Source of the DNA: an uncultured Planctomycetaceae bacterium
GTDB lineage: Bacteria > Planctomycetota > Phycisphaerae > SM23-33
Direction of reading: 5' to 3'
NCBI GenBank assembly: GCA_964557575.1
Contig: CAZLBC010000001.1
Location: 2,296-66,295, forward strand
DNA length: 64,000 nucleotides
Shown here: positions 1 to 64,000 of the stretch, piece after piece
Numbering within the stretch: the first letter of the stretch is position 1
How the letters are laid out: each line of letters opens with the position of its first letter
Program-made: the position numbers and the translations under genes
Notes under the pieces: generated by a model
The model's input: only the letters and a program-made list of their open reading frames with translations
Told to the model about the DNA's origin: nothing
Databases searched by the model: none

Positions 1-82
1 GCGGCCATGGTCGGTTTCCTCCAGTTAGTTGTTTCGTTCCCGGTCCGGCAATAAAAATATCACGGAGGATTACGATTTACAA

Positions 83-128
83 GAGTTTTCTCGGGAAGTT
101 TACAAGGTTTTTCTCGGGAAGTTTACCT
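83..128. promoter_or_regulatory. promoter-like direct repeat, two units of UUUUCUCGGGAAGUUUAC
   Basis: Same about 22-bp unit as at 1713, 6363, 16549, 21539, 52766 and, inverted, 55247. Confidence 0.4.
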
Positions 129-656
129 GCCGGAGATTTCCTCGCGACGCCACTGGAAACGGCGGCCAAGCTCAACGAACATCTGGCTGACGCGGGACTC
201 GGTGAGTCCGATTTCGTGTCCGATTTCCTTCATCGTCGCGCCGCTCATCCGCATCTTGACCATGCCGTTCTCGACTCCGGGCAAAACGGTGTCCACCCAG
301 TCCTCGACCGCGACCCGGGAATAGCCGTCGTAGGGGGCCGGGCTGCAAACGCAATCGCGCGACCCGGACGGATTCAGGTCTTCGAGATAGACGTCGTTAT
401 CCTTTTTCCGGCGCGCCGAATCCTCTCGGCCGTGTTCCTTTCGCATATAATCGATCGCGCGCTGTTTGACGCGAACGTTGATGAACGTGTCGATGCTCAA
501 CCCGTCGTCCCTGTAATCTTTAAGTTCCCGCCATACGGACAACAGGACCTCGTTGATCAGGTCGTCCCACTCGTGTCGGGGGAGCTTGTTGGCGCAGAAC
601 ATCCGCGCGCATTTCTCGATGTAAGCGATGTTGGCGTTGAAGAGTTCGTCTTGCAT
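123..656 (-). CDS. RNA polymerase sigma factor (sigma-70/ECF-like)
   Basis: ORF 123..959 trimmed to ATG at residue 102 (GAGGACGAGGAC upstream). Has a C-terminal HTH resembling sigma region 4 (TMKEIGHEIGLTESRVSQM) and a region-2-like helix (LINEVLLSVWREL). Confidence 0.55.
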   Translation of the reverse strand: MQDELFNANIAYIEKCARMFCANKLPRHEWDDLINEVLLSVWRELKDYRDDGLSIDTFINVRVKQRAIDYMRKEHGREDSARRKKDNDVYLEDLNPSGSRDCVCSPAPYDGYSRVAVEDWVDTVLPGVENGMVKMRMSGATMKEIGHEIGLTESRVSQMFVELGRRFQWRREEISGR

Positions 657-862
657 GGGTTTGTCCTCGTCCTCGAATGTTCGCTCGGAGGGCGACGCGT
701 CCAAACGCCGCCCTTGGTTGGTTTTTCGGTCCGACTGAAATAGTATGCGCGGTCCTCGCGGGTTCAAGGAAAAAACTCCAGAGTTCTTTCCTTGTCGGTA
801 AAACCCCCGGGCACCGTGCCCGGGGGCTGTTGCGGGCGGGGACCAGCCGCCCTGCTGGAGGA

Positions 863-1657
863 TCACAGCTTCTCGGCCGTGGCCGCTTCGCGGTTCCAGA
901 TCACGGTATCCCACTCCGATACCCACGGTTCGTGAAGCGAATTGTAGATGTCGATGCAATCGTGCGCGTCGAATCCGCCCGCGACGGCGATCTCACCGAT
1001 CCGGTCGTACTCCATGGCGTCGCGGATCATGCGCCGAAGTTCTTTCTTCGTCCCGTTCCACAGGCCGCAGTCGTCGCCGCAGTGAAAACCGGGGATGACT
1101 TCGCCGTTGATGTTGTAGATCACGACGTTGCGGCCGCGACTGCGAAGAATCGGGAACTCCCGGGAAACGCAGCGTTGCGCGCGGATCGCTCCGTTGTTGT
1201 ACGCGGCGGAGACCTTCTCCTTGATCTCCCGCAGGGTCGGCAGGGAATCGTAAATCTCTCCGCTCGACCACTGGTGACCGTGGCGCAGCACGTTGCGCCC
1301 GAAGTACCGCGAGATCACTTCGCGGGGGCCGTCCTTGCCGGGCACCTTGGTGACCCGGTTGACAACGCCGGAGCGTTCCCGCGCCTTGTGGTCGGACACG
1401 CTGCGGCGGCCGTGCAGGAACGTGTACAGCGCGTCCTCAAACTGGTTGACGTCGCTGAAGTAATGATCCGTGATCCGGTCGCCGGAGTCGGACGCGCTGA
1501 ACGCGTACCGGGTGTCCCGGCCGAAACTCCAAATCTTAGCAACGCGCTGGAACGCGTCGGCTTCCTCGTTCGTCAGGTGAACGGGAACGGTCATCCGACC
1601 GCTCTTGAGTCCCTCGATCACCGCTCGGATTCCTTCGTAGGTTTTTGTCTCGATCAT
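863..1657 (-). CDS. hypothetical protein
   Basis: ORF 863..1822 trimmed to Met56, which is preceded by GGAGGAGACA. The 5' leader is conserved with genes at 16477 and 21463. Confidence 0.5.
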   Translation of the reverse strand: MIETKTYEGIRAVIEGLKSGRMTVPVHLTNEEADAFQRVAKIWSFGRDTRYAFSASDSGDRITDHYFSDVNQFEDALYTFLHGRRSVSDHKARERSGVVNRVTKVPGKDGPREVISRYFGRNVLRHGHQWSSGEIYDSLPTLREIKEKVSAAYNNGAIRAQRCVSREFPILRSRGRNVVIYNINGEVIPGFHCGDDCGLWNGTKKELRRMIRDAMEYDRIGEIAVAGGFDAHDCIDIYNSLHEPWVSEWDTVIWNREAATAEKL

Positions 1658-1712
1658 GGTTGTCTCCTCCAGTGTTGTGGTCTTCGATCCTGTCGTCCGG
1701 AAGTAAATGTAA

Positions 1713-1760
1713 AAGATTTGTCGGGGAGTTTCAAGAAAAATATCGGGGAGTTTTGAAAAT
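1713..1760. promoter_or_regulatory. promoter-like direct repeat (two units) upstream of gene 863..1657
   Basis: GATTTGTCGGGGAGTTTCAAG and AAAAATATCGGGGAGTTTTGAAAA, 60-100 nt upstream of the minus-strand start. Confidence 0.45.
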
Positions 1761-1923
1761 AAATGCTTGGCGGCCCCCGTGAAAACCCTTGTAACGAGAA
1801 GCGGGAGCATGGTAAAGTTCACATGTGACCACCCGCGTACTTGGCATCGAAGGTGAAAGCGCGGGGACCGGATTTGCGCCGTACCGGGGAATCATCTAAA
1901 CTGCGCCAAGGAGGTCAAGAGCG

Positions 1924-2430
1924 ATGCAACGCTACCCGGTCCCGACTGAAGACGACTTCGTCGTCGAACTGAACGCGGACAGAAAGCTTTTATGCGACGC
2001 GGACGTTCACCCCGTGCGCGATCAGGTGCAGTCCGTCATCGACGGCCGCCAGCCTCCGCTCGAATGGCTTACCCTGTACAACAGCGCGGACATCGTCGCG
2101 GCGTACCGACGGCTTCGCGACGCCGTGACGGTCTACCGTGAAACCAAGCGGAAGCTGGCGGGTTCCGGCTGTTGGGTCAGCGTGTCCAACGCGGCGACGG
2201 TGCGCACCACGCCGGTCGAAATCGCGCAACGCGTAACCGAATGCCGGTGGAACCTCGTCGCCGCCGTCGTCGAAGGGTTGTACGGCGACGCGAAGTACCG
2301 CGCCGCGTCGCTTTGGAACCTGCGGAAGACATTGCTGGTTCGCATGGCGCGCCGTCGGAAGATCAAACGGTACTCCCGCATGCGCAAGCACGAACTGGTG
2401 TACGCGCTGGTCGCCGACGGCTTCGGCTAG
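1924..2430 (+). CDS. hypothetical protein (Rho_N-like C-terminal segment)
   Basis: AAGGAGG lies 9 nt upstream of ATG. One of only three plus-strand genes; TAG stop, followed by a hairpin terminator. Confidence 0.6.
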   Translation: MQRYPVPTEDDFVVELNADRKLLCDADVHPVRDQVQSVIDGRQPPLEWLTLYNSADIVAAYRRLRDAVTVYRETKRKLAGSGCWVSVSNAATVRTTPVEIAQRVTECRWNLVAAVVEGLYGDAKYRAASLWNLRKTLLVRMARRRKIKRYSRMRKHELVYALVADGFG

Positions 2431-2460
2431 AAGGCGGACATCGAACGGTTCGAATAAGCG

Positions 2461-2493
2461 AAACCCCCGGTATTACCCGGGGGTTTCTTTTTT
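2461..2493. terminator. bidirectional rho-independent terminator
   Basis: AAACCCCCGG-TATTAC-CCGGGGGTTT followed by TCTTTTTT. Lies between convergent genes. Confidence 0.6.
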
Positions 2494-2526
2494 CCGCGCG
2501 TCACATGTGTCGGGGGGACTGAACGG

Positions 2527-5500
2527 TTAGTTCGCGCGGAGTTCCTGTTCCTCTTGGCAGTTCGGACCGGAGCAGAACAGCGGGTCTTCGCCGTCCGAAC
2601 CAACGTATTCGGACCAGTCAAGCGGACGGATCGCGGCGCGCCGACGGTTGTACTCCTCTTCCGTGATCCCTTCCTGCGGCGACTGCGCGTACACGCCCGC
2701 CGCCGTGTGCGGAAGAAGCGAAACCGATTTCGTAACGGGAGCCAGCGTGGACAACACGTCTTCGATCTGGTCCTCCTCGTGCATCGGGTTGAACCGGTAC
2801 AGTTTCATGCCGGTTGAGTCGCTTGTTATCCGTATGGCGGAATCCGCGTACTCCTCGCTTTCGGACAGCGTCCGCAGGATTCGCGGCGCGTCGTGCGGGT
2901 CGATGATCGGGTCGTGCAACCCGAACAAAAAGCCTTGGAGTTCATCAGAGTTCGGCAACGCTTCCGGCTTCCACGCCTTTGTCAGGACCCACTTCGGTTT
3001 GAAGAAGAGAGTATTTGACACCGCATTATCAGACCACTCCCTTTGCACGAACATGAGGTTCGCGGCCTGCTCCCACAGACTCGCCTCCGTCGCGGGCTTC
3101 GCCGGTCCTTGAAGAACCGGGAACTCGAAGACGAGCGTTTTCGGGTTGACCTTGTCCGGTTCGCAGGGAACCCCGGCGTCCTGCAAGACAGACACGACAG
3201 GGGCCGTCTCGGAGACGCGCACGCGCATCAGCGTGTGGCGGAACGTCGGGTACCCGATCCCGCTGGTCCGGCCAGCCAACTTGGGCGTGGTTCCTCCCGG
3301 TTTCACGGTCGTGACGCGGATGCTTTCCGGGATACCGGCTTCGGCCGCGAGATCGCGGTTGACTTCACGAATCAAGTTGTAACCGTCTCGGAGCCACCGG
3401 GTGACCTTGTTGATCGGATGCGCCGCCTTCCAACCGGTCAGGTCGACGAGACCGACCCCGATGCGCCGGTTCCGCGCGACGACGCGGTTCGTTTCAGGAG
3501 AGTGCGTCGGAAGCAGGTTGACGCTGCTGCAGTAGATCGCGGCGTACCGGCACGCGTTGAGCCAGTCTTCGACGGTATTGCACCGCGTCGGGAGCGTCTC
3601 GGCGATGTTGCACGTTTCGAACGATTCCAAGGGGACCTCGCCGCACTGTTTGGACGAAACCCACACTTCCTTGTCTCGGCCCCCGTCGGTCGTACCCGCG
3701 AAACCTCCGATGAAGAAGCGGTGTGTTTCGTCCACGGTTCCGTTGTACACGTCTTCGTACCCGTCGAACTCCACAGATATAACTTTGTGGTTATACCCGT
3801 CGGCGCGTTTCTCCAAGTCCTTCCACGACTGGAACGGCGAGGACTTCCGGCAGATTTCAGAGGATACCCCGGACGCCCTGCACGCTTCCACCCATTCCAT
3901 CTTCTTCGGTGTCCGCCCCAGTTCAAACGACAAGTCCAAGAAGACTGCGATCTGTTGTTCCCGGACGTTCTCCCGGCGCGCGTCAAACGTCTTCTTCCTC
4001 CCCTCACGGCGTTTCGCGATCAATCCCGGGTCGGAGTTCATCGCGGCCAGCGAGACTTCGTGAGAGGCGTACGCTTGCTCTCTTCGGTTGGACGGTACGA
4101 TAAACGTTTCTCCTGTCGCTTCACAGACCTTCGTGACCATGACGCGCCCGTCAACAATACCCGCTTCCAGCCCGGATTCCAACAGTTCGTGCAACAGCCG
4201 CACGGTACGGGGGTCGCAATCGGAGAAGTCTTCGACTCCCGCCTTCGCGGCGCACCGCTTGGCGAACGCCGTAATCGTTCCAAGTTCAGCCTTCCGGAAT
4301 TTCGAGAACGACGTCGGAAGATCGCGAGTGACGGCGTACTCCTGCCATTCTTGCTTCGAAAACCTGCGACCGAGATGCCCGGCGAGGTTCACCCCGTGTT
4401 CTAAGAGCGCATCGTTAGTCACGCCGCAGTATCGGGAATTGCTCTCTCCGTCCGAGTGCTCAGACAGATGCGGGAACTCCGATCGGATTTCGAGGTTTTC
4501 AGTCCGGTTATCCGTTTTGCGGCCGTTTATGTGATGAACATGAAGTCCCTGCCGGGGTTCGATCCCGAAGTGCGCCTGCGCGATCAGCCTGTGTTCAGCG
4601 CGCGTTTCGCCGCCAATTGAGAACGTATTGTACTGATCGGCTCTCGATTCACTGCGTCCGTCCGGGAAGTACCGGCTCAAAATACGGAGGGAGTCCCCGC
4701 ACGAGAGTTCTTCGACGGCCTTGGTTTCCTGTCCGCCGCGCAGGTACAACTTGTGGTTCCCCGTCAAGCGCAGGATGTCGCCGCTGTCCAGCACGACCTT
4801 GTACACCGCGACTTTCTTGCCCGTCGCCCGGGGACGGCGCATCCAGTGGATGCCCAACGATCCGTCCAACAACTCGGTGAAGACCCGGACGTCCTGTCCG
4901 GATTCCGCGAGTTCCCGTATCGGGACGGCTCCCCGTCCGTCCGCCGTCAAAACCAGCGTATCTCCAGTCATACACGGGTTCAACCCGGTCGCCTTGTCTT
5001 CCCGCACGTTCGACGCTTTTCCGACGCGCAGGCGGCCGCGCTTCACGTTGACCATGTTCAGGTACCCCGGCTCGCCGTTCTTGATCACGCGTTCGGCGAT
5101 CTCTCCGAGCTTGGCGAAGTCCTCGGGGGTTTCGAGAATCACGCTGTTGTTCGACATCCATCCGATTTCGGCGCGATCCGGATGCTTTTCGTAGTCCTTC
5201 AAATCGGCGAACGTCGGATCGCTGACCGGGGCCAACGAAATTTCTGCGCTACGCCGGACATTTCCGGCGACAACGCAGCATCCGATCGCGTTGAAGATGT
5301 CGACCTTCAACCGCATGGAATCGTATTCGTGTTCGGGGTCGAGAATTTCCGATCCGGGGTTGATGTTGTTGCGCCATTCGCGGTATTTGCGGAAGTACGT
5401 TCGGATTCTCTCGTGCAGTTCCTTGAGCGGGCCGGGACCGGAAGCGCGTCCGCCGAATCCCCGGATCGGCGATCCCTCCGGACGGATTTCAGAGTAGTCG

Positions 5501-6159
5501 AACGTCCACTTCGGCTGGTCCGGGCGAAGATACGAGTCAATCAACCGTTGAACGGATTCGCACCAGCCTTCCCGGCTGTCCGGGATCACGTAGGTTTCTT
5601 CGTTTTCCTCGGGAGGTTCGACGACCTCCGTCAAGTCGTTGCGGTACGGGCGGAATCCGACGCCCACGCCGTTCATCAGGGCGTCCATCGTCCAGTACGC
5701 GGCTTTTCCGATGTTTTCCCTCACCTCGACGAAGGCGCAGTTGAACAGGGCCATTCCGCCGCGTTCGTAGATGTAATCGGTGCCCATCGCCCACAAGCCC
5801 CGGCCCGGCGGCATCCATTCCATCTTGAACGCGGAGACCGCCATTTTGTACGCGGTCTCCTGCCATTTGTCTTCGTCCCATCGGATGCGGTTCCGAATGT
5901 AATGGTTCTTCCGGATGGACAGAACGCCTTCGATCACGCGCTTGATCACTTGCCACCAGCGTTCCTGCCCGATCTGGACAGGATCGCCGTTTTCATCGCG
6001 GACCAGCTCTCCGGTATCCCGGTCGCGGTCCCAAACAGCGCGTGAATACGTGCGGTAAAAGACGAACTCGCCGATTTCCCCGAAGTCCGGTTCCATCGTA
6101 CGGAGATTGTAAACGGTCGATTCGGCGAGGGTGAAGCGGTTTTCTTTGGGTACGAACAC
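2527..6159 (-). CDS. nrdJ: class II (adenosylcobalamin-dependent, NrdJ-like) ribonucleotide reductase, intein-containing
   Basis: Has the FVFYRTYSR N-terminal motif. The catalytic-site motif NP-CGEVPLESFETCN is split by a 443-aa insert. GTG start with GGAGG 6 nt upstream (alternative ATG at 6096, or the ORF start at 6231). Confidence 0.8.
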   Translation of the reverse strand: MFVPKENRFTLAESTVYNLRTMEPDFGEIGEFVFYRTYSRAVWDRDRDTGELVRDENGDPVQIGQERWWQVIKRVIEGVLSIRKNHYIRNRIRWDEDKWQETAYKMAVSAFKMEWMPPGRGLWAMGTDYIYERGGMALFNCAFVEVRENIGKAAYWTMDALMNGVGVGFRPYRNDLTEVVEPPEENEETYVIPDSREGWCESVQRLIDSYLRPDQPKWTFDYSEIRPEGSPIRGFGGRASGPGPLKELHERIRTYFRKYREWRNNINPGSEILDPEHEYDSMRLKVDIFNAIGCCVVAGNVRRSAEISLAPVSDPTFADLKDYEKHPDRAEIGWMSNNSVILETPEDFAKLGEIAERVIKNGEPGYLNMVNVKRGRLRVGKASNVREDKATGLNPCMTGDTLVLTADGRGAVPIRELAESGQDVRVFTELLDGSLGIHWMRRPRATGKKVAVYKVVLDSGDILRLTGNHKLYLRGGQETKAVEELSCGDSLRILSRYFPDGRSESRADQYNTFSIGGETRAEHRLIAQAHFGIEPRQGLHVHHINGRKTDNRTENLEIRSEFPHLSEHSDGESNSRYCGVTNDALLEHGVNLAGHLGRRFSKQEWQEYAVTRDLPTSFSKFRKAELGTITAFAKRCAAKAGVEDFSDCDPRTVRLLHELLESGLEAGIVDGRVMVTKVCEATGETFIVPSNRREQAYASHEVSLAAMNSDPGLIAKRREGRKKTFDARRENVREQQIAVFLDLSFELGRTPKKMEWVEACRASGVSSEICRKSSPFQSWKDLEKRADGYNHKVISVEFDGYEDVYNGTVDETHRFFIGGFAGTTDGGRDKEVWVSSKQCGEVPLESFETCNIAETLPTRCNTVEDWLNACRYAAIYCSSVNLLPTHSPETNRVVARNRRIGVGLVDLTGWKAAHPINKVTRWLRDGYNLIREVNRDLAAEAGIPESIRVTTVKPGGTTPKLAGRTSGIGYPTFRHTLMRVRVSETAPVVSVLQDAGVPCEPDKVNPKTLVFEFPVLQGPAKPATEASLWEQAANLMFVQREWSDNAVSNTLFFKPKWVLTKAWKPEALPNSDELQGFLFGLHDPIIDPHDAPRILRTLSESEEYADSAIRITSDSTGMKLYRFNPMHEEDQIEDVLSTLAPVTKSVSLLPHTAAGVYAQSPQEGITEEEYNRRRAAIRPLDWSEYVGSDGEDPLFCSGPNCQEEQELRAN
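3646..4974 (-). mobile_element. intein with HNH homing-endonuclease domain inside nrdJ
   Basis: Begins CMTGDTLVLTADG (block A) with block B RLTGNHKLYL. Has an internal HHINGRKTDNRTENL HNH motif. Block F/G-like EDVYNGTVDETHRFFIGG ends ...SSKQ followed by extein Cys (CGEV), so it appears to end in Gln rather than Asn. Confidence 0.7.
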
Positions 6160-6362
6160 GGGCGGGCCTCCAAACGGTTGATGTTGCGCACAATCCTGTT
6201 TTATACATCGCCCGGATTGCGGTGTCCACACTCAATACATCGGGCAGGGAGGGCTAATCCGAACATAAACTTTTCGGGATTTTACAAAAAACATCACAAG
6301 TCGCTGGTTCCGTCCGGATTTTCAAACGAACTTGGAAACCCGGACGGACCCTGAAAAAATTT

Positions 6363-6414
6363 CAAGTTTTTTCGAGCCGGGACCGACACAAATTTTTCTT
6401 CGGGGAATTACAAA
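6363..6414. promoter_or_regulatory. promoter-like repeat units in nrdJ / peptidase divergent region
   Basis: TTTTTCGAGCCGGGACCGACAC and AATTTTTCTTCGGGGAATTACAAA. Confidence 0.4.
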
Positions 6415-6486
6415 TTTTTTCTTTGATAGTTTAACGAACCGGGGGTAAACTTGGCAAATGGAAGATTTCCAACTGGAGGAACGACC

Positions 6487-7347
6487 ATGGAAGACATCCG
6501 AAATACGCTGCGAAACCTAGCCGAGGCCGCTGATCGCGGGGATTTCATCCGATCCCTTCTGACGGAACGCGGCGTGCCTTTCCGCGACCAGCGGTTCCCC
6601 TGTCACGGGAAAACGAACATCCTCGTCGACTTCGGCCATCCCCCCGAATCGTGGCGGCACGTGTACGGCGCGCACTACGACGCGGTGTCCGGCTCTCCGG
6701 GAGCCAACGACAACGGCGCGGCGTGCTTGTCCTTGGTGCATCTCGCGGCGCGCGTTCACTCAGCGGGAGAAACGCCGCCCCTGTGCATCGTGTTCTTCGA
6801 CGGCGAAGAGCCGGAGAACCGGTACGACGACACCGGCGCGTACTGTCCCGGGTCGTACTTGTTCGCCGACGAGCTGATGATTTGCGCCGGGCAGCCGGAA
6901 CTCGCCGTCGTACTGGACGTGACCGGCTTCGGCGACACGCTGCTCTGGGACGGCGCGGGCGGCGAAGAAACGCCGATGACCGAGGCGGTGCGCCGCGTGG
7001 TCCCGGACGTCATCGGCGAATGGACTCCAACGTCGGACGAGCGGTTGATGGCGAACGCCGGAATGTACGCGATCCTGTTGACGGTGATCCCGTCCGAGGA
7101 AATCGCCGGAACCCGGACGACGTGGGAAACGCTGCACTCCATGGAAGACAACGCGGACACCGTGGACCCGGATAACATCCCGTGGGTATCGGAAATCCTG
7201 TGGTGCCTTTCCCGTCCGCTGTCAGGGCTTCCCGCTCCGCTGGCGGAGTCCAAGGCCCCTTCCAACGTAAACGCGCGTGAGAACGCGCTGGACGCGCTCT
7301 ACGCCGGTGCCCCTGACTTTGACGACGTTGAATCCTCCGAGGACTGA
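6487..7347 (+). CDS. M28-family zinc peptidase-like protein
   Basis: GGAGGA lies 6 nt upstream of ATG. HYDAV and GANDNGAA motifs are typical of M28 metallopeptidases. Confidence 0.45.
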   Translation: MEDIRNTLRNLAEAADRGDFIRSLLTERGVPFRDQRFPCHGKTNILVDFGHPPESWRHVYGAHYDAVSGSPGANDNGAACLSLVHLAARVHSAGETPPLCIVFFDGEEPENRYDDTGAYCPGSYLFADELMICAGQPELAVVLDVTGFGDTLLWDGAGGEETPMTEAVRRVVPDVIGEWTPTSDERLMANAGMYAILLTVIPSEEIAGTRTTWETLHSMEDNADTVDPDNIPWVSEILWCLSRPLSGLPAPLAESKAPSNVNARENALDALYAGAPDFDDVESSED

Positions 7348-7836
7348 TCAGTCCTCGGTTTTTCGATATACCTTTTCCTCGTGGACGTGACCGCCGCTGA
7401 ACGGTTCGGCGGACGGGTCATCCACGGGAAGCGGCGGAAGCATCGACCACCCGTTCGCTTCGTCCATCAGCCACTGGATGTCCCGGGAACACGCGTCACA
7501 CGCGCTGTCGGGGCATATCTTGTACAGGGTGTGAACGACAAACACGTTCGTGTCCGGCTCCCACTGGATGAAGCTCGGCTTCATGACGTAACTGTCGAGG
7601 GGAACCGCGATGTCCATGCGCGGGATGAACGGCATCTGAATCGTTTTTGAAAATCGGAATTGTTCTTCGATCGGGCGCGACGCGCCCTTCAAAATCTCCA
7701 TGTTCTCCCGGTACGTATCCTCGTCGAGATCGCCTGTTTCCCGGAGCTGTTCGAGTTGCGCCTTGTTCGACGCTTGCAACACCGGGTGCATTCCCCCGGT
7801 GTTGATAACGTGAAGCATGATTTGAACCGTGTGCAT
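7348..7836 (-). CDS. hypothetical Cys-rich protein
   Basis: ORF 7348..8208 trimmed to Met125 behind TAGGAGG. The conserved CCGATAAC..GGGTAGGAGG motif lies upstream. Its stop and the stop of the plus gene form the palindrome GAGGACTGATCAGTCCTC. Confidence 0.5.
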   Translation of the reverse strand: MHTVQIMLHVINTGGMHPVLQASNKAQLEQLRETGDLDEDTYRENMEILKGASRPIEEQFRFSKTIQMPFIPRMDIAVPLDSYVMKPSFIQWEPDTNVFVVHTLYKICPDSACDACSRDIQWLMDEANGWSMLPPLPVDDPSAEPFSGGHVHEEKVYRKTED

Positions 7837-7842
7837 GTCGTT

Positions 7843-7863
7843 ACCTCCTACCCGGTTATCGGC
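7843..7863 (-). promoter_or_regulatory. conserved motif CCGATAA(C/T)..CGGGT(A/G)GGAGG fused to RBS
   Basis: Five occurrences (7843, 16864, 18699, 22995, 47350), each ending in the SD 6-9 nt before a minus-strand start. Confidence 0.4.
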
Positions 7864-7892
7864 TAGCGAGGAAATTATCAGAAGTGATTTTG

Positions 7893-8348
7893 TCAAGAAT
7901 CTTCGAAATCGTCGTCGTGTCGTCCTTCGTGACGCGGTGATTCCGCGCCGAACCACCGGGGGGTCCCGTCGCGCGTCTTGGTGTGCATGAACCCCCATCC
8001 GCCGTCGTTCACGGCGTCGACGATCTGACGAAACGAAACCCACCCGTTTCCGTTCAGCGGCGGAACTTCGCCGTTCAGGATCATGTTCCGGATTTCCGGA
8101 TCGTCCGCGTGGTACGACGCCTCGGGCGTCAAAAGAAACAGGCTTTTCCCGATGTTGGACAAGGTGGGGCGTCCCTGCGCCTTGCGCTGGCGACGGACCT
8201 TGTGCCATATCCCGTTCACTAGAACAGCTTTACCAATATTGTACAGCTTCAAGTGGTGGACCGTAAGCATGTCGTCCGGGTCCCGGTCGTACGGTGTGCC
8301 AGACATTAATTCCAGAATTAAATTTCGTTTAGGTTCCCGTGTTGTCAT
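7893..8348 (-). CDS. hypothetical protein
   Basis: Long ORF, but no clear RBS at any of three candidate ATGs. Confidence 0.35.
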   Translation of the reverse strand: MTTREPKRNLILELMSGTPYDRDPDDMLTVHHLKLYNIGKAVLVNGIWHKVRRQRKAQGRPTLSNIGKSLFLLTPEASYHADDPEIRNMILNGEVPPLNGNGWVSFRQIVDAVNDGGWGFMHTKTRDGTPRWFGAESPRHEGRHDDDFEDS

Positions 8349-8418
8349 TGGAATTGAGCACCGATCCTCGTAAACTGTGAGCAGGGGAATTGATTATTCT
8401 AACTCAAAGGAGCGTGCG

Positions 8419-8559
8419 ATGCGCAGCGAAACCGCCAACCACGACAACATCAATTTTCTGAAATCCGCCCGAGCATTCACAATCACGATGTGGACGATAT
8501 CCATCGCGTCCGTCGTTTTGGGGATCGCCGCGCTCGTTCTCCGGGCGTTCGTCGACTAG
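8419..8559 (+). CDS. small membrane protein (46 aa)
   Basis: AAGGAG lies 6 nt upstream of ATG. Hydrophobic segment WTISIASVVLGIAALVL. Confidence 0.4.
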   Translation: MRSETANHDNINFLKSARAFTITMWTISIASVVLGIAALVLRAFVD

Positions 8560-9929
8560 CTGAAGAACATCCGGCGTATCTGCGTCCGGCGCGATTCCGT
8601 CAACGTCTCTTCGATTTCTTCGTCGTCTTCGTCTTCGTCTTCGTCTTCGTCTTCCGCGTCCACGTCGTCCGGCGGAACGTAGGCGTACGCCCGCTCCGCC
8701 TTCGCCCCGAACTGCGCCAAGAAATCCTCGAAGTCCTTCGAGAATTGTTCCCAGTCGACTTTCGGCTCCATGACGGCCGCCGTCTCGGGTTCCTCGAAAA
8801 GAATCGACTCTGAAACATTCGCGTATTCGCACTCGTCGGAATGCGCTTTGTCGTAGACTTCCCAATCAGCATCCTTGTCTAACCAGTCGTCATCATCGTG
8901 TTCCGTTTCTTTTTCTTCGAAGTCCAAAATCATACTGTCGTTCGAAATGCTTTGAATACCGAACTCAGCCGCGAGTTTGTCTGCCCACCCTTTATAAATC
9001 CTGCTCTTCCGGGGATTGTCGCCAATTCCAAACAGTTTCCATTTAAAACCATCCTCAAGAAGTGCTGGGATAATTTCGTCGTGAACGATCCTGTACACAG
9101 TGTGGAATATCCGGAGTGTTGCGAGTCCAGAGGCTTCTTCATCTGCGTCCCCGAACACGAAATCTTCGGGACCAAAATGAATTTCGTAGTCAAGTGGGCT
9201 TGTTGCGTACCAGCCGTCTCGCTTAACAATAAGTTTGAACTCGCCAACCGGGGTTGAAAACAGGTAATCTGGAAAAACTAATAGACCGTATTGGTTCTTT
9301 GTAACCTCACCCGTTGGTTTCCATGGATAAGGTTTGTCCCCGATCCGTTCAGCAATGCTGTAGTCTTCAAACAACGCGCGAAGAACGAGTTTCCGAGACT
9401 CCTCGACCTTGCCGGGTTTCGGCCGCCCCGCCACGGTGATATGAAATTCAAGCTCCATCCCGTTGTCGGCCGTCGGAAGCGGAGTCAGCCCCAACGACAT
9501 GCGCCTGCGTTGCAATTCCGGGGATTCGATACGGATGAACCAGACGCGGTCCATGGCGTCCCATCCGATCGGGTCGACATCGACCATGTCTTTCAGCCAA
9601 AATTCAAACTGGTCGCCGCCGGTGAGGATCGCGTCTTTCCACCCGTCCCTCCCGTAAACCTTCTGAAGCTCTTCAACCTCGGAAGCGCGGACGACGGTAA
9701 CATGCGGGTTGTCGTAGCGGGGTTCGCACGGAACGCCGTTATACTGCAGAGCTTGAAAAGCGGACGACGGGATTCCCTTGTCGACCTGCAGGAAAGCCCA
9801 TGGTCCGTTGTCGCCTTCCTCGGCCTTCAACGTTCCCGTGAATGTCACGGTTTGCGCCCGGAGTTCCGGCTCCCCGACGTAGGCTTCAACCAGCGAACGG
9901 ACATGCGCGCTCTGGTTTATTCGCATCAT
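8556..9929 (-). CDS. 2H phosphoesterase (LigT/CPDase-like) fused to a C-terminal domain with poly-acidic tail
   Basis: Two H-x-T/S-x motifs (PHVTVV and FHITVAG) about 80 aa apart in the N-terminal 180 aa. The C-terminal DEDEDEDEDEDDEE tail is encoded by a (GTCTTC)n repeat. Confidence 0.6.
   Translation of the reverse strand: MMRINQSAHVRSLVEAYVGEPELRAQTVTFTGTLKAEEGDNGPWAFLQVDKGIPSSAFQALQYNGVPCEPRYDNPHVTVVRASEVEELQKVYGRDGWKDAILTGGDQFEFWLKDMVDVDPIGWDAMDRVWFIRIESPELQRRRMSLGLTPLPTADNGMELEFHITVAGRPKPGKVEESRKLVLRALFEDYSIAERIGDKPYPWKPTGEVTKNQYGLLVFPDYLFSTPVGEFKLIVKRDGWYATSPLDYEIHFGPEDFVFGDADEEASGLATLRIFHTVYRIVHDEIIPALLEDGFKWKLFGIGDNPRKSRIYKGWADKLAAEFGIQSISNDSMILDFEEKETEHDDDDWLDKDADWEVYDKAHSDECEYANVSESILFEEPETAAVMEPKVDWEQFSKDFEDFLAQFGAKAERAYAYVPPDDVDAEDEDEDEDEDDEEIEETLTESRRTQIRRMFFS
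8621..8657. repeat. (GTCTTC)n hexanucleotide repeat
   Basis: Encodes the DE-repeat tail of the 2H phosphoesterase protein. Confidence 0.7.
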
Positions 9930-9939
9930 CGGCCCCCTG

Positions 9940-12282
9940 TTACCTGATCGTTGTGACGTCGTCCCCGTAATTCTCGACCTTCGGTTCGATCAGCGGCATG
10001 CCCGATTCGATCGCGGCTTCGATCCGAGTAAGTTCGTTCATGAACCGGTCCCTGCGCCAGCCCTGCACGTTGTAGACGTTGGTGTCGGGGCGCGTGGAAT
10101 AATACCGGGGTTCGTCTTCGTCGACGAAAACCAGTCGCTTGACGTCGTTCGGTTGTCCCGGGAGACGCGATGCGTAGTCGTCGATATTCCACACCGCATC
10201 GGCCGCGCCGTGCGTAATGAACTCAAGGAACCGCGTCCAGTCCGTTTCCCACCATGTTTTCTTTTGTGTCAGGACGACGCGCGCCGGAGGCTTCGTATCG
10301 TCACGTGTTTGCTGCTGTTGCTCGGCTTCCGGCTCCGGAAGTTGTTCGCCTTCCGGCTCCGTCGCGGCCTGCGGCATTCCAGCAGTCGGAGGCCCGTAGT
10401 CGAACGCGACTTCCGGGGCTTCCCGGCGCGGATCGTCCATGACTGACTGCTCAACGAGCGCGCGGAGCGACGGGTCCATACAAAGCGACGCGCCGAGTTG
10501 AGACGCGGAACGCTTGGTGTAAAAGTACACCGCGCGGCCGTTGAATGGTTTGACCCGGTACACCGCGTATTTTCCTTCGTCCGGCATCTTGTCGACGGAC
10601 TGCACGCCGCTTTGCCGCATCTTGTCGATCAGTTTCTCTTTCCCGACCGACCACGCCATTCCCTTGCCGCCAGCGTATCCGGCCATCTTGTAGAACGGGG
10701 AGTGCGCGTACATCTGCTGAAGGAAGTTCTCCGGGTTGTTCATCTGACTGTCAAGCCAGTTCGGCGGCGATCCGGTTGCCCGGTATCCCTGTCCCGGAGC
10801 CTGTTGCTGCCCTCGCGCTTGCGGTTGTCCCGGAACTTGCTGCTGTCCCGGGGCCGGGACGAATACGTTTCGCGAACCCGGAGCGGCTTGCTGTTGCGCT
10901 CCCCTCGCGGCTGGTGCGGCCTGTTGTTGCCGGGGAGCTGCCTGTTGTTGCCGGGGAGCTGCCTGTTGTTGCCGGGGAGCTGCCTGTTGTTGCTGCGCGG
11001 CGGCCGTTTGCTCACCGCGTTGCTGCTGTCGAAGCATTCGGAGTTCGTGCTTTTGCTGGTCTCGCGCGGCGACGCGTTGCTGCCGTTCCGGACTGGTGTA
11101 ATGCTGCCACCCGGCTTTTCCGACGGCTCCCGCCGCCCGGCCCAAAGCTCCCAGCGTTTTCCCGGCGACTCCGGCTGCGCCGCGCACGGCTTGTCCCGCA
11201 ACCTGCGCACCCTTTTGAAGAACCTGACCGGATACACGGGGGTCGCCGCTTTTGGAAACGGTTCCCGTTCCGGACCACCCGCCTTCGTAATTTGTATGAA
11301 GCTCGTATCTTTCCCCGTCCGGCATCATGACACGAAGCCACGAATTGTCGCCGGACAACGCGGTCTGCAAGCTCGGCCCGGTCGCGCGGACTTCGAACAA
11401 AAGACGTTCGCACTCCGAGAAAAGAGTTTCAATGACAAGCGGAACGCGTCCGCCCAACGCTTCCGCGAGCGATTCCTTCCACTCCCCGGCCTTCTTCAGA
11501 AATGCTTTGTAACTCCGATCGATTTCCTGCATGTTCTGCTGTTGCATCTCCGGAGTCATATTTCGGGATTGCAGCAACTTGTTGAGCATATCGACAAGTT
11601 TCTGTCCGTATTGCTTCGCTTCGGGACTCGCTTGCTGCAGCAACTGCTGCACGTGGTCCCGCGCCTGCGTGGCGTTCTGAACCAAGTCGGGGCGAAGCTG
11701 TTGGCCGCTTTGTTCCTGCCCGGCCGATTGCGCTCCTGAACCTTCCGGCGCGCCTTGCGCCCAATTTCGAGCCGCTTGTCCGGCGGATTTAACTCCCTGA
11801 TCAATTCGCTGCTGACCGCGCCCGACGGCTTGGTCCGCTCGCTGAAGCATCTCGCCGCCTTTCTCGACGGCTTGCCTTCCTTTCGCGGCGACCTGTTTCC
11901 CCTTTTCCACGGCTCCCTTGGCTGCGCGCGTGACGTCTCCCTGCTCCGGGTACAGAGCGGCGACTTCCGCCGCGAACGTCTTCGGGTCGACCGGCTGGCC
12001 GTTCTTCAGAACTTGGTCCGAGAACTTCAACGTGTCGGCCGCGAACTTCTCGGCGTGTCCGAGGTAGGTTCGGGCCATCGGCACGTTTCGCCACGCCGCT
12101 CCCTGTTCAGCTCCCGGCGTCGTTGGCAACGCCGCGCCCGCTCCGCCTTCCGGCTGCCCGGGCTGCGGTTGAACAGCTTGCGGATCACCTTGAACCGCTT
12201 GCGCCTGCGCCGCTGCGGCTTCTTCCTGCTCACGCAGGATTCGACGAACTTCCGGCGGGATACTCAGTTCTTCGTTTTTCAT
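9940..12282 (-). CDS. large Gln/Ala-rich repeat protein (possible virion-internal/ejected protein)
   Basis: 780-aa ORF. ATG overlaps the end of the downstream gene. Contains QQQAAPR x4 from a 21-bp tandem DNA repeat. The C-terminal 200 aa are non-repetitive. Confidence 0.55.
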   Translation of the reverse strand: MKNEELSIPPEVRRILREQEEAAAAQAQAVQGDPQAVQPQPGQPEGGAGAALPTTPGAEQGAAWRNVPMARTYLGHAEKFAADTLKFSDQVLKNGQPVDPKTFAAEVAALYPEQGDVTRAAKGAVEKGKQVAAKGRQAVEKGGEMLQRADQAVGRGQQRIDQGVKSAGQAARNWAQGAPEGSGAQSAGQEQSGQQLRPDLVQNATQARDHVQQLLQQASPEAKQYGQKLVDMLNKLLQSRNMTPEMQQQNMQEIDRSYKAFLKKAGEWKESLAEALGGRVPLVIETLFSECERLLFEVRATGPSLQTALSGDNSWLRVMMPDGERYELHTNYEGGWSGTGTVSKSGDPRVSGQVLQKGAQVAGQAVRGAAGVAGKTLGALGRAAGAVGKAGWQHYTSPERQQRVAARDQQKHELRMLRQQQRGEQTAAAQQQQAAPRQQQAAPRQQQAAPRQQQAAPAARGAQQQAAPGSRNVFVPAPGQQQVPGQPQARGQQQAPGQGYRATGSPPNWLDSQMNNPENFLQQMYAHSPFYKMAGYAGGKGMAWSVGKEKLIDKMRQSGVQSVDKMPDEGKYAVYRVKPFNGRAVYFYTKRSASQLGASLCMDPSLRALVEQSVMDDPRREAPEVAFDYGPPTAGMPQAATEPEGEQLPEPEAEQQQQTRDDTKPPARVVLTQKKTWWETDWTRFLEFITHGAADAVWNIDDYASRLPGQPNDVKRLVFVDEDEPRYYSTRPDTNVYNVQGWRRDRFMNELTRIEAAIESGMPLIEPKVENYGDDVTTIR
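10917..10998. repeat. 21-bp tandem repeat x4 (CTGCCTGTTGTTGCCGGGGAG)
   Basis: Read directly. Encodes QQQAAPR repeats. Confidence 0.7.
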
Positions 12283-12288
12283 GTCGAA

Positions 12289-13287
12289 TCAGCCCTTGCG
12301 GTTGCGGTTCTTTCGCGGACCTCTGCGTCCGATCGGTCCGCGCGGTTGACGCTTGCGACGTTTCTTCGCCTTTTCGTCGTCGAAATCGGGACCGTCGTCG
12401 ACCGGCATCGGGCAGCGGCCCGCGCCGCGACCGGTCCGAGGGCCTTCGCCTTCCGGTCCGGTGCCGTCGAGATTCCGTTCGCACAGCATGCGCCCGATGA
12501 CGCCGCGCATCGAATCGTGAACCGACCCGACTTTCGACCCGGTGTACTCGTCGCCGGTTTCGCTGTCCTTGTCGGACCTCTGGTACATGGAATTTCCGAC
12601 CGTCATGCCGGAAGTTCGCGGCAAGTCGGCGGTCTGAACGCCGGGTTTCTGGTTCCCGGCGGCGGGCGGAATGTCCGCCGGGTCGTCGCCTGATCCGCCT
12701 TCGCTGGCGGGGAAATCCTTGTGGCCGATGGAAGTGATCGCGCTTCCCGACGTAGGGATGGTCGTCGTGGCATGCGCTTTTTGACTGGCGAGGTTGTCCG
12801 GGTCGATGTCGCGGCGGTTGTCCGCGCGGTCGCGTTTCTTGGCCGGACCGTGCCCTTTGACGCCGAAATCTCCGGGAAGCGTGTGCGCCGGGTTCATCTC
12901 CGCTTCGGTCACCCGGTTGGTCAAATCGAGGTCGTCGAGCATGCCGAGTTGAATAACGATGTCTTGAACCGCCTCGTTCATGTAATCGATCAGACCCGTG
13001 TCCACAACACGCTGTAGGAAGTCGAGCATCTCGGAGTCGGAACCGTTGCCCCGTTGTCCGGACGTCAGCCTGTCCAGCGACTCGGCGACATACTCGACCG
13101 GGTCGATGTCCGGCGCGTCCATCGGAACGCCCATCCCGCCGCCGGGCGACGGCATCGGACCCCAGTCGGCCGACGCTTTCGGCCCCTCGATCGAAATGTC
13201 TTCCACGATTTCCCGCGCGCCCTCGCAGCCGATCTGCGTGTGGGACGGCATCAGGTTCTCTCGAATGATCCGGCGAATGTCGCTCAT
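12289..13287 (-). CDS. hypothetical protein with polybasic C-terminus
   Basis: Trimmed to Met19 behind TGGAGGA. The out-of-frame 414-aa Arg-rich ORF covering this region was rejected. Confidence 0.5.
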   Translation of the reverse strand: MSDIRRIIRENLMPSHTQIGCEGAREIVEDISIEGPKASADWGPMPSPGGGMGVPMDAPDIDPVEYVAESLDRLTSGQRGNGSDSEMLDFLQRVVDTGLIDYMNEAVQDIVIQLGMLDDLDLTNRVTEAEMNPAHTLPGDFGVKGHGPAKKRDRADNRRDIDPDNLASQKAHATTTIPTSGSAITSIGHKDFPASEGGSGDDPADIPPAAGNQKPGVQTADLPRTSGMTVGNSMYQRSDKDSETGDEYTGSKVGSVHDSMRGVIGRMLCERNLDGTGPEGEGPRTGRGAGRCPMPVDDGPDFDDEKAKKRRKRQPRGPIGRRGPRKNRNRKG

Positions 13288-13337
13288 GGGATAATCCTCC
13301 ATTCCGCAGGACATCATACGCCGGGGCGCGAAATAGA

Positions 13338-13526
13338 TCAAACGTCGTCTTCGACGGTTTCACATCCTCGGGGACATGTCCGGGTTCCCGATCCGCCGGT
13401 CCCCTCGCACAGCGGACACTCGACGGGACCGACTCCGGGTTCGTCCCATCCGCCCCTGCCAGCGCAGCCGTCACATGGAATCTCGACCATCTTCTCGCCG
13501 CACACAGGGCATTTAACGAGCTTCTC
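13338..13526 (-). CDS. zinc-ribbon protein (four CxxC, DnaJ-type CxxCxGxG)
   Basis: TTG start 7 nt after AAGGAG. Contains CPVC, CDGCAGRG, CPLCEGTG and CPRGC. Confidence 0.4.
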   Translation of the reverse strand, partial: EKLVKCPVCGEKMVEIPCDGCAGRGGWDEPGVGPVECPLCEGTGGSGTRTCPRGCETVEDDV

Positions 13527-13560
13527 CAAGGCTTTTCTCCTTATCCGGGTGCTGAAGCAC

Positions 13561-13590
13561 AAACGCAAAAAGGGCGTCCGTGGACGCCCT
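13561..13590 (-). terminator. rho-independent terminator after SNF2 gene
   Basis: AGGGCGTCC-ACG-GACGCCCT followed by TTTTGCGTTT on the minus strand. Confidence 0.55.
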
Positions 13591-13615
13591 GTATTCTATC
13601 CTGAAGGCCGTACCC

Positions 13616-16477
13616 CTAAAATGGGGCGACCGCAAGTTCCGATTCCGGCAGACGGGACAGGTCGTAAATGTTTGCCTTTTCCGCTTTCTTCGGCTTCGCG
13701 TCGGCGTGATCGCCGAGGTCGACCGGAGCTTCCGCCTTCCGGGAGTTCAACGCGGCGTCGATGTTGCGCGCCTTCTTCGCGATCGTCTCGGCGATGTACG
13801 CGTCCAGCGATTCGTCGACAACGATGTAGTAGCTGTTGACGCATTGCGTTTGCCCGATCCGATTGGCGCGGTCCTCGGCCTGATCGACATCGCCCGGCCG
13901 CCACGGCAGTTCGGCGAAAACGACCGACGTCGCTTCGGTCAGCGTGATTCCTTCCCGGCAGGCTTGGATCGATCCGACGAAGACGCGGATGCCGTCGTCG
14001 TTCTGGAAGCGGTCGATCGACTCCTGCTTGGCCGCGTCGTCCATGCCGCCCTGCACCTGCACGACGCCGTATTCGGAAAGCGCGGCGGCGACTTGGTCCT
14101 GCACGTCGCGGTGATGCGCGAAAACGATTACTTTCTTGTTGCCGGACAGGACCTGATCGGCGAACTCGGCCGCGTGCTTGATCTTCAGCGATCCGATTTC
14201 CGCGCGAAGTTTGCTCATTTCTTCGAACAGGGCCGGGCTTCCCCGCAATTCGGAGATCGCTTCTTCGGCGTTGCCTTCGTTGATGTCTTCGAGCGAAATC
14301 CCGGCGTCCGACAACAGCTTGCGCTGCCGGGCTAGAATCCGCGACGCGCCCTTGACGTCCGACGGGTCCAACCGGACGACAGTGCGAATCTTGCCGGGGA
14401 GTTCCGTCAGGACTTCGGACTTCATCCGGCGCAGCATGAACTTCGAACGCATGATGCGCTGCAATTCATCGAGATTCGTCGCGCCGTCGTCCACCCAGCC
14501 CCAGCGGCCTTGATGCGCGCCGCAGTAACGGCGGGTGTACTTCTTGTAACCGCGACCAAGGCCCTTGGGATCGAGGTGGCGCAGCATCGCGTACAATTCC
14601 TTCGGACGGTTCGGGCAGGGGGTTCCGGTCAGGAAGTAGTTGCGGTTCGCCCGGTGCGCGACGCCTTCGACCTCGCGCCTCTTGCCGGAATCCCAGTAGC
14701 CGAACGCGATTTTCGCGCGGGTGGCCGTCCGGGTGTTCTTTCCGTAGTGGGCTTCGTCCCACACGGCGACGTCCCACGAGTAGTTCATCAGCCCGGGGCG
14801 GACGTTCTTCTGCGACAGGTTCGACCATCCGCAGATAACGAAATTCGCACGGGGGTCAATCGTCTTGTTGCCGTTGACGACTTGGATGGTCCAATCGCCG
14901 ACGAGCCACTTCTCGGCTTCCCGCTTCCAGTTCAGCCGCACGCTGGGCGGACAAACGACCAGCACTTTGCGGACGGACTTGTCGGCGTTGACCGCGCCGA
15001 GGACCTGAATGGTGTTGTGTGTCAGGATCGCGTGTTCCGTAACGTACAATCGGTCGGCGGCGTCAACGGAAATACAAACGCTTTCCACGTCGCGGACGTA
15101 CTCGACAGACTTAACCGTGCGGACGGGGTGCGCGTGTTTTCCGGGGTTGTACTTAGAAACCTTGCGACGGATAGTAAAGGGAGCTATCGTTTTTGGCAGG
15201 CGAATACGCACGGGGTACTCCGTGGGTTTCCCCTCGGAAGATCGATCGTATTCGTGTACAGACGCGATGCCGCCCAAACACTCCACCAGTTCTTGAACAT
15301 CGCAGGCGAGCGACCGGCTCGTCGTGTGATACGTCAGCCGGTTCCGTTCGGCACTGCAGCCGCCATCGCAGTCCATGAGTCCCTGCAACAGAGCGATACG
15401 CTGCGCCGGGGAGGATTCAAGGTACTGACGTGGTATGCGTTTGTCCTTGCTTCCGACGTCCAACCCGAGTTCCCTGATGCTTCTGATCGTTTCAAGAATA
15501 ACCGTGCGCGACGCGTTATCATACGTTTGGATCGCCCCGATTTCCGCCCCTGCCTTGACGATGTTTTCAACTATCTCGTCCAAGTCGGCGGCGTTCACCG
15601 TCGCCACTGCGCTGCTGCCCCTGAGACCCCCGTTCGCTATCAGTACGCCGAGCACGTACGCGGGCACGGGCAGTTCGGCGGCAGCACCAAACCGGGCAGG
15701 TCCAGATAGCATAGGCAACTGCAGCTTCACACCTTCCAAGTTCAGCTTCGTCGCTCTACCCTTCTCGTGCGATAACTCGATAGTCGGCCGATCCAGAAGC
15801 TGCTGGGTAGTTAGCGTCAGGTCGCTCAAGGTTCGCCCCCCGCGCCAGTATTTGACAGTCCACAGGTGCTCTGGACCGGACTCTACGCGGGACTCGTCAC
15901 TGAAGGTAACACGGTAACTTGGCTTCACACCCTGCGGGAACACGCCGACGACGTTCACGGGATGTCCGTCGCTGCCAATGACACGATCGCCCACACGCAG
16001 TGAGCCTATCGTCGTCCACCCGGTCGGTGTCAGCACGTGTGTGTCCACAGGTTGCTGCTTTCCGAGGCCCATGTCGTCGGCCAACAGGACGTCGCTGCTG
16101 TTGACGAGGTACTCAATGCCCGCCTTCTGAAACGGCATGTAAGCGAGTCCCTCGGGGGCCGGGGCGTCGAAGTCGCCGGTCGTGGCGCGGGAGCCGTTGA
16201 TGCGGTCGAGGATCGGCTGCACGAGAGCTTTGACGGCGTCGTCGCAGTAGTCGATCAGCGGCACGCACTTGTCCGCTTGTTTCGCCCGGCAGAACCACGT
16301 GCAAGGGGTGCCGGTTTCAGAGCCGGACTTGTCGAACGCGAACCCGACGCCGCCGCGCTTCCTTGAAAGGGCCGAGACGTCGTTCCAGTACGCGTCGCGT
16401 TCGGCCGGGCTTCCCCGGAAGGCTCCGGACAGTTCCGCGACGATCAGGTTCTTGTCTTTGCTCAGGGTCAGTTTCAT
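13616..16477 (-). CDS. SNF2-family helicase, intein-containing
   Basis: GGAGGACACC RBS. The P-loop LLADDMGLGK-[349 aa]-TIQVLGAV reconstitutes DEMGLGKT. C-terminal helicase motifs are present (DEAHYGKN, LTGTPCPN). Confidence 0.8.
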   Translation of the reverse strand: MKLTLSKDKNLIVAELSGAFRGSPAERDAYWNDVSALSRKRGGVGFAFDKSGSETGTPCTWFCRAKQADKCVPLIDYCDDAVKALVQPILDRINGSRATTGDFDAPAPEGLAYMPFQKAGIEYLVNSSDVLLADDMGLGKQQPVDTHVLTPTGWTTIGSLRVGDRVIGSDGHPVNVVGVFPQGVKPSYRVTFSDESRVESGPEHLWTVKYWRGGRTLSDLTLTTQQLLDRPTIELSHEKGRATKLNLEGVKLQLPMLSGPARFGAAAELPVPAYVLGVLIANGGLRGSSAVATVNAADLDEIVENIVKAGAEIGAIQTYDNASRTVILETIRSIRELGLDVGSKDKRIPRQYLESSPAQRIALLQGLMDCDGGCSAERNRLTYHTTSRSLACDVQELVECLGGIASVHEYDRSSEGKPTEYPVRIRLPKTIAPFTIRRKVSKYNPGKHAHPVRTVKSVEYVRDVESVCISVDAADRLYVTEHAILTHNTIQVLGAVNADKSVRKVLVVCPPSVRLNWKREAEKWLVGDWTIQVVNGNKTIDPRANFVICGWSNLSQKNVRPGLMNYSWDVAVWDEAHYGKNTRTATRAKIAFGYWDSGKRREVEGVAHRANRNYFLTGTPCPNRPKELYAMLRHLDPKGLGRGYKKYTRRYCGAHQGRWGWVDDGATNLDELQRIMRSKFMLRRMKSEVLTELPGKIRTVVRLDPSDVKGASRILARQRKLLSDAGISLEDINEGNAEEAISELRGSPALFEEMSKLRAEIGSLKIKHAAEFADQVLSGNKKVIVFAHHRDVQDQVAAALSEYGVVQVQGGMDDAAKQESIDRFQNDDGIRVFVGSIQACREGITLTEATSVVFAELPWRPGDVDQAEDRANRIGQTQCVNSYYIVVDESLDAYIAETIAKKARNIDAALNSRKAEAPVDLGDHADAKPKKAEKANIYDLSRLPESELAVAPF
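15011..16057 (-). mobile_element. class-3-type intein with LAGLIDADG homing endonuclease in SNF2 P-loop
   Basis: Starts QQPVDTHVLTPTG (Gln at position 1, block A DT). Trp in block B (EHLW), Cys in block F (ESVCISVD) and Thr in block G (ILTHN|T) give the WCT signature. LAGLIDADG motifs YVLGVLIANGG and LLQGLMDCDGG. Confidence 0.7.
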
Positions 16478-16548
16478 GGTGTCCTCCAGTGTTGTGGTCT
16501 TCGGTCCTCGACTCCACCGGAAATCTTATCGTGACCCGGGTTCATGTT

Positions 16549-16596
16549 CAAGAAAAATATCGGGGAGTTTACAAATTTTTTCTCGGAGAAATACAA
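16549..16596. promoter_or_regulatory. promoter-like direct repeat (two units) upstream of SNF2 gene
   Basis: GAAAAATATCGGGGAGTTTACAAA and TTTTTTCTCGGAGAAATACAAA. Confidence 0.45.
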
Positions 16597-16619
16597 ACCC
16601 CGGGGATTCACGCCCCGGG
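16597..16619 (-). terminator. hairpin CCCCGGGG-ATTCACG-CCCCGGGG
   Basis: Followed by only UUUGUAUUU on the minus strand, so it is a weak terminator candidate. Confidence 0.3.
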
Positions 16620-16710
16620 GTCCACTCCTGCCCCGTATACAGTTTTGCTTCTCGGAAGGAAAGCGGACGTTAAGTAGGCGCGTGTGGTCTCCCGAACCGG
16701 GGCGTTATAT

Positions 16711-16848
16711 TTCTTATGTTGAAAGAAAAGGAGTGCTTTCGAAGCGTCCGGGGGCGCGCGGTTTCGGGTCTCCTCGGAAACGCGCGCGCGCCGACAGCGT
16801 CAACGCCATCGCCGCGATCGTCAGTATCGTGAGGAAACCAAGAAACAT
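16711..16848 (-). CDS. small hydrophobic protein (45 aa, MFLGFLTILTIAAMALTL...)
   Basis: Below the ORF-track threshold. GGGAGA lies 6 nt upstream. The conserved CCGATAATACGGGTGG motif lies immediately upstream. Confidence 0.3.
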
Positions 16849-16863
16849 CCATGTTCTCCCGTC

Positions 16864-16882
16864 TGCGTGTCCACCCGTATTA
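16864..16882 (-). promoter_or_regulatory. conserved motif CCGATAATACGGGTGG upstream of small ORF 16711..16848
   Basis: See 7843. Confidence 0.4.
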
Positions 16883-16904
16883 TCGGATGAATCGCCGGGC
16901 GACT

Positions 16905-17414
16905 TTAGAATAAATCAGGGTTTTCGTTCAATACGTCCTTGTCGAGGTAATCGTCGCCGCGCCAGATTATTTTCTCCGCGTCGTAACTCTCCGGAGAAAG
17001 ATTCGGGTAACCGACGACCTTGTCGGCGCGGGGGTCGAACACGACGCCGGAAACAGCCAGCCAGTAATGTCCGCCGTTTCCGCGATACATCTCAACGGGA
17101 AGCCCGGCACCCTGAAAAACGGGCATCCACTGCGCGCAGGAATCGTACGCGTTGCACCAGTCGCACCGCTGCGACATCTCCGGGTACGCCTGCACGATGA
17201 CCTGTCTCGTGTTCTGGTCGGCGCGGGGATCGATCCAGATTCCGTCCAGCTTTTCCGCCGGATCGAGGTCGATGATTTCCATGGCCGCCGGGTCGACGTC
17301 GAACGCTTCCTCGTCCTCGTCCTCGTCCTCGTCCTTGGTTTCTTCCTCGACGAGGTTCTGTATTTTCTCGGCTTCCAGCAAGAGACGGGCGAGCGCGCTT
17401 TCAGGAATCTTCAT
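16905..17414 (-). CDS. hypothetical acidic protein
   Basis: ORF 16905..17549 trimmed to Met46. Contains a DEDEDEDEE run. Confidence 0.45.
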   Translation of the reverse strand: MKIPESALARLLLEAEKIQNLVEEETKDEDEDEDEEAFDVDPAAMEIIDLDPAEKLDGIWIDPRADQNTRQVIVQAYPEMSQRCDWCNAYDSCAQWMPVFQGAGLPVEMYRGNGGHYWLAVSGVVFDPRADKVVGYPNLSPESYDAEKIIWRGDDYLDKDVLNENPDLF

Positions 17415-17590
17415 TGGTGTGCCTCGCGGATTTTCTGCATGCTCGCCTCCGATTTCCAGTATAGGCAGGGAACCGGACTCCGACAACTGTTTGTCGCCGG
17501 AGTCCGATCCTGCGGGGGCGGGATCAGGGGGAGGGCTGCGGGCGGGCACCCGTAGTATCGGCGCGTCGCCCCCCGGCCCTTTAACCCGAT

Positions 17591-18187
17591 TTACGAATTT
17601 TCCTCCGAAAACGTCGTGCCGTACAAAAGCCGGTACATGTTGTCCGCGTTCGCCTTCGCGCGAGACGGCGTCGCGGCGGCGACGGCCTCGTCCACGGTAT
17701 CGGAAAGCGTCTGCAAACGTTCCATCACTTCCCGGTGATGCAGTGCATTGCCCATGATGTTCGGGTACAAGCGCAAACTGTCGACTGCCACGGCGGACAG
17801 GGCCTCCACGAGGCTCAACGCCGCGACGCGGACAGAATCCGATTCACGGAGTCTCCGCTTGGCCGCCATCTGTCCGGCCGTCGAGGCGGCGCGGACGACG
17901 GCGTCGCGCTCACCCAAGCCCACGCCGTCGTGAAGCCATTCCTGCAAAACGCGCGGGTCCCCGTACCGGGCGCAGGTGTTAAACAACTCCGAAACCCCGC
18001 GTTGAGGTTCCATAACCCCGTCGACGATCATCAACGCCGTGTCAAAAAACCGTCGAAGCCCCTCGGTATACGTTGATTTTCCGATAAACATTTTTGTTGT
18101 TTTCGTTTCGTTTATTCGCCCGGAGGCGCGGCTTTCCCACCGGCGCATCAGCGTCTCCCACATGGGCGTGTGTTCGGTATCGTTCAC
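17591..18187 (-). CDS. hypothetical protein
   Basis: GTG start with AGGAG 9 nt upstream. Confidence 0.45.
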   Translation of the reverse strand: MNDTEHTPMWETLMRRWESRASGRINETKTTKMFIGKSTYTEGLRRFFDTALMIVDGVMEPQRGVSELFNTCARYGDPRVLQEWLHDGVGLGERDAVVRAASTAGQMAAKRRLRESDSVRVAALSLVEALSAVAVDSLRLYPNIMGNALHHREVMERLQTLSDTVDEAVAAATPSRAKANADNMYRLLYGTTFSEENS

Positions 18188-18212
18188 GAATACTCACTCC
18201 TGACCGCGATGG

Positions 18213-18695
18213 TCATTTCGTAGCGGGCTGAAGCGTGTTCGCTTTCACCCATTCGATCCAGATTTCCAGCGTATCCGGATTCGACAGGTCGTATACGGGG
18301 ACTTCGACGGCGTGCGCCGCGCGAATCGCCCAGTATTGCGGCCCGGACCGATACGGGTCCAGCCAAACGACCAGTTCCTCCACGGGATCGTCGCCCTCGA
18401 TGCCGAGCACGGCGGACACGCAGGCTGCGGCGCGCCGCTTGAACCGTTTGGGCATCGCGTCAATCGACGCGTCAAGCTGCAACATCCGCTCGTCCGCCCA
18501 CTTCTTGGCGTACTTGCCCTTGTAGATTTCGAACGTTCCGCCGACACGTCGCGCTCCGTCCTCGAACGGACCGTCTCCGACGCCGTCGCTGATTCGCAGC
18601 TTCTTGGCGACTCCGAAAACGCGCCCGATCCCGCGCATTACGTTCTGAACAACGACAGGGGCCATCGGCCCCGACAATCCGGCGTAGCTTTTCAT
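18213..18695 (-). CDS. hypothetical protein
   Basis: TAGGAGG RBS preceded by the conserved CCGATAATACGGGTAGGAGG motif. Confidence 0.6.
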   Translation of the reverse strand: MKSYAGLSGPMAPVVVQNVMRGIGRVFGVAKKLRISDGVGDGPFEDGARRVGGTFEIYKGKYAKKWADERMLQLDASIDAMPKRFKRRAAACVSAVLGIEGDDPVEELVVWLDPYRSGPQYWAIRAAHAVEVPVYDLSNPDTLEIWIEWVKANTLQPATK

Positions 18696-18698
18696 GCT

Positions 18699-18718
18699 CG
18701 TCCTCCTACCCGTATTAT
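18699..18718 (-). promoter_or_regulatory. conserved motif CCGATAATACGGGTAGGAGG
   Basis: See 7843. Confidence 0.45.
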
Positions 18719-18925
18719 CGGCACGAGGACTGAAATTTGATAAGGCTTTCCGTTATTTTCCACCAAGAAACATTCCGAGAACCTGCCGAATTATCGGTCC
18801 GGTGATCATCCCGCCGTGTTTTTTGATCATGTCCATGGCGTGTTTTCGCTTCTCGGGGGCGGCGTTGCGCAGTTTTCCCCACAACCACCGAGACCATGCG
18901 CGCTGCCGGTTTTGGCCGTCTTCGT

Positions 18926-19323
18926 TTATTTCGACGGCTGCCTGCGCCGCCCTCCCCGAAAAGGGCGCGGCGTCGACTCCAGAACGGATTTGACGATATC
19001 TTCCGAAACGCGCACCGTTTCGAACCGGGTGGCGTTTCGCGGATCGACGTCTTCCCAGTCGTCGGGATCGTGACTCGGTTCGTCGCGTTGGACCATGACG
19101 GTCGGCTTGTCGCGCTTGCGTCTCCGCTTTTTGCGTCGCATGTCGCGAACCCGGTCTCCGACGTCGGACGAACGTTTCGTTCCGGGAACGATGGTCGCGT
19201 CGATGTCGTCGTACTCTTCGGTCATGGTCTTGTGGACGCCGCGACCGCCTCCGGCGTATTCGGCCGCGCGCGCCGCTTCGGTCAACTGCATCGCCACCTT
19301 GTAGCGGGGATCGACGTTTCGCA
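18926..19323 (-). CDS. hypothetical protein with polybasic segment
   Basis: ORF 18926..19942 trimmed to internal Met (AGGAG 8 nt upstream). The Arg-rich N-terminal extension was rejected. ATGATCATG overlaps the upstream stop. Confidence 0.4.
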
Positions 19324-19326
19324 TGA

Positions 19327-19875
19327 TCATGGCTCCTGTTCGTTCACTTTCCTCACATTGTAAATCGAGTGCACCTCGGCGTTGTTTCCGGGCAAGTCCG
19401 CACGCCATATTACATTCGTCGCGGGGAGGGTCAACACGGTTCCGTTCGCGACGTCGCGAACCGTGAACTCCGTCGTGTGTTCCGAGTCCGGACCGGTGAA
19501 ACCCGTCAGTATTCCGCGCCGCTTCGACCGGCCGTCCGGGTGAACGTTGTACCAGACCTCGTCTCCGACGGAATACACGCGCTGCCCGCTTTGCAACTTC
19601 CAGTCGGTGCGCATCCAAATCTTCGCGGAGCCGTCCTGCCACAGGGCTTTCACGGCGTTGTTCCAAACGTTCAGAATGATCGCGTACGAATCTTTCCTCG
19701 GATACCCGAGACCCTGCAAAATATATTTGACGTGCTGTCCGATCTGAACGGGAAGGCCGACAAGCGAGGAGGACTGGTAGTCCTCGGACCGGTACACGAT
19801 TCCGTCGTTGAACCGCTCTCCGAGGTTCAATATGTTTTCGCTGCTTTCGTTTATCGGCCAACCGCTTTTTCGCAT
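19327..19875 (-). CDS. hypothetical protein
   Basis: GGAGGAC RBS. Confidence 0.6.
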   Translation of the reverse strand: MRKSGWPINESSENILNLGERFNDGIVYRSEDYQSSSLVGLPVQIGQHVKYILQGLGYPRKDSYAIILNVWNNAVKALWQDGSAKIWMRTDWKLQSGQRVYSVGDEVWYNVHPDGRSKRRGILTGFTGPDSEHTTEFTVRDVANGTVLTLPATNVIWRADLPGNNAEVHSIYNVRKVNEQEP

Positions 19876-19926
19876 TTGAAAGTCCTCCGCGCATAATCAT
19901 ACACGCACGGAGAGCTTCGACGCAAG

Positions 19927-20451
19927 TCAACGCATCCGGCATTCGCGCCAGATGTTGAACGCCTGTCGCGCCGCTTCAACGGTTTTGTTGATTGTGGACT
20001 GCGGATCGGTCGTCGCGACCAGCTCCTCGTCGCCGAGGATCACGTCGGCCGCGTACGTTCCGTCCGAGTTCGCGCGGAACACGAACTTCCCGACGACGAC
20101 AGCCGGTTCCGGGTTCACGTTCCGGTTGGCCTCCGCCGCGACGGCGGTTTCCCGCCGGTACCGCCAATGCCGCTTCGCCTCGACGGCGTCCGAATCTTTC
20201 AACTCCCCGGCGTCGCCGACGATCGCCCAACGTCGCACGGTGTGTTTCGGATTTCGGTTGTCCTTCTGTCCGTACCGGACGACGTCCCCGGGCTGCGCGT
20301 CGATCTCGACAACGCCGCCGTCGTCGTTCCCGAGGTACGACCCCCATTCAACCTCGGGCTGTTCGCCCGTCTTCCAGTCGATCACTTTGAAAACCCACGG
20401 CTTGCTGCAGCGGCGCGGATTGTAGGAGCCGAACTCGACGCTCACGTACAT
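19927..20451 (-). CDS. hypothetical protein
   Basis: AAGGAGG RBS. Start abuts the upstream stop. Confidence 0.6.
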   Translation of the reverse strand: MYVSVEFGSYNPRRCSKPWVFKVIDWKTGEQPEVEWGSYLGNDDGGVVEIDAQPGDVVRYGQKDNRNPKHTVRRWAIVGDAGELKDSDAVEAKRHWRYRRETAVAAEANRNVNPEPAVVVGKFVFRANSDGTYAADVILGDEELVATTDPQSTINKTVEAARQAFNIWRECRMR

Positions 20452-20452
20452 G

Positions 20453-20743
20453 TCATCCTCCTTGGTCGGCGCGTCGCGCCTTGTCCCGCGCGTCCTCTAT
20501 CAGGTCGTCGTATAACTCCTGCCCGCGATCCGCGTCGATCAGACGGCGTTCAAAGCTGTCCGGGTCCTCGAACCCCGCGTCGCCTTCGACGCTTGTGACG
20601 CGCTCCACGCGCCACTCCGGGTATTCCGCAGGAGCCGTCCTCGAAGCAGGAGCGTACCGACCGCTCACCGTGACAACGGCGCGAACTTCGTATTCCGCGC
20701 CGTCGTCTTCGATCACCGTCACCGCTTGAAAACTCCCGCCCAT
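20453..20743 (-). CDS. hypothetical protein
   Basis: AAGGGAGA RBS. Confidence 0.55.
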   Translation of the reverse strand: MGGSFQAVTVIEDDGAEYEVRAVVTVSGRYAPASRTAPAEYPEWRVERVTSVEGDAGFEDPDSFERRLIDADRGQELYDDLIEDARDKARRADQGG

Positions 20744-20758
20744 CGGTTTCTCCCTTTG

Positions 20759-21463
20759 TCATACCCGTCGAGCACACTCCGGGCCGATTCCCCGCTGCAC
20801 GCTTTCGGGATCGGTCAAGTCCCGGCCGCACCGCAGGCAACGCCCGAGGTGGAACACCCTGTAGCCGTCCGGCAGTTCGCCGTCATGCGCCTGCATGCGG
20901 TCGATCGCCCACAACAGAACCTGAATGCTCTTCGGAACGTCCGGGGCGTCCGCGTCTTTTTTCATGTGGCAGACCGTGTTCCAGTCCAGCCAATTAACCC
21001 ACTGTCCGTGCCACTTGCCCTTGACACGGATTGACTTTCGGGTGCTGCGGAGACCGTTGTTCTCCCACAGGCCGAGACTGGCGTAGGCGTACCGGTTGTC
21101 CGCGTTGCCGCCATGCCCTTCCTTCAACACGCCGACGAATACCGGCAGGTCGACTTCGTCCGGAGAGGTGAGGTCGGCGGTGTCTTCGTGCGAACGCAAA
21201 CCGACTTCGATACCGTACGCGCACGCGTCGGACCACAGTTCCCGCGCGTCCAGCGTTCGAGGGGCCGTCTTGGTTTTCTCGCGAATTATTTCGAGGTCCG
21301 CGTCCCGCTTCGCTTCGTCCTTGTACAGGATTTTAACGAATCGCGGCGACGCAATACGGTAGGTGAAATGCTCGCCCGTCTTGCTCTGAACGGTGAAGAT
21401 CGCCTGTCCGGCGAAAAGCAAACGGGGGTCGGTGATGGTTCCGGTTTGTTCGGTCATGGTCAT
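20759..21463 (-). CDS. hypothetical protein (C-terminal CxxC cluster)
   Basis: Trimmed to Met25 behind GGAGGA. Conserved leader and promoter-like repeats lie upstream. Confidence 0.5.
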   Translation of the reverse strand: MTMTEQTGTITDPRLLFAGQAIFTVQSKTGEHFTYRIASPRFVKILYKDEAKRDADLEIIREKTKTAPRTLDARELWSDACAYGIEVGLRSHEDTADLTSPDEVDLPVFVGVLKEGHGGNADNRYAYASLGLWENNGLRSTRKSIRVKGKWHGQWVNWLDWNTVCHMKKDADAPDVPKSIQVLLWAIDRMQAHDGELPDGYRVFHLGRCLRCGRDLTDPESVQRGIGPECARRV

Positions 21464-21538
21464 TGCTTGTCCTCCAGTTCCGGTTTGTTCGGTCCTCGAC
21501 TCCACCGGACAGTCTACAGGAGAGGCAAACGGCATGCA

Positions 21539-21585
21539 AGAAAAACATCGGGAAGTTTACAAATTTTTTATCGGGGAGTTACCCG
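21539..21585. promoter_or_regulatory. promoter-like direct repeat (two units) upstream of gene 20759..21463
   Basis: AAAAACATCGGGAAGTTTACAAA and TTTTTTATCGGGGAGTTACCC. Confidence 0.45.
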
Positions 21586-21971
21586 CGCCACGGACGGGCT
21601 TCCAAGGGCGGCTTGTCGTCGGCCTTCCCGCGCTCCGAGTGCCACTGCTCGCGTTCCCGGGCCTCGGACTGTTCGTCTTCCGACGGGGATTCGAGTTCCG
21701 TCACCGGGGAGTTCTGAATCGCGGGAACCGTCACGTTCATGATTCGCGCCTTGTCCTCCGCCACGGCAAACGCGACAAACGCCAGTTCAATGCACCGCTG
21801 CCGAAGGTCTCCCTCGCCGGTCGTCAGCGTTTTGATAACCGCCTCGGACTTGGAAACGAGGTGATCCCCCTTTTGAAGCGGCGGGATTTGCTTCCAATAA
21901 TTCCACGCGTGCGCCGCGCTGGCGTCGCACTGTTCGAAAAAACGCCGGAGCTTTTCGTGCATTTCGTTCAT
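21579..21971 (-). CDS. hypothetical protein
   Basis: ATGA overlap with the upstream gene. Confidence 0.5.
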   Translation of the reverse strand: MNEMHEKLRRFFEQCDASAAHAWNYWKQIPPLQKGDHLVSKSEAVIKTLTTGEGDLRQRCIELAFVAFAVAEDKARIMNVTVPAIQNSPVTELESPSEDEQSEAREREQWHSERGKADDKPPLEARPWRG

Positions 21972-22387
21972 TCAGGAGGGTCTCCAGACAACGGGATGTC
22001 GCGATCGAGGTACGCCGTAGCGGTTTGCCAGTATTTCCAGAACCGCTTTCGCCCGGCCGTGTCGGTCACGTGGTCCCCCGTCGAGAACTTCGCGTAGTAC
22101 ACTCCGCCGAGCGTCTCTTGGAAAACCGTCAGGTTGTCGTCGCGCACGTACGGCTTACTCGCGTACCCGAGAGTATGGTGCCACTGAACCCAGTGGTCCG
22201 GAAGCACTAAACCCATCGTTCGCATGTATGTTTTCGGTTTGTTTTCAACGTCCGCGATCGCGGCGTCCAACGCTTCAAGCTGGTTAAGAACGGCCGCGTC
22301 GGCCGTATCGCGCAAGAGGCGTACGAGCGAATCGTACGCCTCTCGAACACGCGGAAGTCTTGTCTTGAAATCAGTCATCGCTTTCAT
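21968..22387 (-). CDS. hypothetical protein
   Basis: Start ambiguous (Met58, Met62 or Met65). All lie inside the 3' end of the upstream gene. Confidence 0.4.
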   Translation of the reverse strand: MKAMTDFKTRLPRVREAYDSLVRLLRDTADAAVLNQLEALDAAIADVENKPKTYMRTMGLVLPDHWVQWHHTLGYASKPYVRDDNLTVFQETLGGVYYAKFSTGDHVTDTAGRKRFWKYWQTATAYLDRDIPLSGDPPE

Positions 22388-22964
22388 CCGGTTCGGCATC
22401 CGGTTCGCACACGTAGTCTTCCTCGTAATACTCCGCGTCATCGTACGTTTCGGTTTCGGCGCAGTGACGGAAAAGTGCGATCGCTTCCCGGATGTGTTCA
22501 ACGTGCTCTTCGAGCGTGGCGTGCGGTTCGACCGGCTTGCCGAAGATGAACTCCGACTGGCGAACGACATCGAACCGACGCGCGTAATCGGGATCGCAGC
22601 CGACCACGACCGCCGCGAACGGGGGCGTCAGACCGTTGTCGATGGACGATTTGAGCATTCCCATGGCGAAGCCCAACTCGTAGAGGCAGATCGGCCCGAC
22701 GGTGTCGTCGGTCATCCACATCGTGAACATGTCCGCCGTGTTCCAGAGGTTTTCGGCTTCCCACCGGATTTGCTCGACGCCCGCGTTCTTGTCGCCGACA
22801 TCGAACTCGGCGCGGCGCGGGTTCACCAGCGTGCATTCCTCGTTTTCCAAGGATTCACGGACTTTCGACTGCCAGTCCTCGCTGCCGGTGATCGTTCCGG
22901 CCATGAAAATGATCGGTCGCGGCGCGTCGGCGGGAACGGTGTTCGGGGATTCGACGTACAGCAT
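22371..22964 (-). CDS. nucleoside 2-deoxyribosyltransferase-like (DNPH1/Rcl-like) protein
   Basis: AGGAGG RBS. N-terminal PIIFMAGTITGSEDW is typical of the deoxyribosyltransferase-like fold. Confidence 0.5.
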   Translation of the reverse strand: MLYVESPNTVPADAPRPIIFMAGTITGSEDWQSKVRESLENEECTLVNPRRAEFDVGDKNAGVEQIRWEAENLWNTADMFTMWMTDDTVGPICLYELGFAMGMLKSSIDNGLTPPFAAVVVGCDPDYARRFDVVRQSEFIFGKPVEPHATLEEHVEHIREAIALFRHCAETETYDDAEYYEEDYVCEPDAEPDESDD

Positions 22965-22994
22965 GATTTCGGTCCTCCTGTTCGAGTGTAAAAT

Positions 22995-23015
22995 CCAAGT
23001 CCACCCCCTTTTTAT
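22995..23015 (-). promoter_or_regulatory. variant motif CCGATAAAAAGGGGGTGG
   Basis: See 7843. Confidence 0.3.
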
Positions 23016-23053
23016 CGGATACAAACCGGAACAACATGAGGAAAAATCCGAAA

Positions 23054-23557
23054 TTATCTCGGTTTTCGAAGCTGCGCGAAGGCGTCTTGCGCCCCGGGCG
23101 CAGCCGGAGCCTGACCCGGGCGGATGATCCGACCCTGTCTTTCCGGCGTGACGATTTGGTCGCTTTCCGGCGTGTACTGCTTTTTGATCACGTCCTTGAG
23201 TTGCTGCTCTCCGGGGGACGTGATGTCCAACCAGACGAACGGTCCGCCCATCAGGGCGCGGCAGAAGAACTTGACCGGCCGCCGGTTCTCGGGCTTGTTC
23301 AAGTCCTCGCTCCCGAGGAAAATCCCCATCTGCATGCGCGCTTCGCTGAACGTGCACATGACCTGCCCGTTCGGACTCGGCGATATCTGCATGTACACCG
23401 CGCGGTCGACGGTCAACACGCTGTCCGGGCCGACGGTCGGCTCCTCGTCGCCGTTCTCCACAGGTTCCCCGTCGATGTGCGTGACTTCCAAAAGGGTCGG
23501 ACGGCCCATGTTCATGGCGTGCAGCCACCAGCGGATTTCTTTTGTTTCTTCAGACAT
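23054..23557 (-). CDS. hypothetical protein
   Basis: GGGAG RBS. Trimmed to Met6. Confidence 0.5.
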   Translation of the reverse strand: MSEETKEIRWWLHAMNMGRPTLLEVTHIDGEPVENGDEEPTVGPDSVLTVDRAVYMQISPSPNGQVMCTFSEARMQMGIFLGSEDLNKPENRRPVKFFCRALMGGPFVWLDITSPGEQQLKDVIKKQYTPESDQIVTPERQGRIIRPGQAPAAPGAQDAFAQLRKPR

Positions 23558-23629
23558 CTTCGCTCCCTTCAAAAGAGGGTTGGGCCGGTTCGCTCTTGCG
23601 GCGACAATGGCCTGTTGATCGTATGCGGC

Positions 23630-24238
23630 TTATTCCGTTTCGCCGCCTGTTTTGGTCCAGTATTCCCGCACCCACGCAGTTCCGCGTTTCAGCAGCTTGT
23701 CCGCGCCGCCGGTAAGCATCGATTCCACGGTGGGCTTCCCCGGGAACGGCGACACCTGATTGGCCGCCCATTCGATGATCTGCGTGATTTTGGTCTCGCC
23801 GAGTTCTTCGACAATGTCGATGTCTTCGCGACCGAAGTGCGCCTGCGCGTCGGCCTTGATGCGGTCGGCCAGACCAGTCAGTTTGTCTTTGACCGCCACG
23901 CCGACCTGTGTAGCGTCGTCGCCCTTTTCCAGCCGGTCCACCGTGTACTCGGCGATCTCGAAGAAGTCGCGCTCGACGAAGCCGGACGCGCGCATCAGCG
24001 CGAACCGTTTGAAACGTTCCTCCAATCGTTCGGCGCGCGTCAGGTTTTCGTTTTCAAGCCTGACTTCCGAATTTTTGATCTGCGCCTTCAGCATTTTCTG
24101 GAGGTACCATCCGACGACCGGGATCACGAACACCATGACCAGCGTCAACAGCATGTTCGCCCACCACGGCGCGCCGGGGATTTCAATCGGTTGGACTTGA
24201 TCGACGGATTGCGCCAACGGAAGAAGGATCGGAAGCAT
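23630..24238 (-). CDS. membrane-anchored protein
   Basis: AGGAGGG RBS. N-terminal TM segment MLLTLVMVFVIPVVGWYL. Confidence 0.55.
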   Translation of the reverse strand: MLPILLPLAQSVDQVQPIEIPGAPWWANMLLTLVMVFVIPVVGWYLQKMLKAQIKNSEVRLENENLTRAERLEERFKRFALMRASGFVERDFFEIAEYTVDRLEKGDDATQVGVAVKDKLTGLADRIKADAQAHFGREDIDIVEELGETKITQIIEWAANQVSPFPGKPTVESMLTGGADKLLKRGTAWVREYWTKTGGETE

Positions 24239-24249
24239 GGAACGCCCTC

Positions 24250-24594
24250 CTACTGCAGCAGGACGCGCTTGACGACGTCCCGGCTTTCATGAATGGACTC
24301 CTTGATCGAAATCGTCCACGGCGACACGACGCGGTCGTCCTTGCGCGCCTTGTCGTTCGGTTTCAAACAGAACCCGGGGTGGCCCGACAAGATTTCGGCG
24401 ATCTGTCGGATGGCCCACTCCGACCCGTCGGCGAGCAGCACGATGTTTTTCCCGTCTTTCTCGAACTCCACTTCCGCTCCGTTGCCCGCGCGGAACACGG
24501 CGTTGCCGTCCTTCTCGGAGAGCAACACGTAGCCGTACGCCATCAGCGCGGCGTGGAGCTTGCGGACCCAATCGATCTTCGGCGTTGTGATCAT
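24250..24594 (-). CDS. hypothetical protein
   Basis: Sits in the coupled operon. Confidence 0.5.
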   Translation of the reverse strand: MITTPKIDWVRKLHAALMAYGYVLLSEKDGNAVFRAGNGAEVEFEKDGKNIVLLADGSEWAIRQIAEILSGHPGFCLKPNDKARKDDRVVSPWTISIKESIHESRDVVKRVLLQ

Positions 24595-25232
24595 GGTTCG
24601 AATCCTTCGTCACGGGCGAAATCGAATCCCTGCGCCCTGATGTCCCTTGTGAAATCGCTTCGGTAAAACGGCATCACCTTGAGAATGATGTCAAGGTGCT
24701 TGCAGATCACGCCCTTCATCTGCGGATTTCGCACGTCCGGGCGTATGTTTTGCGCGTAGACGGCGGCGTCCAACCCGTTCATGATATACCAGTATCCCCA
24801 ATATTTGAACGACGGGCACGTGCAATGCAACGCGATGTCGCCGGACATCATCATGAGATACACGCGATCGGCCATCGTCTCGCCGGGGCTGTTCATCGCG
24901 TCTTTGAAGTCGAGAAACGAGACCGTCTGGTACCACGCGTCGGTCCCGAACCGTTGCGGGTATCCGCGCTCGATCGATCGGGGCGACATCGGCGTCTTGT
25001 ACAACGCGAAAAACACCGGGTCGTTGTCCGGGATCGGGACTTCCGTGGCGGCGGTCATGTACCCGACGTGCGACGAGTTCTGCGGGCTGGAAGGGTTGTA
25101 CGGGACGTAGCGGACTCCACGTCGTTCGGTCTCCCGCCGGTACTCGCCGTGGTGAATGAAGTTCGGGTCGACGGCCTGCCGGATGTCCTGATACGTGAAC
25201 TCGTGGAGGAAACGGGTTCGAGGCGTTATCAT
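24591..25232 (-). CDS. SWIM-type zinc-finger protein
   Basis: GGAGA RBS. CTCPSF...CKH matches the CxCxnCxH SWIM pattern. Confidence 0.45.
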   Translation of the reverse strand: MITPRTRFLHEFTYQDIRQAVDPNFIHHGEYRRETERRGVRYVPYNPSSPQNSSHVGYMTAATEVPIPDNDPVFFALYKTPMSPRSIERGYPQRFGTDAWYQTVSFLDFKDAMNSPGETMADRVYLMMMSGDIALHCTCPSFKYWGYWYIMNGLDAAVYAQNIRPDVRNPQMKGVICKHLDIILKVMPFYRSDFTRDIRAQGFDFARDEGFEP

Positions 25233-25849
25233 TTCTTTCTCCGCTTCGCTCGCCTGCGACGGCGTTGCGCGCGCCGCTTGTTGGTCCGGTATTCCGGATT
25301 CGGTTTTCCGCTGGCGTACTTCGGAAACGCCCGACGACGGTACTGAACGGTCGTCTCGCCGCTCTTGTTCCGGAACTTCTGGAGGTAGCCTTTGCGAAAC
25401 AACGTCCACGTCAGGTAGTTGTACATGAACGGCGCGACCGGCTTCAGGCTTTTGATGTACCCCTTTGGAAGGCCGGACTTGCCCGGCTGCCCGTCTTCGG
25501 TCAGCCAACCCGCGAGATACGCTTCAAGCTCTTCCTGCAGGATCACGTCCCCGCTGGCGAGGACCGGTTCCATATCCAACTCGCGAATCGCGTATTCCTT
25601 GCCGCCGGTCGAGTTGGCTTCGGGAGAATGCCATACAACATGAATCAGTCCGTCGCCGGGAACGTCGGTCACCTTGTAAAACCCGGGTTCCACGTCGACC
25701 CCGATGTCGGCATCGGTCAGCGCGCCGTCGGAGACCACCTCGAAAGCATCCCCCGGCTCCAAGCCTTCGACGACGGGTATTCCCATGGATATGGCAAGCC
25801 GCTCTTCGTCGGTCAACGTCGGATGATACAGTATGTCTCTGTCAAGCAT
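25229..25849 (-). CDS. hypothetical protein with polybasic C-terminus
   Basis: GGAGGT RBS. C-terminal RRAQRRRRRAKRRKK. Confidence 0.55.
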   Translation of the reverse strand: MLDRDILYHPTLTDEERLAISMGIPVVEGLEPGDAFEVVSDGALTDADIGVDVEPGFYKVTDVPGDGLIHVVWHSPEANSTGGKEYAIRELDMEPVLASGDVILQEELEAYLAGWLTEDGQPGKSGLPKGYIKSLKPVAPFMYNYLTWTLFRKGYLQKFRNKSGETTVQYRRRAFPKYASGKPNPEYRTNKRRAQRRRRRAKRRKK

Positions 25850-25960
25850 CGCAACCTCCGCCGATTATTATGCGGCTTTCACACGTCCAACGCAAACCAT
25901 GGAGTTGATCGTCGAATATTCGTATTCGACCGTAAAGGATACTTAGGGGCGACCTGATCG

Positions 25961-26563
25961 TCAACCTGCATCCTCGACCAGCTCGATGGTCACCCGGGTT
26001 CCGCGCTCTTTTCCCGCGTCGAGGTCCTTCTTCAAGACTTGCTCCTGTCCCATGTAAAGATCGCACCACTCCGGCGTGTCGTCGCGGACCCACCCGAGTC
26101 GAACAAGCACGTCAAGAAGCCCCTTCGCGGAACCGCCGAACAGGCTTTGCCTGTCGATCTTGCGCTGCCGCAGGGAAAATATGGTAACGCGCACCTTCTT
26201 TTCCGCGCGCCGGACCTTGCCGATCCCGGCGGCTTCCAGCGCACGGTACGCCGCGCCCTTGTCTCGCACGCGCAGGTGCGGCGACATGTGGTATTCATTG
26301 ATGCTTCGACAGTGGAAATCAAGCGTCCACTCCTGCGGGAACTTCGGCTTCGGACAGTCGTCATTCGCCGGGTACCGCTCCTCGGCGGTCAGCATGCGCT
26401 TTCGTTTTTTCTTTTTCTTCTTTTTGGCCTTCGGCAAAATCCGCTTGTCCGAGTCCGGGGAACAGTACGGACACGGGGCCTTGTGCGGCGGACAAGTATC
26501 CAAGTCGTGCATAAACGACTGGCCGCAGGAAGTGCAAACGAGCTTTACCGTTCTGACCAGCAT
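25961..26563 (-). CDS. zinc-ribbon / RusA-like Holliday-junction resolvase fusion
   Basis: N-terminal CTSCGQ...CPYCSP, a poly-Lys linker and a C-terminal DRQSLFGGSAKGLLDVLVRLGWVRDD matching the RusA family core. Confidence 0.5.
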   Translation of the reverse strand: MLVRTVKLVCTSCGQSFMHDLDTCPPHKAPCPYCSPDSDKRILPKAKKKKKKKRKRMLTAEERYPANDDCPKPKFPQEWTLDFHCRSINEYHMSPHLRVRDKGAAYRALEAAGIGKVRRAEKKVRVTIFSLRQRKIDRQSLFGGSAKGLLDVLVRLGWVRDDTPEWCDLYMGQEQVLKKDLDAGKERGTRVTIELVEDAG

Positions 26564-26567
26564 GCGC

Positions 26568-27293
26568 TCACGCTCCGTATCCGAGCTTATTGTTAACACC
26601 GTCGAATCCGTGCGCGCGGTACGCGGCTTCGACAGAGTCGCTCCAGTAGTCTTGGAACCTTGAAGGCGAACCTCCGGAGTATGTAAGCGTTTCAGCCCCG
26701 ATCGCGTCCCGGAGGCTTTCCAGCGAAACGCCGTCCGCGCCCACCGCCTCCACAATCGAAACTAATGCCGTGCGCTGCGCGTCCTCGCCGTTCAACCCGG
26801 ACACGTCGGCGAACGCGACTTCGCGCGCGTCCGACCGACCGACCCAGTCAAGCAGCGGACGGATTCCGTCGTGAAGGTTTCCGTGAAACCGATCAATGAA
26901 AACCCGAAGGTTCTCACTCGGCGTTTTTCCCGGGGAACGCCACCCCCACCGACCGCTCCGTTCACACCACCGCATGAACGACACAAGCGTATCTCGAATG
27001 TCCCGGTGAACGAACAGAACAACACCGTCGAAATCTCCGACGGTTTCCGGACCAATGTGACCCACGACGAACTCGCCGGGATTCAGAGAAGCGCACACTT
27101 CGGGCGCGCGGATTCCACAAGCGTATTTTTCTGGATTCTCTCGCGCGTTGCGGATGTCCGGGTTCGCCCCGTAATTGCTGACGAACCCCGTGGACAGGTG
27201 AAGTCCGCGATTGGCAAGTCCGATACGCTTCAAGACTTCGGCAACAAGATACGTTCCGGACTTCGGTATGCTGCAGACGACTGTTTGTTTCAT
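26568..27293 (-). CDS. sulfotransferase
   Basis: 5'-PSB motif CSIPKSGTY and 3'-PB motif RDIRDTLVS of PAPS-dependent sulfotransferases. Confidence 0.65.
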   Translation of the reverse strand: MKQTVVCSIPKSGTYLVAEVLKRIGLANRGLHLSTGFVSNYGANPDIRNARENPEKYACGIRAPEVCASLNPGEFVVGHIGPETVGDFDGVVLFVHRDIRDTLVSFMRWCERSGRWGWRSPGKTPSENLRVFIDRFHGNLHDGIRPLLDWVGRSDAREVAFADVSGLNGEDAQRTALVSIVEAVGADGVSLESLRDAIGAETLTYSGGSPSRFQDYWSDSVEAAYRAHGFDGVNNKLGYGA

Positions 27294-27946
27294 TCCTTGG
27301 CGTTTCCGTCCTCGATCTTCGGCAACCAATGCTTGCGACAACTCTCGTAAAAGTCCAGAAACTCTCCATGTTTTTCTTTGACGACTTCCAAAACAGCGTT
27401 CCGGTCGAACTCCTCGTTCCACGTTGTGAAGTTGTGCAAGGGGGAAGCGTCCACTTTCTCAAAGCCCGTGATCGCGGACAATTTGTCGAAGCTCGCCTGC
27501 ATGTGTTCCGCGAATCCGCAGAACAGGAACATTTCCGGACAAGGGTTCTTCGGAAGGTACTCCATAAGCCGTACCGGAAACCGTTCTGCGAAGTCCAGAA
27601 CGCCTTTGGGTTCCCCTTCGAAGTATTTCCCGTGTATCAGCATAGTGTCGCCTTTGACCAGCCAATTCTTTATCCAGTAAAAATAGAACGACGCCATGAT
27701 GGACACCGGGTCTCGAAGCCACGTGATCATTTGCCCCGGTTCAAACGTTTCGATCGCGCGCCCCTGCAACCGGTCGAAGTGCGTAAACACGAGCCGGTGT
27801 TTTTCACGATCGAACGCTTCTTCCTTCGAACACCACCAACTCTGGTCCTGCGTGAACCACTTCTTCCGAAGAAATATTCTGACGGCCGTCCCGGCGGTCT
27901 TCGGAACGTGCACAAAATAAAGTATTTTTTCCGGGGCGTACCGCAT
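27290..27946 (-). CDS. sulfotransferase-like protein (second paralog)
   Basis: HVPKTAGT PAPS-loop-like motif. ATGA-coupled to neighbours. Confidence 0.5.
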   Translation of the reverse strand: MRYAPEKILYFVHVPKTAGTAVRIFLRKKWFTQDQSWWCSKEEAFDREKHRLVFTHFDRLQGRAIETFEPGQMITWLRDPVSIMASFYFYWIKNWLVKGDTMLIHGKYFEGEPKGVLDFAERFPVRLMEYLPKNPCPEMFLFCGFAEHMQASFDKLSAITGFEKVDASPLHNFTTWNEEFDRNAVLEVVKEKHGEFLDFYESCRKHWLPKIEDGNAKE

Positions 27947-27971
27947 GTTCGCGCCTCGCTGCAAGCCCGCG

Positions 27972-28625
27972 TCACTTCTTCTCGAACCAAACCGCTCCGT
28001 TGCCCCCGTCGACGGTGTTCAGCAAAACCTCGCCGAAATACTCGGCGACCGCCTTGCGACAACCCGCGAGGTTGTAATCGTCTATGATCACTATACCTCC
28101 CGAACTGACAAACGGGTACAGGTGTTCGAGGCAGACAAGCGTCGAAGAGTACAAATCGCCGTCCAGCCGCAGCAACGCAATCGGATCGCCGTCCCACAAC
28201 GGAACGGTGTGCTGAAACCATCCCTTGTGATACTGAAGAATTTCCTCCGGCACGCCCCACCGATCCATGAGGCGTTGAACGCCTTCCAACGAACAAACGG
28301 AGTGCCCCGAGGACACGAGTCTTCCGGCCGCGTCGGGAGCCTTCGGTCCGATTCCCGGCTGCTGGTCGTCTTCGGGACCGGCTTCGGGGATTCCCTCGAA
28401 CGAGTCGAACAGGTGAAACTTTCGCGGAGGACCGTCAGGGTCCAGTCCCATCTTCGCCAACGCCATGATCGCAACCTGCGCGCCGCGATAAACCCCGCAC
28501 TCCACAAAGTCTCCCGGAACGCCGTTCTTCAGAACACGCTCGGTCATTTCATGCGTGTGGCGGTACACCGGAGGAGGCGTCAACGCGTTGTTCATGACCA
28601 AGTCTACGATATCTTGCTTCTTCAT
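27972..28625 (-). CDS. TylF/MycF-family SAM-dependent O-methyltransferase
   Basis: GDFVECGVYRG, LFDSFEG, LRLDGDLY and GGIVIIDDY motifs. AAGGAAG RBS. Confidence 0.7.
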   Translation of the reverse strand: MKKQDIVDLVMNNALTPPPVYRHTHEMTERVLKNGVPGDFVECGVYRGAQVAIMALAKMGLDPDGPPRKFHLFDSFEGIPEAGPEDDQQPGIGPKAPDAAGRLVSSGHSVCSLEGVQRLMDRWGVPEEILQYHKGWFQHTVPLWDGDPIALLRLDGDLYSSTLVCLEHLYPFVSSGGIVIIDDYNLAGCRKAVAEYFGEVLLNTVDGGNGAVWFEKK

Positions 28626-29200
28626 TCTGCGGTCTTCCTTGCTATCAAAACCGGAGGATTCTGATGTTCGTGTTCCGGAAATTCAAACCACCGGGAAAGT
28701 TTATCCCGCCACCACGCCATGGGGTGAACGGTCAAATGCAGGTTCTCCACGCCTTCCGGCGCGGGCGTCGAAGCGTAATGGGTCGCGATCGTCATGAACA
28801 GCATGCCGCCCGGTTTCAACTTGTCGCTCCACGTTTCGAACGTCGGTTCGACGTCGAACTCCCGAAGATGCTCCAGCATGTCGAACGATGTGATGGCGTC
28901 AACGCGCCCGGGTACCGCGTCCAGATTCCACGCGCCTCCGTGCAAAAACGTTATTCCCGCAGGAACCGGATCGTGCCGATGTACGTCGACTCCGTACAAC
29001 CGAACAACATTCGCGTCGAACATCTTGAGAAAGTTGAACCGTCCGCAACCGCAGTCGATCATCGAAGGATTGTCGCGGTCCGACAGAAACCGGGATACGG
29101 ACGGCTGCAGTTCGCCGCCGTGATTCGTCGTTCCGTACTGTGGGTTTTCAGCATACACCTCGTCATACACGCGCCGGTAAAACGCTTCGTTCGCGCTCAC
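28622..29200 (-). CDS. class I SAM-dependent methyltransferase
   Basis: GTG start after GGAGGA. Motif I IDCGCGRFNFL; also DAITSFDMLEHL and LKPGGMLFM. Confidence 0.6.
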   Translation of the reverse strand: MSANEAFYRRVYDEVYAENPQYGTTNHGGELQPSVSRFLSDRDNPSMIDCGCGRFNFLKMFDANVVRLYGVDVHRHDPVPAGITFLHGGAWNLDAVPGRVDAITSFDMLEHLREFDVEPTFETWSDKLKPGGMLFMTIATHYASTPAPEGVENLHLTVHPMAWWRDKLSRWFEFPEHEHQNPPVLIARKTAE

Positions 29201-29946
29201 AAGTATTTCCTCCAGTCAACGGAAGGAAATACCTTCAGTCGCCCTCCCGTGCCGTTAAGTATCGTCATTTGAGGATTGGCGTCAGCCAACTTGGCCCAGT
29301 GTTTTAATGAAACTTCCAACGCGAGGTCGGTTGTCAATTTCTCGCCGTTCTCCTCTTTCTCGTACTGACGCGCCCGCGCTTCCATCCAAGGAAGAAGCCA
29401 CGCGTCTTCAGGCTGTCCGGGAAATTCGTAGAAGTATTTCTTTCCGTCCTCTACTTGACAGTCGTTTCCAAGAAGGATTATCGGACTGCACCCGAGAATG
29501 GCGGCGAAATGAACCGCGCACTGAATGGAAGAGTGCCCGTATATGAGATTCTTCGCGGAGGGGTCCATCAGCAGGGTTTCGTGAGTGCTGTCCGCGAACG
29601 CGTACAGCAAGTACCTGTACTGTGGTCGGTAAACTCCTCCCCACCAGTCAACGCACTGAATGTTTTGCGTCGCCATGACAATATCACAGTTCGCCCACCG
29701 AACCGTTTGCCAATGCTTTCGCCAGATTACCCGCCAGTCGCTTGAAAAGAAAAAAGGCGCGCTCGGAAACTTTACGATCGCGCTGTTCACGGCGATGACC
29801 GGTTTTCCCTTAAACGCATCTTGCGGAATGCTTCGAAGGCTCGGACCCGACGCCGCGACAAAACCGGGTTGGCCCTTGTACTGTCCGCGCACCGCGTGGA
29901 ACGGGTCGTTTTTATTATAAAAATCCGCTATCGAAAAAGGTTTCAT
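29197..29946 (-). CDS. DUF115/MptE-like (Maf-type) glycan-modification protein
   Basis: PVIAVNSAI...GHSSIQCAVHFAAILGCSPIILLGNDCQ resembles the 6-hydroxymethylpterin-diphosphokinase-like fold found in motility-accessory-factor glycosylation proteins. Confidence 0.45.
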   Translation of the reverse strand: MKPFSIADFYNKNDPFHAVRGQYKGQPGFVAASGPSLRSIPQDAFKGKPVIAVNSAIVKFPSAPFFFSSDWRVIWRKHWQTVRWANCDIVMATQNIQCVDWWGGVYRPQYRYLLYAFADSTHETLLMDPSAKNLIYGHSSIQCAVHFAAILGCSPIILLGNDCQVEDGKKYFYEFPGQPEDAWLLPWMEARARQYEKEENGEKLTTDLALEVSLKHWAKLADANPQMTILNGTGGRLKVFPSVDWRKYL

Positions 29947-30641
29947 TCCGGAACTTGCCCCATCCCTTGGTTTACGAAAAGAACGTGATCGGCGACTTCG
30001 GAATCCGGCGACGCGTAGACCATTTTAGACTTGTCGCTGTCTATCCAGTGCACGCCCATTCGCGCAGTTACAACGCTCATCGCGGTCTGATCATGCCGAT
30101 GGCCAAGCACGCGCGGATCGCTCGAACAAGAACCGTCGTTGTTGTTCCACGGACCCGGGAAGATGTTGCCATCATTCCCCATCTCGATCATCGTGTCAAG
30201 AAACGCGTTCGCCTTGTCGTTTCGAAAGTCAAGACCGACGATGCACCCCATCAAGTCCGTCATTTCCATGGCTTCGTCCCGGGTCAAACCAAGACGCTCC
30301 AACGCGGCGTCGTGGCACCACTGGCCGACTTTCCACCCGTTGTACTGAAAATACCATCCGGTCTTATCGATGTATTCCAGTATCGGGTCGATCGGCTTCA
30401 TGACGGCGATCGCCGAGTCGAGCCAAAGCACGACGTCGTGCCCGTTCTCCTTTGCAATGCGGATTGCGTGGAACTTGAACGCGTACGGCGACGCTTCATG
30501 CGTCGGACTCCCCGGAGGAAACTCGTTGGTCCATTTAAGGAGCGGAACTTCGGGAGAGTGACGATTGAGCGTTCGTTCGAGTCTTCGCTGCCCTCTCGGG
30601 TACCAGCCCCCGACCGCGACGTTGACAACAACGGGATTCAC
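29943..30641 (-). CDS. putative glycosyltransferase
   Basis: GTG start after AGGAGA. Only weak similarity to nucleotide-sugar transferases. Confidence 0.4.
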   Translation of the reverse strand: MNPVVVNVAVGGWYPRGQRRLERTLNRHSPEVPLLKWTNEFPPGSPTHEASPYAFKFHAIRIAKENGHDVVLWLDSAIAVMKPIDPILEYIDKTGWYFQYNGWKVGQWCHDAALERLGLTRDEAMEMTDLMGCIVGLDFRNDKANAFLDTMIEMGNDGNIFPGPWNNNDGSCSSDPRVLGHRHDQTAMSVVTARMGVHWIDSDKSKMVYASPDSEVADHVLFVNQGMGQVPE

Positions 30642-30651
30642 GCTTGTTCTC

Positions 30652-32910
30652 CTATTCGTGTCTGCGCGTCCGTCTGGACGACTTGCGATCGTGCGGGTCC
30701 TCCCGTTCGGCCTTCACGCCTTCCGTGCGAAAAGACGACCGATGGTGCGACGGCGGACCGTCCTCGTTTTTCTCGGCGGTTTCCCGCGCCTGCTGTTCCC
30801 GGATTTGCTGGCCGAAGACGGACGCCGCTCCTTCCGGCGTCGGCCGGTAAACGTACAACGGAACGGGGATGAACCGTTCGGTCTTGATCATTCCCGATTT
30901 CGCCATGCGCTCCGAATAATCGGCGTCCTCGCCGAAACTGGCGTTAATGAAGGGGAACTTGATCGCGATCGACCGGCGAACGGCGTTCCAGTGGTTCGGC
31001 GGCCGGAAGTACATGTGATCGTTCTCGAAATAATGGTCGTACATCAGGCTGTGAATGAACGGCTTGGGCGGGTCGGACATCATCATTCCGCCGAACGTGA
31101 CCGCGTCCACGTCTCCGGCGGCCAACGCGCCGAGGATCGTCTCCATGTACTTGTCAGAGACGTCGTCGTCATCGTCGAGGAACATGATGTATTCCCCGCG
31201 AGCGCGTTGAATCAAATTCGTTCGCTTCTCGCCGATCGTCCGCTGTCCGGAGTCCTCGTCGATCAGAATTTCAACGCTCCGTTCCATCCGGATCGCGCGA
31301 ATCTGGTCCGCGATCTTCCCGCACAACGCCGTGCGCATGTCGCGCCGCTTTACCATCGTCGGCATCAGGATCGATAAGAGCATGCGCGGCTGTACGCCGC
31401 CGAAATCCTCGGATTTTCGCCGAAGGTAGACCGGTTGGTCGATGTGGTAAAACTTGGAATCCCGGGAGTACAACTCGTCGGTAATCTCCGCGCCGTGCGT
31501 GGACGGGTGGACGTGGTGAACAACCGACCAGTCAATGTACGCCTGCCGGGCGAGGAGACCGCCGACGTCCGTGAACTCGTTGTCGCACCACATCCCCTGA
31601 TACGCGGGATTGTACGCGTACCCGAAGCGGTCGTAATACTTCTTTCCGACGATGACCTGCGTGTTCAACCGCTTGCCGACGCCGCCGTCGTGAAACCAAA
31701 GGCTCCCGTCGGTATCCGGGAAATACTTCTCCATGGCCATGAGGATCGCGTCGTCCCACCCGGCGAACTGGGGAATGACGTCGTCTTGCGCGAGCATCAT
31801 GACGTCCCACGGTTCCGTAACGTCGTTGATCCCCCGATTGAACGCGTCGATCTTGTTCCTCGACGAACCGCCGACGATCGTGATCTCGCATCCGTACGCT
31901 TCACACGCGGCGACGCGCTGCAGGATTTCCTCGGTCATGGTTTCATCGTCATCGTCGTACACGACGAGAAAGTGAACCTCGTTGCGCCGCGAAAGCTGCC
32001 TGCAGTATTTTTTCTCGAACACGTCGAGGAACTTCTCCGGACGTGAACGCGTCGGAAACTTGACCAAGAGCCGGTGCATCCGGCGAACGCCGCCGCCGAG
32101 TTGCAAGAAGTTGGACGCCGGACGTTCCGGCGCGTTGCCTCGTCCGACCATGTTCTCGATGTTGTGGCGCGCGAAATCGTTCCGGTTCGGTTCGTGCGCT
32201 TTGTCGTACAAGAGACTGTCGAGGTAATCCGCCGGGTTTTCCTCGGACTTCAGTTTCGATATCGGCACGACCGTCTTTCCGAACGACACGGCCTTGGACA
32301 CGGGACGTTCCGTTTCCCGCGCCGGATCGTAGAACACGACACGGGAACACATGATTGCCTTGTCAATGTCGTCCGGCATGCAGACCGAATAGTTCACCGG
32401 GAACTGCGACAGCGTGTCCACGACATCCTTGGTCACCGGGGGGAGGATCGTGAACTGCTGCCGGTTCTTCAAAAAAGCCTGAATCAACTTCAGCCATCCG
32501 GGGTCGTCCACCGGAAGGCCGTACACGCACACTTCGGATGACGGAACATTGAAAGACACCGGTGCCCACGCGCTGTTTCCGACCACGCTGCGAAGCGTGT
32601 CGACGTCGCTTTTCACGGCCGTGATGATCCCGGCGAACCGGCCTTCCTTGGCAGCCGTCATGGAACGGATCAGGAGTTTCCGATCGACGGACGCGACCAG
32701 TCCGAACACGCGCCCCGGAAACTGTTTGCACAAGTACCGGGTGCCAAACGCGTCCGGGTCGTCGGCGACGAAAAACCAGTCGTACCGGGACAGGCTGAGG
32801 TGCATCGCCCGGTCGATCGGGTAGAAATCGAACCCCTGCGCGACGGCGAGGGCCTCGGCATACGCGTAAGCGGCTTTCGTCTTTGTCGACGCGATTACAC
32901 AGGCTTTCAT
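30652..32910 (-). CDS. multidomain glycosyltransferase (two GT-A/GT2-like DxD domains)
   Basis: LSILMPTMVKRRD...IMFLDDDDDVSDKY and VHFLVVYDDDDETMTEEIL show GT2 DxD signatures. 752 aa. Confidence 0.7.
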   Translation of the reverse strand: MKACVIASTKTKAAYAYAEALAVAQGFDFYPIDRAMHLSLSRYDWFFVADDPDAFGTRYLCKQFPGRVFGLVASVDRKLLIRSMTAAKEGRFAGIITAVKSDVDTLRSVVGNSAWAPVSFNVPSSEVCVYGLPVDDPGWLKLIQAFLKNRQQFTILPPVTKDVVDTLSQFPVNYSVCMPDDIDKAIMCSRVVFYDPARETERPVSKAVSFGKTVVPISKLKSEENPADYLDSLLYDKAHEPNRNDFARHNIENMVGRGNAPERPASNFLQLGGGVRRMHRLLVKFPTRSRPEKFLDVFEKKYCRQLSRRNEVHFLVVYDDDDETMTEEILQRVAACEAYGCEITIVGGSSRNKIDAFNRGINDVTEPWDVMMLAQDDVIPQFAGWDDAILMAMEKYFPDTDGSLWFHDGGVGKRLNTQVIVGKKYYDRFGYAYNPAYQGMWCDNEFTDVGGLLARQAYIDWSVVHHVHPSTHGAEITDELYSRDSKFYHIDQPVYLRRKSEDFGGVQPRMLLSILMPTMVKRRDMRTALCGKIADQIRAIRMERSVEILIDEDSGQRTIGEKRTNLIQRARGEYIMFLDDDDDVSDKYMETILGALAAGDVDAVTFGGMMMSDPPKPFIHSLMYDHYFENDHMYFRPPNHWNAVRRSIAIKFPFINASFGEDADYSERMAKSGMIKTERFIPVPLYVYRPTPEGAASVFGQQIREQQARETAEKNEDGPPSHHRSSFRTEGVKAEREDPHDRKSSRRTRRHE

Positions 32911-33668
32911 CAGAAGAACCCTTTCAGCTTCTCGGGAATTTCCCCGTTTCGCAATTGTTCCATAGCTTCATCGGGGTTCACCCCGAGGTTGCGTATAAGA
33001 AACTCCAATGATTTTTCATCGTTTGGATTGATTCCGATCGCGTACAAACGCTGTCGAATCTTTTCGGCCATCTCCGGCGGAAGCTGCGCGAGCAGACCGG
33101 ACAACGTACGCTGCGCCGGGGTCTTGATCGGGTTGGCCCCTTCCTGTCCGCGCGCTTCGGCGATCCGCTGTTCTTCCGTCATGGCGATTCGCGCCGAGAA
33201 CGCTTCTCCGAGGCCGCTCATCACAACGCCCATCAACGGTTCGATGTATTCAATGCCGACCTGTCGGTCGGATACGTCCTCCAGCACGCCTTCCATGTTA
33301 AGTACGACCCGATCGACGATTTCGTGTATTTTGCGGCGCGTAAGCGCGACCTTGCTCATGTTGCGCGCGTCGTTCAACAGCTTGGAACTGGAAGTGCGGA
33401 CGGCGGCGAACAAGTCTTGGCGGGGGATCAACCGCATGCAGTAGTTGCTGCAATAGACTTTTATCATCGGTTTGAATCGCCGAAGACGCGCGGCGACAAG
33501 CGCGGTTTGCGGGCTTTCCGTGAACACCGACTTGGGGGCTTCCGGTTCGGTTTCCCGCTTCGGCTTGGCCTTGTCGGCGGCGTCGAACGCGGTAATGAAA
33601 TCACGCGCCTTGGACGCGCGTCCGCCCCACAGCTTTTTCTTTCTCGGTCTCGACGTGTCGTCGGTCAT
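32910..33668 (-). CDS. hypothetical protein
   Basis: Lies between the portal gene and the glycosyltransferase. ATGA overlap. Confidence 0.5.
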   Translation of the reverse strand: MTDDTSRPRKKKLWGGRASKARDFITAFDAADKAKPKRETEPEAPKSVFTESPQTALVAARLRRFKPMIKVYCSNYCMRLIPRQDLFAAVRTSSSKLLNDARNMSKVALTRRKIHEIVDRVVLNMEGVLEDVSDRQVGIEYIEPLMGVVMSGLGEAFSARIAMTEEQRIAEARGQEGANPIKTPAQRTLSGLLAQLPPEMAEKIRQRLYAIGINPNDEKSLEFLIRNLGVNPDEAMEQLRNGEIPEKLKGFF

Positions 33669-33712
33669 GGCCGCGCTCCACTCCGTAGGTGGTCAGGCCG
33701 CGCATCAAACGT

Positions 33713-35455
33713 TTATTCGGCGGTCTGCTCCGAGGTCTTGTCGGTCTTGTCGGACTTCTCTTTCTCTTTCTCCGCACGTTTGCGCTCTTCTTCGAGGGCG
33801 TCAAGCCGTTCGGCGAACTCCGCGCGGAACTTCACGCGTTCGTCGCCCTGCCGCAGGTCCGATTCAACCATTTTCATCAGGTCTCGCGGGAGCTGCAGTC
33901 CGACATTCCGAGACTCGACGCGCCATTCGACATTCCGTTGCTGACCCTCTTGGATCGCCTGCGCGACTTTCGGGTGCGTCATCACGTTTTCGGTCGCTTC
34001 CTCGGGAGACGCCCCGGTATTCCGAAGGTCGTGTAGCGCGTCGATGACGGTCTCGGTAAACGACTTCGTGAATATCGGAAACTCCGTAAGAACGACTTCC
34101 AACCACGCGGATTCATCGACCCCGAGCGTCGAACCGATCCGCGCGAGCGTCTCCATGGACCGCAGCCGCGCCTCGAACGTTTCCAGCCGGTATAGCTCTT
34201 CCAACGCGCTGGGCGGAACCATGCACAGGGTAAACGAATTTTCCTCGATGAGCGGATCGACGCCTCTGTACTTCAAATCCATCATCGCCAAACGGGCGAC
34301 CTCTGCAAGAAAAATCCTCTGGAGATTCGCGGCTTGCCGCGCGAACCTCGAATCCTGCTGAGACGGGCTTCGTTCGAAATTCGCTTGCCCCTCGTACCCG
34401 AAGTACCCCTTCGGCGCGCGCAACGCGCCGAACATGCGGTCGAGGAACATTTCGAGGTCCCGCATGTCGTCGACGCCCTTGGTTCCGGGAAGCACTTCAA
34501 CGTCCGTTTGATCCGCTTCGCGGAACCAGATGAAGAAATCCTCGTTTTCAGCCAGCAACGTGTACACGCTGGCGAAGTCGACGTTCGTCGGGTCGAAGTT
34601 ATAATCGCGCTTGACGTTCCGACGGTACTTCTCGATTTTCATTTCGGCGTCCACCGCGCCGAGACCGGTCACATCGATCTTGTGCTTGTAACGGTCGGGG
34701 TTTCGAAGCAACCGCATCAACGCGACCTTGTCCTCCATCATCTGAACCTGACGCCAGATGCGGCGGGCACCGAACAGCGTGGACGTTCCGTAAATTCGCC
34801 GCACGCTTCGCCCCAGTTTCCGGAAATGCAGGAAATCCCACGGCTTGGACAGAAGCTGAATGTTCTTCTGCTTGCTGACTTGCATGCCGTAGTTGTAGGT
34901 TTCCTCCGACTGGTACGGCGTGAAACCGCGAAGACGTCCGTACTCGTCGTGTACGCGGGAAATCGTCGCCGGGTGGTAGTTTATCAGCCGCTGAACGCCT
35001 GACTTCGGCTCCGCCAGAATGAACTCGAACTCGTCGCCGTACTTGGCCAACTGCCGCATGATCGGCTGCGCCAATTCGTCGGAAAGTCCGGTTTCGGCCA
35101 ACATGCTGTTGACCATGGACTCGACGTCCTTGTTGTGGCTCTCGCACCATACGATGACTCCGCGCCGGGCGTCGCGCTGCGTGGCGTCTTCGGTCAATTG
35201 TTCGAGGAACGCGAAGATCGTCGGGTCCAATTCCATCTCATCGTACAGGGCGTAGAGCAACGCCCGCTCCTCCTCGAACTGGAGGAGTTGGTTGTACATC
35301 ATCGACATCGGGTTCGGCACGACTCCGGTCGGCGTCTCGACGCCCATCGCGCCGGGGAACGGGAGCCGAACCGGTTGACGCGAAAGCGGCTTGTCGTAGC
35401 CGTAAAGCTGCAGAAGCGACGGTTCCGGAGAAAGAGAATATCTTTTGACAACCAC
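33713..35455 (-). CDS. portal protein (putative)
   Basis: 580-aa gene starting 3 nt after the terminase stop. GTG start after AGGGAGG. Call rests on size and position. Confidence 0.5.
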   Translation of the reverse strand: MVVKRYSLSPEPSLLQLYGYDKPLSRQPVRLPFPGAMGVETPTGVVPNPMSMMYNQLLQFEEERALLYALYDEMELDPTIFAFLEQLTEDATQRDARRGVIVWCESHNKDVESMVNSMLAETGLSDELAQPIMRQLAKYGDEFEFILAEPKSGVQRLINYHPATISRVHDEYGRLRGFTPYQSEETYNYGMQVSKQKNIQLLSKPWDFLHFRKLGRSVRRIYGTSTLFGARRIWRQVQMMEDKVALMRLLRNPDRYKHKIDVTGLGAVDAEMKIEKYRRNVKRDYNFDPTNVDFASVYTLLAENEDFFIWFREADQTDVEVLPGTKGVDDMRDLEMFLDRMFGALRAPKGYFGYEGQANFERSPSQQDSRFARQAANLQRIFLAEVARLAMMDLKYRGVDPLIEENSFTLCMVPPSALEELYRLETFEARLRSMETLARIGSTLGVDESAWLEVVLTEFPIFTKSFTETVIDALHDLRNTGASPEEATENVMTHPKVAQAIQEGQQRNVEWRVESRNVGLQLPRDLMKMVESDLRQGDERVKFRAEFAERLDALEEERKRAEKEKEKSDKTDKTSEQTAE

Positions 35456-35458
35456 GGC

Positions 35459-38400
35459 TTACGCCTCCCTGTTCTGAATCATTTCCCGGACCTTTTTAAG
35501 CGTCGACTCCTGATAGGTCATCGCGCCGTCGACGGTCGGAGTCAACAGTGTACCGACCTGCTCGTCCTGCATGCAATTCCAAACCGCGCCGCACACGGAG
35601 TCTGAAACATCCTTGCTGTTGTGCACAAAAACCCCGACCGAAAGAGCGAAATTATTCCACTCGTCGACTTCAAGGTCGTAGACGGGAACCGGCTCGTCCA
35701 GAGTAACCGGAATAACGTACCGGACTCGATGGTTGTCGCCGGTTTCATCAGCCAAGTACCGGTCCCGGCTTTCGTACCCGCCATTACGTGGAAACTGACG
35801 AGTTATCGGCATCAACCGGTCCCGCACGGGTACGAGGTCTTTGGCGCGCTTATACGAACCGTCTCGGAGCATCCATAGGTGTTCCGGAGTGCACCGAGCA
35901 ACCGCGCCGTTGTCGAGTATCACGTCAATCAGGTTCTTCGTGGTCTTCGTTTTACGCCCGCGCGCCCAACCGGCGACGATACTCCCGTCAGGCCGTGCGG
36001 AATAGACCCATCCTTCCCAACCGTCCAATTCCGAAATCCGGCGACACGTCCCGTCAAGCAGCGGGATTCGGGTGTCACCCGTAAAACAACCGCCCGGAGG
36101 GTGATCAATCTTGTCTTCGTCAGTCAACTCCAACGCGAGCAACTCGTCCTCAAGAACCTCGTGTTTCGGCCATGTAATCCGGTTCTCGTTCAGGATTGTT
36201 TTGAAAACATAATACTGTTCCGGACGCCTGTCGAGCGTCAGATACCCGGCTTCGATCCGGGACTTCTTCAGGTATTGAATTTCCCCCTGACCGGCCGGAG
36301 AGTCGTACGTTACTTTTCGGAGGACGAAGTTTTTCTCTTTCAGCCACAGGATGAAATCGCGGATTTTCTCCCAGTCCACTTCGTCCGTGTCAGGCGTGAT
36401 CTGAAGCGCGAAGTCGACCTCTATCGTCAACTCCGTACGCCGGTCGTAGTGTCCGGTGTCGGTACGGACCTGCCGCGAAACGGCTTTCGTCGGGTGGACC
36501 ATCGCGACGCCGACGGCGTCGCCGTTTCGCGAAATGTCAACATGGATGTACCGGGGGGAGTGCGGCATGCGTTTCGGGACGTCGCGGGAAGATCGAACCG
36601 TAAGGAACTCTTCGCGGAGAACGTAGTCCTGAATGCGGTCCGGGCGTTGAAGGTCGATCTTCATCGGACAGTCCCAGCGCGCTCCCATCCCGGCAACGAA
36701 CGGGTGCGGAAGAACGGCCTCCCCGTCGTTCTCCCACTCGACGGAAGCCTCTATAATCGGCTGGCCGCGAGGGAAGAACGGATTGATCGCTTCCGACGGT
36801 ATCCCGGCGATGTCGCGCAGGGAACCGATCGGGTCTTCGTTGAACGCGCGGAAATCCTCCACCGGGACGTCAATAGTGCGAACGCCGCGCGGAGGATTTC
36901 CTCCCTTCTTGATGCGAAACTGTCCGAATCCAAGGTTTTCCACGCCGTCGAGACAATGCGGCTTCACGAATTTGTTGCCGACAACAAATCGAAACGTCAA
37001 CCCCGATTCCCGCCGTCCGGATTTCGGCTGAAATTCCCACTGCGGGCCGCCGACGACGTGCACGTTCCGGTTGTTGGCAACCTCGCGCTTCCGAATTTCC
37101 AAGTACGAGTTTGACGCCTTCGTGGACGAAATGTGAATGATCATGCCGGACGTCGCGAACCGCGATTCCATGCGCCGGGAAGTTTGCTGGACGAGGCTGT
37201 GGACCTTCCCCTTCTCTTCCAACGTCTTGGCCTTCTTCTGCTTCTTCGTCTGCATGTGGAAGTTCATTTCGTCGATGGCCAGACAAAACAGGTTGTGTCC
37301 AAGAACGTGAAAAGCAGCGGAACCGATCATAAACTTAATATTCTTGGGGAAATGCAGTTCGCTGTACTGCTCCTTGTACCAGAACTTCTCCTTGAAATAC
37401 GGCGACTGGTCCAGAAGACCGAGAAGCGTCGACATTCCGACATCCGTCAATCTCAACGTCGCGTTGTAAATACCGAAGACGATCGGAGACCCCTTGGACA
37501 ACCCGTGGTATCCGGCGGGATCGCGCAGGCAGGACAACTGATAAAGTTTGAAGATCATCATGACCATGGAATTGAACGTGTTGTGACTCATGAATCCGTC
37601 GGAAACGTAACTCGGGTCGTCCTCCACCGACAAGTCGTAGCAGTGCGCGTGATCGTCGTCCACGGTTTCGACCGTATCAAATAGCAGGTGTCCTCTGGCG
37701 ATAGCGCACAGAACGTCAGGAAGCGTTCCCGCCGCATCCAAGACCTCGTTCAAGAGCCGTCTGGTTGCACGTTGTTTAACGAGGCGTCTCAGGAGCCGGG
37801 ACGGTCCCTTGCGCTTTTCGTACCCGTCTGGAGCCTCTCCGCGTTTGTGCCGGGGCTGCATCTTTCGAAGTTCAGCGACGCATGTCTCAGGAATCCTGAA
37901 CGAAAACGAGTGATCACAGTTTCGGTTCCACCGGGAAGCCCGTTCGATCAAAGCCGCTTGTTTCCGGTCGTGGTAGTGACCAATCTGCGCGGCGAACTTT
38001 GCTTGAGAGTCCGTACCGACAACCCGAACGGTATACGCCCGCCCTGTAACGTAACGAGTGCCTGCGTCAGTATACGCGGCTTCCTTTGACGTAACCGAAC
38101 AGTACATTCCGAGCGACGTCAAAAGAACCCGAACCTGACGCGCTAATTGCTCAGACGTTGTCGTGAGGGAACAGTCCGAATCGCCGCTGTACCCGTCGCC
38201 CGAGAACAAACCCCTGAGATACGCGCAAACTCCCGCTCGGCTGCTTCTGAAAACAACTGGAGGAATCGTGCGGGTCCCGCTTTTTTGACCTTCGCCTTCT
38301 CGAAGAACCGAATCCGGTCTTGGTTTAATCGTGAACTCTTTTGAAAACTCAGACCGTGCATCTCGGCTTCGTTCGTGAACCCACTCGATTCCAAGTTCTT

Positions 38401-39172
38401 CCCGAACGAAATCAAAAAGGTTCAAAACATAATCGTATTCCTCTTCGTGTACGCTTACTCGTGCATACCTGACGTCTGGTGTCCAACAACCTTCAGCCGT
38501 TTCCCAACCGAGGGCTTCCATCGCTCCTTCCGAAAAACCTGAATTTGTCGGGAAAGCGTACGGGTATTCCAGAACACAATCGCCTTCGACCAAGTCTTCC
38601 AACGCCACCCATTCGACGTCAAGCCCTCGAAGAACACGAATACGGTGGTTCGGTCGGCCTTCAAATACGTGTCCGTGTTTTGTAGTCACTTTCTTAGTTG
38701 AAGTCAGTCCTTCGTTGTGATACTCGGAAATCGGACAGTACCCTGACTCAGTCAGAACCTCGACGTTCATCCTGTTATCGACAATATCTTCGATTGGAAT
38801 CATCCCGCGAGACGTCGAGATCAGCGTACCTCTTCGGCTACACTTCCCGATTCCAATTCCGCCATCGATGATCACTTCGTTGATCTGATTCCTCGGGTCG
38901 AACGTCGTCAACAATTCCTTTTGCCATCGCGGCCAGATGTCCACGCCGCCGAGGTAGTACGGATTCGTGATAAACTCGTCGATTCCGACCGGAGGCTCGT
39001 CGTAGTCCATCTGCGTAATAAAATCCCGGGACAGCGACTTGCCGCTGTTCCGCAGCGATTCTTCAATTCCGCGAATCGCCCACGTCTTTTCACTGTCCGA
39101 CAACGAATCGAAAAACCGAAGGACTTCCGAGTCGAGCTTCGCCAGCGCAGCGCGAATTTGGTCGACGTTCAT
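35459..39172 (-). CDS. terL: terminase large subunit containing two inteins
   Basis: Walker A GGIGIGK-[intein]-TFNSM reconstitutes GIGKT. ATPase and nuclease regions are present. Position is upstream of the portal gene. Confidence 0.8.
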   Translation of the reverse strand: MNVDQIRAALAKLDSEVLRFFDSLSDSEKTWAIRGIEESLRNSGKSLSRDFITQMDYDEPPVGIDEFITNPYYLGGVDIWPRWQKELLTTFDPRNQINEVIIDGGIGIGKCSRRGTLISTSRGMIPIEDIVDNRMNVEVLTESGYCPISEYHNEGLTSTKKVTTKHGHVFEGRPNHRIRVLRGLDVEWVALEDLVEGDCVLEYPYAFPTNSGFSEGAMEALGWETAEGCWTPDVRYARVSVHEEEYDYVLNLFDFVREELGIEWVHERSRDARSEFSKEFTIKPRPDSVLREGEGQKSGTRTIPPVVFRSSRAGVCAYLRGLFSGDGYSGDSDCSLTTTSEQLARQVRVLLTSLGMYCSVTSKEAAYTDAGTRYVTGRAYTVRVVGTDSQAKFAAQIGHYHDRKQAALIERASRWNRNCDHSFSFRIPETCVAELRKMQPRHKRGEAPDGYEKRKGPSRLLRRLVKQRATRRLLNEVLDAAGTLPDVLCAIARGHLLFDTVETVDDDHAHCYDLSVEDDPSYVSDGFMSHNTFNSMVMMIFKLYQLSCLRDPAGYHGLSKGSPIVFGIYNATLRLTDVGMSTLLGLLDQSPYFKEKFWYKEQYSELHFPKNIKFMIGSAAFHVLGHNLFCLAIDEMNFHMQTKKQKKAKTLEEKGKVHSLVQQTSRRMESRFATSGMIIHISSTKASNSYLEIRKREVANNRNVHVVGGPQWEFQPKSGRRESGLTFRFVVGNKFVKPHCLDGVENLGFGQFRIKKGGNPPRGVRTIDVPVEDFRAFNEDPIGSLRDIAGIPSEAINPFFPRGQPIIEASVEWENDGEAVLPHPFVAGMGARWDCPMKIDLQRPDRIQDYVLREEFLTVRSSRDVPKRMPHSPRYIHVDISRNGDAVGVAMVHPTKAVSRQVRTDTGHYDRRTELTIEVDFALQITPDTDEVDWEKIRDFILWLKEKNFVLRKVTYDSPAGQGEIQYLKKSRIEAGYLTLDRRPEQYYVFKTILNENRITWPKHEVLEDELLALELTDEDKIDHPPGGCFTGDTRIPLLDGTCRRISELDGWEGWVYSARPDGSIVAGWARGRKTKTTKNLIDVILDNGAVARCTPEHLWMLRDGSYKRAKDLVPVRDRLMPITRQFPRNGGYESRDRYLADETGDNHRVRYVIPVTLDEPVPVYDLEVDEWNNFALSVGVFVHNSKDVSDSVCGAVWNCMQDEQVGTLLTPTVDGAMTYQESTLKKVREMIQNREA
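35618..36088 (-). mobile_element. intein 2 (mini-intein) in terminase C-terminal domain
   Basis: CFTGDTRIPLLDG start, block B CTPEHLWM, ends VGVFVHN|S. 157 aa with no endonuclease domain. Confidence 0.7.
37580..38842 (-). mobile_element. intein 1 (LAGLIDADG-type) in terminase P-loop
   Basis: CSRRGTLIST start, block B TKHGHVF, LAGLIDADG-like AMEALGWETAEG and AYLRGLFSGDGY, ends SHN|T. Confidence 0.7.
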
Positions 39173-39173
39173 G

Positions 39174-40241
39174 TCACTCCCCCAGTTGCTTCCTGCGGAT
39201 AATCTTCTTGAGGTGGCGCGGAACCGGCCATTCGAGAAGCATCGAAACGACTTCGTTTATTTCTTGCCAAGTCGCGTCGGGGAACCGCCGCTTCAACCAC
39301 TTCGTATCCGCGCCCAGCGCAGCGAAAGCCCACACCTTGTCCAACCTCGGAACACCTGTCGGAGAACCGACGACGTCCAAAAGCGTGGCGGGGGTGTGCG
39401 ACCGGCAAACGGCGTTCATCCGAAGACTGTGGTGGATCACGTTCGACACCAAGTTGTTCCGTGTCCTCCATTTCTGGACGCGCTGACATCCGCAACCCAT
39501 GACTCGCGCGATTTCGCCGTCCGACCATCCGTCAGCCCACATCTTACGGAAAAACTTTTCGTCCATCCCGAATTTACGCTGCTTCCCGGTCGGAACGCCT
39601 AATTTTCGAAGCCACCGCTTCAACGTGGACTTCGCGACTCCGACGCGTTCCGCGAGTTCCGCGTCGGACATCATCATTCCGCGATCCAAAACCAGTTTCC
39701 TTACCTGCTGCCCCACGGAAACGAACAAAAAGTCCCGGGCCTGCTGCGGGTCGCGGTTCATCCCGAGTTCGGACCGGAGTTTGACAACCGTCGTCTTGGC
39801 GCGTCCCACGGCTTCCGCCAGTTCCCTGTTGCTCAAATGCGGGTTTTCCGTCAGCACCCGTTGTATCTTGTTCCGCAGACGGGTTCGTGCGGCTTTCGAC
39901 CGTTTCGTCGCGACGCCGAGCTTGCGCCGTATGTACGACATCATATCACGCGACACGCCGAGAACCTCGGCTGCTGTTTTACATTTTGCTTTCGGGTTGT
40001 CCGCCATAAACCGCTTGTACCGCTCGCACAATTCGTCCATCTGCGCCGCCGTTCGTTTCGCCGGGCGTCCGACGCGAATGCGAATGACGGATACGTCGGA
40101 CTGGCTGATCATCAAGGCTTCGGCTATTTCAGGGTTCGGGGCGTCCGGGTGTTCATCCAAATAGTCAACCACCGCCTGCCGAAGTCGTTTCGTTTCCGCT
40201 TTCGTGCGACGTTTCTTCTTCTTCTTCTTCTTGCGCGCCAT
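39174..40241 (-). CDS. DNA-binding protein with five tandem HTH repeats (putative terminase small subunit)
   Basis: AGGAGG RBS. N-terminal poly-Lys from a (AAG)n run. Repeated HTH-like units ending ...RKLG or ...ELG. Located directly upstream of terL. Confidence 0.45.
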   Translation of the reverse strand: MARKKKKKKKRRTKAETKRLRQAVVDYLDEHPDAPNPEIAEALMISQSDVSVIRIRVGRPAKRTAAQMDELCERYKRFMADNPKAKCKTAAEVLGVSRDMMSYIRRKLGVATKRSKAARTRLRNKIQRVLTENPHLSNRELAEAVGRAKTTVVKLRSELGMNRDPQQARDFLFVSVGQQVRKLVLDRGMMMSDAELAERVGVAKSTLKRWLRKLGVPTGKQRKFGMDEKFFRKMWADGWSDGEIARVMGCGCQRVQKWRTRNNLVSNVIHHSLRMNAVCRSHTPATLLDVVGSPTGVPRLDKVWAFAALGADTKWLKRRFPDATWQEINEVVSMLLEWPVPRHLKKIIRRKQLGE

Positions 40242-40959
40242 CTTCCGGGGCCTCCTGCACTGGAACGTCAATGACGGGTCCGTCCGGCCCGGCGGAAACC
40301 AAATCGGACCTACCGGCTCCTTCCAAAGCCTTCCAGAACTCGCGCAACCGGTCCCGGGATCGCGGGGATTCCGGAGGTTCGGGCGCGTCGGGATCGTGTT
40401 CGAATATGTTGATAACCGTGTTTGTCTGGTTGAAAAGCTCGTCGACTCCCTTGTTCCGGTCGACGGACATTTTCTTGACGTAGTCCAACGCTTCGCTCAT
40501 CGACTTTTCCATGATCTGGTAGACCTTGGCGAGATTACTGTCGGACATGTCGGCCAAGCGTGCGGGGTCGAGGAGGAGTTCGCGGATGTCTTCCAGTTGT
40601 TCGTACAGCGTGCCGACGGTTTGGATGCGTCGAACGGCAAACAGGTTCAGCGCGACCCGAAATCGCGCGTCGTGGTCCTTCAACAGGTTGTGAATGACCT
40701 GCTGCGCGATGTTGTCGATCTGGTCGTCGGACAGAATATTGCGAACGACGGTGTCCGTAATGGCGGGCATCGAGTCAGGATCGGACAAGTCAAGGAGATT
40801 CAGGTCTTCGCTCGGCGACACCGCACCGTACTTTTCCTGAAACTCCTCCATCGACATCCCGTGCTTCTGCCGGAGATGCGTGTTCGTGATCCGCTTCATC
40901 GACTGCCCGCATATCGGACACTCAATCAGCCTTCGCGCTTTCTTCTTCTTCTTTGCCAT
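40165..40959 (-). CDS. zinc-finger protein (CPICGQ...HLRQKH)
   Basis: Overlaps both neighbours. Both the 3' end and the start are uncertain. Confidence 0.35.
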   Translation of the reverse strand: MAKKKKKARRLIECPICGQSMKRITNTHLRQKHGMSMEEFQEKYGAVSPSEDLNLLDLSDPDSMPAITDTVVRNILSDDQIDNIAQQVIHNLLKDHDARFRVALNLFAVRRIQTVGTLYEQLEDIRELLLDPARLADMSDSNLAKVYQIMEKSMSEALDYVKKMSVDRNKGVDELFNQTNTVINIFEHDPDAPEPPESPRSRDRLREFWKALEGAGRSDLVSAGPDGPVIDVPVQEAPEDGAQEEEEEETSHESGNETTSAGGG

Positions 40960-41476
40960 GTTTCCAACCGAAATTCATCGACTTTTCAAGGTGCGCCACC
41001 CGCCGCCGGATTTCCCGGTCGTCGACTCCGCTCCGCTCGGCGAGAACGCCGACGGGAACTCCCCTATGGTATTCCTTCAGAATGTCGACATTCCGGATCG
41101 CGGCTTTCACCGCACCGATAGTCGGAAACTTGACGGAAAGTCCGCCGAAAATTTCAATGATCCGAAGGAATTTCTCAGGGCCGATGATTTGGAGGATTTC
41201 CGGACAAAGATCGAACGGATCAATTCCGACAAGGGCCAATGACAAAGACTCGCCGTCGATAGTCGGCGAGTCTTTGTCTTGGTTCCCGGAACGGAACACG
41301 GCTTCCGCGACTTGTGTCAGCTTCACCGCTCGCGATCCGTCGATTTCATGTACGTGCGCCATGTTCGCGGAATCCGGCTTCGACCCGGATTCCAAGTGCG
41401 CCATCGCTTCGTTCAATGCTTCACGAAACTGGCCGCCATGGCGTATTTCGAGGGTTTCACGCGATTTTTCCACCAT
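40922..41476 (-). CDS. Mor-like transcriptional activator
   Basis: ILQIIGPEKFLRIIEIFGGLSVKFP matches the Mor-family core; a C-terminal HTH follows. Start uncertain. Confidence 0.45.
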   Translation of the reverse strand: MVEKSRETLEIRHGGQFREALNEAMAHLESGSKPDSANMAHVHEIDGSRAVKLTQVAEAVFRSGNQDKDSPTIDGESLSLALVGIDPFDLCPEILQIIGPEKFLRIIEIFGGLSVKFPTIGAVKAAIRNVDILKEYHRGVPVGVLAERSGVDDREIRRRVAHLEKSMNFGWKHGKEEEESAKAD

Positions 41477-41564
41477 ATCGTACGCCCGCCCACAAGGGAA
41501 ACAACGGGTCGATGATACAGGCGCAGGGTGGTCCTATGCAAGTAAATTTCAGAACCGCGCGGCA

Positions 41565-44033
41565 TCAGACCGTTTCGTACGAAGTGATCCCGTCTTCCTT
41601 CACGGCTTTTAGGACGGTGTGAGGGCCGATGATCGCCACGTCTCCCCGGTGCGTGATCAAGATTTTCGTACTGACCGACACATCGCGCAGGAGAAGCTGC
41701 ACAACGCGACTCGCAGCCTCTCCGTCGAGGTTTGACAGGATTTCATCGTAGGCTTCCACGTTGGGCTGCACCGTGCTGGCAGACCGGTTGAGGTCCCGGA
41801 AGGCCAAAAACAGCGCGACGTCGACTTTTCTCCGCTCTCCGCCGCTGGACGCGTCGTAGGAGCCTCCGGCCGTTGAAACGTACAGCGTGATCTTGTCGAT
41901 CAGGTTCTTGTCCTTTTTCTGCCGCACCGGGGACAGCGAAATCTGCGTATGCACGTCGAAAAGGTACGCACAGTGAGCTTTCAACCGCTCGTTCAGGTAT
42001 TGCAACACCGAATCCATCATGAACGACCGGATTCCGGCCAATCCGAAGGACTTCACCACGTATTCGAGGACGTACGCTCGGTCCGTGGCCTCTTTCACCT
42101 TCTCACGGCGGACCGCCACCAGCGAATCGATCTGCTTTATCTGGTTTTCGATCGATTTCACCGTCACGTACGGGTCGGACTCCCGGAGCGTCTTCAACGC
42201 ACCCTCCGTGCGAACGATTTCCGTCGCCAAGTCGCCGGAAACCCGGCGTTTATCCGCCAAAACGGCATCGATGTCGTTCCGATACTTGTCCCGGATTTTG
42301 TACACCTCGCGCAACGACGTTTCAGCGGCGTCCACCTGCGCCTTCGCTTCGGAAACGCTCGTCGCCGACCGGGATTCGAACTCCTCGACCTCCTGATCAT
42401 GGACCGCTTGGACGCGCGCCCGTTCCGCGTCCGCCGCGCCTTGCTCATACGACCGCTTCTGCTGCAAATGGCCTATGCGCCGGTCGATCTCGTCAAGTCC
42501 TTCCGGCTGGCTGTCGGACAAGCGCGCGAGTTCTTCGTTGGCGGCCGCCGTTTCCTGGTCGCGCGCCGCTGTCAACGCGTTGATCGCGTCCACGACGGAA
42601 TTGCGCTCTTCGTGCAGCTTCGCTCGCTCGTCGTTGTGCGCCGCGACGAGCTTTTCGTCTTCGGCGATGGCGGTCTTCGCGGCCTCGATCCTGTTCACGA
42701 TCTCGCAACGCGCCTCGTCCGGGTTCAGCATCTCCGAAATATGCTGACGCATGGACTGAGCCGAAACGACGCCGCCGCACGTCGGACACTTGGAACCCGG
42801 TTCCAGCGTCATCTCCTCGATACGACGATCAAGCGTCGCCAGATCGCTTTCAGCGGCTTGTAAACGGCCTCTGACGGTCATATCGGGTTGGCGCGGGGTC
42901 CAAGCCCGGAGTTGAGCGTCCAACGCGCTGATCCGTTCGTTGTGCGGAGCGACGGATTCGGTTAAATCCGTGTTCGCCTTCGCTATCCGCGCCCGGATTT
43001 CCTCCGCCTTTTGATTGTGCGCCGAGATCGCGGCGTTCCGCATTGCGTTGTCGTTCGCGATCTCGGCGTCAATCGCGGAAACCTTCGACTGAAGCGTGGA
43101 AACGGCCTCGGTCATGTGTCGCCGCTGGTTTTCCATGAGCGCGTTTCGTTGCGCGTTCACCTGATCCTCGACCGTTTGCAAATTTTGCTTCAAGCCTTGG
43201 ATATGCGTGTTCCACCCGTCGATCTGACTATCGTACTGACCGATGTTCGCCGCCTTCTGCTTCTCGGTTTCGGCGATTTCCCTCGACAAGGCGTCGAAGC
43301 CGGTCTGGCGCGTTTGCAGCAACTCGGAAAGACGCGCGATTTCCGTGTCGATCGACGTTTTCTTGAAGTCCGCGTCGACATTTTCCGCTGAAAGCGTGAT
43401 GTTCAACTCCGCCTTCTGATCCTCCAAAGCGACAATGGCGGATTCTTCCTGCGCTACAGCGGCTTTTACGGCGTTCAACCGGTGCTTGGCCTCGTCGTGA
43501 GCTTCCGCGAAGACGTTCGCTCCGATAAGCCCCTCGATGAACTCCTTCAGTTCCCGATCCGACATGTCCGTGTACCGGAATTGGAATCCCTGCCCGATCA
43601 AAACGAGCCGGGCGAACGCGTCGGCGTCCATTCCGAGTTCCCGCGTCACGACGTTCTGCGTAACGCGCGGGTCGGTTCCGGAAATGTCGGTCCCGTCCAG
43701 CACGGCGATGAACGCATGCTTGTGCTCCTTGTGCTTGCGATACCGGTCCACGACGAGTTCGCCGTTGGCGACCTGCACGACAACGCGGACGTGGCAGTTC
43801 TTCTTGGTCTTCTTGTTGACGACGTTGTCGACGTACCGAACTCCGCGCAGCGTCTTTCCGTAAAGACACCAATACAACGCCTCAATCATGGCGGACTTGC
43901 CGGAACCGTTGGACTCCGCGCTCGGATCGTCCCGATTCTCGCCGGTCACGACAAGCAGTCCCCGGTTTTCGACGTCGAGGTCCATCGACCCGATGGACAT
44001 GAAATTTTCAGCTTGGATTCTTTTGAATTTCAT
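41565..44033 (-). CDS. sbcC: SbcC/Rad50-like recombination ATPase
   Basis: N-terminal Walker A NGSGKSAMIEAL, a long coiled coil, zinc hook CPTCGG, and C-terminal SGGERRKV with Walker B ILITH. Confidence 0.75.
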   Translation of the reverse strand: MKFKRIQAENFMSIGSMDLDVENRGLLVVTGENRDDPSAESNGSGKSAMIEALYWCLYGKTLRGVRYVDNVVNKKTKKNCHVRVVVQVANGELVVDRYRKHKEHKHAFIAVLDGTDISGTDPRVTQNVVTRELGMDADAFARLVLIGQGFQFRYTDMSDRELKEFIEGLIGANVFAEAHDEAKHRLNAVKAAVAQEESAIVALEDQKAELNITLSAENVDADFKKTSIDTEIARLSELLQTRQTGFDALSREIAETEKQKAANIGQYDSQIDGWNTHIQGLKQNLQTVEDQVNAQRNALMENQRRHMTEAVSTLQSKVSAIDAEIANDNAMRNAAISAHNQKAEEIRARIAKANTDLTESVAPHNERISALDAQLRAWTPRQPDMTVRGRLQAAESDLATLDRRIEEMTLEPGSKCPTCGGVVSAQSMRQHISEMLNPDEARCEIVNRIEAAKTAIAEDEKLVAAHNDERAKLHEERNSVVDAINALTAARDQETAAANEELARLSDSQPEGLDEIDRRIGHLQQKRSYEQGAADAERARVQAVHDQEVEEFESRSATSVSEAKAQVDAAETSLREVYKIRDKYRNDIDAVLADKRRVSGDLATEIVRTEGALKTLRESDPYVTVKSIENQIKQIDSLVAVRREKVKEATDRAYVLEYVVKSFGLAGIRSFMMDSVLQYLNERLKAHCAYLFDVHTQISLSPVRQKKDKNLIDKITLYVSTAGGSYDASSGGERRKVDVALFLAFRDLNRSASTVQPNVEAYDEILSNLDGEAASRVVQLLLRDVSVSTKILITHRGDVAIIGPHTVLKAVKEDGITSYETV

Positions 44034-44410
44034 TCGGTATCGTCTTCCGTGTAATCGAAAACAACGCTTTTGTGTTCAAACCACCGCTTCACGAAATCGC
44101 GGATCGCCGCGTCTCTGTCGGGGTCCCTGAAACAGTCCAAAATCCCCTCGCGGAACCGCTGGTTCGGAAGCTCGGCCAAGAACATGTGAAACAGCGGAAG
44201 CGCGATCCGACCGTGCATCGCCTCGGCCATGGCGCGCTCGACCTTTACTTGTTCCTGTATCCCGGAAACGATCGATCGCGCCTGCGGACTTTCCGGGTCG
44301 CCGACGGCCTTGCGAAGAAACCGAACGATGTTCGGACACTTCGCTTCGACGTCGCGGACCTGCTCCGGCGTGATCGGATCGGGTACATCGGGATGCTTCT
44401 CATTCACCAT
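44030..44410 (-). CDS. hypothetical protein
   Basis: GAGGAAGG RBS. ATGA coupled. Confidence 0.5.
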   Translation of the reverse strand: MVNEKHPDVPDPITPEQVRDVEAKCPNIVRFLRKAVGDPESPQARSIVSGIQEQVKVERAMAEAMHGRIALPLFHMFLAELPNQRFREGILDCFRDPDRDAAIRDFVKRWFEHKSVVFDYTEDDTE

Positions 44411-45482
44411 GCGGACGCACCTTCCTCAAAATGTCCAACCCTTCCGCCTCGACGGCTTTCGCCAGCCGGACCGGAGGGACCTGCCGCGTGTACTCCCGGA
44501 ACGCGTCCTCGGGAGACGTGTGCGCGTTGATGTCGCTCCGGTTGACGACGTCGGGCGGATCGTCCGGAACCACGGTGACCTTCATGCCCTTCGGAACGCG
44601 ACGTCCGTCCAGCTTGTCGCCTTCCGCCGACGGAAGATACGTCCGCACGTTCCACCGGTCGACCGGGATGTCGCAAACGTCCCGGAGCCGCTTCATTTCG
44701 TCCTCGGCTTGCACGTGCGTGTCAGCCTGTATGGTGTGGACCGGGCGCGCCGCCGGGTTGGAAATCCATTTGAAATCCTGCAGGACGGGCAGCCGGGGTT
44801 CGGGCAGGTCGAGGAGCACCGCTCCGCGCGGGCAATCGACGATGTGGTCCTTGTACGTGTGGTACAAGCACGAACCGACGACCAAGCTGTGCCCGACGAC
44901 CTGCGGATGATGGTAGTGACCGCCGACGTAATAGATCGCGTCCTCGTTCCCGATTCCGGGGCCGAACGTGTTGTCGACGCCGCGCTCCTCGATCAGACCG
45001 CCGGGTTCATACATCGCTCCGGAGACCTCAAGGTGTCCCACCATGAAGCTCGCGTCCGGGTCGGAAGTGTACCCGACTTCGTTGAACGGGATCACGCGAA
45101 TCTTCACGCCGCCGATTTCCACCGTCGTTTCCTTGTTGATGACGCGCATCTTGTCGTTGGGAAACACGTCGGAAATCACTTCGACGGAAGTCCACAGACC
45201 GCCCTTCTTGAACATGTCGTGGTTTCCGGGGATGGCGTACACCGGAGCGTCGGACGTCGTGACCAAATGCCGGAATCCGGACTTGACCGCGTGAATGCTC
45301 GGCGTGTCGACCGACTTCTGGAAGTGGAACACGTCGCCGAGAAAGAACACGGCGTCAACGTTTTCGGCATTCGCGCGATCCGCGACAAACTCGAACGTTC
45401 CCTTGATCTGATCCAGAAAGCTCATGCCGAAAAGGCCGTGCTTGATGGTCGCGTGCAAGTCGGTGAAGAACAGTATTTTCAT
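44400..45482 (-). CDS. sbcD: SbcD/Mre11-like nuclease
   Basis: Calcineurin-like phosphoesterase motifs: ILFFTDLH, FLGDVFH, GNHD, GHYHH. Confidence 0.75.
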   Translation of the reverse strand: MKILFFTDLHATIKHGLFGMSFLDQIKGTFEFVADRANAENVDAVFFLGDVFHFQKSVDTPSIHAVKSGFRHLVTTSDAPVYAIPGNHDMFKKGGLWTSVEVISDVFPNDKMRVINKETTVEIGGVKIRVIPFNEVGYTSDPDASFMVGHLEVSGAMYEPGGLIEERGVDNTFGPGIGNEDAIYYVGGHYHHPQVVGHSLVVGSCLYHTYKDHIVDCPRGAVLLDLPEPRLPVLQDFKWISNPAARPVHTIQADTHVQAEDEMKRLRDVCDIPVDRWNVRTYLPSAEGDKLDGRRVPKGMKVTVVPDDPPDVVNRSDINAHTSPEDAFREYTRQVPPVRLAKAVEAEGLDILRKVRPHGE

Positions 45483-45703
45483 TCGGAGTCTTCCTTTTCA
45501 GTTTCATTCCGCAGTTCGGCGCAGCGTGAACACACAAGGTTTCCGTTCGCGTCTTCCTCGGCGCACGCGTCGCAAATCGTCGCGCCGCATTCGCACTCCG
45601 TGATGTCGCCTTTGTACACGACTGCGCCGCAACCGACACACTCGGCGTCATCCGGCCCGATGTCATGCGGGTTCGGTTCGATGTAATCATCAGGATACGT
45701 CAT
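45479..45703 (-). CDS. Cys-rich small protein
   Basis: Trimmed to ATG 7 nt after GGAGG. Eight Cys in 74 aa. Confidence 0.5.
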   Translation of the reverse strand: MTYPDDYIEPNPHDIGPDDAECVGCGAVVYKGDITECECGATICDACAEEDANGNLVCSRCAELRNETEKEDSE

Positions 45704-46424
45704 CTTCACGCCTCCACTCAAAATGATGAAACATTCCGCCGTCCTGCTTGTGCTGGCGGAGCTTCGCCGCGACTTGCCTGCCCAAACCCGTCAGCTTGAA
45801 CACCGGGTTGACCCCGGTTCCATCCCATATCAAGAGACCTTCGGCCTCGGCGTCCTTGCAACAGGACCAGTCGTCGTGACCGTACAAATCGATCGACGAC
45901 GCGCCGCCTTGTCCCTCGAGACGCGTCGGATGCTCTTTGTCCCCGCAACGCGCCGTCGGGATTCCGGCCCCGTGGCAGGTGTTCCGCATGTGCTGCGGAT
46001 TGGCGACGCCCCCGTAATCGACGACCCGGGTCTCGATGTACGCGAATGTCGACCAGTGGTCTTTTCCCCACATCTCGACCGGAATCTGCGTGAATCCGCT
46101 GGCGAGGCGTCGAAAGCGGCCGTCGACACCGTACCCGTAACCGACGGGAACCTTGATGTAATCCCGGTGGTCCACGCGGTCGACAAAAACAACCGGCGCG
46201 CCACAGGACGGACACGGCTTCCCGCTCGCGAAACGCGAATACGCTCCGCGCGTCGGCGCGTCGGCGGACCGAGTGAGCTTCCGGCCGCAAAGCGTGCATT
46301 TATAGTGCGCCATCTCCGCGCGGCCGTAAAGCCGGATGCGCTTCATCTTCGGCTTGGGAAGCCGCCAGTTGGCCGGTTCCGCCGTTTTCAACTGAAACGT
46401 CCCGGTTTCGCTCTTGTCGCGCAT
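45690..46424 (-). CDS. hypothetical protein with zinc-ribbon motifs
   Basis: GGAGGA RBS; ATG one codon after GTG. Contains CTLCGRK...CPSCG. Confidence 0.5.
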   Translation of the reverse strand: MRDKSETGTFQLKTAEPANWRLPKPKMKRIRLYGRAEMAHYKCTLCGRKLTRSADAPTRGAYSRFASGKPCPSCGAPVVFVDRVDHRDYIKVPVGYGYGVDGRFRRLASGFTQIPVEMWGKDHWSTFAYIETRVVDYGGVANPQHMRNTCHGAGIPTARCGDKEHPTRLEGQGGASSIDLYGHDDWSCCKDAEAEGLLIWDGTGVNPVFKLTGLGRQVAAKLRQHKQDGGMFHHFEWRREDDVS

Positions 46425-46702
46425 CACGTGTCCTCCGGTCCCATCGGGGTTCCAACGGGAGGGAACCCCAATTCCTCTTGTACGTCAACGACATTCTTCG
46501 CAATCCGCTGAAGAAGGGTTTGCCCGCACGCCGAACAGTACACTTCATACTGTTCAACATCTTTTCCCTTGATCCGCCCCACGCTCTTGACCTTGAGCCG
46601 GTGTTCCCGGATCGCGCAACCGCACACGCCGCAGGCTTTTCGCATCTGCGCGGTTACCGGCTCGACGCTGGCCAAAAATCCTTTCGGGAACTCAAGCGAC
46701 AT
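46424..46702 (-). CDS. zinc-ribbon protein
   Basis: CGVCGC...CSACG. GGAG RBS. Confidence 0.5.
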   Translation of the reverse strand: MSLEFPKGFLASVEPVTAQMRKACGVCGCAIREHRLKVKSVGRIKGKDVEQYEVYCSACGQTLLQRIAKNVVDVQEELGFPPVGTPMGPEDT

Positions 46703-46703
46703 G

Positions 46704-47336
46704 TCAACTCCACAAAAGCTCTTTCATCGTGTGCCACTTCTTCTCGATCGCTTCCAATTCTTCGACGCGCGCCTTCAACTGATCGGCTTCCGCGAGTTTC
46801 CGCTGTTGGGCCGCCGTTGCGCCCTTGACGAACTCCTGCGCCTCGGCGAGCGCGGCCTTCGACTGGTCCAACTCTTCCCGCAACTCAGCGTTTTCCGCGT
46901 AAAGCGTGTTCAAAGACGACATCAAGTGGTCGATCACGGAAAGTTCCGCCGCGTTGTCGACGCCCTTATCGGATTCCGCGCTTTCAAGGAACCGGTTCGC
47001 CTTGTTCATCGCCCTGTTCATCGCGCGGTACTGGCGAAGGTCCCGCGTGTCCCGGAGATTGAATTTACGTGCGACGTAATTCAACGTCCCGAGCGTGTCC
47101 ATGCGCGGATCGCACACGATGGAATCGTCGCCGTTGTCTTTGGCCCCGGGGCCATGGTCGCTCACGCGGATCGAAAACAACAGGGTTCCGTTGTCCGTGT
47201 ACGCATGAAGATATATCGATCCGCGTTCGGAACGATGCTCCGTGCATTCCATCTTCCACACGTACTTAATGTACTCGCGGCACTTGTCCGCCGCTGCTTC
47301 AACTTGCTCTTGGGTCGGCTTGTCGTGTACGCTCAT
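46704..47336 (-). CDS. hypothetical coiled-coil protein
   Basis: Trimmed to Met6 behind GGAGGAC. Motif 2 lies upstream. Confidence 0.55.
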   Translation of the reverse strand: MSVHDKPTQEQVEAAADKCREYIKYVWKMECTEHRSERGSIYLHAYTDNGTLLFSIRVSDHGPGAKDNGDDSIVCDPRMDTLGTLNYVARKFNLRDTRDLRQYRAMNRAMNKANRFLESAESDKGVDNAAELSVIDHLMSSLNTLYAENAELREELDQSKAALAEAQEFVKGATAAQQRKLAEADQLKARVEELEAIEKKWHTMKELLWS

Positions 47337-47349
47337 AAAAATGTCCTCC

Positions 47350-47372
47350 ACCCGGTATATCGGGTAGAGGAC
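47350..47372 (-). promoter_or_regulatory. variant motif CCGATATACCGGGTGGAGGAC
   Basis: See 7843. Confidence 0.35.
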
Positions 47373-47403
47373 GGCGATTCATGAGGATAATTTTGAATTT
47401 TAT

Positions 47404-47491
47404 GGCGGAATGCGGAGGACACGATCCTCAGTCGCCCTGCGACCCAACGGGTTAGCAACCCGCGCCAGCACGCCTGTCTGATTCGCATTCC
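47404..47491 (-). tRNA. tRNA-Ser (anticodon GCU), class II
   Basis: Acceptor GGAATGC/GCATTCC, G73 and encoded CCA. Anticodon loop UUGCUAA, long variable arm GTCGC-AGG-GCGAC. T-loop is unusual (AUCGUGU). Confidence 0.6.
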
Positions 47492-47493
47492 GA

Positions 47494-47582
47494 TGGCGGA
47501 GAGCGGAGGACACGATCCTCACACCGTATCGGTGCAAACGACTTTCGAGGCCGCTCCGGCGCGCCTGTCCGGTTCACTCTCC
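47494..47582 (-). tRNA. tRNA-Ser (anticodon CGA), class II
   Basis: Acceptor GGAGAGU/GCUCUCC. Loop CUCGAAA; long variable arm CACCG-AUA-CGGUG. Same unusual T-arm. Confidence 0.6.
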
Positions 47583-47729
47583 GCTGTTTCGCCGATCGAT
47601 CTCTTCGTTTACAACCCGCAAACGTTCCGCGTACTTCGGCCCCCACTGCTCGTACATCTTGCGATGAATCTTCAGCTTCGTCACGCAGAAGCTCTTGATC
47701 CTGCGCGCGTAATGTTCCAAGTCTTCCAT
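47574..47729 (-). CDS. small hypothetical protein
   Basis: GAGGA RBS; coupled to the upstream gene. The last codons and TGA lie within the 5' end of tRNA-Ser(CGA). Confidence 0.35.
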   Translation of the reverse strand: MEDLEHYARRIKSFCVTKLKIHRKMYEQWGPKYAERLRVVNEEIDRRNSGE

Positions 47730-47730
47730 G

Positions 47731-47985
47731 TCAATCCTCGACGACGTACTTGTCCGACGCGACCGTGACATAGTCGTAGTTCGTCGACAAATCCGATCCG
47801 AAATGAAGCTCGTCCATGGTGAACGGGCCGCCTTCCGCGTGCCTGCGCTTCACGCGCTTGACTCTTTCAACGTGGTCGACTTCCACGACGGAATCCTTGG
47901 CGAACTTCTCGTCGGTTGCCGTGTGCATAAAACACCCGCCAAAGCGTCTTTCGAGTTGCAAGTCTTCGACGAATCTAACCAGCAT
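47731..47985 (-). CDS. hypothetical protein
   Basis: Trimmed to the Met just downstream of tRNA-Ser(GGA). AGGGGAATAGGA upstream. Confidence 0.45.
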   Translation of the reverse strand: MLVRFVEDLQLERRFGGCFMHTATDEKFAKDSVVEVDHVERVKRVKRRHAEGGPFTMDELHFGSDLSTNYDYVTVASDKYVVED

Positions 47986-48003
47986 TCCTATTCCCCTGTA
48001 AAA

Positions 48004-48095
48004 TGGCGGAGAGCGGAGGACACGATCCTCAGGCGGTTTCTTCCGACCCGTCCGGATTCCAACCGGAGCCAGCGCGCCTGTCTGGTTCACTCCCC
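48004..48095 (-). tRNA. tRNA-Ser (anticodon GGA), class II
   Basis: Stem UCCGG/CCGGA with loop UUGGAAU. Shares its T-arm and acceptor 3' end with the other two Ser genes. Confidence 0.55.
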
Positions 48096-48226
48096 GGGAG
48101 TGCGAAATCGAGTTTGATCTTTTCAATCGGTCGCGCCGGAACGACGGTGACCTTGGTCACCTCGGTGATGTTCCCGAATCGGTCTCCGTAGAGAACAACA
48201 TCGGTTGCCACACTGTGAATGTTCAT
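48029..48226 (-). CDS. small hypothetical protein
   Basis: ATGA coupled to the upstream gene. The ORF runs 22 codons into tRNA-Ser(GGA); its true end is uncertain. Confidence 0.3.
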   Translation of the reverse strand: MNIHSVATDVVLYGDRFGNITEVTKVTVVPARPIEKIKLDFALPGSEPDRRAGSGWNPDGSEETA

Positions 48227-48504
48227 GTCGCGTCCGCCGCCTTCCCGTCCTCGACGTTCTGAAGAACATGCAACGCCGCGTCTTCCCAGTATGAGTCCCA
48301 AAACGGACAATGACTGTCGATGTCGGTTCGAACGCGGTGCAACGACGATTCCGGGTTCTTGCAGAAAAACTCGGCGGTCGCCGGAAGGTTTTCACGACCT
48401 TCGCTTCCGCGATACCAATGCCTGCACGTCCGGCATTTTTCCATCCAATCGGCGTGGACGCGGACCGCGAAACCCCACGGGTCTTCCTTCACGTGATACG
48501 CCAT
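48223..48504 (-). CDS. Cys/His-rich protein
   Basis: CRTCRH...HCPFW. Confidence 0.5.
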   Translation of the reverse strand: MAYHVKEDPWGFAVRVHADWMEKCRTCRHWYRGSEGRENLPATAEFFCKNPESSLHRVRTDIDSHCPFWDSYWEDAALHVLQNVEDGKAADAT

Positions 48505-48543
48505 TTCGCCCGACCTTTCATTTCAACCTGCTCCCGTAAAATG

Positions 48544-48633
48544 GCGGAAGGAGGGGGAGTCGAACCCCCAAGGCTTTTACGCTCGACCGGGTTCAGGCCG
48601 GTTGCCGTCTCCTGTTTCGGATTGCCCTTCCGC
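48544..48633 (-). tRNA. tRNA-Ser (anticodon UGA), class II
   Basis: T-arm GGGGGUUCGACUCCCCC. Acceptor GGAAGGG/UCCUUCC-G-CCA. Loop CCUGAAC (C33 is unusual). Confidence 0.5.
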
Positions 48634-48915
48634 GTCCCACGATATTCTACTTTTGAAAATTTCTGAAAGAGCCGGGTCAACACCCTTGAACTTTTCGTAC
48701 AGTTCTCGGTACGTCATCGAATACGCGCCTTCCGGGACTTCCTCCACCCATATAGGCGTGAACGGCGGTTCGAACGTTTTGCCAAAATGTTCTATCGTTA
48801 CCGGACCTTTTTCCCGGAGTACCCCGGTTACAGGTTCCAGCGCAGCGCGCGGTCCCAAGTATTTACGAAAAACCGGTTGAAGCGCGCCAAACGATTCCCT
48901 GTTACCGCCGCTCAT
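48577..48915 (-). CDS. hypothetical protein
   Basis: GGAAGGA RBS at Met29. The 3' end overlaps tRNA-Ser(UGA). Confidence 0.4.
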   Translation of the reverse strand: MSGGNRESFGALQPVFRKYLGPRAALEPVTGVLREKGPVTIEHFGKTFEPPFTPIWVEEVPEGAYSMTYRELYEKFKGVDPALSEIFKSRISWDAEGQSETGDGNRPEPGRA

Positions 48916-49058
48916 CGGCTTGTCCTTCCGCGACACGATCGGGCTTTCGACCCTTCGTTGCTTCAACGATCCGGTTGCTCGCGTCAATGATCGCGGCAAC
49001 CAGATCGTCCTTTTCCTTTTGCGTAGAACGCTTTTCTTGCTCGTTCATACCGATCCAC

Positions 49059-49634
49059 CTATGTCTTGACGAACGGCTGCCACGCGGGACGGGTCGCCGC
49101 CAGTTCAGCCAGTCGACGGTACGCCATCCACGAAGGCTTCTTCGGATCGACCCGAAGCCGCATTCCGGCTTGCTTCGGAGTCCGGTCAGCCTTGGTTTCG
49201 TTGCACTTCCGGCAGGACGCCACGCAGTTTTCCCACGTGGTCCTGCCTCGCTGGGACCGGGGAACGACGTGATCGATCGTCAACTCCTTCTTTTCGAACT
49301 GCTCGCCGCAGTAGGCGCAGCAGTTGTGCTCCCGCTTGAAGACCGCCGACTTGGAGTAGTTCACGGTGCGCTGCGGAACCTTGTCGTACTCCGCGAGAAC
49401 GATCACTTCCGGACATTCGAACTTGAAATCGCGCGCGCCGGGAACAAACGGCCGATCGGGCCGCACGCCGCGCTCGGCCCAGTCGTCCCACGTGTACGTT
49501 ATGAACGTCTCGTGGTCGACGACCGTCGCGCCGCCGGTGTATAGGTGGCCGATCGCGTCAGCGACCGTCGACACCGCGATCGGCATCCAGTTCCGGTTCA
49601 GAACCAGAACCGACATCTGAAGCACGTCCTGCAT
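49059..49634 (-). CDS. HNH homing endonuclease (free-standing)
   Basis: AAGGAGGG RBS. CAYCGEQF...LTIDHVVPRSQRG...WENCVASCRKCNETK HNH core. Confidence 0.7.
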   Translation of the reverse strand: MQDVLQMSVLVLNRNWMPIAVSTVADAIGHLYTGGATVVDHETFITYTWDDWAERGVRPDRPFVPGARDFKFECPEVIVLAEYDKVPQRTVNYSKSAVFKREHNCCAYCGEQFEKKELTIDHVVPRSQRGRTTWENCVASCRKCNETKADRTPKQAGMRLRVDPKKPSWMAYRRLAELAATRPAWQPFVKT

Positions 49635-49935
49635 CGCTGACGCCCTCCTTTGAAACAGGGACCCTTGAAAATTTTTCCCGAAGGAAATCGATATCACACC
49701 AGATGATTTTCCCTTCGAGCGTCAACAGGACGCCCGGATGATTCGGCGTTCGAACTGGGAGTCGAATGTGAACGGGGAAATCGCCGCCGGGCGGGACAGC
49801 CCGGACCTTGGCTTTCTTTCCATCCGCTCGATTGTACCAGACCCCCTCCCATTCGCTTCGGTGGTCCCGGGACGCCTTCTTTGGATTTCGCCGCTTCTGC
49901 GGACGCTTCTTGCGATTCTTTTTTTGTTTCGGCAT
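49558..49935 (-). CDS. hypothetical protein with polybasic N-terminus
   Basis: GAGGG RBS. The 3' end overlaps the HNH gene by about 77 nt. Confidence 0.4.
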   Translation of the reverse strand: MPKQKKNRKKRPQKRRNPKKASRDHRSEWEGVWYNRADGKKAKVRAVPPGGDFPVHIRLPVRTPNHPGVLLTLEGKIIWCDIDFLREKFSRVPVSKEGVSDAGRASDVGSGSEPELDADRGVDGR

Positions 49936-49956
49936 TCCGCCCTCGATCGTTAAAAA

Positions 49957-50030
49957 TGCCCCCGGTGAGGGTCGAACTCACACTGCCCGAGGCTTAAACT
50001 CGGTCCCTCTGCCAATTGGGGTACGGGGGC
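49957..50030 (-). tRNA. tRNA with Leu anticodon UAA, class I architecture
   Basis: Acceptor GCCCCCG/CGGGGGC, A73. D-arm CCCC-AAUUGGCAGA-GGGA. Anticodon stem CCGAG/CUCGG with loop UUUAAGC. 5-nt variable loop. Confidence 0.5.
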
Positions 50031-50036
50031 GTCGGT

Positions 50037-50324
50037 TTAGTCGTTGAAATCGAACCGCTCCCGGCGTTCCTCGTCTTCAATCCGCACCGACTCGGCTTCC
50101 GCCTGAACCGCCGGGTTTTCCATGTATGTCCGAAGCGCGCGGTAAACCGGAAAACGCTGCCCGTCGTACACCGACGGCGGATCATCTTCCATTTCGCCGA
50201 CGAGCCAGTCCAGATATAAAATGTCTTCGTCGGCGATGTCGCCGATCGTGGAACCCTTGTACTTGCCGAACGGAACGACGGTGTCTTCGGCTTGGCTGAA
50301 CGGCATTTCGTTTTGATCGGTCAT
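50037..50324 (-). CDS. DUF3820-like protein (PFGKYKG motif)
   Basis: GGGAGG RBS. VPFGKYKGSTIGDI...LDWL. Confidence 0.5.
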   Translation of the reverse strand: MTDQNEMPFSQAEDTVVPFGKYKGSTIGDIADEDILYLDWLVGEMEDDPPSVYDGQRFPVYRALRTYMENPAVQAEAESVRIEDEERRERFDFND

Positions 50325-50407
50325 CTAAAGCACCTCCCTCAACCGTAATATCGGATCAAAGGCGCGAAACGTTAAGTGCTTTTTCAAATTACAGGGGAAA
50401 TTTATAG

Positions 50408-50481
50408 TCCTCCGGGCGGGATTCGAACCTGCAACCGTCCCGTTATGAGCGGGGAACTCTAACCGTTGAGTTTACCGGAGG
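50408..50481 (-). tRNA. tRNA-Met (anticodon CAU; elongator or Ile-lysidine type)
   Basis: Acceptor CCUCCGG/CCGGAGG, A73. Loop CUCAUAA. Confidence 0.6.
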
Positions 50482-50484
50482 AGA

Positions 50485-50520
50485 TGGCGCGCCCGCGAGG
50501 ACTCGAACCCCGAATCTTCC
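50485..50520 (-). other. tRNA 3'-half-like fragment (T-arm + acceptor 3' strand + CCA)
   Basis: CGGGG-UUCGAGU-CCUCG-CGGGCGC-G-CCA with no 5' acceptor partner. Followed upstream by a 16-bp hairpin. Confidence 0.4.
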
Positions 50521-50554
50521 TGCGCCTTTCGTCTTTTCGACCAGTACCTCCTGC

Positions 50555-50591
50555 TTCTAAACAGTAGAAGCAGAGGGTACGAATGCCAAGA
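50555..50591. repeat. 16-bp near-perfect hairpin
   Basis: GTACCTCCTGCTTCTA-AACAG-TAGAAGCAGAGGGTAC between tRNA-like elements. Confidence 0.5.
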
Positions 50592-50597
50592 TAAAAG

Positions 50598-50678
50598 CAG
50601 CGGCGACGGGAGTCGAACCCGCATGTGTCCAGTTACCCTTTCTCCAGTTTAGAAGACTGAGGGGATACACCGCTGATC
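50598..50678 (-). tRNA. tRNA-like gene, anticodon undetermined
   Basis: Good acceptor (AGCGGUG/CGCCGCU) and T-arm (GCGGG-UUCGACU-CCCGU), but the central cloverleaf could not be resolved by eye. Confidence 0.35.
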
Positions 50679-50865
50679 CGTTGTGCTATGAGCGCGTTTA
50701 GTTTTGGCCTGCCGTCGGGTTACGATCCCGACTCCCCAGTCTCGCCTCCAGCTTCAGGATGGCCATCCGTCTGCTATCGGCCCACGTGGAAGGGGCGCGG
50801 TCCAACGATCATCGACAGGTTTTGAAAAACGCGAGTTTTCCGTGCCCGGAAAACGGGAAATTCAA

Positions 50866-50943
50866 TGGTGCCCCCGGTCGGATTCGAACCGACACCTTGA
50901 CCGCTTTTGAAGCGGCTCCCTCTGCCAATTGGGGTACGGGGGC
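50866..50943 (-). tRNA. tRNA with Leu anticodon CAA, class I architecture
   Basis: Same 5' half as 49957..50030. Loop UUCAAAA. A73 and CCA encoded. Confidence 0.5.
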
Positions 50944-51101
50944 GACCTCGGACGCCTTGCGCTCCCTCTTCGACGAAGGACACCTTGGCAGGTCTGCGCC
51001 TTGCCGGTGCCGGGATCGCCGGGGTATTTAGGCCACCGGCCCGTCAGAGTCCCCGACGCAACCCGCGTCGCGAAGTACGAGCCTGTCGTACAGGACCCTG
51101 A

Positions 51102-51126
51102 CGGGCCGAACGGGATTCGAACCCGC
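51102..51126 (-). other. tRNA 3'-half-like fragment
   Basis: GCGGG-UUCGAAU-CCCGU-UCGGCCC-G with no 5' partner. The next tRNA starts 27 nt away. Confidence 0.35.
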
Positions 51127-51152
51127 ATCTTCCGAGCTTCTCTAAAATCAAA

Positions 51153-51227
51153 TGGGACGGGTGGGATTCGAACCCACGGTTTCCTGATTAAAAGTCAGGT
51201 GCATTAGGCCAACTATGCTACCGACCC
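51153..51227 (-). tRNA. tRNA-Lys (anticodon UUU)
   Basis: Stem CCUGA/UCAGG with loop CUUUUAA. D-stem GCAU/AUGC. Confidence 0.6.
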
Positions 51228-51426
51228 GTGTACTTTTTCCACCGAACAACCTCCGTCCACTTGTTTTTCGCCGATGGAGGCTCGACTTCCATAATCTGTT
51301 TCGCACTGCATTCCACACAGTATCGAAATTCAGCCCATCGCTGCCATTTATGAAATCCAATCGAGCAACGAAGAGGACGTTTCAAAAATCCCAGCATCGC
51401 CAAACGCCTCGAAAAAACAGTAAGAG

Positions 51427-51499
51427 CTGCTCCGGCAGGGTTCGAACCTGCAATCTTCTGATTCAGAGTCAGACGCGTTTCCATTTACGCCACGGAGCA
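51427..51499 (-). tRNA. tRNA-Gln (anticodon CUG)
   Basis: U1:A72 as in tRNA-Gln. Stem UCUGA/UCAGA with loop CUCUGAA. Confidence 0.65.
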
Positions 51500-51501
51500 G
51501 A

Positions 51502-51577
51502 TGGTCCTGCCGGAAGGAATCGAACCTTCTAATACCACCTTATCAGAGTGGCCTCTGTACCATTCGAGTTCGACAGG
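51502..51577 (-). tRNA. tRNA-Ile (anticodon GAU)
   Basis: Loop CUGAUAA. CCA encoded. Confidence 0.6.
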
Positions 51578-51582
51578 AAAAA

Positions 51583-51656
51583 TACGTCCGGCGGGATTCG
51601 AACCCGCGACCTTCGGTTTAGGAAACCGATGCTCTATCCGATTGAGCCACGGACGC
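51583..51656 (-). tRNA. tRNA-Arg (anticodon CCU)
   Basis: D-arm GCUC-AAUCGGAUA-GAGC. Loop UUCCUAA. Confidence 0.65.
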
Positions 51657-51657
51657 G

Positions 51658-51891
51658 TCACGATCCGCCGTAGACGGGATTGTACGGCGACGTCGCAGAA
51701 GCATTCATTTCATACACGCTCACGCCGGTCGCGTCCGTCACGACGGTCTCTTCGGTGACGATGGACACGTCGGCGTAATACTGCGAAAGCAGAGAAGTCA
51801 TCTCGGCGGCGACGCCGGTCAAGACGACTTTCTTCTCGGCTCCGGGAAGCGTTGAATCCGGGATGGTAACGACGATTTTGAATCCGGCCAT
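51658..51891 (-). CDS. hypothetical protein
   Basis: GGAGGAG RBS. Abuts tRNA-Arg(CCU). Confidence 0.5.
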   Translation of the reverse strand: MAGFKIVVTIPDSTLPGAEKKVVLTGVAAEMTSLLSQYYADVSIVTEETVVTDATGVSVYEMNASATSPYNPVYGGS

Positions 51892-51924
51892 GACGGTCTC
51901 CTCCGTTGTTTCAACCGAGGCGGA

Positions 51925-52749
51925 TTATAACACGAGCCGGAAACCGTCGCCAACAGACAGGGTGGACACGTACGACATGGCCTTCTCGCGCGCTTCCAAC
52001 AGGCGGACGAACTCTTTTTGAGAGCCGCCCTTGTCGGGGTGCGCGACCTTGGCTTTCTCGCGGAAGTTGCGCATGACGACGCGCTTCGCCGCTTCCATGT
52101 CGTCCGGGAGTTCCACGCGGCTGACGTCGAGGACGTCCCACCACCATTCCGACGGAGGCTTGACAGGTTCCGGTTCCCTCGCGGGATCAGGTTCCGACCG
52201 AGCCGATCCGAGTTTCGGAATGAAGTGGATTACGCTCAACGACTTGTCGGAGTCCGGGTAGCCGAACATGGTCAACGTCGTCTTGAACGTCAACCCGTGG
52301 TGCGCCGCGACGACAAGCGGTTCAATCGCCTGTTCGCGGACTCCGGGATTCGTCCGAAGCTGGACGTACTCCCTGACCTCGGCGAGCGTCGGCTTGTCCG
52401 CCTTCGACTTCAAAAAGACGTCCGCCGCGTGGTAAATCTCCCACGGGGTGGACAGCCAGCTTCCGACTGTTTCCTCCCCGTCACCATCCGGTCTTTGCGG
52501 GAACTCGCCCTGCGGAAAATGCACGTACTCGGCGGTGTACCAAGGTTCGCGTTCGTACACGCCCATTCGGCTCAATTTCATCTCCGGCTTCACGTTATAC
52601 GCGACGACGGGCATCCCCGTGGCGGTGCGTCCCTTAAACACGGTTCGAGTTCCCATGAAGTCCGTCTTCTCGTACGTGTAAACGTAGACGGGGCGCGGTC
52701 TAGGCGGTTCTCGCGTGTAGTCGGTGAACAGGATAAGAAGCTCGTTCAT
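51925..52749 (-). CDS. J-domain (DnaJ-like) protein
   Basis: C-terminal ...KVAHPDKGGSQKEFVRLLEAREKA with an HPD motif. A promoter-like motif lies upstream. Confidence 0.55.
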   Translation of the reverse strand: MNELLILFTDYTREPPRPRPVYVYTYEKTDFMGTRTVFKGRTATGMPVVAYNVKPEMKLSRMGVYEREPWYTAEYVHFPQGEFPQRPDGDGEETVGSWLSTPWEIYHAADVFLKSKADKPTLAEVREYVQLRTNPGVREQAIEPLVVAAHHGLTFKTTLTMFGYPDSDKSLSVIHFIPKLGSARSEPDPAREPEPVKPPSEWWWDVLDVSRVELPDDMEAAKRVVMRNFREKAKVAHPDKGGSQKEFVRLLEAREKAMSYVSTLSVGDGFRLVL

Positions 52750-52765
52750 GGATCAAGAAATAACT

Positions 52766-52785
52766 CGGGAAGTTTCGTGCGTCAA
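52766..52785. promoter_or_regulatory. single promoter-like unit upstream of J-domain gene
   Basis: AACTCGGGAAGTTTCGTGC. Confidence 0.3.
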
Positions 52786-52797
52786 ATGAAAAATAGA

Positions 52798-52872
52798 TGG
52801 TACTCCCGGCAGGAGTCGAACCTGCATCTCGACATTCGGAGTGTCGCGCCTTGTCCGTTGGGCCACGGGAGT
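52798..52872 (-). tRNA. tRNA-Arg (anticodon CCG)
   Basis: Stem CGACA/UGUCG with loop CUCCGAA. CCA encoded. Confidence 0.6.
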
Positions 52873-52877
52873 AAAAA

Positions 52878-52954
52878 TGGCATCCGGCGAGGGACTCGAA
52901 CCCCCAATCGCGACATTCGTAGTGTCGTGCCTTATCCAGTTAGGCCAGCCGGAT
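52878..52954 (-). tRNA. tRNA-Arg (anticodon ACG)
   Basis: D-arm GCCU-AACUGGAUA-AGGC. Loop CUACGAA. Confidence 0.6.
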
Positions 52955-52995
52955 GCATTCGCGGAACGTTATCGGTTGTCAAAGAGCATTCAAAA

Positions 52996-53068
52996 TTACC
53001 CCGGCAGGGTTCGAACCTGCAACCTTCTGATTCAAAGTCAGAAACGCTTCCAGTTGCGCCACGGGGTA
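52996..53068 (-). tRNA. tRNA-Gln (anticodon UUG)
   Basis: U1:A72. Stem UCUGA/UCAGA with loop CUUUGAA. Confidence 0.65.
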
Positions 53069-53076
53069 CCGAATAT

Positions 53077-53152
53077 TGGAGGCCCCAGCCGGAGTCGAAC
53101 CGAGCGATAAACGATTTTGCAAACCGTCCCCTTGCCGCTTGGGTATGGAGCC
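53077..53152 (-). tRNA. tRNA-Cys (anticodon GCA)
   Basis: Loop UUGCAAA. U73 discriminator and CCA. Confidence 0.6.
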
Positions 53153-53158
53153 ATGGAG

Positions 53159-53232
53159 GGTGACCGACGAGGTTCGAACTCGTACTCTTCTGACTCACAA
53201 TCAGGTATGTTGCCAATTACACTACGGTCACC
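53159..53232 (-). tRNA. tRNA-His (anticodon GUG)
   Basis: Extra G-1 pairing with C73. Loop UUGUGAG. Confidence 0.65.
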
Positions 53233-53243
53233 GTCGAATGCTA

Positions 53244-53333
53244 TGGTGCGGGATGAAGGAATTGAACCTTGTCGGCAGCCACCACGATGTTTTGCGCCAG
53301 AGACTTTACAGGCCCCCTCGTGGAACATCCCGC
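53244..53333 (-). tRNA. tRNA-Tyr-like (anticodon GUA), atypical 90-nt structure
   Basis: Perfect acceptor GCGGGAU/AUCCCGC-A-CCA and a T-loop UUCAAUU. Loop CUGUAAA in a GGGGC/GUCUC stem, but no room for a normal D-arm. CCACGA/UCGUGG pairing encloses the anticodon arm. Confidence 0.35.
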
Positions 53334-53349
53334 ACTTGGTTTTCAAAGA

Positions 53350-54291
53350 TCAAGCCTGCGACAGTTTCAGCCAGATCGCGACCATGATTTCGTCGACGAC
53401 TTCGTCAACGGTGCGATCCTTGGTTTCAACAACGCAGTCGGCTTCCGCCGGTTCTTCGTACGGATCGTCGATCCCGGTGAATCCCTTGATCTCACCGGCG
53501 CGGGCTTTCGCGTACAAGCCCTTGACGTCCCGCGCTTCGCACTCTTCGAGACTGGTGGCGACGTGGACCATGAAGAACCGCTTGTCGCCGATCAGGTCTC
53601 TCGCGGACTGCCGGGCTTCCGCATACGGCGAGATCGCCGCCGTGATCGCGATTCCTCCGACGTCGGCGACCGACTTCGCCACGAAGGAAAGCCTTCGAAT
53701 GTTTTCGTCCCGGTCCTCTTTCGAGAATCCGAGTCCCCGGTTCAAGTTCGTCCGGACCTCGTCGCCGTCCAGAACCTTCACCCGGTGTCCGAGTTCGTTC
53801 AACCGGCTTTCAAGAGCCACAGCGATAGTGCTCTTGCCAGAACCTGACAGCCCGGTAAACCAGATGACAAGGCCATTGCCTGCGTCACCACCGGTTGCGA
53901 GGACTTCCGCCGTCGCCATTGGAACCTTTTCCCGCCACGACTCGTCGCCTTCCGCCATGAGCGTTCGGACTTGGGTCGCCGAGATTCCGCCGATCTCCGG
54001 CGGCACGACGTCCTGTAAGTCACGAACTTCATAGCCGACCTTTCGTCCGACGACCACCGCCGCGATGTCCGGGATGGCCATGACGCGAACACAACCGGTT
54101 TTGATTTCGTCGGAGTACACGGCGCGGATCATCGCGATCCGCTCTCCCAGCGTGTACGGGTCTCCGTCGTTGACCGGCGTGTCCCGCACGGCGATCAAGA
54201 CGTTCTCGTCGCGATCCAGAGCTTGCTGGATCAGCCATTTGTGGCCATTGTGGAACGGCTGCCACCGGCCGATGTAAAGCGCGTACTTCAT
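53350..54291 (-). CDS. cysC: bifunctional HxGH-nucleotidyltransferase-like / adenylylsulfate (APS) kinase
   Basis: N-terminal [12 protein letters not shown] ((H/T)xGH nucleotidyltransferase). C-terminal [13 protein letters not shown]...LDGDEVR...AISPY matches the APS kinase core. GAAGGGAG RBS. Confidence 0.75.
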
Positions 54292-54356
54292 TCGTAAACT
54301 CCCTTCAAAAAAATTTGCGCTGAAGAGAGGATAGCAACGCCGCGCTTTTCATTCAA

Positions 54357-54433
54357 TGGTGCTCCGGGTGAGAGTCGAACTCACACTGTACAGTGTCTGA
54401 AACTGCTCCCTCTGCCAATTGGGGTACCGGAGC
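54357..54433 (-). tRNA. tRNA with Leu anticodon CAG, class I architecture
   Basis: Same D-arm and T-arm family as 49957..50030. Stem GCAGU/ACUGU with loop UUCAGAC. A73 and CCA. Confidence 0.5.
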
Positions 54434-54438
54434 GTAGA

Positions 54439-54512
54439 TGTCCACGGTGAGAGTCGAACTCACACTTTCATGATCCTTAGTCATGTCCCTCTGCCAATTG
54501 GGGTACGTGGAC
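54439..54512 (-). tRNA. tRNA with Leu anticodon AAG, class I architecture
   Basis: Stem CAUGA/UCAUG with loop CUAAGGA. A73. Confidence 0.5.
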
Positions 54513-54518
54513 GAATTT

Positions 54519-54594
54519 TGGCTCTCCGGGGTGGACTCGAACCACCAACCTACTGCTTAACAGGCAGTCGCTGCTACCATTGAGCTACCGGAGA
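54519..54594 (-). tRNA. tRNA-Asn (anticodon GUU)
   Basis: Stem ACUGC/GCAGU with loop CUGUUAA. CCA encoded. Confidence 0.6.
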
Positions 54595-54601
54595 ACGTAA
54601 A

Positions 54602-54674
54602 TGGACCGGAGGGGAATCGAACCCCTGACCTTCTACTTGCAAAACAGATGCTCTACCGATTGAGCTACCAGCCC
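54602..54674 (-). tRNA. tRNA-Ala (anticodon UGC)
   Basis: G3:U70 wobble pair. Loop UUUGCAA. Confidence 0.65.
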
Positions 54675-54766
54675 GTGAACGCCGTCGGAAAAGGTTGCCG
54701 GGCGTTATTTGATTGTGCATCATTCACATTGATGTGCGTTTACCAGTTACGCCAACCCGCCGTCAA

Positions 54767-54793
54767 GGTGGCGGGTGAAGGATTCGAACCTCC
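54767..54793 (-). other. tRNA 3'-half-like element in a hairpin
   Basis: GGAGG-UUCGAAU-CCUUC-ACCCGCC-A-CC. The acceptor-like strand pairs with a downstream GGCGGGU instead of a 5' tRNA half. Confidence 0.3.
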
Positions 54794-54838
54794 ATTACTG
54801 AAACGTCTGGACAGGTTCCGACGGCGAATATTGCGTCA

Positions 54839-54910
54839 ACGAGTGCCGGATTCGAACCCAAAACCAACCACCCTCGTACACGCGGGTTCGTCGCGCTAGG
54901 ACTCGTTGAC
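54839..54910 (-). pseudogene. degenerate tRNA-like sequence
   Basis: Perfect 7-bp acceptor AACGAGU/ACUCGUU and UUCGAAU loop, but a poor T-stem and no D-arm. Confidence 0.3.
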
Positions 54911-54936
54911 TTGATTTTCAAAGATCGAAAAATTTA

Positions 54937-55011
54937 TGGTGGCTCCCCGCCGAGTCGAACGGCGACTTCCGCGTTTTCAGCGCGGCGTACACTCCAGTAT
55001 ACGAGAGAGCC
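54937..55011 (-). tRNA. tRNA-Phe (anticodon GAA)
   Basis: Stem CCGCG/CGCGG with loop CUGAAAA. CCA encoded. Confidence 0.6.
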
Positions 55012-55013
55012 AA

Positions 55014-55050
55014 TTAAAAAACCCCTGTCCGGAGGGCCGAACAGGGGTTT
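55014..55050. terminator. rho-independent terminator (strong on minus strand)
   Basis: CCCCTGT-CCGGAGGGCCGA-ACAGGGG flanked by an A-run and a T-run. Precedes tRNA-Phe on the minus strand. Confidence 0.55.
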
Positions 55051-55246
55051 CGTGTGTGCAACCGGTGTTCAGCCCTACGTGGTGCCCTCCAAATTGAAGG
55101 CATAAATCGCCGCGCACGACAGGAGGTTTCTGTCGTTGTGGCGATGTATCTGTTGGCTGAATCGTTTGGTGAACATCATCATGTTTCCGTTCGCGCCTTT
55201 CGGCGTTCCGTTCGTATCACGATGGAAATGTACAAGGGTCGACGCG

Positions 55247-55272
55247 CGGCGTCAAGAAACTTCCCAATATTT
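55247..55272. promoter_or_regulatory. same unit in inverted orientation within palindrome CAAGAAA...TTTCTTG
   Basis: CAAGAAACTTCCCAATATTTTTCTTG. Confidence 0.3.
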
Positions 55273-55281
55273 TTCTTGTTT

Positions 55282-55527
55282 TTATTCCGACGTCTTCCAC
55301 GTCCACGTTACCGCTTCCTCCGGCTCTTCCGGACCGCGATCCGGAATAATCACGATCCGGCTCGTCAACGAAACATCGCAAACCGCGTCGGATTCCGCGA
55401 TTTCCCGGATCAACTCCCGAATCGCGGTCATGTGCTTCGTGATCTTCGATCGGTACTCCGCGAGTTCCGGACGGATGTCGTTCACGAGTTCTTCCTTCGG
55501 AACAAGCACGTTTTTAACGGTTTTCAT
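55282..55527 (-). CDS. hypothetical protein
   Basis: GAGGTGA RBS. Confidence 0.5.
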   Translation of the reverse strand: MKTVKNVLVPKEELVNDIRPELAEYRSKITKHMTAIRELIREIAESDAVCDVSLTSRIVIIPDRGPEEPEEAVTWTWKTSE

Positions 55528-55530
55528 GCG

Positions 55531-56136
55531 TCACCTCGCGTTATGGTTCGATTGCACCTGCCGGATTCCAAACCCGTCGCTGTGCATAACGATTTGCGAT
55601 GCGGGATTGTTCGTCTCGGAACCTGCGTCAAGCCGAACGCGGTACGCTTCGCCGAAAGACTCGTCCAGCCGTTCGACGATAACGCCCGGCGTGCGCGCGC
55701 TGAAAACATCGGTGATCACCCCGTCGCCGACCCGGTAGTCCACGCCAATGTCTCGCAAGTTGAAAACGGCCTGCAAACCGCCGAGCGAAGACATGCTGTC
55801 CAGTACGCGCGGGTCGTCCGGGTTCCTGTCCACATCGAACGACCGCTCTTCGCCGTCGCCGTAAAACGCGGACACCTTGCGGCCGACGACGTCAACCACC
55901 GCGCCGAACAGCGCGCCGATAACGTGATCGCTGGCGATCCACAACACGGGGTCGCCTACGCGGAAATCCTTCGTGAGAAGCGTTGGGGGCGCGACAGGAC
56001 GTCGAACGCGCTGCAGTACGGCATCTGCGGACGGGGGAAGGTTAAACGCCGCCAGAGAAGCGTACAAACGGCTTCCGCGCGGAACGCCGTTGTCCACGAC
56101 CTTCCCGCGAACGTGAAACTTCATGTTGGATTCCAC
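55531..56136 (-). CDS. hypothetical protein
   Basis: GTG start after GAGGAG. Confidence 0.5.
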   Translation of the reverse strand: MESNMKFHVRGKVVDNGVPRGSRLYASLAAFNLPPSADAVLQRVRRPVAPPTLLTKDFRVGDPVLWIASDHVIGALFGAVVDVVGRKVSAFYGDGEERSFDVDRNPDDPRVLDSMSSLGGLQAVFNLRDIGVDYRVGDGVITDVFSARTPGVIVERLDESFGEAYRVRLDAGSETNNPASQIVMHSDGFGIRQVQSNHNAR

Positions 56137-56600
56137 TGCACGATCTCCTCGACGTCAACATCCTCGAAATCCGTCAAGGGGATCGCGCGGCCCTCCTTGC
56201 GAAGTCCGAGTACCGTCTGGTCTAACAACTGAAGTATCGGCGGACTGACAAACACGAGGCACTTCCGGAACTCGTCTTCCGCGACGTCGGCGATCTTCCT
56301 AAGCGGGGTTAAACGGATCGCCTGCCGGAACATGTGAAGGGAGGCGCGCATGTAGACTTCCGTGTCGAGGCTGTCGCCCAACCGGTAACCTTCAACGCGG
56401 CGATGCGGCGCGCCGCGCTCCACGGGACCCGCGTTCTTGGCTAAGTCGCGCTCAACCCGCAAGCGGCGCGACACGAACTCCAGCGAATCATAGACAACGA
56501 TCCCGATCGGAAACGCGTCGGGGTTGATGACAACCGGGGCGATCACCGTGTTTCCCTCGGCGACGTACGCGTAAACCCATTTTCCCTCAAATCGGGGCGT
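56121..56600 (-). CDS. C-terminal portion of a protein that may be joined to the upstream ORF by a +1 frameshift
   Basis: The protein-like frame begins with no start codon at ...FEGKWVYAYVAEG. It is reached from ORF 56587..56901 by a +1 shift at AUU UGA G. Confidence 0.3.
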   Translation of the reverse strand, partial: TPRFEGKWVYAYVAEGNTVIAPVVINPDAFPIGIVVYDSLEFVSRRLRVERDLAKNAGPVERGAPHRRVEGYRLGDSLDTEVYMRASLHMFRQAIRLTPLRKIADVAEDEFRKCLVFVSPPILQLLDQTVLGLRKEGRAIPLTDFEDVDVEEIVQWNPT

Positions 56601-56901
56601 CAGCACAACTGGATTCCTCTCCGAACCGTCCCTTGCGAAGCACGCGAAGAAGCGGGTACACTTTCGGGTTCTCTTCCGCAAGCGCGGCGAAGAAACGACA
56701 CCGCTTGACAATGAAGTCGGTGCGCCCCACACCGCCGACCACGCAAGCGACACGCGGCGACGGTTCGTCTTCCATGTAAACGCGCGCGACCTCGGCTTCC
56801 GGGATGATCTTCGAAAGCATCACGAAGGCTTCGTTGAACTCCCGGCGGAGGCCGTTCTCGTTAACCCAGTTCAGGACTTCCGGTTCCACGTTCTTTTTCA
56901 T
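56587..56901 (-). CDS. hypothetical protein (N-terminal part of possible frameshifted gene)
   Basis: GGAGAG RBS. Ends at a TGA that overlaps the continuing frame. Confidence 0.45.
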   Translation of the reverse strand: MKKNVEPEVLNWVNENGLRREFNEAFVMLSKIIPEAEVARVYMEDEPSPRVACVVGGVGRTDFIVKRCRFFAALAEENPKVYPLLRVLRKGRFGEESSCADAPI

Positions 56902-57094
56902 TATCGCTCTCCGTGCCGCGTTCCGCGTCGAGAGCAGTATCCGAGATCAGTTTCGAATAGTCAAATTCGTCCCCGGTCGGGCTTTCAACCGTTGAAAGCA
57001 TGACCGACGCAAGCTGATGTCCGATGCTCGATCTCCAAAGCCATGTGGACCTTTTCCGGGGAAAACCCCCGAATTTCATTGAACGAAATCATCC
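56861..57094 (-). CDS. small protein whose two halves lie in different frames (possible +1 frameshift)
   Basis: ATG at 57094 sits 7 nt after AAGGAG and gives MISFNEIRGFSPEKVHMALEIEHRTSACVGHAFNG, then TGA. The +1 frame continues ESPTGDEFDYSKLISD... to 56861. Confidence 0.3.
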
Positions 57095-57171
57095 GGTTTC
57101 TCCTTGTAAAAGAAGCCCGCGAGGGGAACGCGGGCTGCTGACGGGGTGATCGACGGATTTTGGGGATACCG

Positions 57172-57486
57172 TCAATCGTTGGGTTTCGGGTGGATTCGGG
57201 CCAGAATGTCGACTTGAGAAATCAGCATGTAATCCTCGTCGTCGACTTTGATTTCGGTTCCCCCGTACATCGCGATGATGACGCGGTCTCCGCTTTTGAG
57301 GGGGCACTCCCCGTCCCCGTCCTCGACGGGAACATTGATCACGGTCGCCTTGTTCGTGGCCTGCTGCGCCGTGTGCGGCAGTATAATGCCGCCTTTCGAG
57401 ACGTCTTCCGGCTTGTCTTTTTGAACGAGAATACGATCGTTCAACGGTTCAAGTCGGCACGTCTTCTTTTTCGCTTCGGACGTCAT
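57172..57486 (-). CDS. groES: co-chaperonin GroES
   Basis: GGAAGGAG RBS. LEPLNDRILVQK...GGIILPHTAQ...GDRVIIAMYGGTEIKVDDEDYMLISQVDILA matches the Cpn10 family. Confidence 0.8.
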   Translation of the reverse strand: MTSEAKKKTCRLEPLNDRILVQKDKPEDVSKGGIILPHTAQQATNKATVINVPVEDGDGECPLKSGDRVIIAMYGGTEIKVDDEDYMLISQVDILARIHPKPND

Positions 57487-57533
57487 TCCGGACTCCTTCC
57501 TGAAAAAATGGTGGATCGTGCTAAAAAATTTTT

Positions 57534-57640
57534 GACCCTGACAGGATTCGAACCTGCACTGCATTAGTTTCTTGCACCACTTCACAGCCCGGCTCTTGGT
57601 GCAACACACCGGGGCGTCTGCCATTTCCGCCACAGGATCA
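57534..57640 (-). other. tRNA-like element (about 107 nt) with unresolved fold
   Basis: 3' end GCAGG-UUCGAAU-CCUGU-CAGGGUC-A pairs with GAUCCUG 107 nt upstream. D-loop AAAUGGCAGA resembles the Leu-type family. Confidence 0.25.
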
Positions 57641-57648
57641 AATTCTAA

Positions 57649-57670
57649 ACACACACACACACACACACAC
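57649..57670. repeat. (AC)11 dinucleotide microsatellite
   Basis: ACACACACACACACACACACAC in the non-coding region between the tRNA-like element and the tmRNA. Confidence 0.8.
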
Positions 57671-57852
57671 GACTTTGGCGAACCGCAGCGTAACGCATCC
57701 GCACCGACCGCCATTGACCCTACTCCGGTAACGCGGCTCAGTCCTGACCAAGCCCCTTCGGGTCCGCGCCGACCTGATGGATGCCGAACTATAGCGTCAC
57801 GTGCCGGACTTACAACATCACGTACTCGACGATCTCAAAGCCGTGAATATTT

Positions 57853-58315
57853 TGGTGGAGGCGAGGGGAATCGAACCCCTGTGCTGAATCTCTTCCGTAT
57901 CAGCGTCCCCATGTTCACCCTAGTCCTGCCTCACTCCAAGGGTACGGTGAGGGGCTTGTTGTGACACGTTTCCAGTGCCGCACACGGGTCGTGCGCAAAT
58001 GAGGAGTGCGTCTTTCCGCGTCGTCCCTCGTATGTACCTCGAACGCCGGGACTTACTTGTCAGCCGTCTCTCCGCACAGGGTTGTCCCCGTGGCCCCCAT
58101 GTTTCGCTCGCCGCTACTTAGGGTGCGCTGTCCGTTCTTGTAGGTGTCCCCATGACGTTACCAGAACAATCTCACGTCATGGAGTGCGGCTAGGCCGCGT
58201 TTGCTAAAGCAGGTTCAGCAATTAGTTGTTGAGCGCAGTTTTTAACGTGGACTGACGTTCATACCACGACATGCAGCCGATACTTCCAACGACCAGTCGA
58301 AACCAAGTCGCCCCC
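57853..58315 (-). ncRNA. ssrA: tmRNA (SsrA-like)
   Basis: 5' end GGGGGCGACUUGGUUUCGACUGG pairs with 3' end AGGGG-UUCGAUU-CCCCU-CGCCUCC-A-CCA. The UUCGAC 5' motif matches bacterial tmRNAs. Internal candidate tag reading frame ...AEPALANAA-UAG. No protein-coding ORF over 800 nt. Confidence 0.55.
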
Positions 58316-58352
58316 GATTTTCAAAGATCACGCTGAAACGGGTAATTCCGTT

Positions 58353-58850
58353 TCAGCGGCGCAAAATACTGTCGAAAATCCCGGAGAATCCGCTGACGAA
58401 AACCGGGCAATTACAAAATTCGATCCCGGCGGCTTCGATCCGCTGCTCGATCTCAGCCTGCAACACGAGCCAAGCGATCGTCCCGATCTTGTCCGCCGTA
58501 GAACGCCCGACGGGCTTCTCCGAAAATGTTCCGTCATCGTCGGGAACCATCACCGAGACGCGGAATCCGGACGGTTTGACTGGTACCGTGACCGCGTCTT
58601 CGGAATACTTGGCCGCGCTTTCGTCAGCCGAGTAGGTCTCCGTGACGTAGATTTCGCGTACTCCCTTGAATTTGACCTTGATCAGTTCGTCCCCCGCGTC
58701 CTCGTGCGAGACGGCCTCTTGATCCGGCATGTCGACCTCTGCGGCCGTAAACATGTCGGAAACCAAATCGACGAGTTCAAACAAACGCTTGACGCGCTCT
58801 TCCTCGGTCCGCTCGACACGGAGCTTCGCTTCAACCTGAATCTTCGGCAT
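58353..58850 (-). CDS. hypothetical protein
   Basis: GAGGAGG RBS. Lies downstream of the tmRNA. Confidence 0.55.
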   Translation of the reverse strand: MPKIQVEAKLRVERTEEERVKRLFELVDLVSDMFTAAEVDMPDQEAVSHEDAGDELIKVKFKGVREIYVTETYSADESAAKYSEDAVTVPVKPSGFRVSVMVPDDDGTFSEKPVGRSTADKIGTIAWLVLQAEIEQRIEAAGIEFCNCPVFVSGFSGIFDSILRR

Positions 58851-58918
58851 CTTTTTTTTCCTCCTCGATTACCGATTCCTCTACACCCGTATATATCGGC
58901 AAACGAGGGCAAAAAACA

Positions 58919-59386
58919 TTAGTCTTTCTTCGACTTTTTCTTCTTTTTTCGTTTCTTGCGGTTCAGCGGCGACGGCTCGTCCTGCGGAAGGTACCCGCTT
59001 CCGGGTTGTCCCATCGCAGCGGAGGTCTGCGAGAATCCGCCGACATTCCCCGACGTCATCGCTTCGCCGACGGTGCCCTTGTCGGCATTGTCCCGGACTG
59101 TCCGCGCGGCTTTCAGCAGTCCGGCCTTGACCTCGTCGAACGGGATCACCGTGGAGTAGTAATACGGGTCCTCCGTCAGGTGATCCAGCGTGATTTCCAA
59201 CGCCTCTCCGGCGTCGTCGGTGTGTTCCATTTCAACAGCAATGCCCGCGACAATCTGGCAGTAGCAAAAATCTCTGACACGTGCGTCGTCCCCGACGCCG
59301 CCTTCGACCTCATTACCCGCCATGCTCGGGTCGTCATCGGATTCCCGGAGCATCCGGTGCATCACGTCTCGACTTGTACGCTTCAT
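58919..59386 (-). CDS. hypothetical protein with poly-Lys C-terminus
   Basis: ACGGAGGG RBS at Met19. Confidence 0.5.
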   Translation of the reverse strand: MKRTSRDVMHRMLRESDDDPSMAGNEVEGGVGDDARVRDFCYCQIVAGIAVEMEHTDDAGEALEITLDHLTEDPYYYSTVIPFDEVKAGLLKAARTVRDNADKGTVGEAMTSGNVGGFSQTSAAMGQPGSGYLPQDEPSPLNRKKRKKKKKSKKD

Positions 59387-59444
59387 AAAAAAGCCCTCCG
59401 TTTCGCAACCAAGTATGCGACGGAGGGCCTCACGTGTCAAATAA

Positions 59445-59515
59445 TGCGTCGGACGGGGATCGAACCCGTTACCACGTTTTTAGAGAACGCCGCCTATCCA
59501 TTCGGCTTCCGACGC
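59445..59515 (-). tRNA. tRNA with anticodon CUA (amber-suppressor-like)
   Basis: Acceptor GCGUCGG/CCGACGC, A73. Anticodon stem GCGUU/AACGU with loop CUCUAAA (U33, anticodon CUA, purine 37). T-arm ACGGG-UUCGAUC-CCCGU. Confidence 0.5.
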
Positions 59516-59523
59516 AATTCGAC

Positions 59524-60216
59524 TTAAACGTCCGAGATGCGGCCGGTCTTGGGATCGACGTCGACGACAAACGGGGAAACGGAAGGTCCGTACCGGTTCA
59601 CCGGGACCGACACCTCGGCTCGATTGTGCATCCGAAGGTCTTCCGGACGGTGAATCTCGATCACCGCTGTCGCCATCGCCGCCGTCGCCCACGGGGCTTC
59701 CCCGGGACCTTCCCTCGAAGACTCCTTTGACGATCCGCTGTCGAAATCCCCGTTGCGTCGCAACTGGGTACTGGTGAACACCGGACACCCCAGCGCGGCC
59801 CCGACGCGCTGCAGCGCGCAAAAAGCCAAAGACGTGCTGATACGCGGAATCGGGTCCACGATCAGCATGTCGGTCTGGAAAGCCGCACGCGAGACCACGC
59901 CCAACACGTCGAAGAAAACCAAATCGGGCGACAACGTCCGGTACGTGTCGGAAAACAACGATCCGTCAACCTCGTTCGGGAGAAAGTCGCTGTACTTGAG
60001 CATGACCTCGCTCGGCGACAATTCGAAGTCGGAGGTCATGTGGATCACGTTGAACCCGTTCAACGCGGCGTGCGCTCCGATGGAGCAAAGCATCGAAGTC
60101 TTCCCGTCCTTCGGGCGCGCCGCGACCACGACCACGTCACCCGCGTGAAACCCTTTGTCCGGGTGACTCGCGCGAACGGCGTTGTTGATTTTTGAAAAGG
60201 GAGTTTCAATCGACAT
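59524..60216 (-). CDS. DnaB-like / RecA-fold ATPase domain protein
   Basis: VVVAARPKDGKTS Walker A and LIVDPIP Walker B-like. Only the C-terminal helicase domain is present. Confidence 0.5.
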   Translation of the reverse strand: MSIETPFSKINNAVRASHPDKGFHAGDVVVVAARPKDGKTSMLCSIGAHAALNGFNVIHMTSDFELSPSEVMLKYSDFLPNEVDGSLFSDTYRTLSPDLVFFDVLGVVSRAAFQTDMLIVDPIPRISTSLAFCALQRVGAALGCPVFTSTQLRRNGDFDSGSSKESSREGPGEAPWATAAMATAVIEIHRPEDLRMHNRAEVSVPVNRYGPSVSPFVVDVDPKTGRISDV

Positions 60217-60286
60217 GATTCGGTCCTCGATTAGAAAAAGGTGAAAAGAAAAGCCGAACCCTGTCCAAAGGTTCGGCCGGTTTCAG

Positions 60287-60652
60287 TCATTCGCGTTCGG
60301 AGCAATACTGCATGGTCGTCATCGCGAACTGCTGCGACCAACCCCATTCGTCCATGACGAACTGGTTGAACTCCTCGGTCGTCAGTTCGACTTCGTCGCC
60401 GACTTGAAGCTCGAACATCCGAATGAACTTGTTGTACTCCTTCTCGAACGTCCGTGGTGCCTGTTTGGCGAACGGGACGAGAGGGTCTCCGTTGCTGACG
60501 CGTTCGATCTGCTCCTGCAGGTGCTTGACGACCTGCTTCTGGTAGATTTCCTGCGCCTCTTCGGCGTTCTTGATGTGCGTCTCCCGATTCTTCCGGAGAA
60601 TCTCCAGAATCTCGGCCTTGGGAAAACGACGTACCGTCGCGTTGCGGTTCAT
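60287..60652 (-). CDS. hypothetical protein
   Basis: ORF 60287..61042 trimmed to Met131 behind GAGGAGG. Confidence 0.5.
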   Translation of the reverse strand: MNRNATVRRFPKAEILEILRKNRETHIKNAEEAQEIYQKQVVKHLQEQIERVSNGDPLVPFAKQAPRTFEKEYNKFIRMFELQVGDEVELTTEEFNQFVMDEWGWSQQFAMTTMQYCSERE

Positions 60653-60675
60653 GTCGTGTACCTCCTCAAAGTGGT

Positions 60676-60713
60676 AAAAAAAAAACGAACCGGTCAGACG
60701 TTCTGACCGGTTT
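60676..60713 (-). terminator. rho-independent terminator
   Basis: 11-bp stem AACCGGTCAGA/TCTGACCGGTT followed by U10 on the minus strand. Confidence 0.6.
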
Positions 60714-60879
60714 CCTGTTCCTGTTGTACCGCCCGGATCACCGCGATGTGCTGGATAAACGCTTCTTTCGCGAATTTCTCGACTTCGTGTTTTTGCGCGA
60801 CCGCGTCTTTCGAACCGTAGTGTTTCGCGATTGACTCGCGAACGGCGCGTTCGACATCGATTGTGACCTTGACCTTCAT
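60694..60879 (-). CDS. small hypothetical protein
   Basis: CGGAGGA RBS at Met22. The stop lies inside the terminator stem. Confidence 0.45.
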   Translation of the reverse strand: MKVKVTIDVERAVRESIAKHYGSKDAVAQKHEVEKFAKEAFIQHIAVIRAVQQEQETGQNV

Positions 60880-61011
60880 CGGTTCCTCCGAGAATAAAAC
60901 CGCGCCGGTCGCCTCCCCCGGTGTCAGATACCGCAGTGCCAAAGAACCGGGTTATCGTCCTGCGGTCTGTGAGGCGGCAATCGCTCCACCATGACCGGCG
61001 CGGAATTTTAA

Positions 61012-61084
61012 TCGTCGCGGAGGGATTCGAACCCCCAACCAACTGGGTGTAAACCAGTCACTCTAACCGTTGAGTTACGCGACG
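61012..61084 (-). tRNA. tRNA-Val (anticodon UAC)
   Basis: D-arm ACUC-AACGGUUA-GAGU. Stem ACUGG/CCAGU with loop UUUACAC. Confidence 0.6.
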
Positions 61085-61092
61085 GATGCCCG

Positions 61093-61410
61093 CTACATTT
61101 CCAACGTGATGGTTCCCTGTTTTCCTCCGGAACTTCCGACAATTTCGCCATGGAGGATGTAGCAGTTCTCCATGGAACGAACCGCGTCGCGCTTCAAAAT
61201 GAAATCGTCGGGGTCGCCGTCGGATTCCTTCACGACAACGAAAACATCCCGGGGCGTCATCGTCAGCTTTTTCGGGATGTCCGGGACATCGCCCGCTTGC
61301 GTTTCGAACACCTTGACGGCGCATCCCGCGTCCGCAAGAGAATGCCGAATTGCTTCGGCGACTGTCGTCTTTCCCGCGCCGACCGGGCCTTCAATCGTAA
61401 TCTTCAACAT
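61093..61410 (-). CDS. P-loop NTPase (small kinase-like)
   Basis: GAGGTGGA RBS at Met18. GPVGAGKTT Walker A. Confidence 0.5.
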   Translation of the reverse strand: MLKITIEGPVGAGKTTVAEAIRHSLADAGCAVKVFETQAGDVPDIPKKLTMTPRDVFVVVKESDGDPDDFILKRDAVRSMENCYILHGEIVGSSGGKQGTITLEM

Positions 61411-61463
61411 TAGTGTCCACCTCGTGTTCAAACTATAAAATGAACTGAGCTGCCGCACCAACT

Positions 61464-62564
61464 TTATTGCGCGCCTTTTCTACGATTACAATCCGCGCAA
61501 AGCATACGTCCATTATTCGTATCCGTCTTGCCGCCTTGAGACCATGGAGTAATATGGTCGGCGTGCATTTCCGCCAGATCGCATTCTTTATCACATTGCG
61601 CGCATTGGCCGCTTTGTTTCTCATACATCGTGCGTCGTTGCTTCTTATCGAAAGCTCGAATGTTGAGATGTTTTACTTCTCCCGTGAGAACATACGCATA
61701 AATCCCGCGTTTATTCGTCACGTCTTCATCAGCCATCAACACGGAAATCCGATCTTCCAACTCTTCAGCATCAAGCGTGTCATTTTTGTGAGCTTCGTAC
61801 ATTTCATTCCACGGCAAGCCCTTCATCTCTTTGCGGTATTCCGTAAATACCGTTTGGACCCAGCGTATCACTTTTTTGAAGTAGTTCCATAGAGAATTTG
61901 CATTTTGCCGGTGCTGATGGGTCGCCATGTAAGATCGAATGTGCATGTCGTTCGGCTGATTCTCTTTCGTCGCCCACTTGATGGCCAATTCAAGCAATTC
62001 TTGCCGAATCGGACTGCCTTTGACGTAGGCCCCTCCAAGTTGATAAGCCGCACAGCTTCTCCGAGAAAACCGTCTCTTCGCGTCGGACAACCATGGACCA
62101 GTATATACAGCGTTGCGTAGTTCTTGTTCAGTTAATGGTTCTCCGGCAATGTTAACGGTCTTGAACCATTCCAATAACTCGGTATGACTTCCCGAGCACT
62201 GATAAATCATGAGTTCGTAGTCAAGAATGCGGGACTGGGTCTCTTCACCCAAGTTGGCAAAGTTCATTGCATTGACTTGGAACATGCCGGAAACGTATTG
62301 GCAGATTGAAATAGTGCGTTGCTGTCCGTCGAGGATTTCGAAAGTGTCATCATCATGTTTGGCCCAGTACATGATATTAAGGGGCAAGCCTTTGAGCACG
62401 GAGTCAATAACCGCATTACGTTGGGCGGCGTCATAAACGAACTCTCGTTGATATGGCGGTCGGATGTCTAACAGGCCGTTGTAGCCTTTGACTCCTTCTT
62501 CCGCGTTATCTTCGTACCCGGCCACAACTTCGCGAATCGGGATATTGTGCAGTTCAACTCTCAT
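61464..62564 (-). CDS. DUF262 + HNH (GmrSD-like type IV restriction endonuclease-like)
   Basis: N-terminal ILDGQQRT (DGQQR, DUF262/ParB-like NTPase). C-terminal HADHITPWSQGG...N...CADCNRRKG (HNH/DUF1524). Low GC compared with its surroundings. Confidence 0.7.
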   Translation of the reverse strand: MRVELHNIPIREVVAGYEDNAEEGVKGYNGLLDIRPPYQREFVYDAAQRNAVIDSVLKGLPLNIMYWAKHDDDTFEILDGQQRTISICQYVSGMFQVNAMNFANLGEETQSRILDYELMIYQCSGSHTELLEWFKTVNIAGEPLTEQELRNAVYTGPWLSDAKRRFSRRSCAAYQLGGAYVKGSPIRQELLELAIKWATKENQPNDMHIRSYMATHQHRQNANSLWNYFKKVIRWVQTVFTEYRKEMKGLPWNEMYEAHKNDTLDAEELEDRISVLMADEDVTNKRGIYAYVLTGEVKHLNIRAFDKKQRRTMYEKQSGQCAQCDKECDLAEMHADHITPWSQGGKTDTNNGRMLCADCNRRKGAQ

Positions 62565-62628
62565 GAGGTTATTCCTTTGTTGTCATTTGTTTCTGTACAG
62601 TTCTGTCATGTATGCGTAGGAATAATGA

Positions 62629-62826
62629 TTATACATCTTCCTCTGTAATATCGCCTATCTTGATTAAGACGTATTGGTAAAACCTACTGTCATTACTAGG
62701 ACTTAAAGAAATACGTCCTATTGGCACCTTAAAACAGGGGTCATTTTCTGTGGTTTTGATCTCTATCGTATTACCTGTTTGCCTACAAAAGTAAGTATTA
62801 ATACGGGTTCTTTTCTTGTCTTTCAT
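62629..62826 (-). CDS. small hypothetical protein (island)
   Basis: AT-rich 65-aa ORF between the MTase and the GmrSD-like gene. Confidence 0.4.
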   Translation of the reverse strand: MKDKKRTRINTYFCRQTGNTIEIKTTENDPCFKVPIGRISLSPSNDSRFYQYVLIKIGDITEEDV

Positions 62827-62836
62827 GTCTTGTTTC

Positions 62837-63820
62837 CTATTCCTCTGTTGTTATTGGATGAAGGTTGCGAATGAGTACCCTGACATACTTAGTCTTCCCA
62901 TTAACTGATCCTTCTTTATCTTTGATTAGTCCATGAGGTTTGCTCGGTATTGCTCGTGACTTTTTGAGGTCATTGCAATTTAGTATCTCAAATTGTCTTG
63001 GGCAATATTTATCAAGGAACGTAATTGGCACGCCCATCACTCCGGGATAGTCCTCGGGAATATCTTTTACGCTATCGACGTTAATGGCGTCGTAGTTATC
63101 ATAGGCGAGATGTTTGTCGGGGTCGTAAAGCGCGATCAGGTCAATTGGTTGGTTGCGTTTCTTGTGGTTCATGTTGGTAAACCAACATGTATTGCCTAAT
63201 TTGACAAACTTCTGTCCCCCATCCTCATAACATCCACGTTTTCCTATTGGAGTATTATCGGGTACTCGATAAGAGCGACTTCCGCCTACTACCCCCATCC
63301 ATACCTTGTTCTCCCTGATAAGCGGAAACATCTCCTTATATGTAAGCGCATTCATATTGCCGATGATCAAGAACTTCTTTTTATACTGGACAAGTTGTGC
63401 GACGTATTCACGAAACAGGGAGAATGGCGGGTTGGTACAAACTATGTCGGCTTCCTTTAGCAACTCCACGCACTCCGGGCTGCGAAAATCCCCGTCACCC
63501 GCCAAAGGGGTAATCTCGATTTCATCTATATCAGGAACGCCGTTGCCGTTTTGGTCGCCTTCATATACGAACTTCATGGCGCGACCTGTTAGTCCGCCGA
63601 TGTATGAAGTCGCGATAAGCTTCTTTAGCTTCAGATGCTCGAACTGCTTGGCGAAGTAATCCCAGAACTTTGATTCCAACGGGTCGTCGCAATTCAGGTA
63701 GACGACTTTGTTCTTGAAATGTCGCCAGTAATGGTATGCCTCGGCTTCGATATCCTCAAGGCGGGTATAGAACTCGTCGTTCTTCGTCGTCTTCGCTTTA
63801 TGCAGATTGCGATTTGCCAT
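62837..63820 (-). CDS. DNA methyltransferase (N6-adenine/N4-cytosine, NPPF motif)
   Basis: AAGGAG RBS. CTNPPFS motif IV and an FxGxG-like IATSYIGG. AT-rich relative to the rest of the window. Confidence 0.7.
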   Translation of the reverse strand: MANRNLHKAKTTKNDEFYTRLEDIEAEAYHYWRHFKNKVVYLNCDDPLESKFWDYFAKQFEHLKLKKLIATSYIGGLTGRAMKFVYEGDQNGNGVPDIDEIEITPLAGDGDFRSPECVELLKEADIVCTNPPFSLFREYVAQLVQYKKKFLIIGNMNALTYKEMFPLIRENKVWMGVVGGSRSYRVPDNTPIGKRGCYEDGGQKFVKLGNTCWFTNMNHKKRNQPIDLIALYDPDKHLAYDNYDAINVDSVKDIPEDYPGVMGVPITFLDKYCPRQFEILNCNDLKKSRAIPSKPHGLIKDKEGSVNGKTKYVRVLIRNLHPITTEE

Positions 63821-63841
63821 TCATCTTCTCCTTCCGGCTAT

Positions 63842-63905
63842 CAAATAAAGACCGCCGACCTGATGGTTATGAGCCACCCGAGCTACCTGACTGCTCCATC
63901 CCGCG
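63842..63905 (-). pseudogene. 3'-truncated initiator tRNA-fMet-like gene
   Basis: CGCGGGAUGGAGCAGUCAGGUAGCUCGGGUGGCUCAUAACCAUCAGGUCGGCGGU closely matches the bacterial initiator tRNA 5' two-thirds (anticodon CAU). It breaks after the 5' T-stem, where the RBS of the AT-rich MTase gene begins. Confidence 0.5.
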
Positions 63906-63919
63906 ATCGATTTTCAAAA

Positions 63920-63991
63920 AGCCGAGAGCCGGATTCGAACCGGCGACCTGCGGTTTACAAAACCGCTGCACTGCCTCTGTGCTATCCCGGC
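63920..63991 (-). tRNA. tRNA-Thr (anticodon UGU)
   Basis: Stem GCGGU/ACCGC with loop UUUGUAA. T-arm GCCGG-UUCGAAU-CCGGC. Confidence 0.6.
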
Positions 63992-64000
63992 GTAGTGTCG

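Follow-up and report, generated by a model that had tools for sequence, protein, structure and literature searches.

Our analysis of the window (the whole 64-kb stretch of DNA that was analysed) identified, at positions 57853-58315 on the minus strand, a gene whose sequence makes it very probably a functional one-piece tmRNA (SsrA) of a ~198-kb T4-like phage, located within a block of phage tRNA genes. A search of the whole window with cmscan and Rfam 15 matched the tmRNA family (RF00023) from 58315 to 57853 on the minus strand, over 463 nt and all model positions (1-374 of 374), with an E-value of 3.5e-33. The preliminary description of this DNA had recognised a tmRNA-like gene at 57853-58315 and proposed a covariance-model (CM) search as a check; the score of 88.9 bits is well above the gathering score of 47, and every element described is present at these coordinates on the minus strand. 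The strand itself, the phage origin and the failure of ARAGORN to call the gene, on which that description was silent, are added here. The new tmRNA joins a well-documented class of phage tmRNAs, and what is distinctive about it, namely a length past the reach of ARAGORN, a lineage-specific expansion of the 3' domain and a tag ending not seen in bacteria, is of modest interest. The minus-strand letters run from GGGGGCGACUUGGUUUCGACUGG at the 5' end (58315) to AGGGGUUCGAUUCCCCUCGCCUCCACCA at the 3' end (57853), and throughout this report nt n of the tmRNA corresponds to window coordinate 58316 - n.

57853..58315, minus strand: complete one-piece tmRNA (ssrA) gene, from the full RF00023 model and syntenic homologs in the related loci L025 and L029

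The window is phage DNA and its source is a phage contig of 198,081 bp; in the public collection its proteins turn up on that one NCBI contig and on a Logan contig of run SRR7048227. The ORF at 33713-35455 (minus strand) encodes a T4-type portal protein (PF07230, E 2e-39), whose identity to the portals among 50,697 phage records does not exceed 28%. The window also carries SbcC/gp46-like and Mre11/gp47-like nuclease genes, a class II ribonucleotide reductase with an intein and an HNH domain, an SNF2 helicase interrupted by a LAGLIDADG domain, and a 1237-aa protein with two intein hits. From these sequences, we take the phage to be distantly related to the T4-like group and unsampled so far. 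ARAGORN found at least 23 tRNA genes, all on the minus strand, from 47.5 kb to the window end; among them lie small genes, an APS-kinase fusion, a GmrSD-HNH gene and an EcoRI-type methyltransferase. A tRNA with the anticodon CUA (amber suppressor) is located 1.1-1.7 kb upstream of the tmRNA in all three phages compared here (the window phage and two relatives). The stop-codon recoding that such a tRNA might suggest was rejected, as TAG ends 5 of 28 confident genes and the long genes are all intact under code 11.

Gene calls on the identical Logan contig (run SRR7048227) leave 57487-58352 empty, a gap of 866 nt flanked by a GroES-like gene and a gene for a 165-aa protein, and it is this gap that holds the tmRNA. 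The ORF-free region of 800 bp noted in the preliminary description thus stands in terms of gene calls but not in terms of the mechanical ORF list, which has three overlapping ORFs here (57172..57714, minus; 57572..57964, plus; 58328..58537, minus); we take these to be spurious. The sequence immediately upstream is arranged as follows.

58316..58358, minus strand: terminator-like hairpin (58358-58331) ending the 165-aa gene, followed by a 15-nt leader, TGATCTTTGAAAATC

The leader is kept in all three phages and abuts the mature 5' end. No sigma-70-type promoter was recognised directly upstream of the tmRNA. A tblastn search of the 64-kb window for SmpB, with two queries (E. coli and Thermus thermophilus), found none (best E 1.5), and no SmpB was present among the Pfam-annotated genes of L024 and L029. 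The same gap contains an odd tRNA-like gene of 107 nt (57533-57639) and, downstream of the tmRNA, a conserved non-coding block of 185 nt (57668-57852). RNAalifold draws 70 pairs in this block, yet we do not claim it as a long RNA hairpin since 38 of 200 shuffles were as good (z -1.04); a hidden small ORF in it was rejected because the frames are not conserved.

Comparison with other phages was possible at two related loci. In L025 (Logan SRR10018917, 5.1 kb), the order is tRNA-Val, tRNA(CUA), a DUF5661 gene, a homolog of the 165-aa gene, a gap with the tmRNA, and Cpn10. Its tmRNA is 340 nt long, scores 108.2 bits and is given the tag AEPALANAA with a stop by ARAGORN; it differs from the window gene at 9 positions over nt 1-136, none of them in the tag frame, and at 15 over nt 1-187. 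The other locus, L029 (a 40-kb contig of Logan SRR17165157 with ~41 tRNAs), is more distant and has a 415-nt tmRNA without an encoded CCA, scoring 83.8 bits, with the tag AEPALAPAA and a UAG stop. All three runs share the synteny of DUF5661 gene, homolog of the 165-aa gene, tmRNA, conserved block and Cpn10. No further related locus was found in IMG/VR, in JGI metagenomes or through homologs of the neighbouring proteins; a homolog search with the 165-aa gene and GroES gave L025 as the sole close relative, the next GroES matches being ordinary bacterial groES-groEL loci. The tmRNA has no blastn match in the INPHARED phage collection (50,697 records), and exact-end patterns in IMG/VR retrieved 21 loci with the 27-nt 3' end and one with the 5' end, all of them matches to the universal ends with no relative among them.

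The elements of the tRNA-like domain, the coding region and the first two pseudoknots were located as follows.

58309..58315, minus strand: 5' strand of the acceptor stem, GGGGGCG (nt 1-7), pairing with nt 453-459; invariant in the three phages (pair table)
57853..57880, minus strand: T-arm (nt 436-452), acceptor 3' strand CGCCUCC (453-459), A460 and CCA (461-463), from the CM and the sequence
58269..58296, minus strand: 5' strand of helix H2 (nt 20-47), pairing with nt 402-432 (window 57884-57914), from covariation
58234..58268, minus strand: putative PK1 (nt 48-82), with stem 1 at 48-52/66-70 and stem 2 at 59-64/78-82, U61 bulged; position and stem 1 fit the CM
58190..58219, minus strand: tag frame with GCU (nt 97-99), AEPALANAA and UAG (nt 124-126), from ARAGORN on L025 and on insertion-deleted variants, and translation by eye
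58186..58198, minus strand: H5 hairpin around the stop codon, GCGGC-CUA-GCCGC (nt 118-130); 5 pairs, invariant
58132..58184, minus strand: PK2 (nt 132-184), with stem 1 at 132-142/158-168 and stem 2 at 147-153/178-184, from covariation

The acceptor stem has 7 bp, including the wobble pair G3·U457, and is followed by the discriminator A460 and the encoded CCA (461-463); a G3·U wobble is the identity element of alanyl-tRNA synthetase (AlaRS). The pairing of the 5' GGGGGCG with CGCCUCC-A-CCA around the T-arm AGGGG-UUCGAUU-CCCCU had been pointed out in the preliminary description and is all in the sequence, and the 5' end, noted there as close to the conserved tmRNA start, reads GGGGGCGACUUGGUUUCGACUGG; the CM match begins at model position 1. 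We counted compensatory changes with a pair table over the three phage sequences (window, L025 and L029). The T-stem has two compensatory pairs relative to L029. Helix H2, composed of the segments 20-28/424-432, 33-40/412-419 and 43-47/402-406, has five compensatory and three one-sided changes in total, with pairing lost only at the end pair 33-419 in L025; four of the compensatory pairs are in H2b (relative to L025), and one, together with the three one-sided changes, is in H2a-iii, both pairs of which are kept in all three sequences.

PK1 is a plausible H-type knot at the expected place, where the CM's own stem 2 pairs are non-canonical. As all three phages have identical PK1 and H5 sequences, covariation cannot test these two elements. 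H5 pairs nt 118-122 with 126-130, and the G of the UAG codon is base-paired inside it. In PK2, eight pairs are compensatory (in stem 1, four relative to L029 and three relative to L025; in stem 2, one), and over nt 1-187 the differences among the three phages are almost all at paired positions. The pseudoknot and resume-codon context, on which the preliminary description had made its reading depend, is thus found in the plausible PK1 at nt 48-82, GCU at nt 97 and the covarying PK2. A full architecture that is conserved and covarying across three related phages supports a genuine tmRNA.

The frame AEPALANAA-UAG had likewise been read correctly (GCU GAA CCU GCU UUA GCA AAC GCG GCC UAG); the tag is nine codons long, rich in alanine and ends in Ala-Ala. 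A degenerate pattern for AEPALANAA and its stop found no match in IMG/VR contigs or in the GTDB r232 species genomes, and a single match in JGI metagenomes (L026), which has no Rfam or ARAGORN tmRNA call and is probably coincidental. The relaxed pattern AEPALAxAA plus stop gave 45 matches in GTDB, two of which lie in ARAGORN tmRNAs: L060, in the metagenome-assembled genome (MAG) of an uncultured bacterium, with the tag AEPALALAA and two stops, and L058, in a MAG of Ktedonobacteraceae (Chloroflexota), with the tag ANKAEPALALAA and a stop. These two resemble the phage tmRNA in a near-identical AEPALA-x-AA tag with similar codons, but have no detectable sequence similarity to it outside the tag segment, carry Leu at -3, stop at UAA and are 350-371 nt long. 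As related bacterial tags exist, the phage tag is of the ordinary SsrA type, and the likeness is a weak hint at a donor or host lineage.

Tags usually end in LAA or VAA, whereas the phage tags end in NAA or PAA. The antepenultimate Leu is replaced in both phage lineages, by Asn (AAC) in one and by Pro (CCA) in the other, codons which differ at all three positions. In E. coli, mutating this Leu raises the KM of ClpXP only modestly and the terminal Ala-Ala is decisive (PMC7652416); given this modest effect and the retention of Ala-Ala, we treat a weakened degron as a low-probability reading. The stop is UAG in all three phage tags, compared with UAA in the bacterial relatives, a choice that is accounted for by the need of its G to pair in H5. 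Read past UAG, the frame gives PHSMT and a stop in the window and PHSLR and a stop in L029, and stays open for more than 50 codons in L025. Since it is not conserved, read-through is not under visible selection, and from the sequences it does not look designed.

ARAGORN reported 23 tRNAs but no tmRNA in the window, and none either when it was fed the sub-region alone. In an in-silico deletion series, variants of 463, 445 and 443 nt gave no call and those of 433 nt or less did; once the insertion described below was shortened by at least 30 nt, ARAGORN called a tmRNA and placed its coding part, the tag AEPALANAA plus stop, at nt 97-126. The ARAGORN scan suggested in the preliminary description therefore gave no call on the full gene and regained it only after shortening, and the miss is explained by the maximum size that the program accepts, somewhere between 433 and 443 nt, and not by a defect of the gene. 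Its remark that ~463 nt is longer than usual was apt, the gene being 463 nt against a consensus of 374 positions. When IMG/VR was scanned with a gapped pattern, other long one-piece tmRNAs, of 461 nt (L082), 444 nt (L083) and 436 nt (L087), came up in phage contigs of 175-225 kb. They are like the window gene in length, tRNA-array setting and good RF00023 scores, but apart from the T-arm their sequences are unrelated to it. From a reading of the sequences, L082 and L083 owe much of their extra length to tag frames of ~22 and ~34 codons, whereas the window gene has a short tag and a long 3' domain. ARAGORN misses L082 too and gives implausible internal tags for L083 and L087. A length of 463 nt is thus at the upper end of the range and not unique. 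Being beyond ARAGORN detection, the gene would have been missed by phage surveys based on this program, and published ARAGORN-based censuses of phage tmRNAs under-count the long forms.

The extra length of the window gene is located in two stretches of the 3' domain.

58076..58128, minus strand: window-specific 53-nt insertion (nt 188-240) with two local hairpins; absent from L029 and L025
57916..58075, minus strand: expanded PK3/PK4 domain (nt 241-400), common to the window and L029, from covariation

Aligned over 413 positions, the window gene and L029 are 86% identical, and the one extra block in the window is nt 188-240. This insertion lies on the 5' side of the P3 stem (186-189/252-255), where L029 instead has the CCC strand of its hairpin CAUCCCCG-GAGAGA-CGGGGUG; the P3 stem of the window copy is weakened by the loss of three base pairs relative to L029, and the flanking P3 pairs 186-189/252-255 (one of them compensatory relative to L029) and 242-243/250-251 are intact. 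A mobile or repeated element was rejected as the nature of the insertion because it occurs only once across the window and all fetched loci. The insertion has a 9-nt match to the 3' strand of H2 and a 9/10 match to its 5' strand, probably by chance. Within the 3' domain (nt 186-400), hairpins are formed at 264-268/289-293, 297-299/306-308, 319-326/330-337, 337-341/349-353 and 364-369/382-387, with five compensatory pairs relative to L029, three sequences being too few to fix the knot topology of PK3/PK4. In L025 the 3' domain is much reduced. We read the series of 340, 415 and 463 nt from these sequences as gain and loss in the PK3/PK4 region with the rest fixed, and the extra material would most likely be an addition that is tolerated where the molecule is least constrained.

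Two other arrangements in which the gene exceeds the mature standard RNA in length were considered and rejected. An intron-containing tmRNA is contradicted by the intact T-loop UUCGAUU and the absence of an Intron_gpI match at the gathering score; nor is the insertion a group I intron, being 53 nt long and placed in P3 instead of the T-loop. Known intron-form tmRNA genes measure at least 545 bp (PMC11915505). A two-piece (permuted) tmRNA does not fit the standard order of 5' tRNA-like domain, tag and 3' tRNA-like domain, nor the best match, which is to RF00023 with no permuted model.

Following established tmRNA biology, we propose that the tmRNA would be cut from a longer transcript by tRNA-processing enzymes (excision that we infer since there is no sigma-70-type promoter directly upstream) and charged with alanine by AlaRS through G3·U. 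It would then bind SmpB, either that of the host or one encoded elsewhere in the phage genome, enter ribosomes stalled on broken mRNAs, donate its alanine and switch the ribosome to its own frame, so that the nascent chain would end in (A)AEPALANAA and the ribosome would be released at UAG. The benefit to the phage is likely extra ribosome-rescue capacity during infection, while host mRNA is degraded. Such a role fits the neighbouring genes for translation and proteostasis (at least 23 tRNAs, and GroES).

That the window copy is decaying or inactive, disabled by the insertion and the loss of three P3 pairs so that only the copies of the relatives work, seems to us very unlikely. The insertion is unique to the window and replaces the CCC strand that is paired in L029, and the CM score (88.9) is below that of L025 (108.2), both as decay would have it; however, L029 scores lower still (83.8) without any insertion, and the core is intact in the acceptor stem, G3·U, T-arm, H2, PK1, resume codon, tag, H5 and PK2. 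Over nt 1-187 the gene differs from L025 at 15 positions only, and the insertion consists of self-contained hairpins between intact P3 pairs. Mutagenesis in E. coli marks PK2-PK4 as the most replaceable part of tmRNA, which also counts against decay. We regard it as extremely improbable that the sequence is bacterial, whether by host contamination, a chimeric assembly or an ssrA fragment from a prophage attachment site. ssrA is a frequent integration site for phages, which then carry its 3' end, and the 27-nt 3' end recurs in 21 unrelated IMG/VR contigs, but these loci share only 30-46 nt with the gene, which is full length and not a 3' fragment. The same gene order, flanked by phage genes and phage tRNAs, occurs in SRR7048227 (identical to the window), SRR10018917 and SRR17165157; further, the tag is in no GTDB species genome, and there is no integrase domain among the Pfam-annotated genes examined.

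A phage-tuned tmRNA might instead alter how trans-translation ends, beyond a mere gain in capacity, for example through a weaker degron, a tag lengthened when the phage amber suppressor reads through UAG, or competition with the host tmRNA. A phage tmRNA without a CDS (that of DS6A) which inhibits the host tmRNA is on record (PMC11915505), and the different replacements of Leu in the two lineages (Asn and Pro), the UAG of all three phage tags as opposed to UAA in the bacterial relatives and the tRNA(CUA) 1.1-1.7 kb upstream in all three would be in keeping with such tuning. We nevertheless hold it to be very unlikely, because the mutation of Leu in E. coli raises the KM of ClpXP only modestly with Ala-Ala retained (PMC7652416), the frame after UAG is not conserved, and the G of UAG is needed for H5 pairing. 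A broader proposal, that this phage clade has re-tuned trans-translation so that rescue entails a changed fate of the tagged proteins (slower proteolysis or suppressor-dependent extension of the tag) and not a mere duplication of the host function, is unlikely in our judgement. It is pointed to by the absence of the tag from sequenced bacteria with Leu changed to Asn or Pro, by UAG together with the nearby amber-suppressor tRNA, and by the fast expansion of the 3' domain (340, 415 and 463 nt). A functional one-piece tmRNA is our preferred reading, and the NAA or PAA ending offers a cheap, testable lead to whether rescue by phage tmRNAs is linked to proteolysis as usual.

With this gene comes a small clade, unsampled until now, of large T4-like phages with a near-complete tRNA set, GroES and a tmRNA, and its lengths in the three phages form a natural series in which PK3/PK4 freely grows or shrinks around a fixed core. 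Compared with the bacterial one-piece tmRNA (RF00023), it has the same tRNA-like domain with G3·U and CCA, the same H2 and GCN resume codon, a plausible PK1, a short Ala-rich tag ending in Ala-Ala, a stop in H5, PK2 and further 3' structures. It differs in being phage-encoded, in its length (463 nt against the consensus of 374 positions), in a PK3/PK4 region of about five hairpins plus the 53-nt insertion, and in a tag that ends in NAA and not in LAA or VAA. tmRNAs are present in 402 of 18,146 isolate phage genomes (PMC9004378), and are carried by huge phages (PMC7162821) and by phage G (PMC12484599). The window tmRNA is set apart from the known phage tmRNAs by having no nucleotide similarity in INPHARED and no relative in IMG/VR, but shares with them the setting of a complete tmRNA in a large phage with many tRNAs and translation-related genes, for which the proposed role is the support of host ribosomes during infection (PMC7162821, PMC9004378).

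Directly 3' of the tmRNA gene, about 185 nt are kept in all three related phages, namely the window phage, the related contig L025, and the more distant contig L029. Across the three phages, the 3' domain of the tmRNA itself is less strongly conserved than this block. The genes and elements considered around it are as follows.

57172-57486, minus strand: phage-encoded GroES (Cpn10), 104 aa
57533-57639, minus strand: tRNA-like gene, 107 nt (Rfam, 31.9 bits; L025 copy at 4280-4386, 33.4 bits)
57668-57852, minus strand: conserved ~185-nt block (counterparts at L025 4083-4270 and L029 11809-~11995)
59444-59516, minus strand: tRNA with anticodon CUA, an amber suppressor (ARAGORN label 'Pyl'; suppressor tRNAs of the related phages at L025 1934-2004 and L029 9868-9940 and 4117-4191)

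We found a conserved sigma-70-like motif, TTGTAA-N16-TATAGT, inside the block at 57815-57788. The block had no match in Rfam at E<=1, and its reading frames are not conserved among the three phages. RNAalifold predicted a 70-pair hairpin, yet with a z of -1.04 the fold is no better than that of shuffled sequences. The block may be a promoter and leader serving the downstream genes, or else some RNA. A microsatellite, (GT)n/(CA)n with ~14 units (57642-57671), sits between the block and the tRNA-like gene; it is missing in L025 and L029.

The 107-nt tRNA-like gene, called by Rfam only and given no call by ARAGORN, has a normal acceptor arm, D-arm, and T-arm. A 16-nt loop is closed by its 'anticodon' stem (CCCGG/CCGGG), after which comes a 28-nt extra region, and the pair at position 3/70 is U3·G70 rather than G3·U70. 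The gene is kept in L025 and is lacking from L029. Shortly downstream of both the tRNA-like gene and the tmRNA gene lies the GroES gene; its product is conserved in L025 (86% identity), L029 also has one, and the closest bacterial GroES proteins are only ~49% identical to it.

All 23 tRNA genes called by ARAGORN between 47494 and 63991 are on the minus strand, and Rfam alone adds two, at 50598-50674 (30.5 bits) and the tRNA-like gene at 57533-57639. For a phage, this block comes near to a complete decoding set; L029 carries ~41 tRNAs within 20 kb. A CUA-anticodon tRNA is common to all three phages, and L029 has an additional UUA (ochre) suppressor. Because TAG is the normal stop of 5 of the 28 confident genes in the window, the CUA tRNA is a matter of suppression on a standard-code background rather than of recoding.

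Elsewhere in the window, selfish elements split three large minus-strand genes (the first three entries below), and a nuclease and a methyltransferase gene both lie within the final 2.5 kb.

2527-6231, minus strand: class II RNR with intein and HNH domain
13616-16477, minus strand: SNF2 helicase with LAGLIDADG domain
35459-39172, minus strand: 1237-aa protein with two intein-splicing matches and a LAGLIDADG domain
61464-63820, minus strand: GmrSD-N/HNH endonuclease and EcoRI-type adenine methyltransferase (PF13651, E 5e-125) genes

The GC profile drops to 46% over 62001-64000, against ~58% elsewhere, which suggests that the last 2.5 kb are recently acquired DNA.

One-piece tmRNAs of 436-461 nt are also present in other large IMG/VR phage contigs (L082, L083, and L087), and the IMG/VR contig L023 carries a shorter tmRNA.

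L082, 5914-6374: long one-piece tmRNA
L083, 853-1296: long one-piece tmRNA
L087, 1401-1836: long one-piece tmRNA
L023 (88-kb contig), 2202-2553: tmRNA, 352 nt, 116.7 bits

ARAGORN made no call on the 461-nt tmRNA of L082 and likewise none on that of L023, and the tags it reported for L083 and L087 implausibly begin at nt 226-250. From frames read by eye, the tags of L082 and L083 are likely to start at about nt 95 and to be long, with ~22 and ~34 codons, respectively. The L023 tmRNA, which ends in ...CCACAA, is unrelated to that of the window, though the first 20 nt are common to both.

Follow-up and report, generated by a model that had tools for sequence, protein, structure and literature searches.

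A tRNA gene of 71 nt with the anticodon CUA, which would read UAG, lies at 59515..59445 on the minus strand of the window (the whole stretch of DNA that was analysed, 64,000 nucleotides in length). Sequence comparisons suggest that it is probably a functional and selectively maintained amber suppressor, carried by a large, tRNA-rich phage whose genome otherwise follows the standard code. By the same comparisons the gene appears to be an independent sequence type within a known class, the suppressor tRNAs of standard-code, tRNA-rich large phages. The usual account of phage suppressor tRNAs is that they read recoded genomes, and the phage described here does not fit it; the CUA tRNA is conserved in a lineage of high G+C and standard code that ends about one in eight of its genes with TAG.

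Structure of the tRNA gene

ARAGORN called a tRNA with the anticodon cta at 59444..59516 on the minus strand. A local scan with the Rfam model RF00005 matched 59445..59515 with 52.8 bits (gathering score 29, E 1.1e-10) over model positions 1-71, that is, the full cloverleaf. The whole-window Rfam scan at the gathering threshold had missed the gene, presumably because of its speed filters, and only the local scan caught it. The RNA reads GCGUCGG-AA-GCCG-AAUGGAU-AGGC-G-GCGUU-CUCUAAA-AACGU-GGUA-ACGGG-UUCGAUC-CCCGU-CCGACGC-A, with the following parts.

Acceptor stem: GCGUCGG/CCGACGC, 7 bp
D stem: G10-C25, C11-G24 and C12-G23, plus a G13.A22 mismatch
Anticodon stem: GCGUU/AACGU, 5 bp, with G27.U43
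Anticodon loop: CUCUAAA, 7 nt (C32 U33 C34 U35 A36 A37 A38)
T arm: ACGGG-UUCGAUC-CCCGU, perfect
Discriminator: A73

Of the nucleotides that tRNAs conserve for tertiary contacts (U8, G18-G19 and T54-Psi55-C56), G18-G19 and the T-loop UUCGA are present, and position 8 is A. The variable loop has 4 nt, CCA is not encoded and the 3′ trailer reads UUAUUUGACA. A preliminary description of this DNA had claimed a clean cloverleaf with a 7-bp acceptor, a 3-bp D stem, the anticodon stem GCGUU/AACGU and a perfect T arm, all of which agree with ARAGORN, Rfam and the sequence itself; both programs also place CUA at positions 34-36 of the loop CUCUAAA, with U33 and A37, as that description had it. It had allowed that an alternative fold might shift the anticodon, and inspection found no other register with a 7-nt loop and a different anticodon; the minimum free energy fold agrees and retains the anticodon stem-loop. 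The run A36-A37-A38 is the recognition motif of MiaA, the tRNA isopentenyltransferase that modifies A37, and the loop CUCUAAA is identical to that of the E. coli amber suppressors supF and su7. The MiaA motif, in a loop like that of efficient laboratory suppressors, fits a decoding role.

The phage and the locus

The sequence that hosts the tRNA is that of a large phage with a G+C content of about 58%. The phage is new; a BLAST search with the CUA tRNA and with its locus against 50,697 phage records gave no match, and the portal protein is at most 28% identical to that of any deposited phage. By exact matches of its proteins, the locus was traced to an NCBI contig of 198,081 bp and also to Logan contigs of run SRR7048227. 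About 76 kb of the probable 198,081-bp contig was inspected, and the remaining 60% or so is where most structural and lysis genes should be. ARAGORN called 23 tRNAs between 47.5 kb and the window end, and the array comprises at least 23 tRNA genes plus a transfer-messenger RNA (tmRNA). The features that bear on what follows are listed here.

33713..35455: portal protein, T4-type (Pfam)
35459..39172, minus strand: terminase large subunit with two inteins (Pfam)
57853..58315, minus strand: phage tmRNA, one-piece (Rfam, 88.9 bits)
59387..59431, minus strand: hairpin followed by a run of six U, 14 nt past the tRNA 3′ end
59516..59523, minus strand: 8-nt spacer, from the TAA of the upstream gene to tRNA position 1
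59524..60216, minus strand: upstream gene, 230 aa (weak Pfam match to DnaB_C, 28 bits, in the P-loop region of DnaB-like helicases; PHROG 19)

The upstream gene is called identically in a public assembly and has a terminator-like site upstream of it (60278..60252). The 8-nt spacer, we infer, would be the 5′ leader removed by RNase P. Past the tRNA, the hairpin folds with -26.9 kcal/mol (z = -5.4, a stability reached by none of 200 shuffles), and we read it, together with its U6 run, as a predicted intrinsic terminator; the ATG of a DUF5661 gene stands at 59386, directly past the hairpin. The 230-aa gene and the tRNA are probably co-transcribed, and from this arrangement the latter looks like a transcribed and processed tRNA that ends a small operon.

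Two further details of this region were seen. A promoter-like TTGACA-17-CATACT lies inside the terminator hairpin (59387..59440, minus strand), its TTGACA box just past the CUA tRNA being retained in both of the relatives described below, and the GGAGGG Shine-Dalgarno sequence of the DUF5661 gene is the 3′ arm of the same hairpin.

Conservation in related phages

Two relatives, L006 (Logan SRR10018917) and L009 (Logan SRR17165157), were reached through homologues of two flanking proteins. L006 has the CUA tRNA at the same position, beside a protein that is 74% identical. The two tRNAs share 68 of 71 nucleotides (95.8%; the differences are C32U, C60U and C66A), and the L006 copy has a G7.A66 mismatch; for comparison, third codon positions of the flanking genes are 63-85% identical and a nearby tRNA-Val 97.3%. 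The spacer before the tRNA has the same length of 8 nt in L006, and the trailer and hairpin are 86% identical. L009 is far more distant, with shared or neighbouring proteins 35-56% identical. It carries 40 tRNAs and a tmRNA in 20 kb, its CUA tRNA is again at the same position, directly upstream of a DUF5661-like gene, and this copy is canonical but for a T stem that is weakened and an anticodon stem of 6 bp. Position 8, where U is near-universal in tRNAs, is A in the window and in L006 and U in L009. The CUA tRNA scores below most of its neighbours on the Rfam model (52.8 bits in the window, 43.5 bits in L009), the other Rfam-detected tRNAs of the window having 47-73 bits.

When the three sequences are aligned, pairing holds in 94% of stem cells, and 5 of the 17 pairs have changed on both sides (4-69, 6-67, 26-42, 29-39 and 30-38). 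This is reached by one of 500 shuffles, and sliding the 3′ partners by 1-3 columns gives a pairing of 29-49%. The loop YUCUAAA is invariant throughout. Since CUA remained fixed while the stems diverged in L006 and L009, the anticodon appears to be under selection and to be no recent accident, for which three sequences provide modest evidence.

Further afield, exact-pattern scans of IMG/VR and JGI metagenomes for the CUA tRNA (with any anticodon) and for the tag region of the tmRNA returned nothing, and the 230-aa upstream protein had no relatives in IMG/VR. The DUF5661 neighbour is widespread in phages (546 or more loci), and none of the 79 DUF5661 loci that were fetched carried a CUA tRNA, so the adjacency is specific to the lineage of the window. 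Homologues of a second array protein, ARPP-1, led to one further relative with a tRNA array, in which no CUA tRNA is visible within its 11.5 kb.

The array of L009 holds two other unusual elements. At 4117..4191 on the plus strand is a tRNA with the anticodon UUA (Rfam 57.5 bits), which would read UAA and has A33 in place of U33 as well as an acceptor-stem mismatch; its counterpart region in the window phage falls beyond the sequence inspected. At 7639..7719, also on the plus strand, 81 nt match positions 2130-2211 of bacterial 23S rRNA (40.6 bits, E 1e-9, below the gathering score).

Parentage and likely charging

Pairwise and multiple alignments with more than 70 tRNAs of these phages gave a weak preference for tRNA-Arg(YCU) as the parent, with Met, Gly and Lys close; the nearest sequences were tRNA-Arg(CCU/UCU), Met and Gly, at identities of 0.62-0.77. 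In L009, the CUA tRNA and tRNA-Arg(UCU) agree at 14 of 15 positions of the acceptor stem and discriminator, the unusual G1.U72 among them. Over the same positions the window copy is only slightly closer to Arg than to Met or Lys. Descent from the only copy of a Trp, Gln, Lys or Glu tRNA through one anticodon change was considered and rejected, because L009 keeps ordinary tRNAs for Trp (CCA), Lys (CUU, UUU), Gln (CUG, UUG) and Glu (UUC); the CUA tRNA is thus an extra gene and not a mutated sole copy of one of those.

In E. coli, class I CUA tRNAs with A73 and U35 are typically charged with lysine, whereas A20, where present, favours arginine and leads to arginine plus lysine; GlnRS accepts many CUA tRNAs. 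All three copies from the window, L006 and L009 retain GGA in the D loop (A20), A73 and U35. Candidates for the inserted amino acid would therefore be Lys, Arg and Gln, among which the sequence makes no choice.

The resemblance to tRNA-Arg(YCU) also lends itself to another explanation, namely that the gene makes a non-decoding, tRNA-like RNA, a diverged and uncharged duplicate of a phage tRNA-Arg(YCU) that might be kept, for instance, as a decoy against a host nuclease that targets tRNAs, as a signal for processing of the operon or as a regulator. The shared acceptor stem in L009 would agree with this, as would the oddities of the tRNA body (A8, the mismatches at 7-66 and 13-22, the weak T stem in L009) and the occurrence of further aberrant tRNA-like elements in the same array. 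However, the strictly conserved part of the molecule is the anticodon loop, with U33 and A36-A38, as decoding requires; G18-G19 and the UUCGA T loop are intact, and unrelated phages have independently gained CUA tRNAs with the same loop. We consider a non-decoding RNA unlikely.

Genetic code of the phage

A codon-usage caller trained on long ORFs identified 69 genes in the window, which end in TGA (41), TAA (19) or TAG (9, about 13%). TAG makes up 9% of coding-strand stop triplets, which, set against 13% of terminators, means that it is not depleted as a terminator. The gene at 1924..2430 does end in TAG, as the preliminary description had pointed out, and a public assembly calls the same coordinates. 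The in-frame tails past the TAG stops run for 5-53 codons to the next stop and score as non-coding. Four of these stops could be checked in homologues, which have TAA or TGA in three cases and TAG in one, and conservation of the post-TAG tails was found for none of the four. Moreover, tblastn alignments of the window proteins with four relatives (L001, L002, L006 and L009) contained no stop codons, and a scan for TAGs with coding-like flanks on both sides returned only two, both of them antisense to real genes. The terminase and portal genes are free of in-frame TAG in the window and likewise in L001 and L002.

The stretches that adjoin the window, 8 kb beyond its start and 3.5 kb beyond its end, have the same standard-code look; from about 8 kb outside to just inside the window start, 1 of 14 genes ends in TAG. 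In L009, 4 of the 26 genes called end in TAG. Among 48 window proteins scanned with Pfam, nearly all of those longer than about 150 aa, there was no release factor, RF2 or aminoacyl-tRNA synthetase.

A recoded genome served by the CUA tRNA is therefore unsupported by the 76 kb examined. The preliminary description had proposed a tally of TAG against TGA and TAA and a search for in-frame TAG codons, and in about 76 kb the outcome is that TAG is an ordinary stop with no in-frame occurrence. Its idea of a phage amber suppressor thus survives in part, for the CUA tRNA is real, is carried by a phage and has kept its anticodon in relatives, whereas about 76 kb of phage sequence gives no sign that the phage's genes need it.

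It could still be argued that the tRNA is a device for a change of code, with in-frame TAG in capsid, tail and lysis genes of the unseen 60% or so, where the suppressor would enable late translation, a role suggested for it in TAG-recoded gut phages. Surveys tie suppressor tRNAs strongly to recoded phages, in which recoding falls mainly on genes for structure and lysis (Borges et al., bioRxiv 10.1101/2021.08.26.457843), and the inspected part is about 76 kb of the probable 198,081-bp contig. Against this stand the normal use of TAG as a terminator in the window and in L009, the clean terminase large subunit and portal genes here and in L001 and L002 (both typically recoded in published phages of this kind), the lack of an RF2 or synthetase gene among the 48 scanned proteins, and a G+C content of 58%, low G+C being the starting point of the proposed route to recoding. 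On balance a code change is distinctly unlikely.

Proposed mode of action

If the gene is, as we favour, a suppressor in a standard-code phage, the tRNA would be transcribed together with the 230-aa gene, with transcription ending at the hairpin-U6 terminator. RNase P would trim its 5′ end, and host enzymes would trim the 3′ end and add CCA, as none is encoded. A host aminoacyl-tRNA synthetase tolerant of CUA would then charge it, most likely with Lys or Arg in view of A73, U35, A20 and an acceptor stem like that of phage tRNA-Arg(YCU), and alternatively with Gln. The charged tRNA would compete with release factor 1 at UAG in the infected cell. As about 13% of genes end in TAG and no in-frame TAG is seen, the expected effect is partial read-through rather than a change of code, which for window genes would add C-terminal tails of 5 to 53 residues. 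Selection could act through a gene of the host, through one particular gene of the phage or through the tag of the tmRNA.

Some considerations speak against a suppressor. An efficient one would lengthen some 13% of the proteins that the phage itself encodes, at an apparent cost. In addition, each copy has its oddities (A8 in the window and L006, G7.A66 in L006, and the weakened T stem and 6-bp anticodon stem in L009), and the Rfam scores of the window and L009 copies are below those of most neighbouring tRNAs.

Comparison with known suppressor tRNAs

Laboratory suppressors of E. coli (supF, supE, su7 and CUA tRNAs derived from tRNA-Arg or tRNA-Lys) share with the window tRNA the loop CUCUAAA, U33, A37-A38, a class I body, A73 and U35. 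They arose by single anticodon mutations of known tRNAs; the window tRNA, in contrast, is conserved as a gene in its own right and has no clear parent, tRNA-Arg(YCU) being weakly the closest.

Phages recoded at TAG or TGA are established carriers of suppressor tRNAs (bioRxiv 10.1101/2021.08.26.457843; PMC13037316), and some standard-code relatives of recoded phages carry them as well (Borges et al., bioRxiv 10.1101/2021.08.26.457843). With the TAG-recoded (code 15) phages, such as crAss-like, Lak and other gut phages, the window phage has in common a phage-encoded CUA tRNA, presumably charged by a host synthetase. In their genomes TAG occurs within the reading frames of terminase, structural and lysis genes and rarely terminates a gene, the G+C is low, and some encode an RF2. 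None of these features is seen in the roughly 76 kb of the window phage.

A much closer parallel is offered by two phages that also appear to use the standard code. Two CUA tRNAs are reported from the standard-code genome of the Xanthomonas jumbo phage XacN1, where in-silico read-through of all 18 amber stops revealed no target (PMC5852040). The Sinorhizobium phage Phosso has one CUA tRNA, annotated as tRNA-Pyl(cta). As in the window, the CUA tRNAs of both lie within a large tRNA array in a big phage whose genome is annotated, or reads, as standard code, and both have the anticodon loop CUCUAAA. However, the window tRNA is 62-63% identical to theirs, which is the background level, whereas the tRNAs of XacN1 and Phosso agree with each other at 76-79% and resemble tRNA-Lys. 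They also have an encoded CCA and U8, and the window copy has neither. The phage lineage is different too, the portal being about 22% identical to that of Phosso. Identity at background level implies that the suppressor was acquired independently in the window lineage, and its convergence with the other two in the anticodon loop points to decoding as the property under selection.

With the present lineage added to XacN1 and Phosso, there are three sets of standard-code phages with a CUA tRNA and no target found. This repeated pattern suggests a second use of nonsense suppression during infection. Conservation at a fixed locus in spite of TAG stops sharpens the question of what that use is, and the lineage provides a fixed genomic position, three diverged copies and an adjoining tmRNA with which ideas can be tested. 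The unusual tRNA body could also interest engineers of orthogonal suppressors.

The adjoining tmRNA

The phage tmRNA lies 1.1 kb downstream of the CUA tRNA on the same strand, with no other canonical tRNA closer to it on the upstream side. ARAGORN missed the tmRNA of the window and called its homologues in L006 and L009. The window tmRNA encodes the tag AEPALANAA with the stop UAG; in the window, L006 and L009 alike the tag (AEPALANAA or AEPALAPAA) ends in UAG. In the window this UAG sits in a GCGGC-CUA-GCCGC hairpin. Read-through of the tag would add X-PHSMT or a similar extension, burying the C-terminal Ala-Ala.

A tmRNA also accompanies the suppressors of XacN1 (AP018399), where a permuted and unannotated one was found about 1 kb downstream of the two tRNA-Sup genes on the same strand (Rfam 123 and 108 bits; tag ANANTFDYALAA, stop UAA). 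The same adjacency beside an unrelated suppressor hints at convergence. The 2.5-kb unannotated gap that follows the tRNA-Sup genes of XacN1 contains this tmRNA and a GOLLD RNA (227 bits), on the plus strand (37177..37621, 38570..38983). A possible further case, the Caulobacter phage CcrColossus, was discarded, as only the 3′ end of the tmRNA matched and ARAGORN found neither a CUA tRNA nor a tmRNA in the 40 kb fetched.

As a special case of the suppressor reading, the CUA tRNA and the tmRNA might form a functional pair. By one route, suppression at UAG would make read-through or non-stop ribosomes that the phage tmRNA rescues; by the other, the UAG of the tag itself would be read through and the Ala-Ala degradation signal buried under a short extension. 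The close, same-strand placement of the two genes favours a pair, as do the UAG stop of the tag in all three phages with this CUA tRNA and the tmRNA about 1 kb downstream in XacN1, an unrelated lineage with an unrelated type of suppressor. Suppressor tRNAs increase trans-translation, raising tmRNA tagging via read-through ribosomes, according to the passage of PMC3985003 that cites Ueda et al. (2002). However, the tag of XacN1 ends in UAA, and Phosso has a CUA tRNA and no tmRNA within 1.9 kb downstream. The G of the tag's UAG is paired in the GCGGC/GCCGC hairpin, so RNA structure alone could favour TAG, and the read-through peptides of the tag are not conserved. Only two independent lineages are involved, for which the chance of random adjacency is about 0.01, a figure estimated after the pattern had been seen. 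We find such a pair very unlikely, and the notion that UAG-ended tags are general partners of CUA tRNAs was rejected, given the UAA of XacN1 and the partial base-pairing of the UAG here.

Were the pair real, suppressor and tmRNA would be a two-part module that reprograms translation termination in the infected cell, which is likewise a long shot. The CUA tRNA would read through UAGs, including that of the tag, the tmRNA would handle the resulting ribosomes, and the rescued proteins would carry an extended tag and so escape recognition for degradation. The tmRNA adjacency is at present a testable idea, a hypothesis only.

Lastly, a pyrrolysine tRNA, the label that ARAGORN prints for every CUA tRNA, is refuted on structure and almost certainly wrong, since tRNA-Pyl is marked by a 6-bp anticodon stem, a 3-nt variable loop, a small D loop without GG and the lack of T-Psi-C, and the window tRNA has no hallmark of it, with two nucleotides (AA, positions 8-9) rather than one between acceptor and D stems, G18-G19 in the D loop, a UUCGA T loop, a 5-bp anticodon stem and a 4-nt variable loop, and no pyl genes in Pfam scans of window proteins.

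Other features of the array and the phage

Two aberrant tRNA-like elements were seen in the array, both on the minus strand. The first (57533..57639, 107 nt, 31.9 bits on the Rfam tRNA model) has good acceptor, D and T arms, but its 'anticodon loop' measures 16 nt and its variable region carries 28 inserted nt. It lies just downstream of a (GT)12 run (about 57647..57670) and overlaps the 5′ part of an ORF initially taken for a Cpn10 gene. The second (50598..50675) lacks a normal D arm, and the models of tRNA and tRNA-Sec give it 30.5 and 32.2 bits, respectively; its loop CUUCUAA gives the anticodon UCU (Arg). A canonical tRNA-Arg(UCU) is otherwise missing from the window, and L009 has one.

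Large proteins of the window that remained uncharacterised were searched against PDB and PHROG, and these searches were uninformative. Inteins or homing-endonuclease domains occur in three essential genes on the minus strand, the terminase large subunit listed above and the following two.

2527..6159, minus strand: ribonucleotide reductase with an intein (HNH)
13616..16477, minus strand: SNF2 helicase (LAGLIDADG)

The tRNA array also contains protein-coding genes. A fusion of a cytidylyltransferase-like domain and APS kinase lies at 53350..54291 (minus strand), and an ARPP-1/ARPP-2 protein at 1636..2667 of the contig that extends past the window end (L005). The best cellular matches of both are to Omnitrophota and Planctomycetota, with 42-54% identity. 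A weak Ros/MucR domain was found at 40165..40959; as clues to the host, this domain and the affinities of the CysC (APS-kinase) and ARPP-1 proteins to Planctomycetota and Omnitrophota contradict each other. Finally, an EcoRI-type adenine methyltransferase (418 bits) and a GmrSD_N-HNH nuclease gene lie within the array at 61464..63820 (minus strand), where the G+C content falls to 46%, which suggests a recent insertion.

Follow-up and report, generated by a model that had tools for sequence, protein, structure and literature searches.

A large uncultured, tRNA-rich phage (198-kb contig, T4-like portal protein) carries in its tRNA array an island of foreign composition with genes for a predicted DNA methyltransferase (MTase) and a predicted DUF262-HNH nuclease. 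Taken as a whole, the island is best explained as an acquired restriction-modification (RM)-type cassette that replaced the 3' end of a tRNA gene illegitimately and would act as a self-marking weapon or an addiction module; we put the probability of this reading at roughly two thirds. The event is rare but understandable, and the cassette is of a known RM type, not a new kind of system. A 64-kb stretch of DNA (the window) was analyzed, and 67.5 kb of the 198-kb genome were in view. The case displays at base resolution how a cassette landed in a phage tRNA array and destroyed an initiator-type tRNA. A putatively complete RM system in a large tRNA-rich phage implies that phages can move such cassettes between hosts, and they may also turn them on the DNA of hosts or rivals.

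Composition and gene content of the island

The first-pass annotation of this DNA had described a sharp drop in base composition over an island encoding a DNA methyltransferase, a 65-aa open reading frame (ORF) and a DUF262-HNH nuclease; both the drop and the gene content are borne out by a windowed GC plot, gene calls and Pfam searches. The GC content of positions 61464-63820 is 0.454, compared with a mean of 0.584 (standard deviation 0.020, minimum 0.533) for 1183 segments of the same size from the rest of the window. According to GC profiles, the shift starts at ~61420 and ends at ~63850. Only three ORFs are present in 61411-63850, all of them intact and on the minus strand: the MTase gene (62837-63820; 327 aa, stop codon TAG), orf65 (62629-62826) and the nuclease gene (61464-62564; 366 aa). 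Their GC3 values are 0.54, 0.35 and 0.52, respectively, whereas those of five neighbouring genes are 0.67-0.78. The upstream junction is a 30-nt AT-rich spacer with the ribosome-binding site (RBS) of the MTase gene (63821-63850, minus strand). At the downstream junction, a 53-nt spacer (61411-61463, minus strand) separates the nuclease stop codon from the start codon (ATG) of the following phage gene (61410-61093, minus strand), a 105-aa P-loop ORF with a backbone-like GC3 of 0.67.

The orf65 sequence lies in the most AT-rich stretch (GC 0.35) and fills the slot that separates the gene of the methylase from that of the nuclease. No domain was found in it with Pfam, PHROG, PADLOC and NCBIfam models, its only match among 5.8 billion proteins was to itself, and no homologue is present in 87 other cassette loci. 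The slot is variable, as other cassettes have different inserts there. This ORFan may not be a real gene.

The phage avoids 14 six-base palindromes, and so does the island, with 1 site compared with ~6 expected (Poisson P ~0.01, calculated from the counts). Thus, the island is not very recent, or it shares the restriction environment of the phage. This deficit bears on the possibility that the cassette is an irrelevant passenger, acquired recently and by accident and without a role for the phage, the tRNA truncation being collateral damage awaiting loss. The unameliorated composition, the ORFan filler and the rarity of complete RM systems in phages (a survey of 831 phage genomes counted 9; PMC4176335) would agree with such an origin. 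However, neither enzyme gene is damaged, the catalytic residues are invariant, and the avoided palindromes are already lost, which implies a period of selection in this lineage or environment. We therefore regard a mere passenger as very unlikely.

The methyltransferase and its linkage to the nuclease

The predicted MTase indeed possesses the NPPF motif ascribed to it earlier. Its translation contains TNPPF, in agreement with the N6-adenine catalytic motif (D/N/S)PP(Y/F), and matches PF13651 (EcoRI_methylase, E 5e-125) over positions 1-344 of the 345-position profile as well as PADLOC MTase_II over the full length (E 2.6e-114). Judged from its sequence, the protein is an EcoRI-family, gamma-class (NPPF), predicted N6-adenine DNA methyltransferase. 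It is 55% identical to the MTase of Nicoletella and 70% identical to that of the closest cassette found (L004), whose nuclease is 76% identical to the island protein. DNA homology to L004 extends from the base before the MTase ATG to the nuclease stop codon, and both junction spacers lie outside it; the mobile unit therefore consists of just these genes.

The nuclease has at least 8000 homologues (about 59% identity). In a collection of species genomes, at least 575 stretches matched, and in 77 of 80 bacterial loci drawn from them, belonging to many phyla, an MTase gene of the same family lies beside the nuclease homologue (in one of the three unpaired loci, the nuclease is truncated). The pairing was also seen in all seven sampled chromosome, prophage and plasmid loci, including L004; the two genes are linked in four of four plasmids, the pair is present on the Nicoletella chromosome, and a prophage copy adjoins cI/cro and an integrase gene. 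Often only a few bases separate the two genes in bacterial cassettes, and the identities of MTase and nuclease correlate over 52 cassettes (r = 0.56). MTase and nuclease thus appear as a conserved, putative restriction-modification-type pair, which is found in the same order in hundreds of bacterial genomes. Being so widespread (at least 575 stretches, plasmids, prophages), the pair is a worthwhile target for enzymology.

Some loci fit poorly to a strict toxin-antidote model. In L004 and L041, a split MTase gene lies beside an intact nuclease gene, and in L046 and L114 the nuclease is intact and no EcoRI-family MTase is present within 4 kb. The L004 sequence has a coverage of only ~3x, and its split MTase may be an assembly error.

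Identity of the nuclease

The N-terminal part of the nuclease matches PF03235 (GmrSD_N; E 9e-19, 68.8 bits with a cutoff of 33.2), and the LDGQQRT motif is present and invariant across homologues. Its C-terminus matches PF01844 (HNH, E 3e-13) and also the HNH family PF14279. Residues D336, H337, N351 and N360 are invariant across homologues, and the predicted catalytic site is intact. The PADLOC profile REase_II (PDLC03418, E 1.2e-135) covers residues 3 to 363 of the protein and positions 3-369 of the 372 in the profile. An AlphaFold model has a ParB/Srx-like N-domain and a Gme-HNH-like C-domain. Foldseek returned no whole-protein match, and sequence and profile searches against the PDB yielded HNH domains only, with no solved structure of the nuclease family. 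No NCBIfam model was found for either enzyme. Literature searches for DUF262 with HNH and methyltransferase, for PF13651 and for DUF262 with EcoRI returned neither a description of the pair nor a characterized named member.

The protein had been assigned to the GmrSD type IV restriction family, and a modification-dependent activity had been proposed. In such a case, it would cut modified DNA (e.g., of hypermodified competitors), and the methylase would be an independent anti-restriction or self-marking gene. The N-terminal PF03235 domain with DGQQR and a weak fold likeness to BrxU (Foldseek E 0.015) are consistent with this, and it is for modification-dependent nucleases that the DUF262 group is best known (PMC4619093, PMC12707154). 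However, the family of GmrSD, BrxU and SspE combines DUF262 with DUF1524 (PMC4619093, PMC8565348, PMC9646914). The island protein shares with it the N-terminal DUF262 domain with DGQQR and a C-terminal His-Me finger with a DHxxP-type motif, but its C-domain is a PF01844 HNH domain with a CxxC...CxxC zinc ribbon. A search for DUF1524 (PF07510) gave no match at E <= 0.01, and no sequence-level match to BrxU or SspE structures was found. With 366 aa, compared with the 580-residue BrxU chain, the protein is about half the usual size, and it matches the REase_II profile end to end. Moreover, GmrSD, BrxU and SspE are stand-alone enzymes, whereas the island type is paired with an EcoRI-family MTase in 77 of 80 loci, often with few bases in between, a linkage that an independent enzyme does not need. 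Finally, modified DNA is not a requirement for at least one DUF262 enzyme, EF_B0059 (PMC11322646). We consider a type IV enzyme quite unlikely here.

The claimed modification dependence meets a further difficulty in the genomic context. Near-constant linkage to one MTase family is characteristic of a nuclease and its cognate methylase in restriction-modification and would be impossible if the nuclease attacked the mark of its partner, which argues against a dependence on this mark. By sequence and context, the nuclease is thus a putative restriction-type partner of the methylase and not a canonical GmrSD type IV enzyme. A role as a packaging HNH protein was rejected, as no terminase gene is nearby and the family is bacterial and MTase-linked.

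Among known systems, the pair resembles Type II RM systems with HNH (beta-beta-alpha-metal) nucleases, e.g., KpnI, Hpy99I and PacI. As there, genes for an N6-adenine MTase and an HNH protein are adjacent, co-oriented and move horizontally as a unit, and the nuclease matches a Type II restriction enzyme profile over its full length. However, the classical enzymes are not known to possess the N-terminal DUF262/ParB-Srx nucleotide-binding domain. Moreover, in 95% of 1326 cassette pairs the nuclease is better conserved than the MTase, a pattern not usually seen in Type II systems.

This unusual conservation, together with the ParB/Srx nucleotide-binding fold in the AlphaFold model, would also be compatible with mark sensing, in which the DUF262 NTPase reads the m6A of the partner on self DNA and thereby licenses or restrains an HNH nickase. 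Self and foreign DNA would then be told apart by the mark that is sensed, instead of by a sequence-specific nuclease whose own site is blocked. A precedent is SspE (DUF262 with DUF1524), which depends on the host's own phosphorothioate mark (PMC9646914). However, apart from one 20-aa block, most of the putative target-recognition region of the MTase is conserved as well, and this fits one shared specificity as expected for an ordinary isospecific RM family. Mark sensing of this kind therefore seems unlikely to us. It is conceivable, though doubtful, that the cassette stands for an uncharacterized nucleotide-gated, mark-sensing restriction class that serves as an offensive weapon of a large, probably virulent phage in which most six-base palindromes have been purged; the phage could then carry such a weapon safely because most of these sites are gone.

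Proposed function of the cassette in the phage

Returning to the acquired RM-type cassette as the preferred reading, we propose that a two-gene unit with variable filler between its genes was acquired horizontally. It probably entered by illegitimate or break-repair recombination, in which the 3' end of the tRNA gene, and possibly more, would have been replaced. As no sigma-70-like promoter was found on the coding strand between 60900 and 64000, the cassette would be transcribed by read-through from the tRNA array. The methylase would mark the target sites of the phage DNA, and the HNH nuclease would cut unmarked DNA, either of the host chromosome or of phages infecting the same cell. If GmrSD/BrxU and ParB are taken as models, the DUF262 domain may function as a nucleotide-dependent switch or as a DNA clamp. 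For the phage, the gain could be a weapon for offence or exclusion; alternatively or in addition, the cassette could be kept as a selfish addiction module. The cost would be the loss of the initiator tRNA. In its broad form, the earlier idea of a self-marking, anti-competitor module survives.

Virus-borne RM systems have precedents, e.g., EcoP1I of phage P1. Chloroviruses also carry RM systems (PMC7248222). The island has in common with these that a virus possesses a methylase together with a nuclease and could plausibly degrade host or competitor DNA while being protected itself. It differs from them in the DUF262-HNH type of the nuclease, in the large tRNA-rich phage as the carrier and in the disruption of a tRNA gene.

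The truncated initiator-type tRNA

The last intact tRNA of the phage array before the island is tRNA-Thr(UGU) (63920-63991, minus strand; identified with ARAGORN, Rfam tRNA 68.6 bits). It is followed, after a 14-nt spacer, by the 5'-terminal 55 nt of a tRNA(CAU) of the initiator type at 63851-63905 (minus strand). The fragment, read from 63905 to 63851, is CGCGGGATGGAGCAGTCAGGTAGCTCGGGTGGCTCATAACCATCAGGTCGGCGGT. It runs from the 5' acceptor strand through the D-arm, the anticodon arm, the variable loop and the 5' strand of the T-stem to the first base of the T-loop, and it lacks the 3' strands of both T-stem and acceptor. It is identical in 45 of 55 positions to what we take to be the sequence of E. 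coli tRNA-fMet. Its 27-nt anticodon arm is matched exactly in intact initiator-type tRNAs on 31 metagenome contigs, which are unrelated to this phage. In a covariance model built from 22 of the intact initiator-type tRNAs found through these arm matches, positions 1-55 align almost perfectly, and beyond them most T-arm and acceptor pairs fail (53 bits). The earlier claim that the island abuts a truncated initiator tRNA is thus supported.

The fragment has a CAU anticodon, C1 at the 5' end and an A11:U24 pair. Its anticodon stem contains two G-C pairs and U29:A41 instead of the three G-C pairs of the bacterial initiator type. In the 31 intact tRNAs with the same arm, the base opposite position 72 is unpaired; position 72 itself is absent from the fragment. 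No complete cloverleaf is present at this place: ARAGORN found no tRNA at the fragment and Rfam none at E <= 1. A search for a stable alternative fold of the fragment gave none either (z = +0.79).

The break lies in the T-loop. The fragment had been said to stop exactly after the 5' T-stem, where the RBS begins; the first part holds to within one base, as the break is one base past the 5' T-stem strand, but the RBS (GGAAGGAG, 63835-63828) starts ~15 nt past the break, and the break-to-ATG distance is 30 nt (ATG at 63820). The other tRNAs of the array are spaced by 2-8 nt (ARAGORN), and with its array-like spacing of 14 nt after tRNA-Thr the truncated tRNA is most likely the phage's own gene.

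Mode of entry and phage relatives

In classical tRNA-targeting integration, an integrase is needed, a 3' tRNA segment is duplicated, and the tRNA is kept intact. Like such islands and prophages, the cassette has foreign composition and one end within a tRNA gene at the T-loop region, but it has no duplicated 3' segment, no intact tRNA and no integrase. No tyrosine or serine recombinase gene was found in the island or among the checked genes on either side. The 3' tRNA remnant is absent from the window and from 3.5 kb beyond; the predicted 3' 20-mer had no match with up to 3 mismatches, and 12-mer matches were at chance level. A repeat finder revealed no significant att or other flanking repeats at the island ends, where attL/attR direct repeats had been suspected, and the junction-to-junction alignment was not significant (its best score was equalled in 48 of 500 shuffles). 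No terminator or stable RNA structure was found at the junction. Of the proposed mobile island in the phage's tRNA gene, the foreign cassette and the truncated tRNA therefore stand, whereas att-type integration does not: there is no integrase, no repeat and no 3' remnant. The 3' third of the tRNA is lost, not displaced, and the entry looks like illegitimate replacement rather than site-specific integration. A group I intron and a split tRNA were rejected, as no 3' exon was found.

A related case is provided by the mobile RM complexes described by Furuta, Abe and Kobayashi (2010), in which one RM unit was integrated in a tRNA gene (PMC2853133). These are similar insertion or substitution cassettes without obvious dedicated machinery. 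However, their tRNA case has an integrase homologue and the island does not; the island also lacks a long target duplication and flanking repeats, and its tRNA is truncated rather than regenerated.

The junction within conserved tRNA sequence would also suit a selfish, homing-type element, whose HNH enzyme cut a cassette-free co-infecting phage in or near the tRNA gene, with repair copying the cassette and the methylase protecting the carrier. Homing endonucleases such as T4 SegB are known from the tRNA clusters of phages (PMC2330249), the boundaries of exchanged phage segments are marked by nuclease genes (PMC10448857), and another HNH ORF is present in the same tRNA array (49059-49697). But SegB, which is of the GIY-YIG type, has no MTase partner and promotes the inheritance of intact flanking tRNA genes (PMC2330249), whereas the island is a bacterial-type MTase-nuclease pair in a family that is overwhelmingly chromosome- or plasmid-borne in bacteria. 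Furthermore, the tRNA is destroyed here, while homing usually preserves flanking function, and the searches yielded no relative that could reveal a presence/absence polymorphism. We consider homing highly improbable.

Our searches did not reveal any close relative of this phage, and hence no true empty site. Positions 56000-64000 had no Megablast match among 50,697 phage records, and relatives of the portal protein were at <= 28% identity only. IMG/VR scans with single proteins (two flanking proteins) returned nothing, and exact-pattern scans with the tRNA fragment, tRNA-Thr and tRNA-Val returned nothing or unrelated phages only. For the neighbouring ARPP protein, the best homologue reaches 54% identity, so that a close relative seems to be absent from the databases. 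L001 merely repeats the sequence of the window, with 0 mismatches over 8070 bp, and is not an independent observation. The nearest usable comparator is a distant syntenic phage (L038) with a rearranged tRNA order. Its intact initiator tRNA is 78% identical to the fragment, and six other tRNA pairs of the two phages are 58-79% identical.

As a natural initiator-tRNA knockout, the island bears on the purpose of phage-encoded initiator tRNAs. A second, intact initiator tRNA may be present elsewhere in the 198-kb genome. Among 27 large IMG/VR phages with an ARPP gene, surveyed with flanks of up to 10 kb per side, eight possess an initiator-like tRNA.

A low-GC cassette encoding a methylase and a DUF262-HNH nuclease

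The window belongs to a large phage, with genes for a portal protein, a ribonucleotide reductase, an SbcC-like nuclease and glycosyltransferases, and it carries 23 tRNA genes and a tmRNA. Positions 61464-63820 are its compositional outlier in GC profiles (GC 0.454; elsewhere mean 0.584, sd 0.020, minimum 0.533 in 1183 same-size windows). GC3 is 0.52-0.54 in both enzymes encoded there and 0.35 in a small ORF, versus 0.67-0.78 in neighbouring genes. Three ORFs lie here on the minus strand: a methylase of 327 aa (63820-62837; TNPPF motif) that matches Pfam EcoRI_methylase end to end (E 5e-125), a 65-aa ORF (orf65, 62826-62629), and a nuclease of 366 aa (62564-61464) in which a GmrSD_N/DUF262 domain at the N-terminus (E 9e-19; it contains DGQQR) is followed by an HNH domain at the C-terminus (E 3e-13). 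Thus, the low-GC block and its three ORFs, which the first-pass annotation had read from the sequence, are borne out by windowed composition, ORF calls and Pfam. A protein identical to the nuclease is on record from a contig of 198,081 bp.

In PADLOC, the nuclease matched a Type II REase profile, PDLC03418, over its full length (E 1.2e-135), and the methylase was classed as MTase_II (E 2.6e-114). The predicted nuclease structure (mean pLDDT 71) has a ParB/Srx-like N-domain and a Gme-HNH-like C-domain; PDB held no whole-protein match. Our literature search found no description of a pair of EcoRI-family methylase and DUF262-HNH nuclease.

Linkage of methylase and nuclease in other genomes

Gene context says more about the pair than the profile matches do. 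Nuclease homologues at ~59% identity are extremely numerous. An EcoRI-family methylase is directly followed by such a homologue on a Nicoletella chromosome and in a prophage adjoining cI/cro and an integrase, and the pair occurs on plasmids of Firmicutes, Proteobacteria, Actinobacteria and Bacteroidota. The closest copy, on the metagenome contig L004, is 70% (methylase) and 76% (nuclease) identical. When 80 loci were sampled out of at least 575 matching stretches in the species-genome collection, a methylase was present within 4 kb of the nuclease in 77 of them, nearly always directly upstream on the same strand. Of the remaining three, one had a truncated nuclease, one had another restriction-modification (R-M) system inserted upstream, and in one the nuclease was intact but no methylase was seen nearby. 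Furthermore, the pairwise identities of the two proteins co-vary (r = 0.56) across 52 cassettes (a subset of L043-L122, with L002, L005, L039, L040 and the window). Linkage and co-variation together are the pattern of a cognate R-M pair, which the two proteins would accordingly constitute on comparative grounds.

The first-pass annotation had identified the nuclease as a GmrSD-type, i.e. type IV, enzyme. The DUF262 domain with DGQQR is indeed shared with this family, but the Pfam domain search revealed no DUF1524 domain, the protein has 366 aa versus 580 residues in BrxU, and the full-length REase profile and the methylase linkage point elsewhere. GmrSD-family membership was rejected, as two defining features, a DUF1524 domain and action without a cognate methyltransferase, are lacking. 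More generally, such stable linkage would be impossible for a nuclease attacking its partner's methyl mark. We regard the type IV reading as unlikely. Conservation is also higher in the nuclease than in the methylase (63.6% vs 55.8% mean pairwise identity, and higher in 95% of 1326 pairs), which is unusual for Type II systems and hints at an SspE-like variant that senses the mark; we regard this as a minor possibility. By the tests available, the locus belongs with the Type II R-M systems and would work like one; its nuclease has an unusual, uncharacterised DUF262-HNH architecture. As complete R-M systems are rare in phages (9/831; PMC4176335) and mobile R-M units are known, one of them in a tRNA gene (PMC2853133), the locus would add a member to a known kind. 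The pair is of moderate interest, as it draws attention to a nuclease family that is unstudied yet very widespread.

Within the methylase, a single block of ~20 aa around residues 280-300 is hypervariable. In L046, one of the sampled loci, a chimeric ORF (1421-3447) starts with ~25 residues resembling the DUF262-HNH N-terminus, continues as a C5-cytosine methyltransferase and is followed by a second ORF; it looks like a different R-M system in the usual position of the EcoRI-family methylase. A tRNA gene is located within ~600 bp of the cassette in ~7 of the 80 loci (L048, L052, L069, L072, L073, L084, L092), with ~2 expected by a rough estimate (14 tRNAs in 609 kb), which hints that the cassette is often carried in, or lands beside, tRNA-associated islands.

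The truncated initiator-type tRNA gene and the arrival of the cassette

Upstream of the methylase lie the 5'-most 55 nt of an initiator-type tRNA(CAU) (63905-63851, minus strand), 14 nt downstream of tRNA-Thr(UGU) (63991-63920, minus strand). The fragment includes C1 and the D-stem with its A11:U24 pair; the anticodon arm is intact, and the variable loop, the 5' strand of the T-stem and a single base of the T-loop follow. It is identical to E. coli tRNA-fMet at 45 of 55 positions. Intact initiator-like tRNAs on 31 metagenome contigs contain the identical 27-nt anticodon arm. These contigs (L006-L036) are unrelated; the shared 27 nt represent a recurrent initiator-tRNA variant, in whose anticodon stem (GGUGG/CCAUC) U29:A41 replaces the third G-C pair. 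Against a covariance model derived from 22 of the intact genes, model positions 1-55 align almost perfectly, whereas beyond them most T-arm and acceptor pairs fail; at this site ARAGORN reported no tRNA, and Rfam gave no tRNA match at E <= 1. With its 5' part perfect and its 3' part unrelated, the fragment points to a sharp junction made by recombination rather than to gradual decay. Within the next 30 nt come the methylase RBS and start codon (ATG). The truncated tRNA that the first-pass annotation had placed at the edge of the island is thus confirmed.

The array-like spacing argues that the fragment derives from the phage's own gene. L038, a distant relative that shares the 549-aa/ARPP genes and the start of the tRNA array, has an intact initiator tRNA with 78% identity to the fragment (58-79% for six further tRNA pairs of the two phages). 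Among 27 large IMG/VR phages that carry the ARPP gene, 8 have an initiator-like tRNA close by. The site, a putative natural knockout of a phage initiator tRNA, is of moderate interest.

DNA similarity to L004 extends from one base before the methylase ATG to the nuclease stop codon, which makes the genes alone the transferable unit. The slot between them is variable: it contains the ORFan orf65 here (GC 0.35), a 172-aa ORF in L004 (1113-1631), the resistance gene optrA on an Enterococcus dispar plasmid (L042, 572-2539), and inserts of 0.4-1.6 kb in about a dozen bacterial genomes. Of the mobile island in a phage tRNA proposed in the first-pass annotation, the foreign composition and the junction in the tRNA gene stood; integration between att sites was rejected, since the island ORFs include no integrase, the window and 3.5 kb beyond it contain no 3' tRNA remnant, and no repeat shared by the two junctions exceeded chance. 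The sequence GGTGCGGCAGCTCAGTT at the downstream junction (61425-61450, minus strand) resembles an acceptor 5' strand with the start of a D-arm, probably by chance; it aligns weakly with the upstream junction, and 48 of 500 shuffles score as well. No empty site or close phage relative was found in the collections searched. Lack of integrase, remnant and repeat points to an illegitimate replacement that would have taken out the 3' third of the tRNA.

Proposed function and palindrome avoidance

Both enzymes are intact, the pair is conserved, its composition is foreign and one junction lies in a tRNA T-loop. We consider it about 65% probable that the phage acquired an R-M cassette working as follows. 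As no promoter-like site was found for the cassette, read-through from the tRNA array would transcribe it; the methylase would mark the phage genome, and the HNH domain would cut host or rival-phage DNA that lacks the mark, with DUF262 as a nucleotide-dependent switch by analogy with GmrSD/BrxU (PMC4619093, PMC12707154). A functionless passenger and a homing-type selfish element are both very unlikely.

The backbone (1-61410 and 63851-64000) shows an extreme avoidance of six-base palindromes: 14 of them, each expected at least five times, have 3 sites in all versus 216 expected (e.g. CCGCGG 0/49, GCCGGC 0/31.5, GGATCC 0/17, GAATTC 0/12.7); 19 of all 64 are wholly absent. The island (61411-63850) has 1 site versus ~6 expected (Poisson P ~0.01 from those counts). 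Given this shared avoidance, either the cassette has long experienced the restriction pressure that acts on the backbone or it originated in the same environment, although its GC content still lags behind. With so few palindromic sites, a genome could harbour a restriction nuclease without much danger to itself.

Other features of the phage

The tmRNA (57853-58315, minus strand; Rfam RF00023, 88.9 bits, gathering score 47, E 5e-35) was not reported by ARAGORN. A tRNA with anticodon CUA (59444-59516, minus strand; 'Pyl' in ARAGORN, Rfam tRNA 52.8 bits) is a potential amber suppressor. Note that the island methylase ends in TAG, read-through of which would add 13 residues; long ORFs are normal under code 11, so nothing here looks like recoding in this stretch of the genome. 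The ribonucleotide reductase ORF (2527-6231, minus strand, 1234 aa) contains an internal HNH-endonuclease segment (residues ~531-598), a sign of an intein or of the insertion of a homing endonuclease. A second HNH-domain ORF (49059-49697, minus strand), located within the tRNA array between tRNA-Ser(UGA) and tRNA-Leu(UAA) and of backbone-like composition, resembles free-standing endonucleases of the homing type. Upstream of the tRNA array, genes for a ~550-aa protein and an ARPP-1/ARPP-2 domain protein form a conserved pair (L001, a copy of the window sequence, 3-2667; L037, 8260-11053; L038, 3983-6658), which is also found in 27 IMG/VR contigs of large phages (L127-L153, 14-436 kb) and in Planctomycetota-like bacteria.
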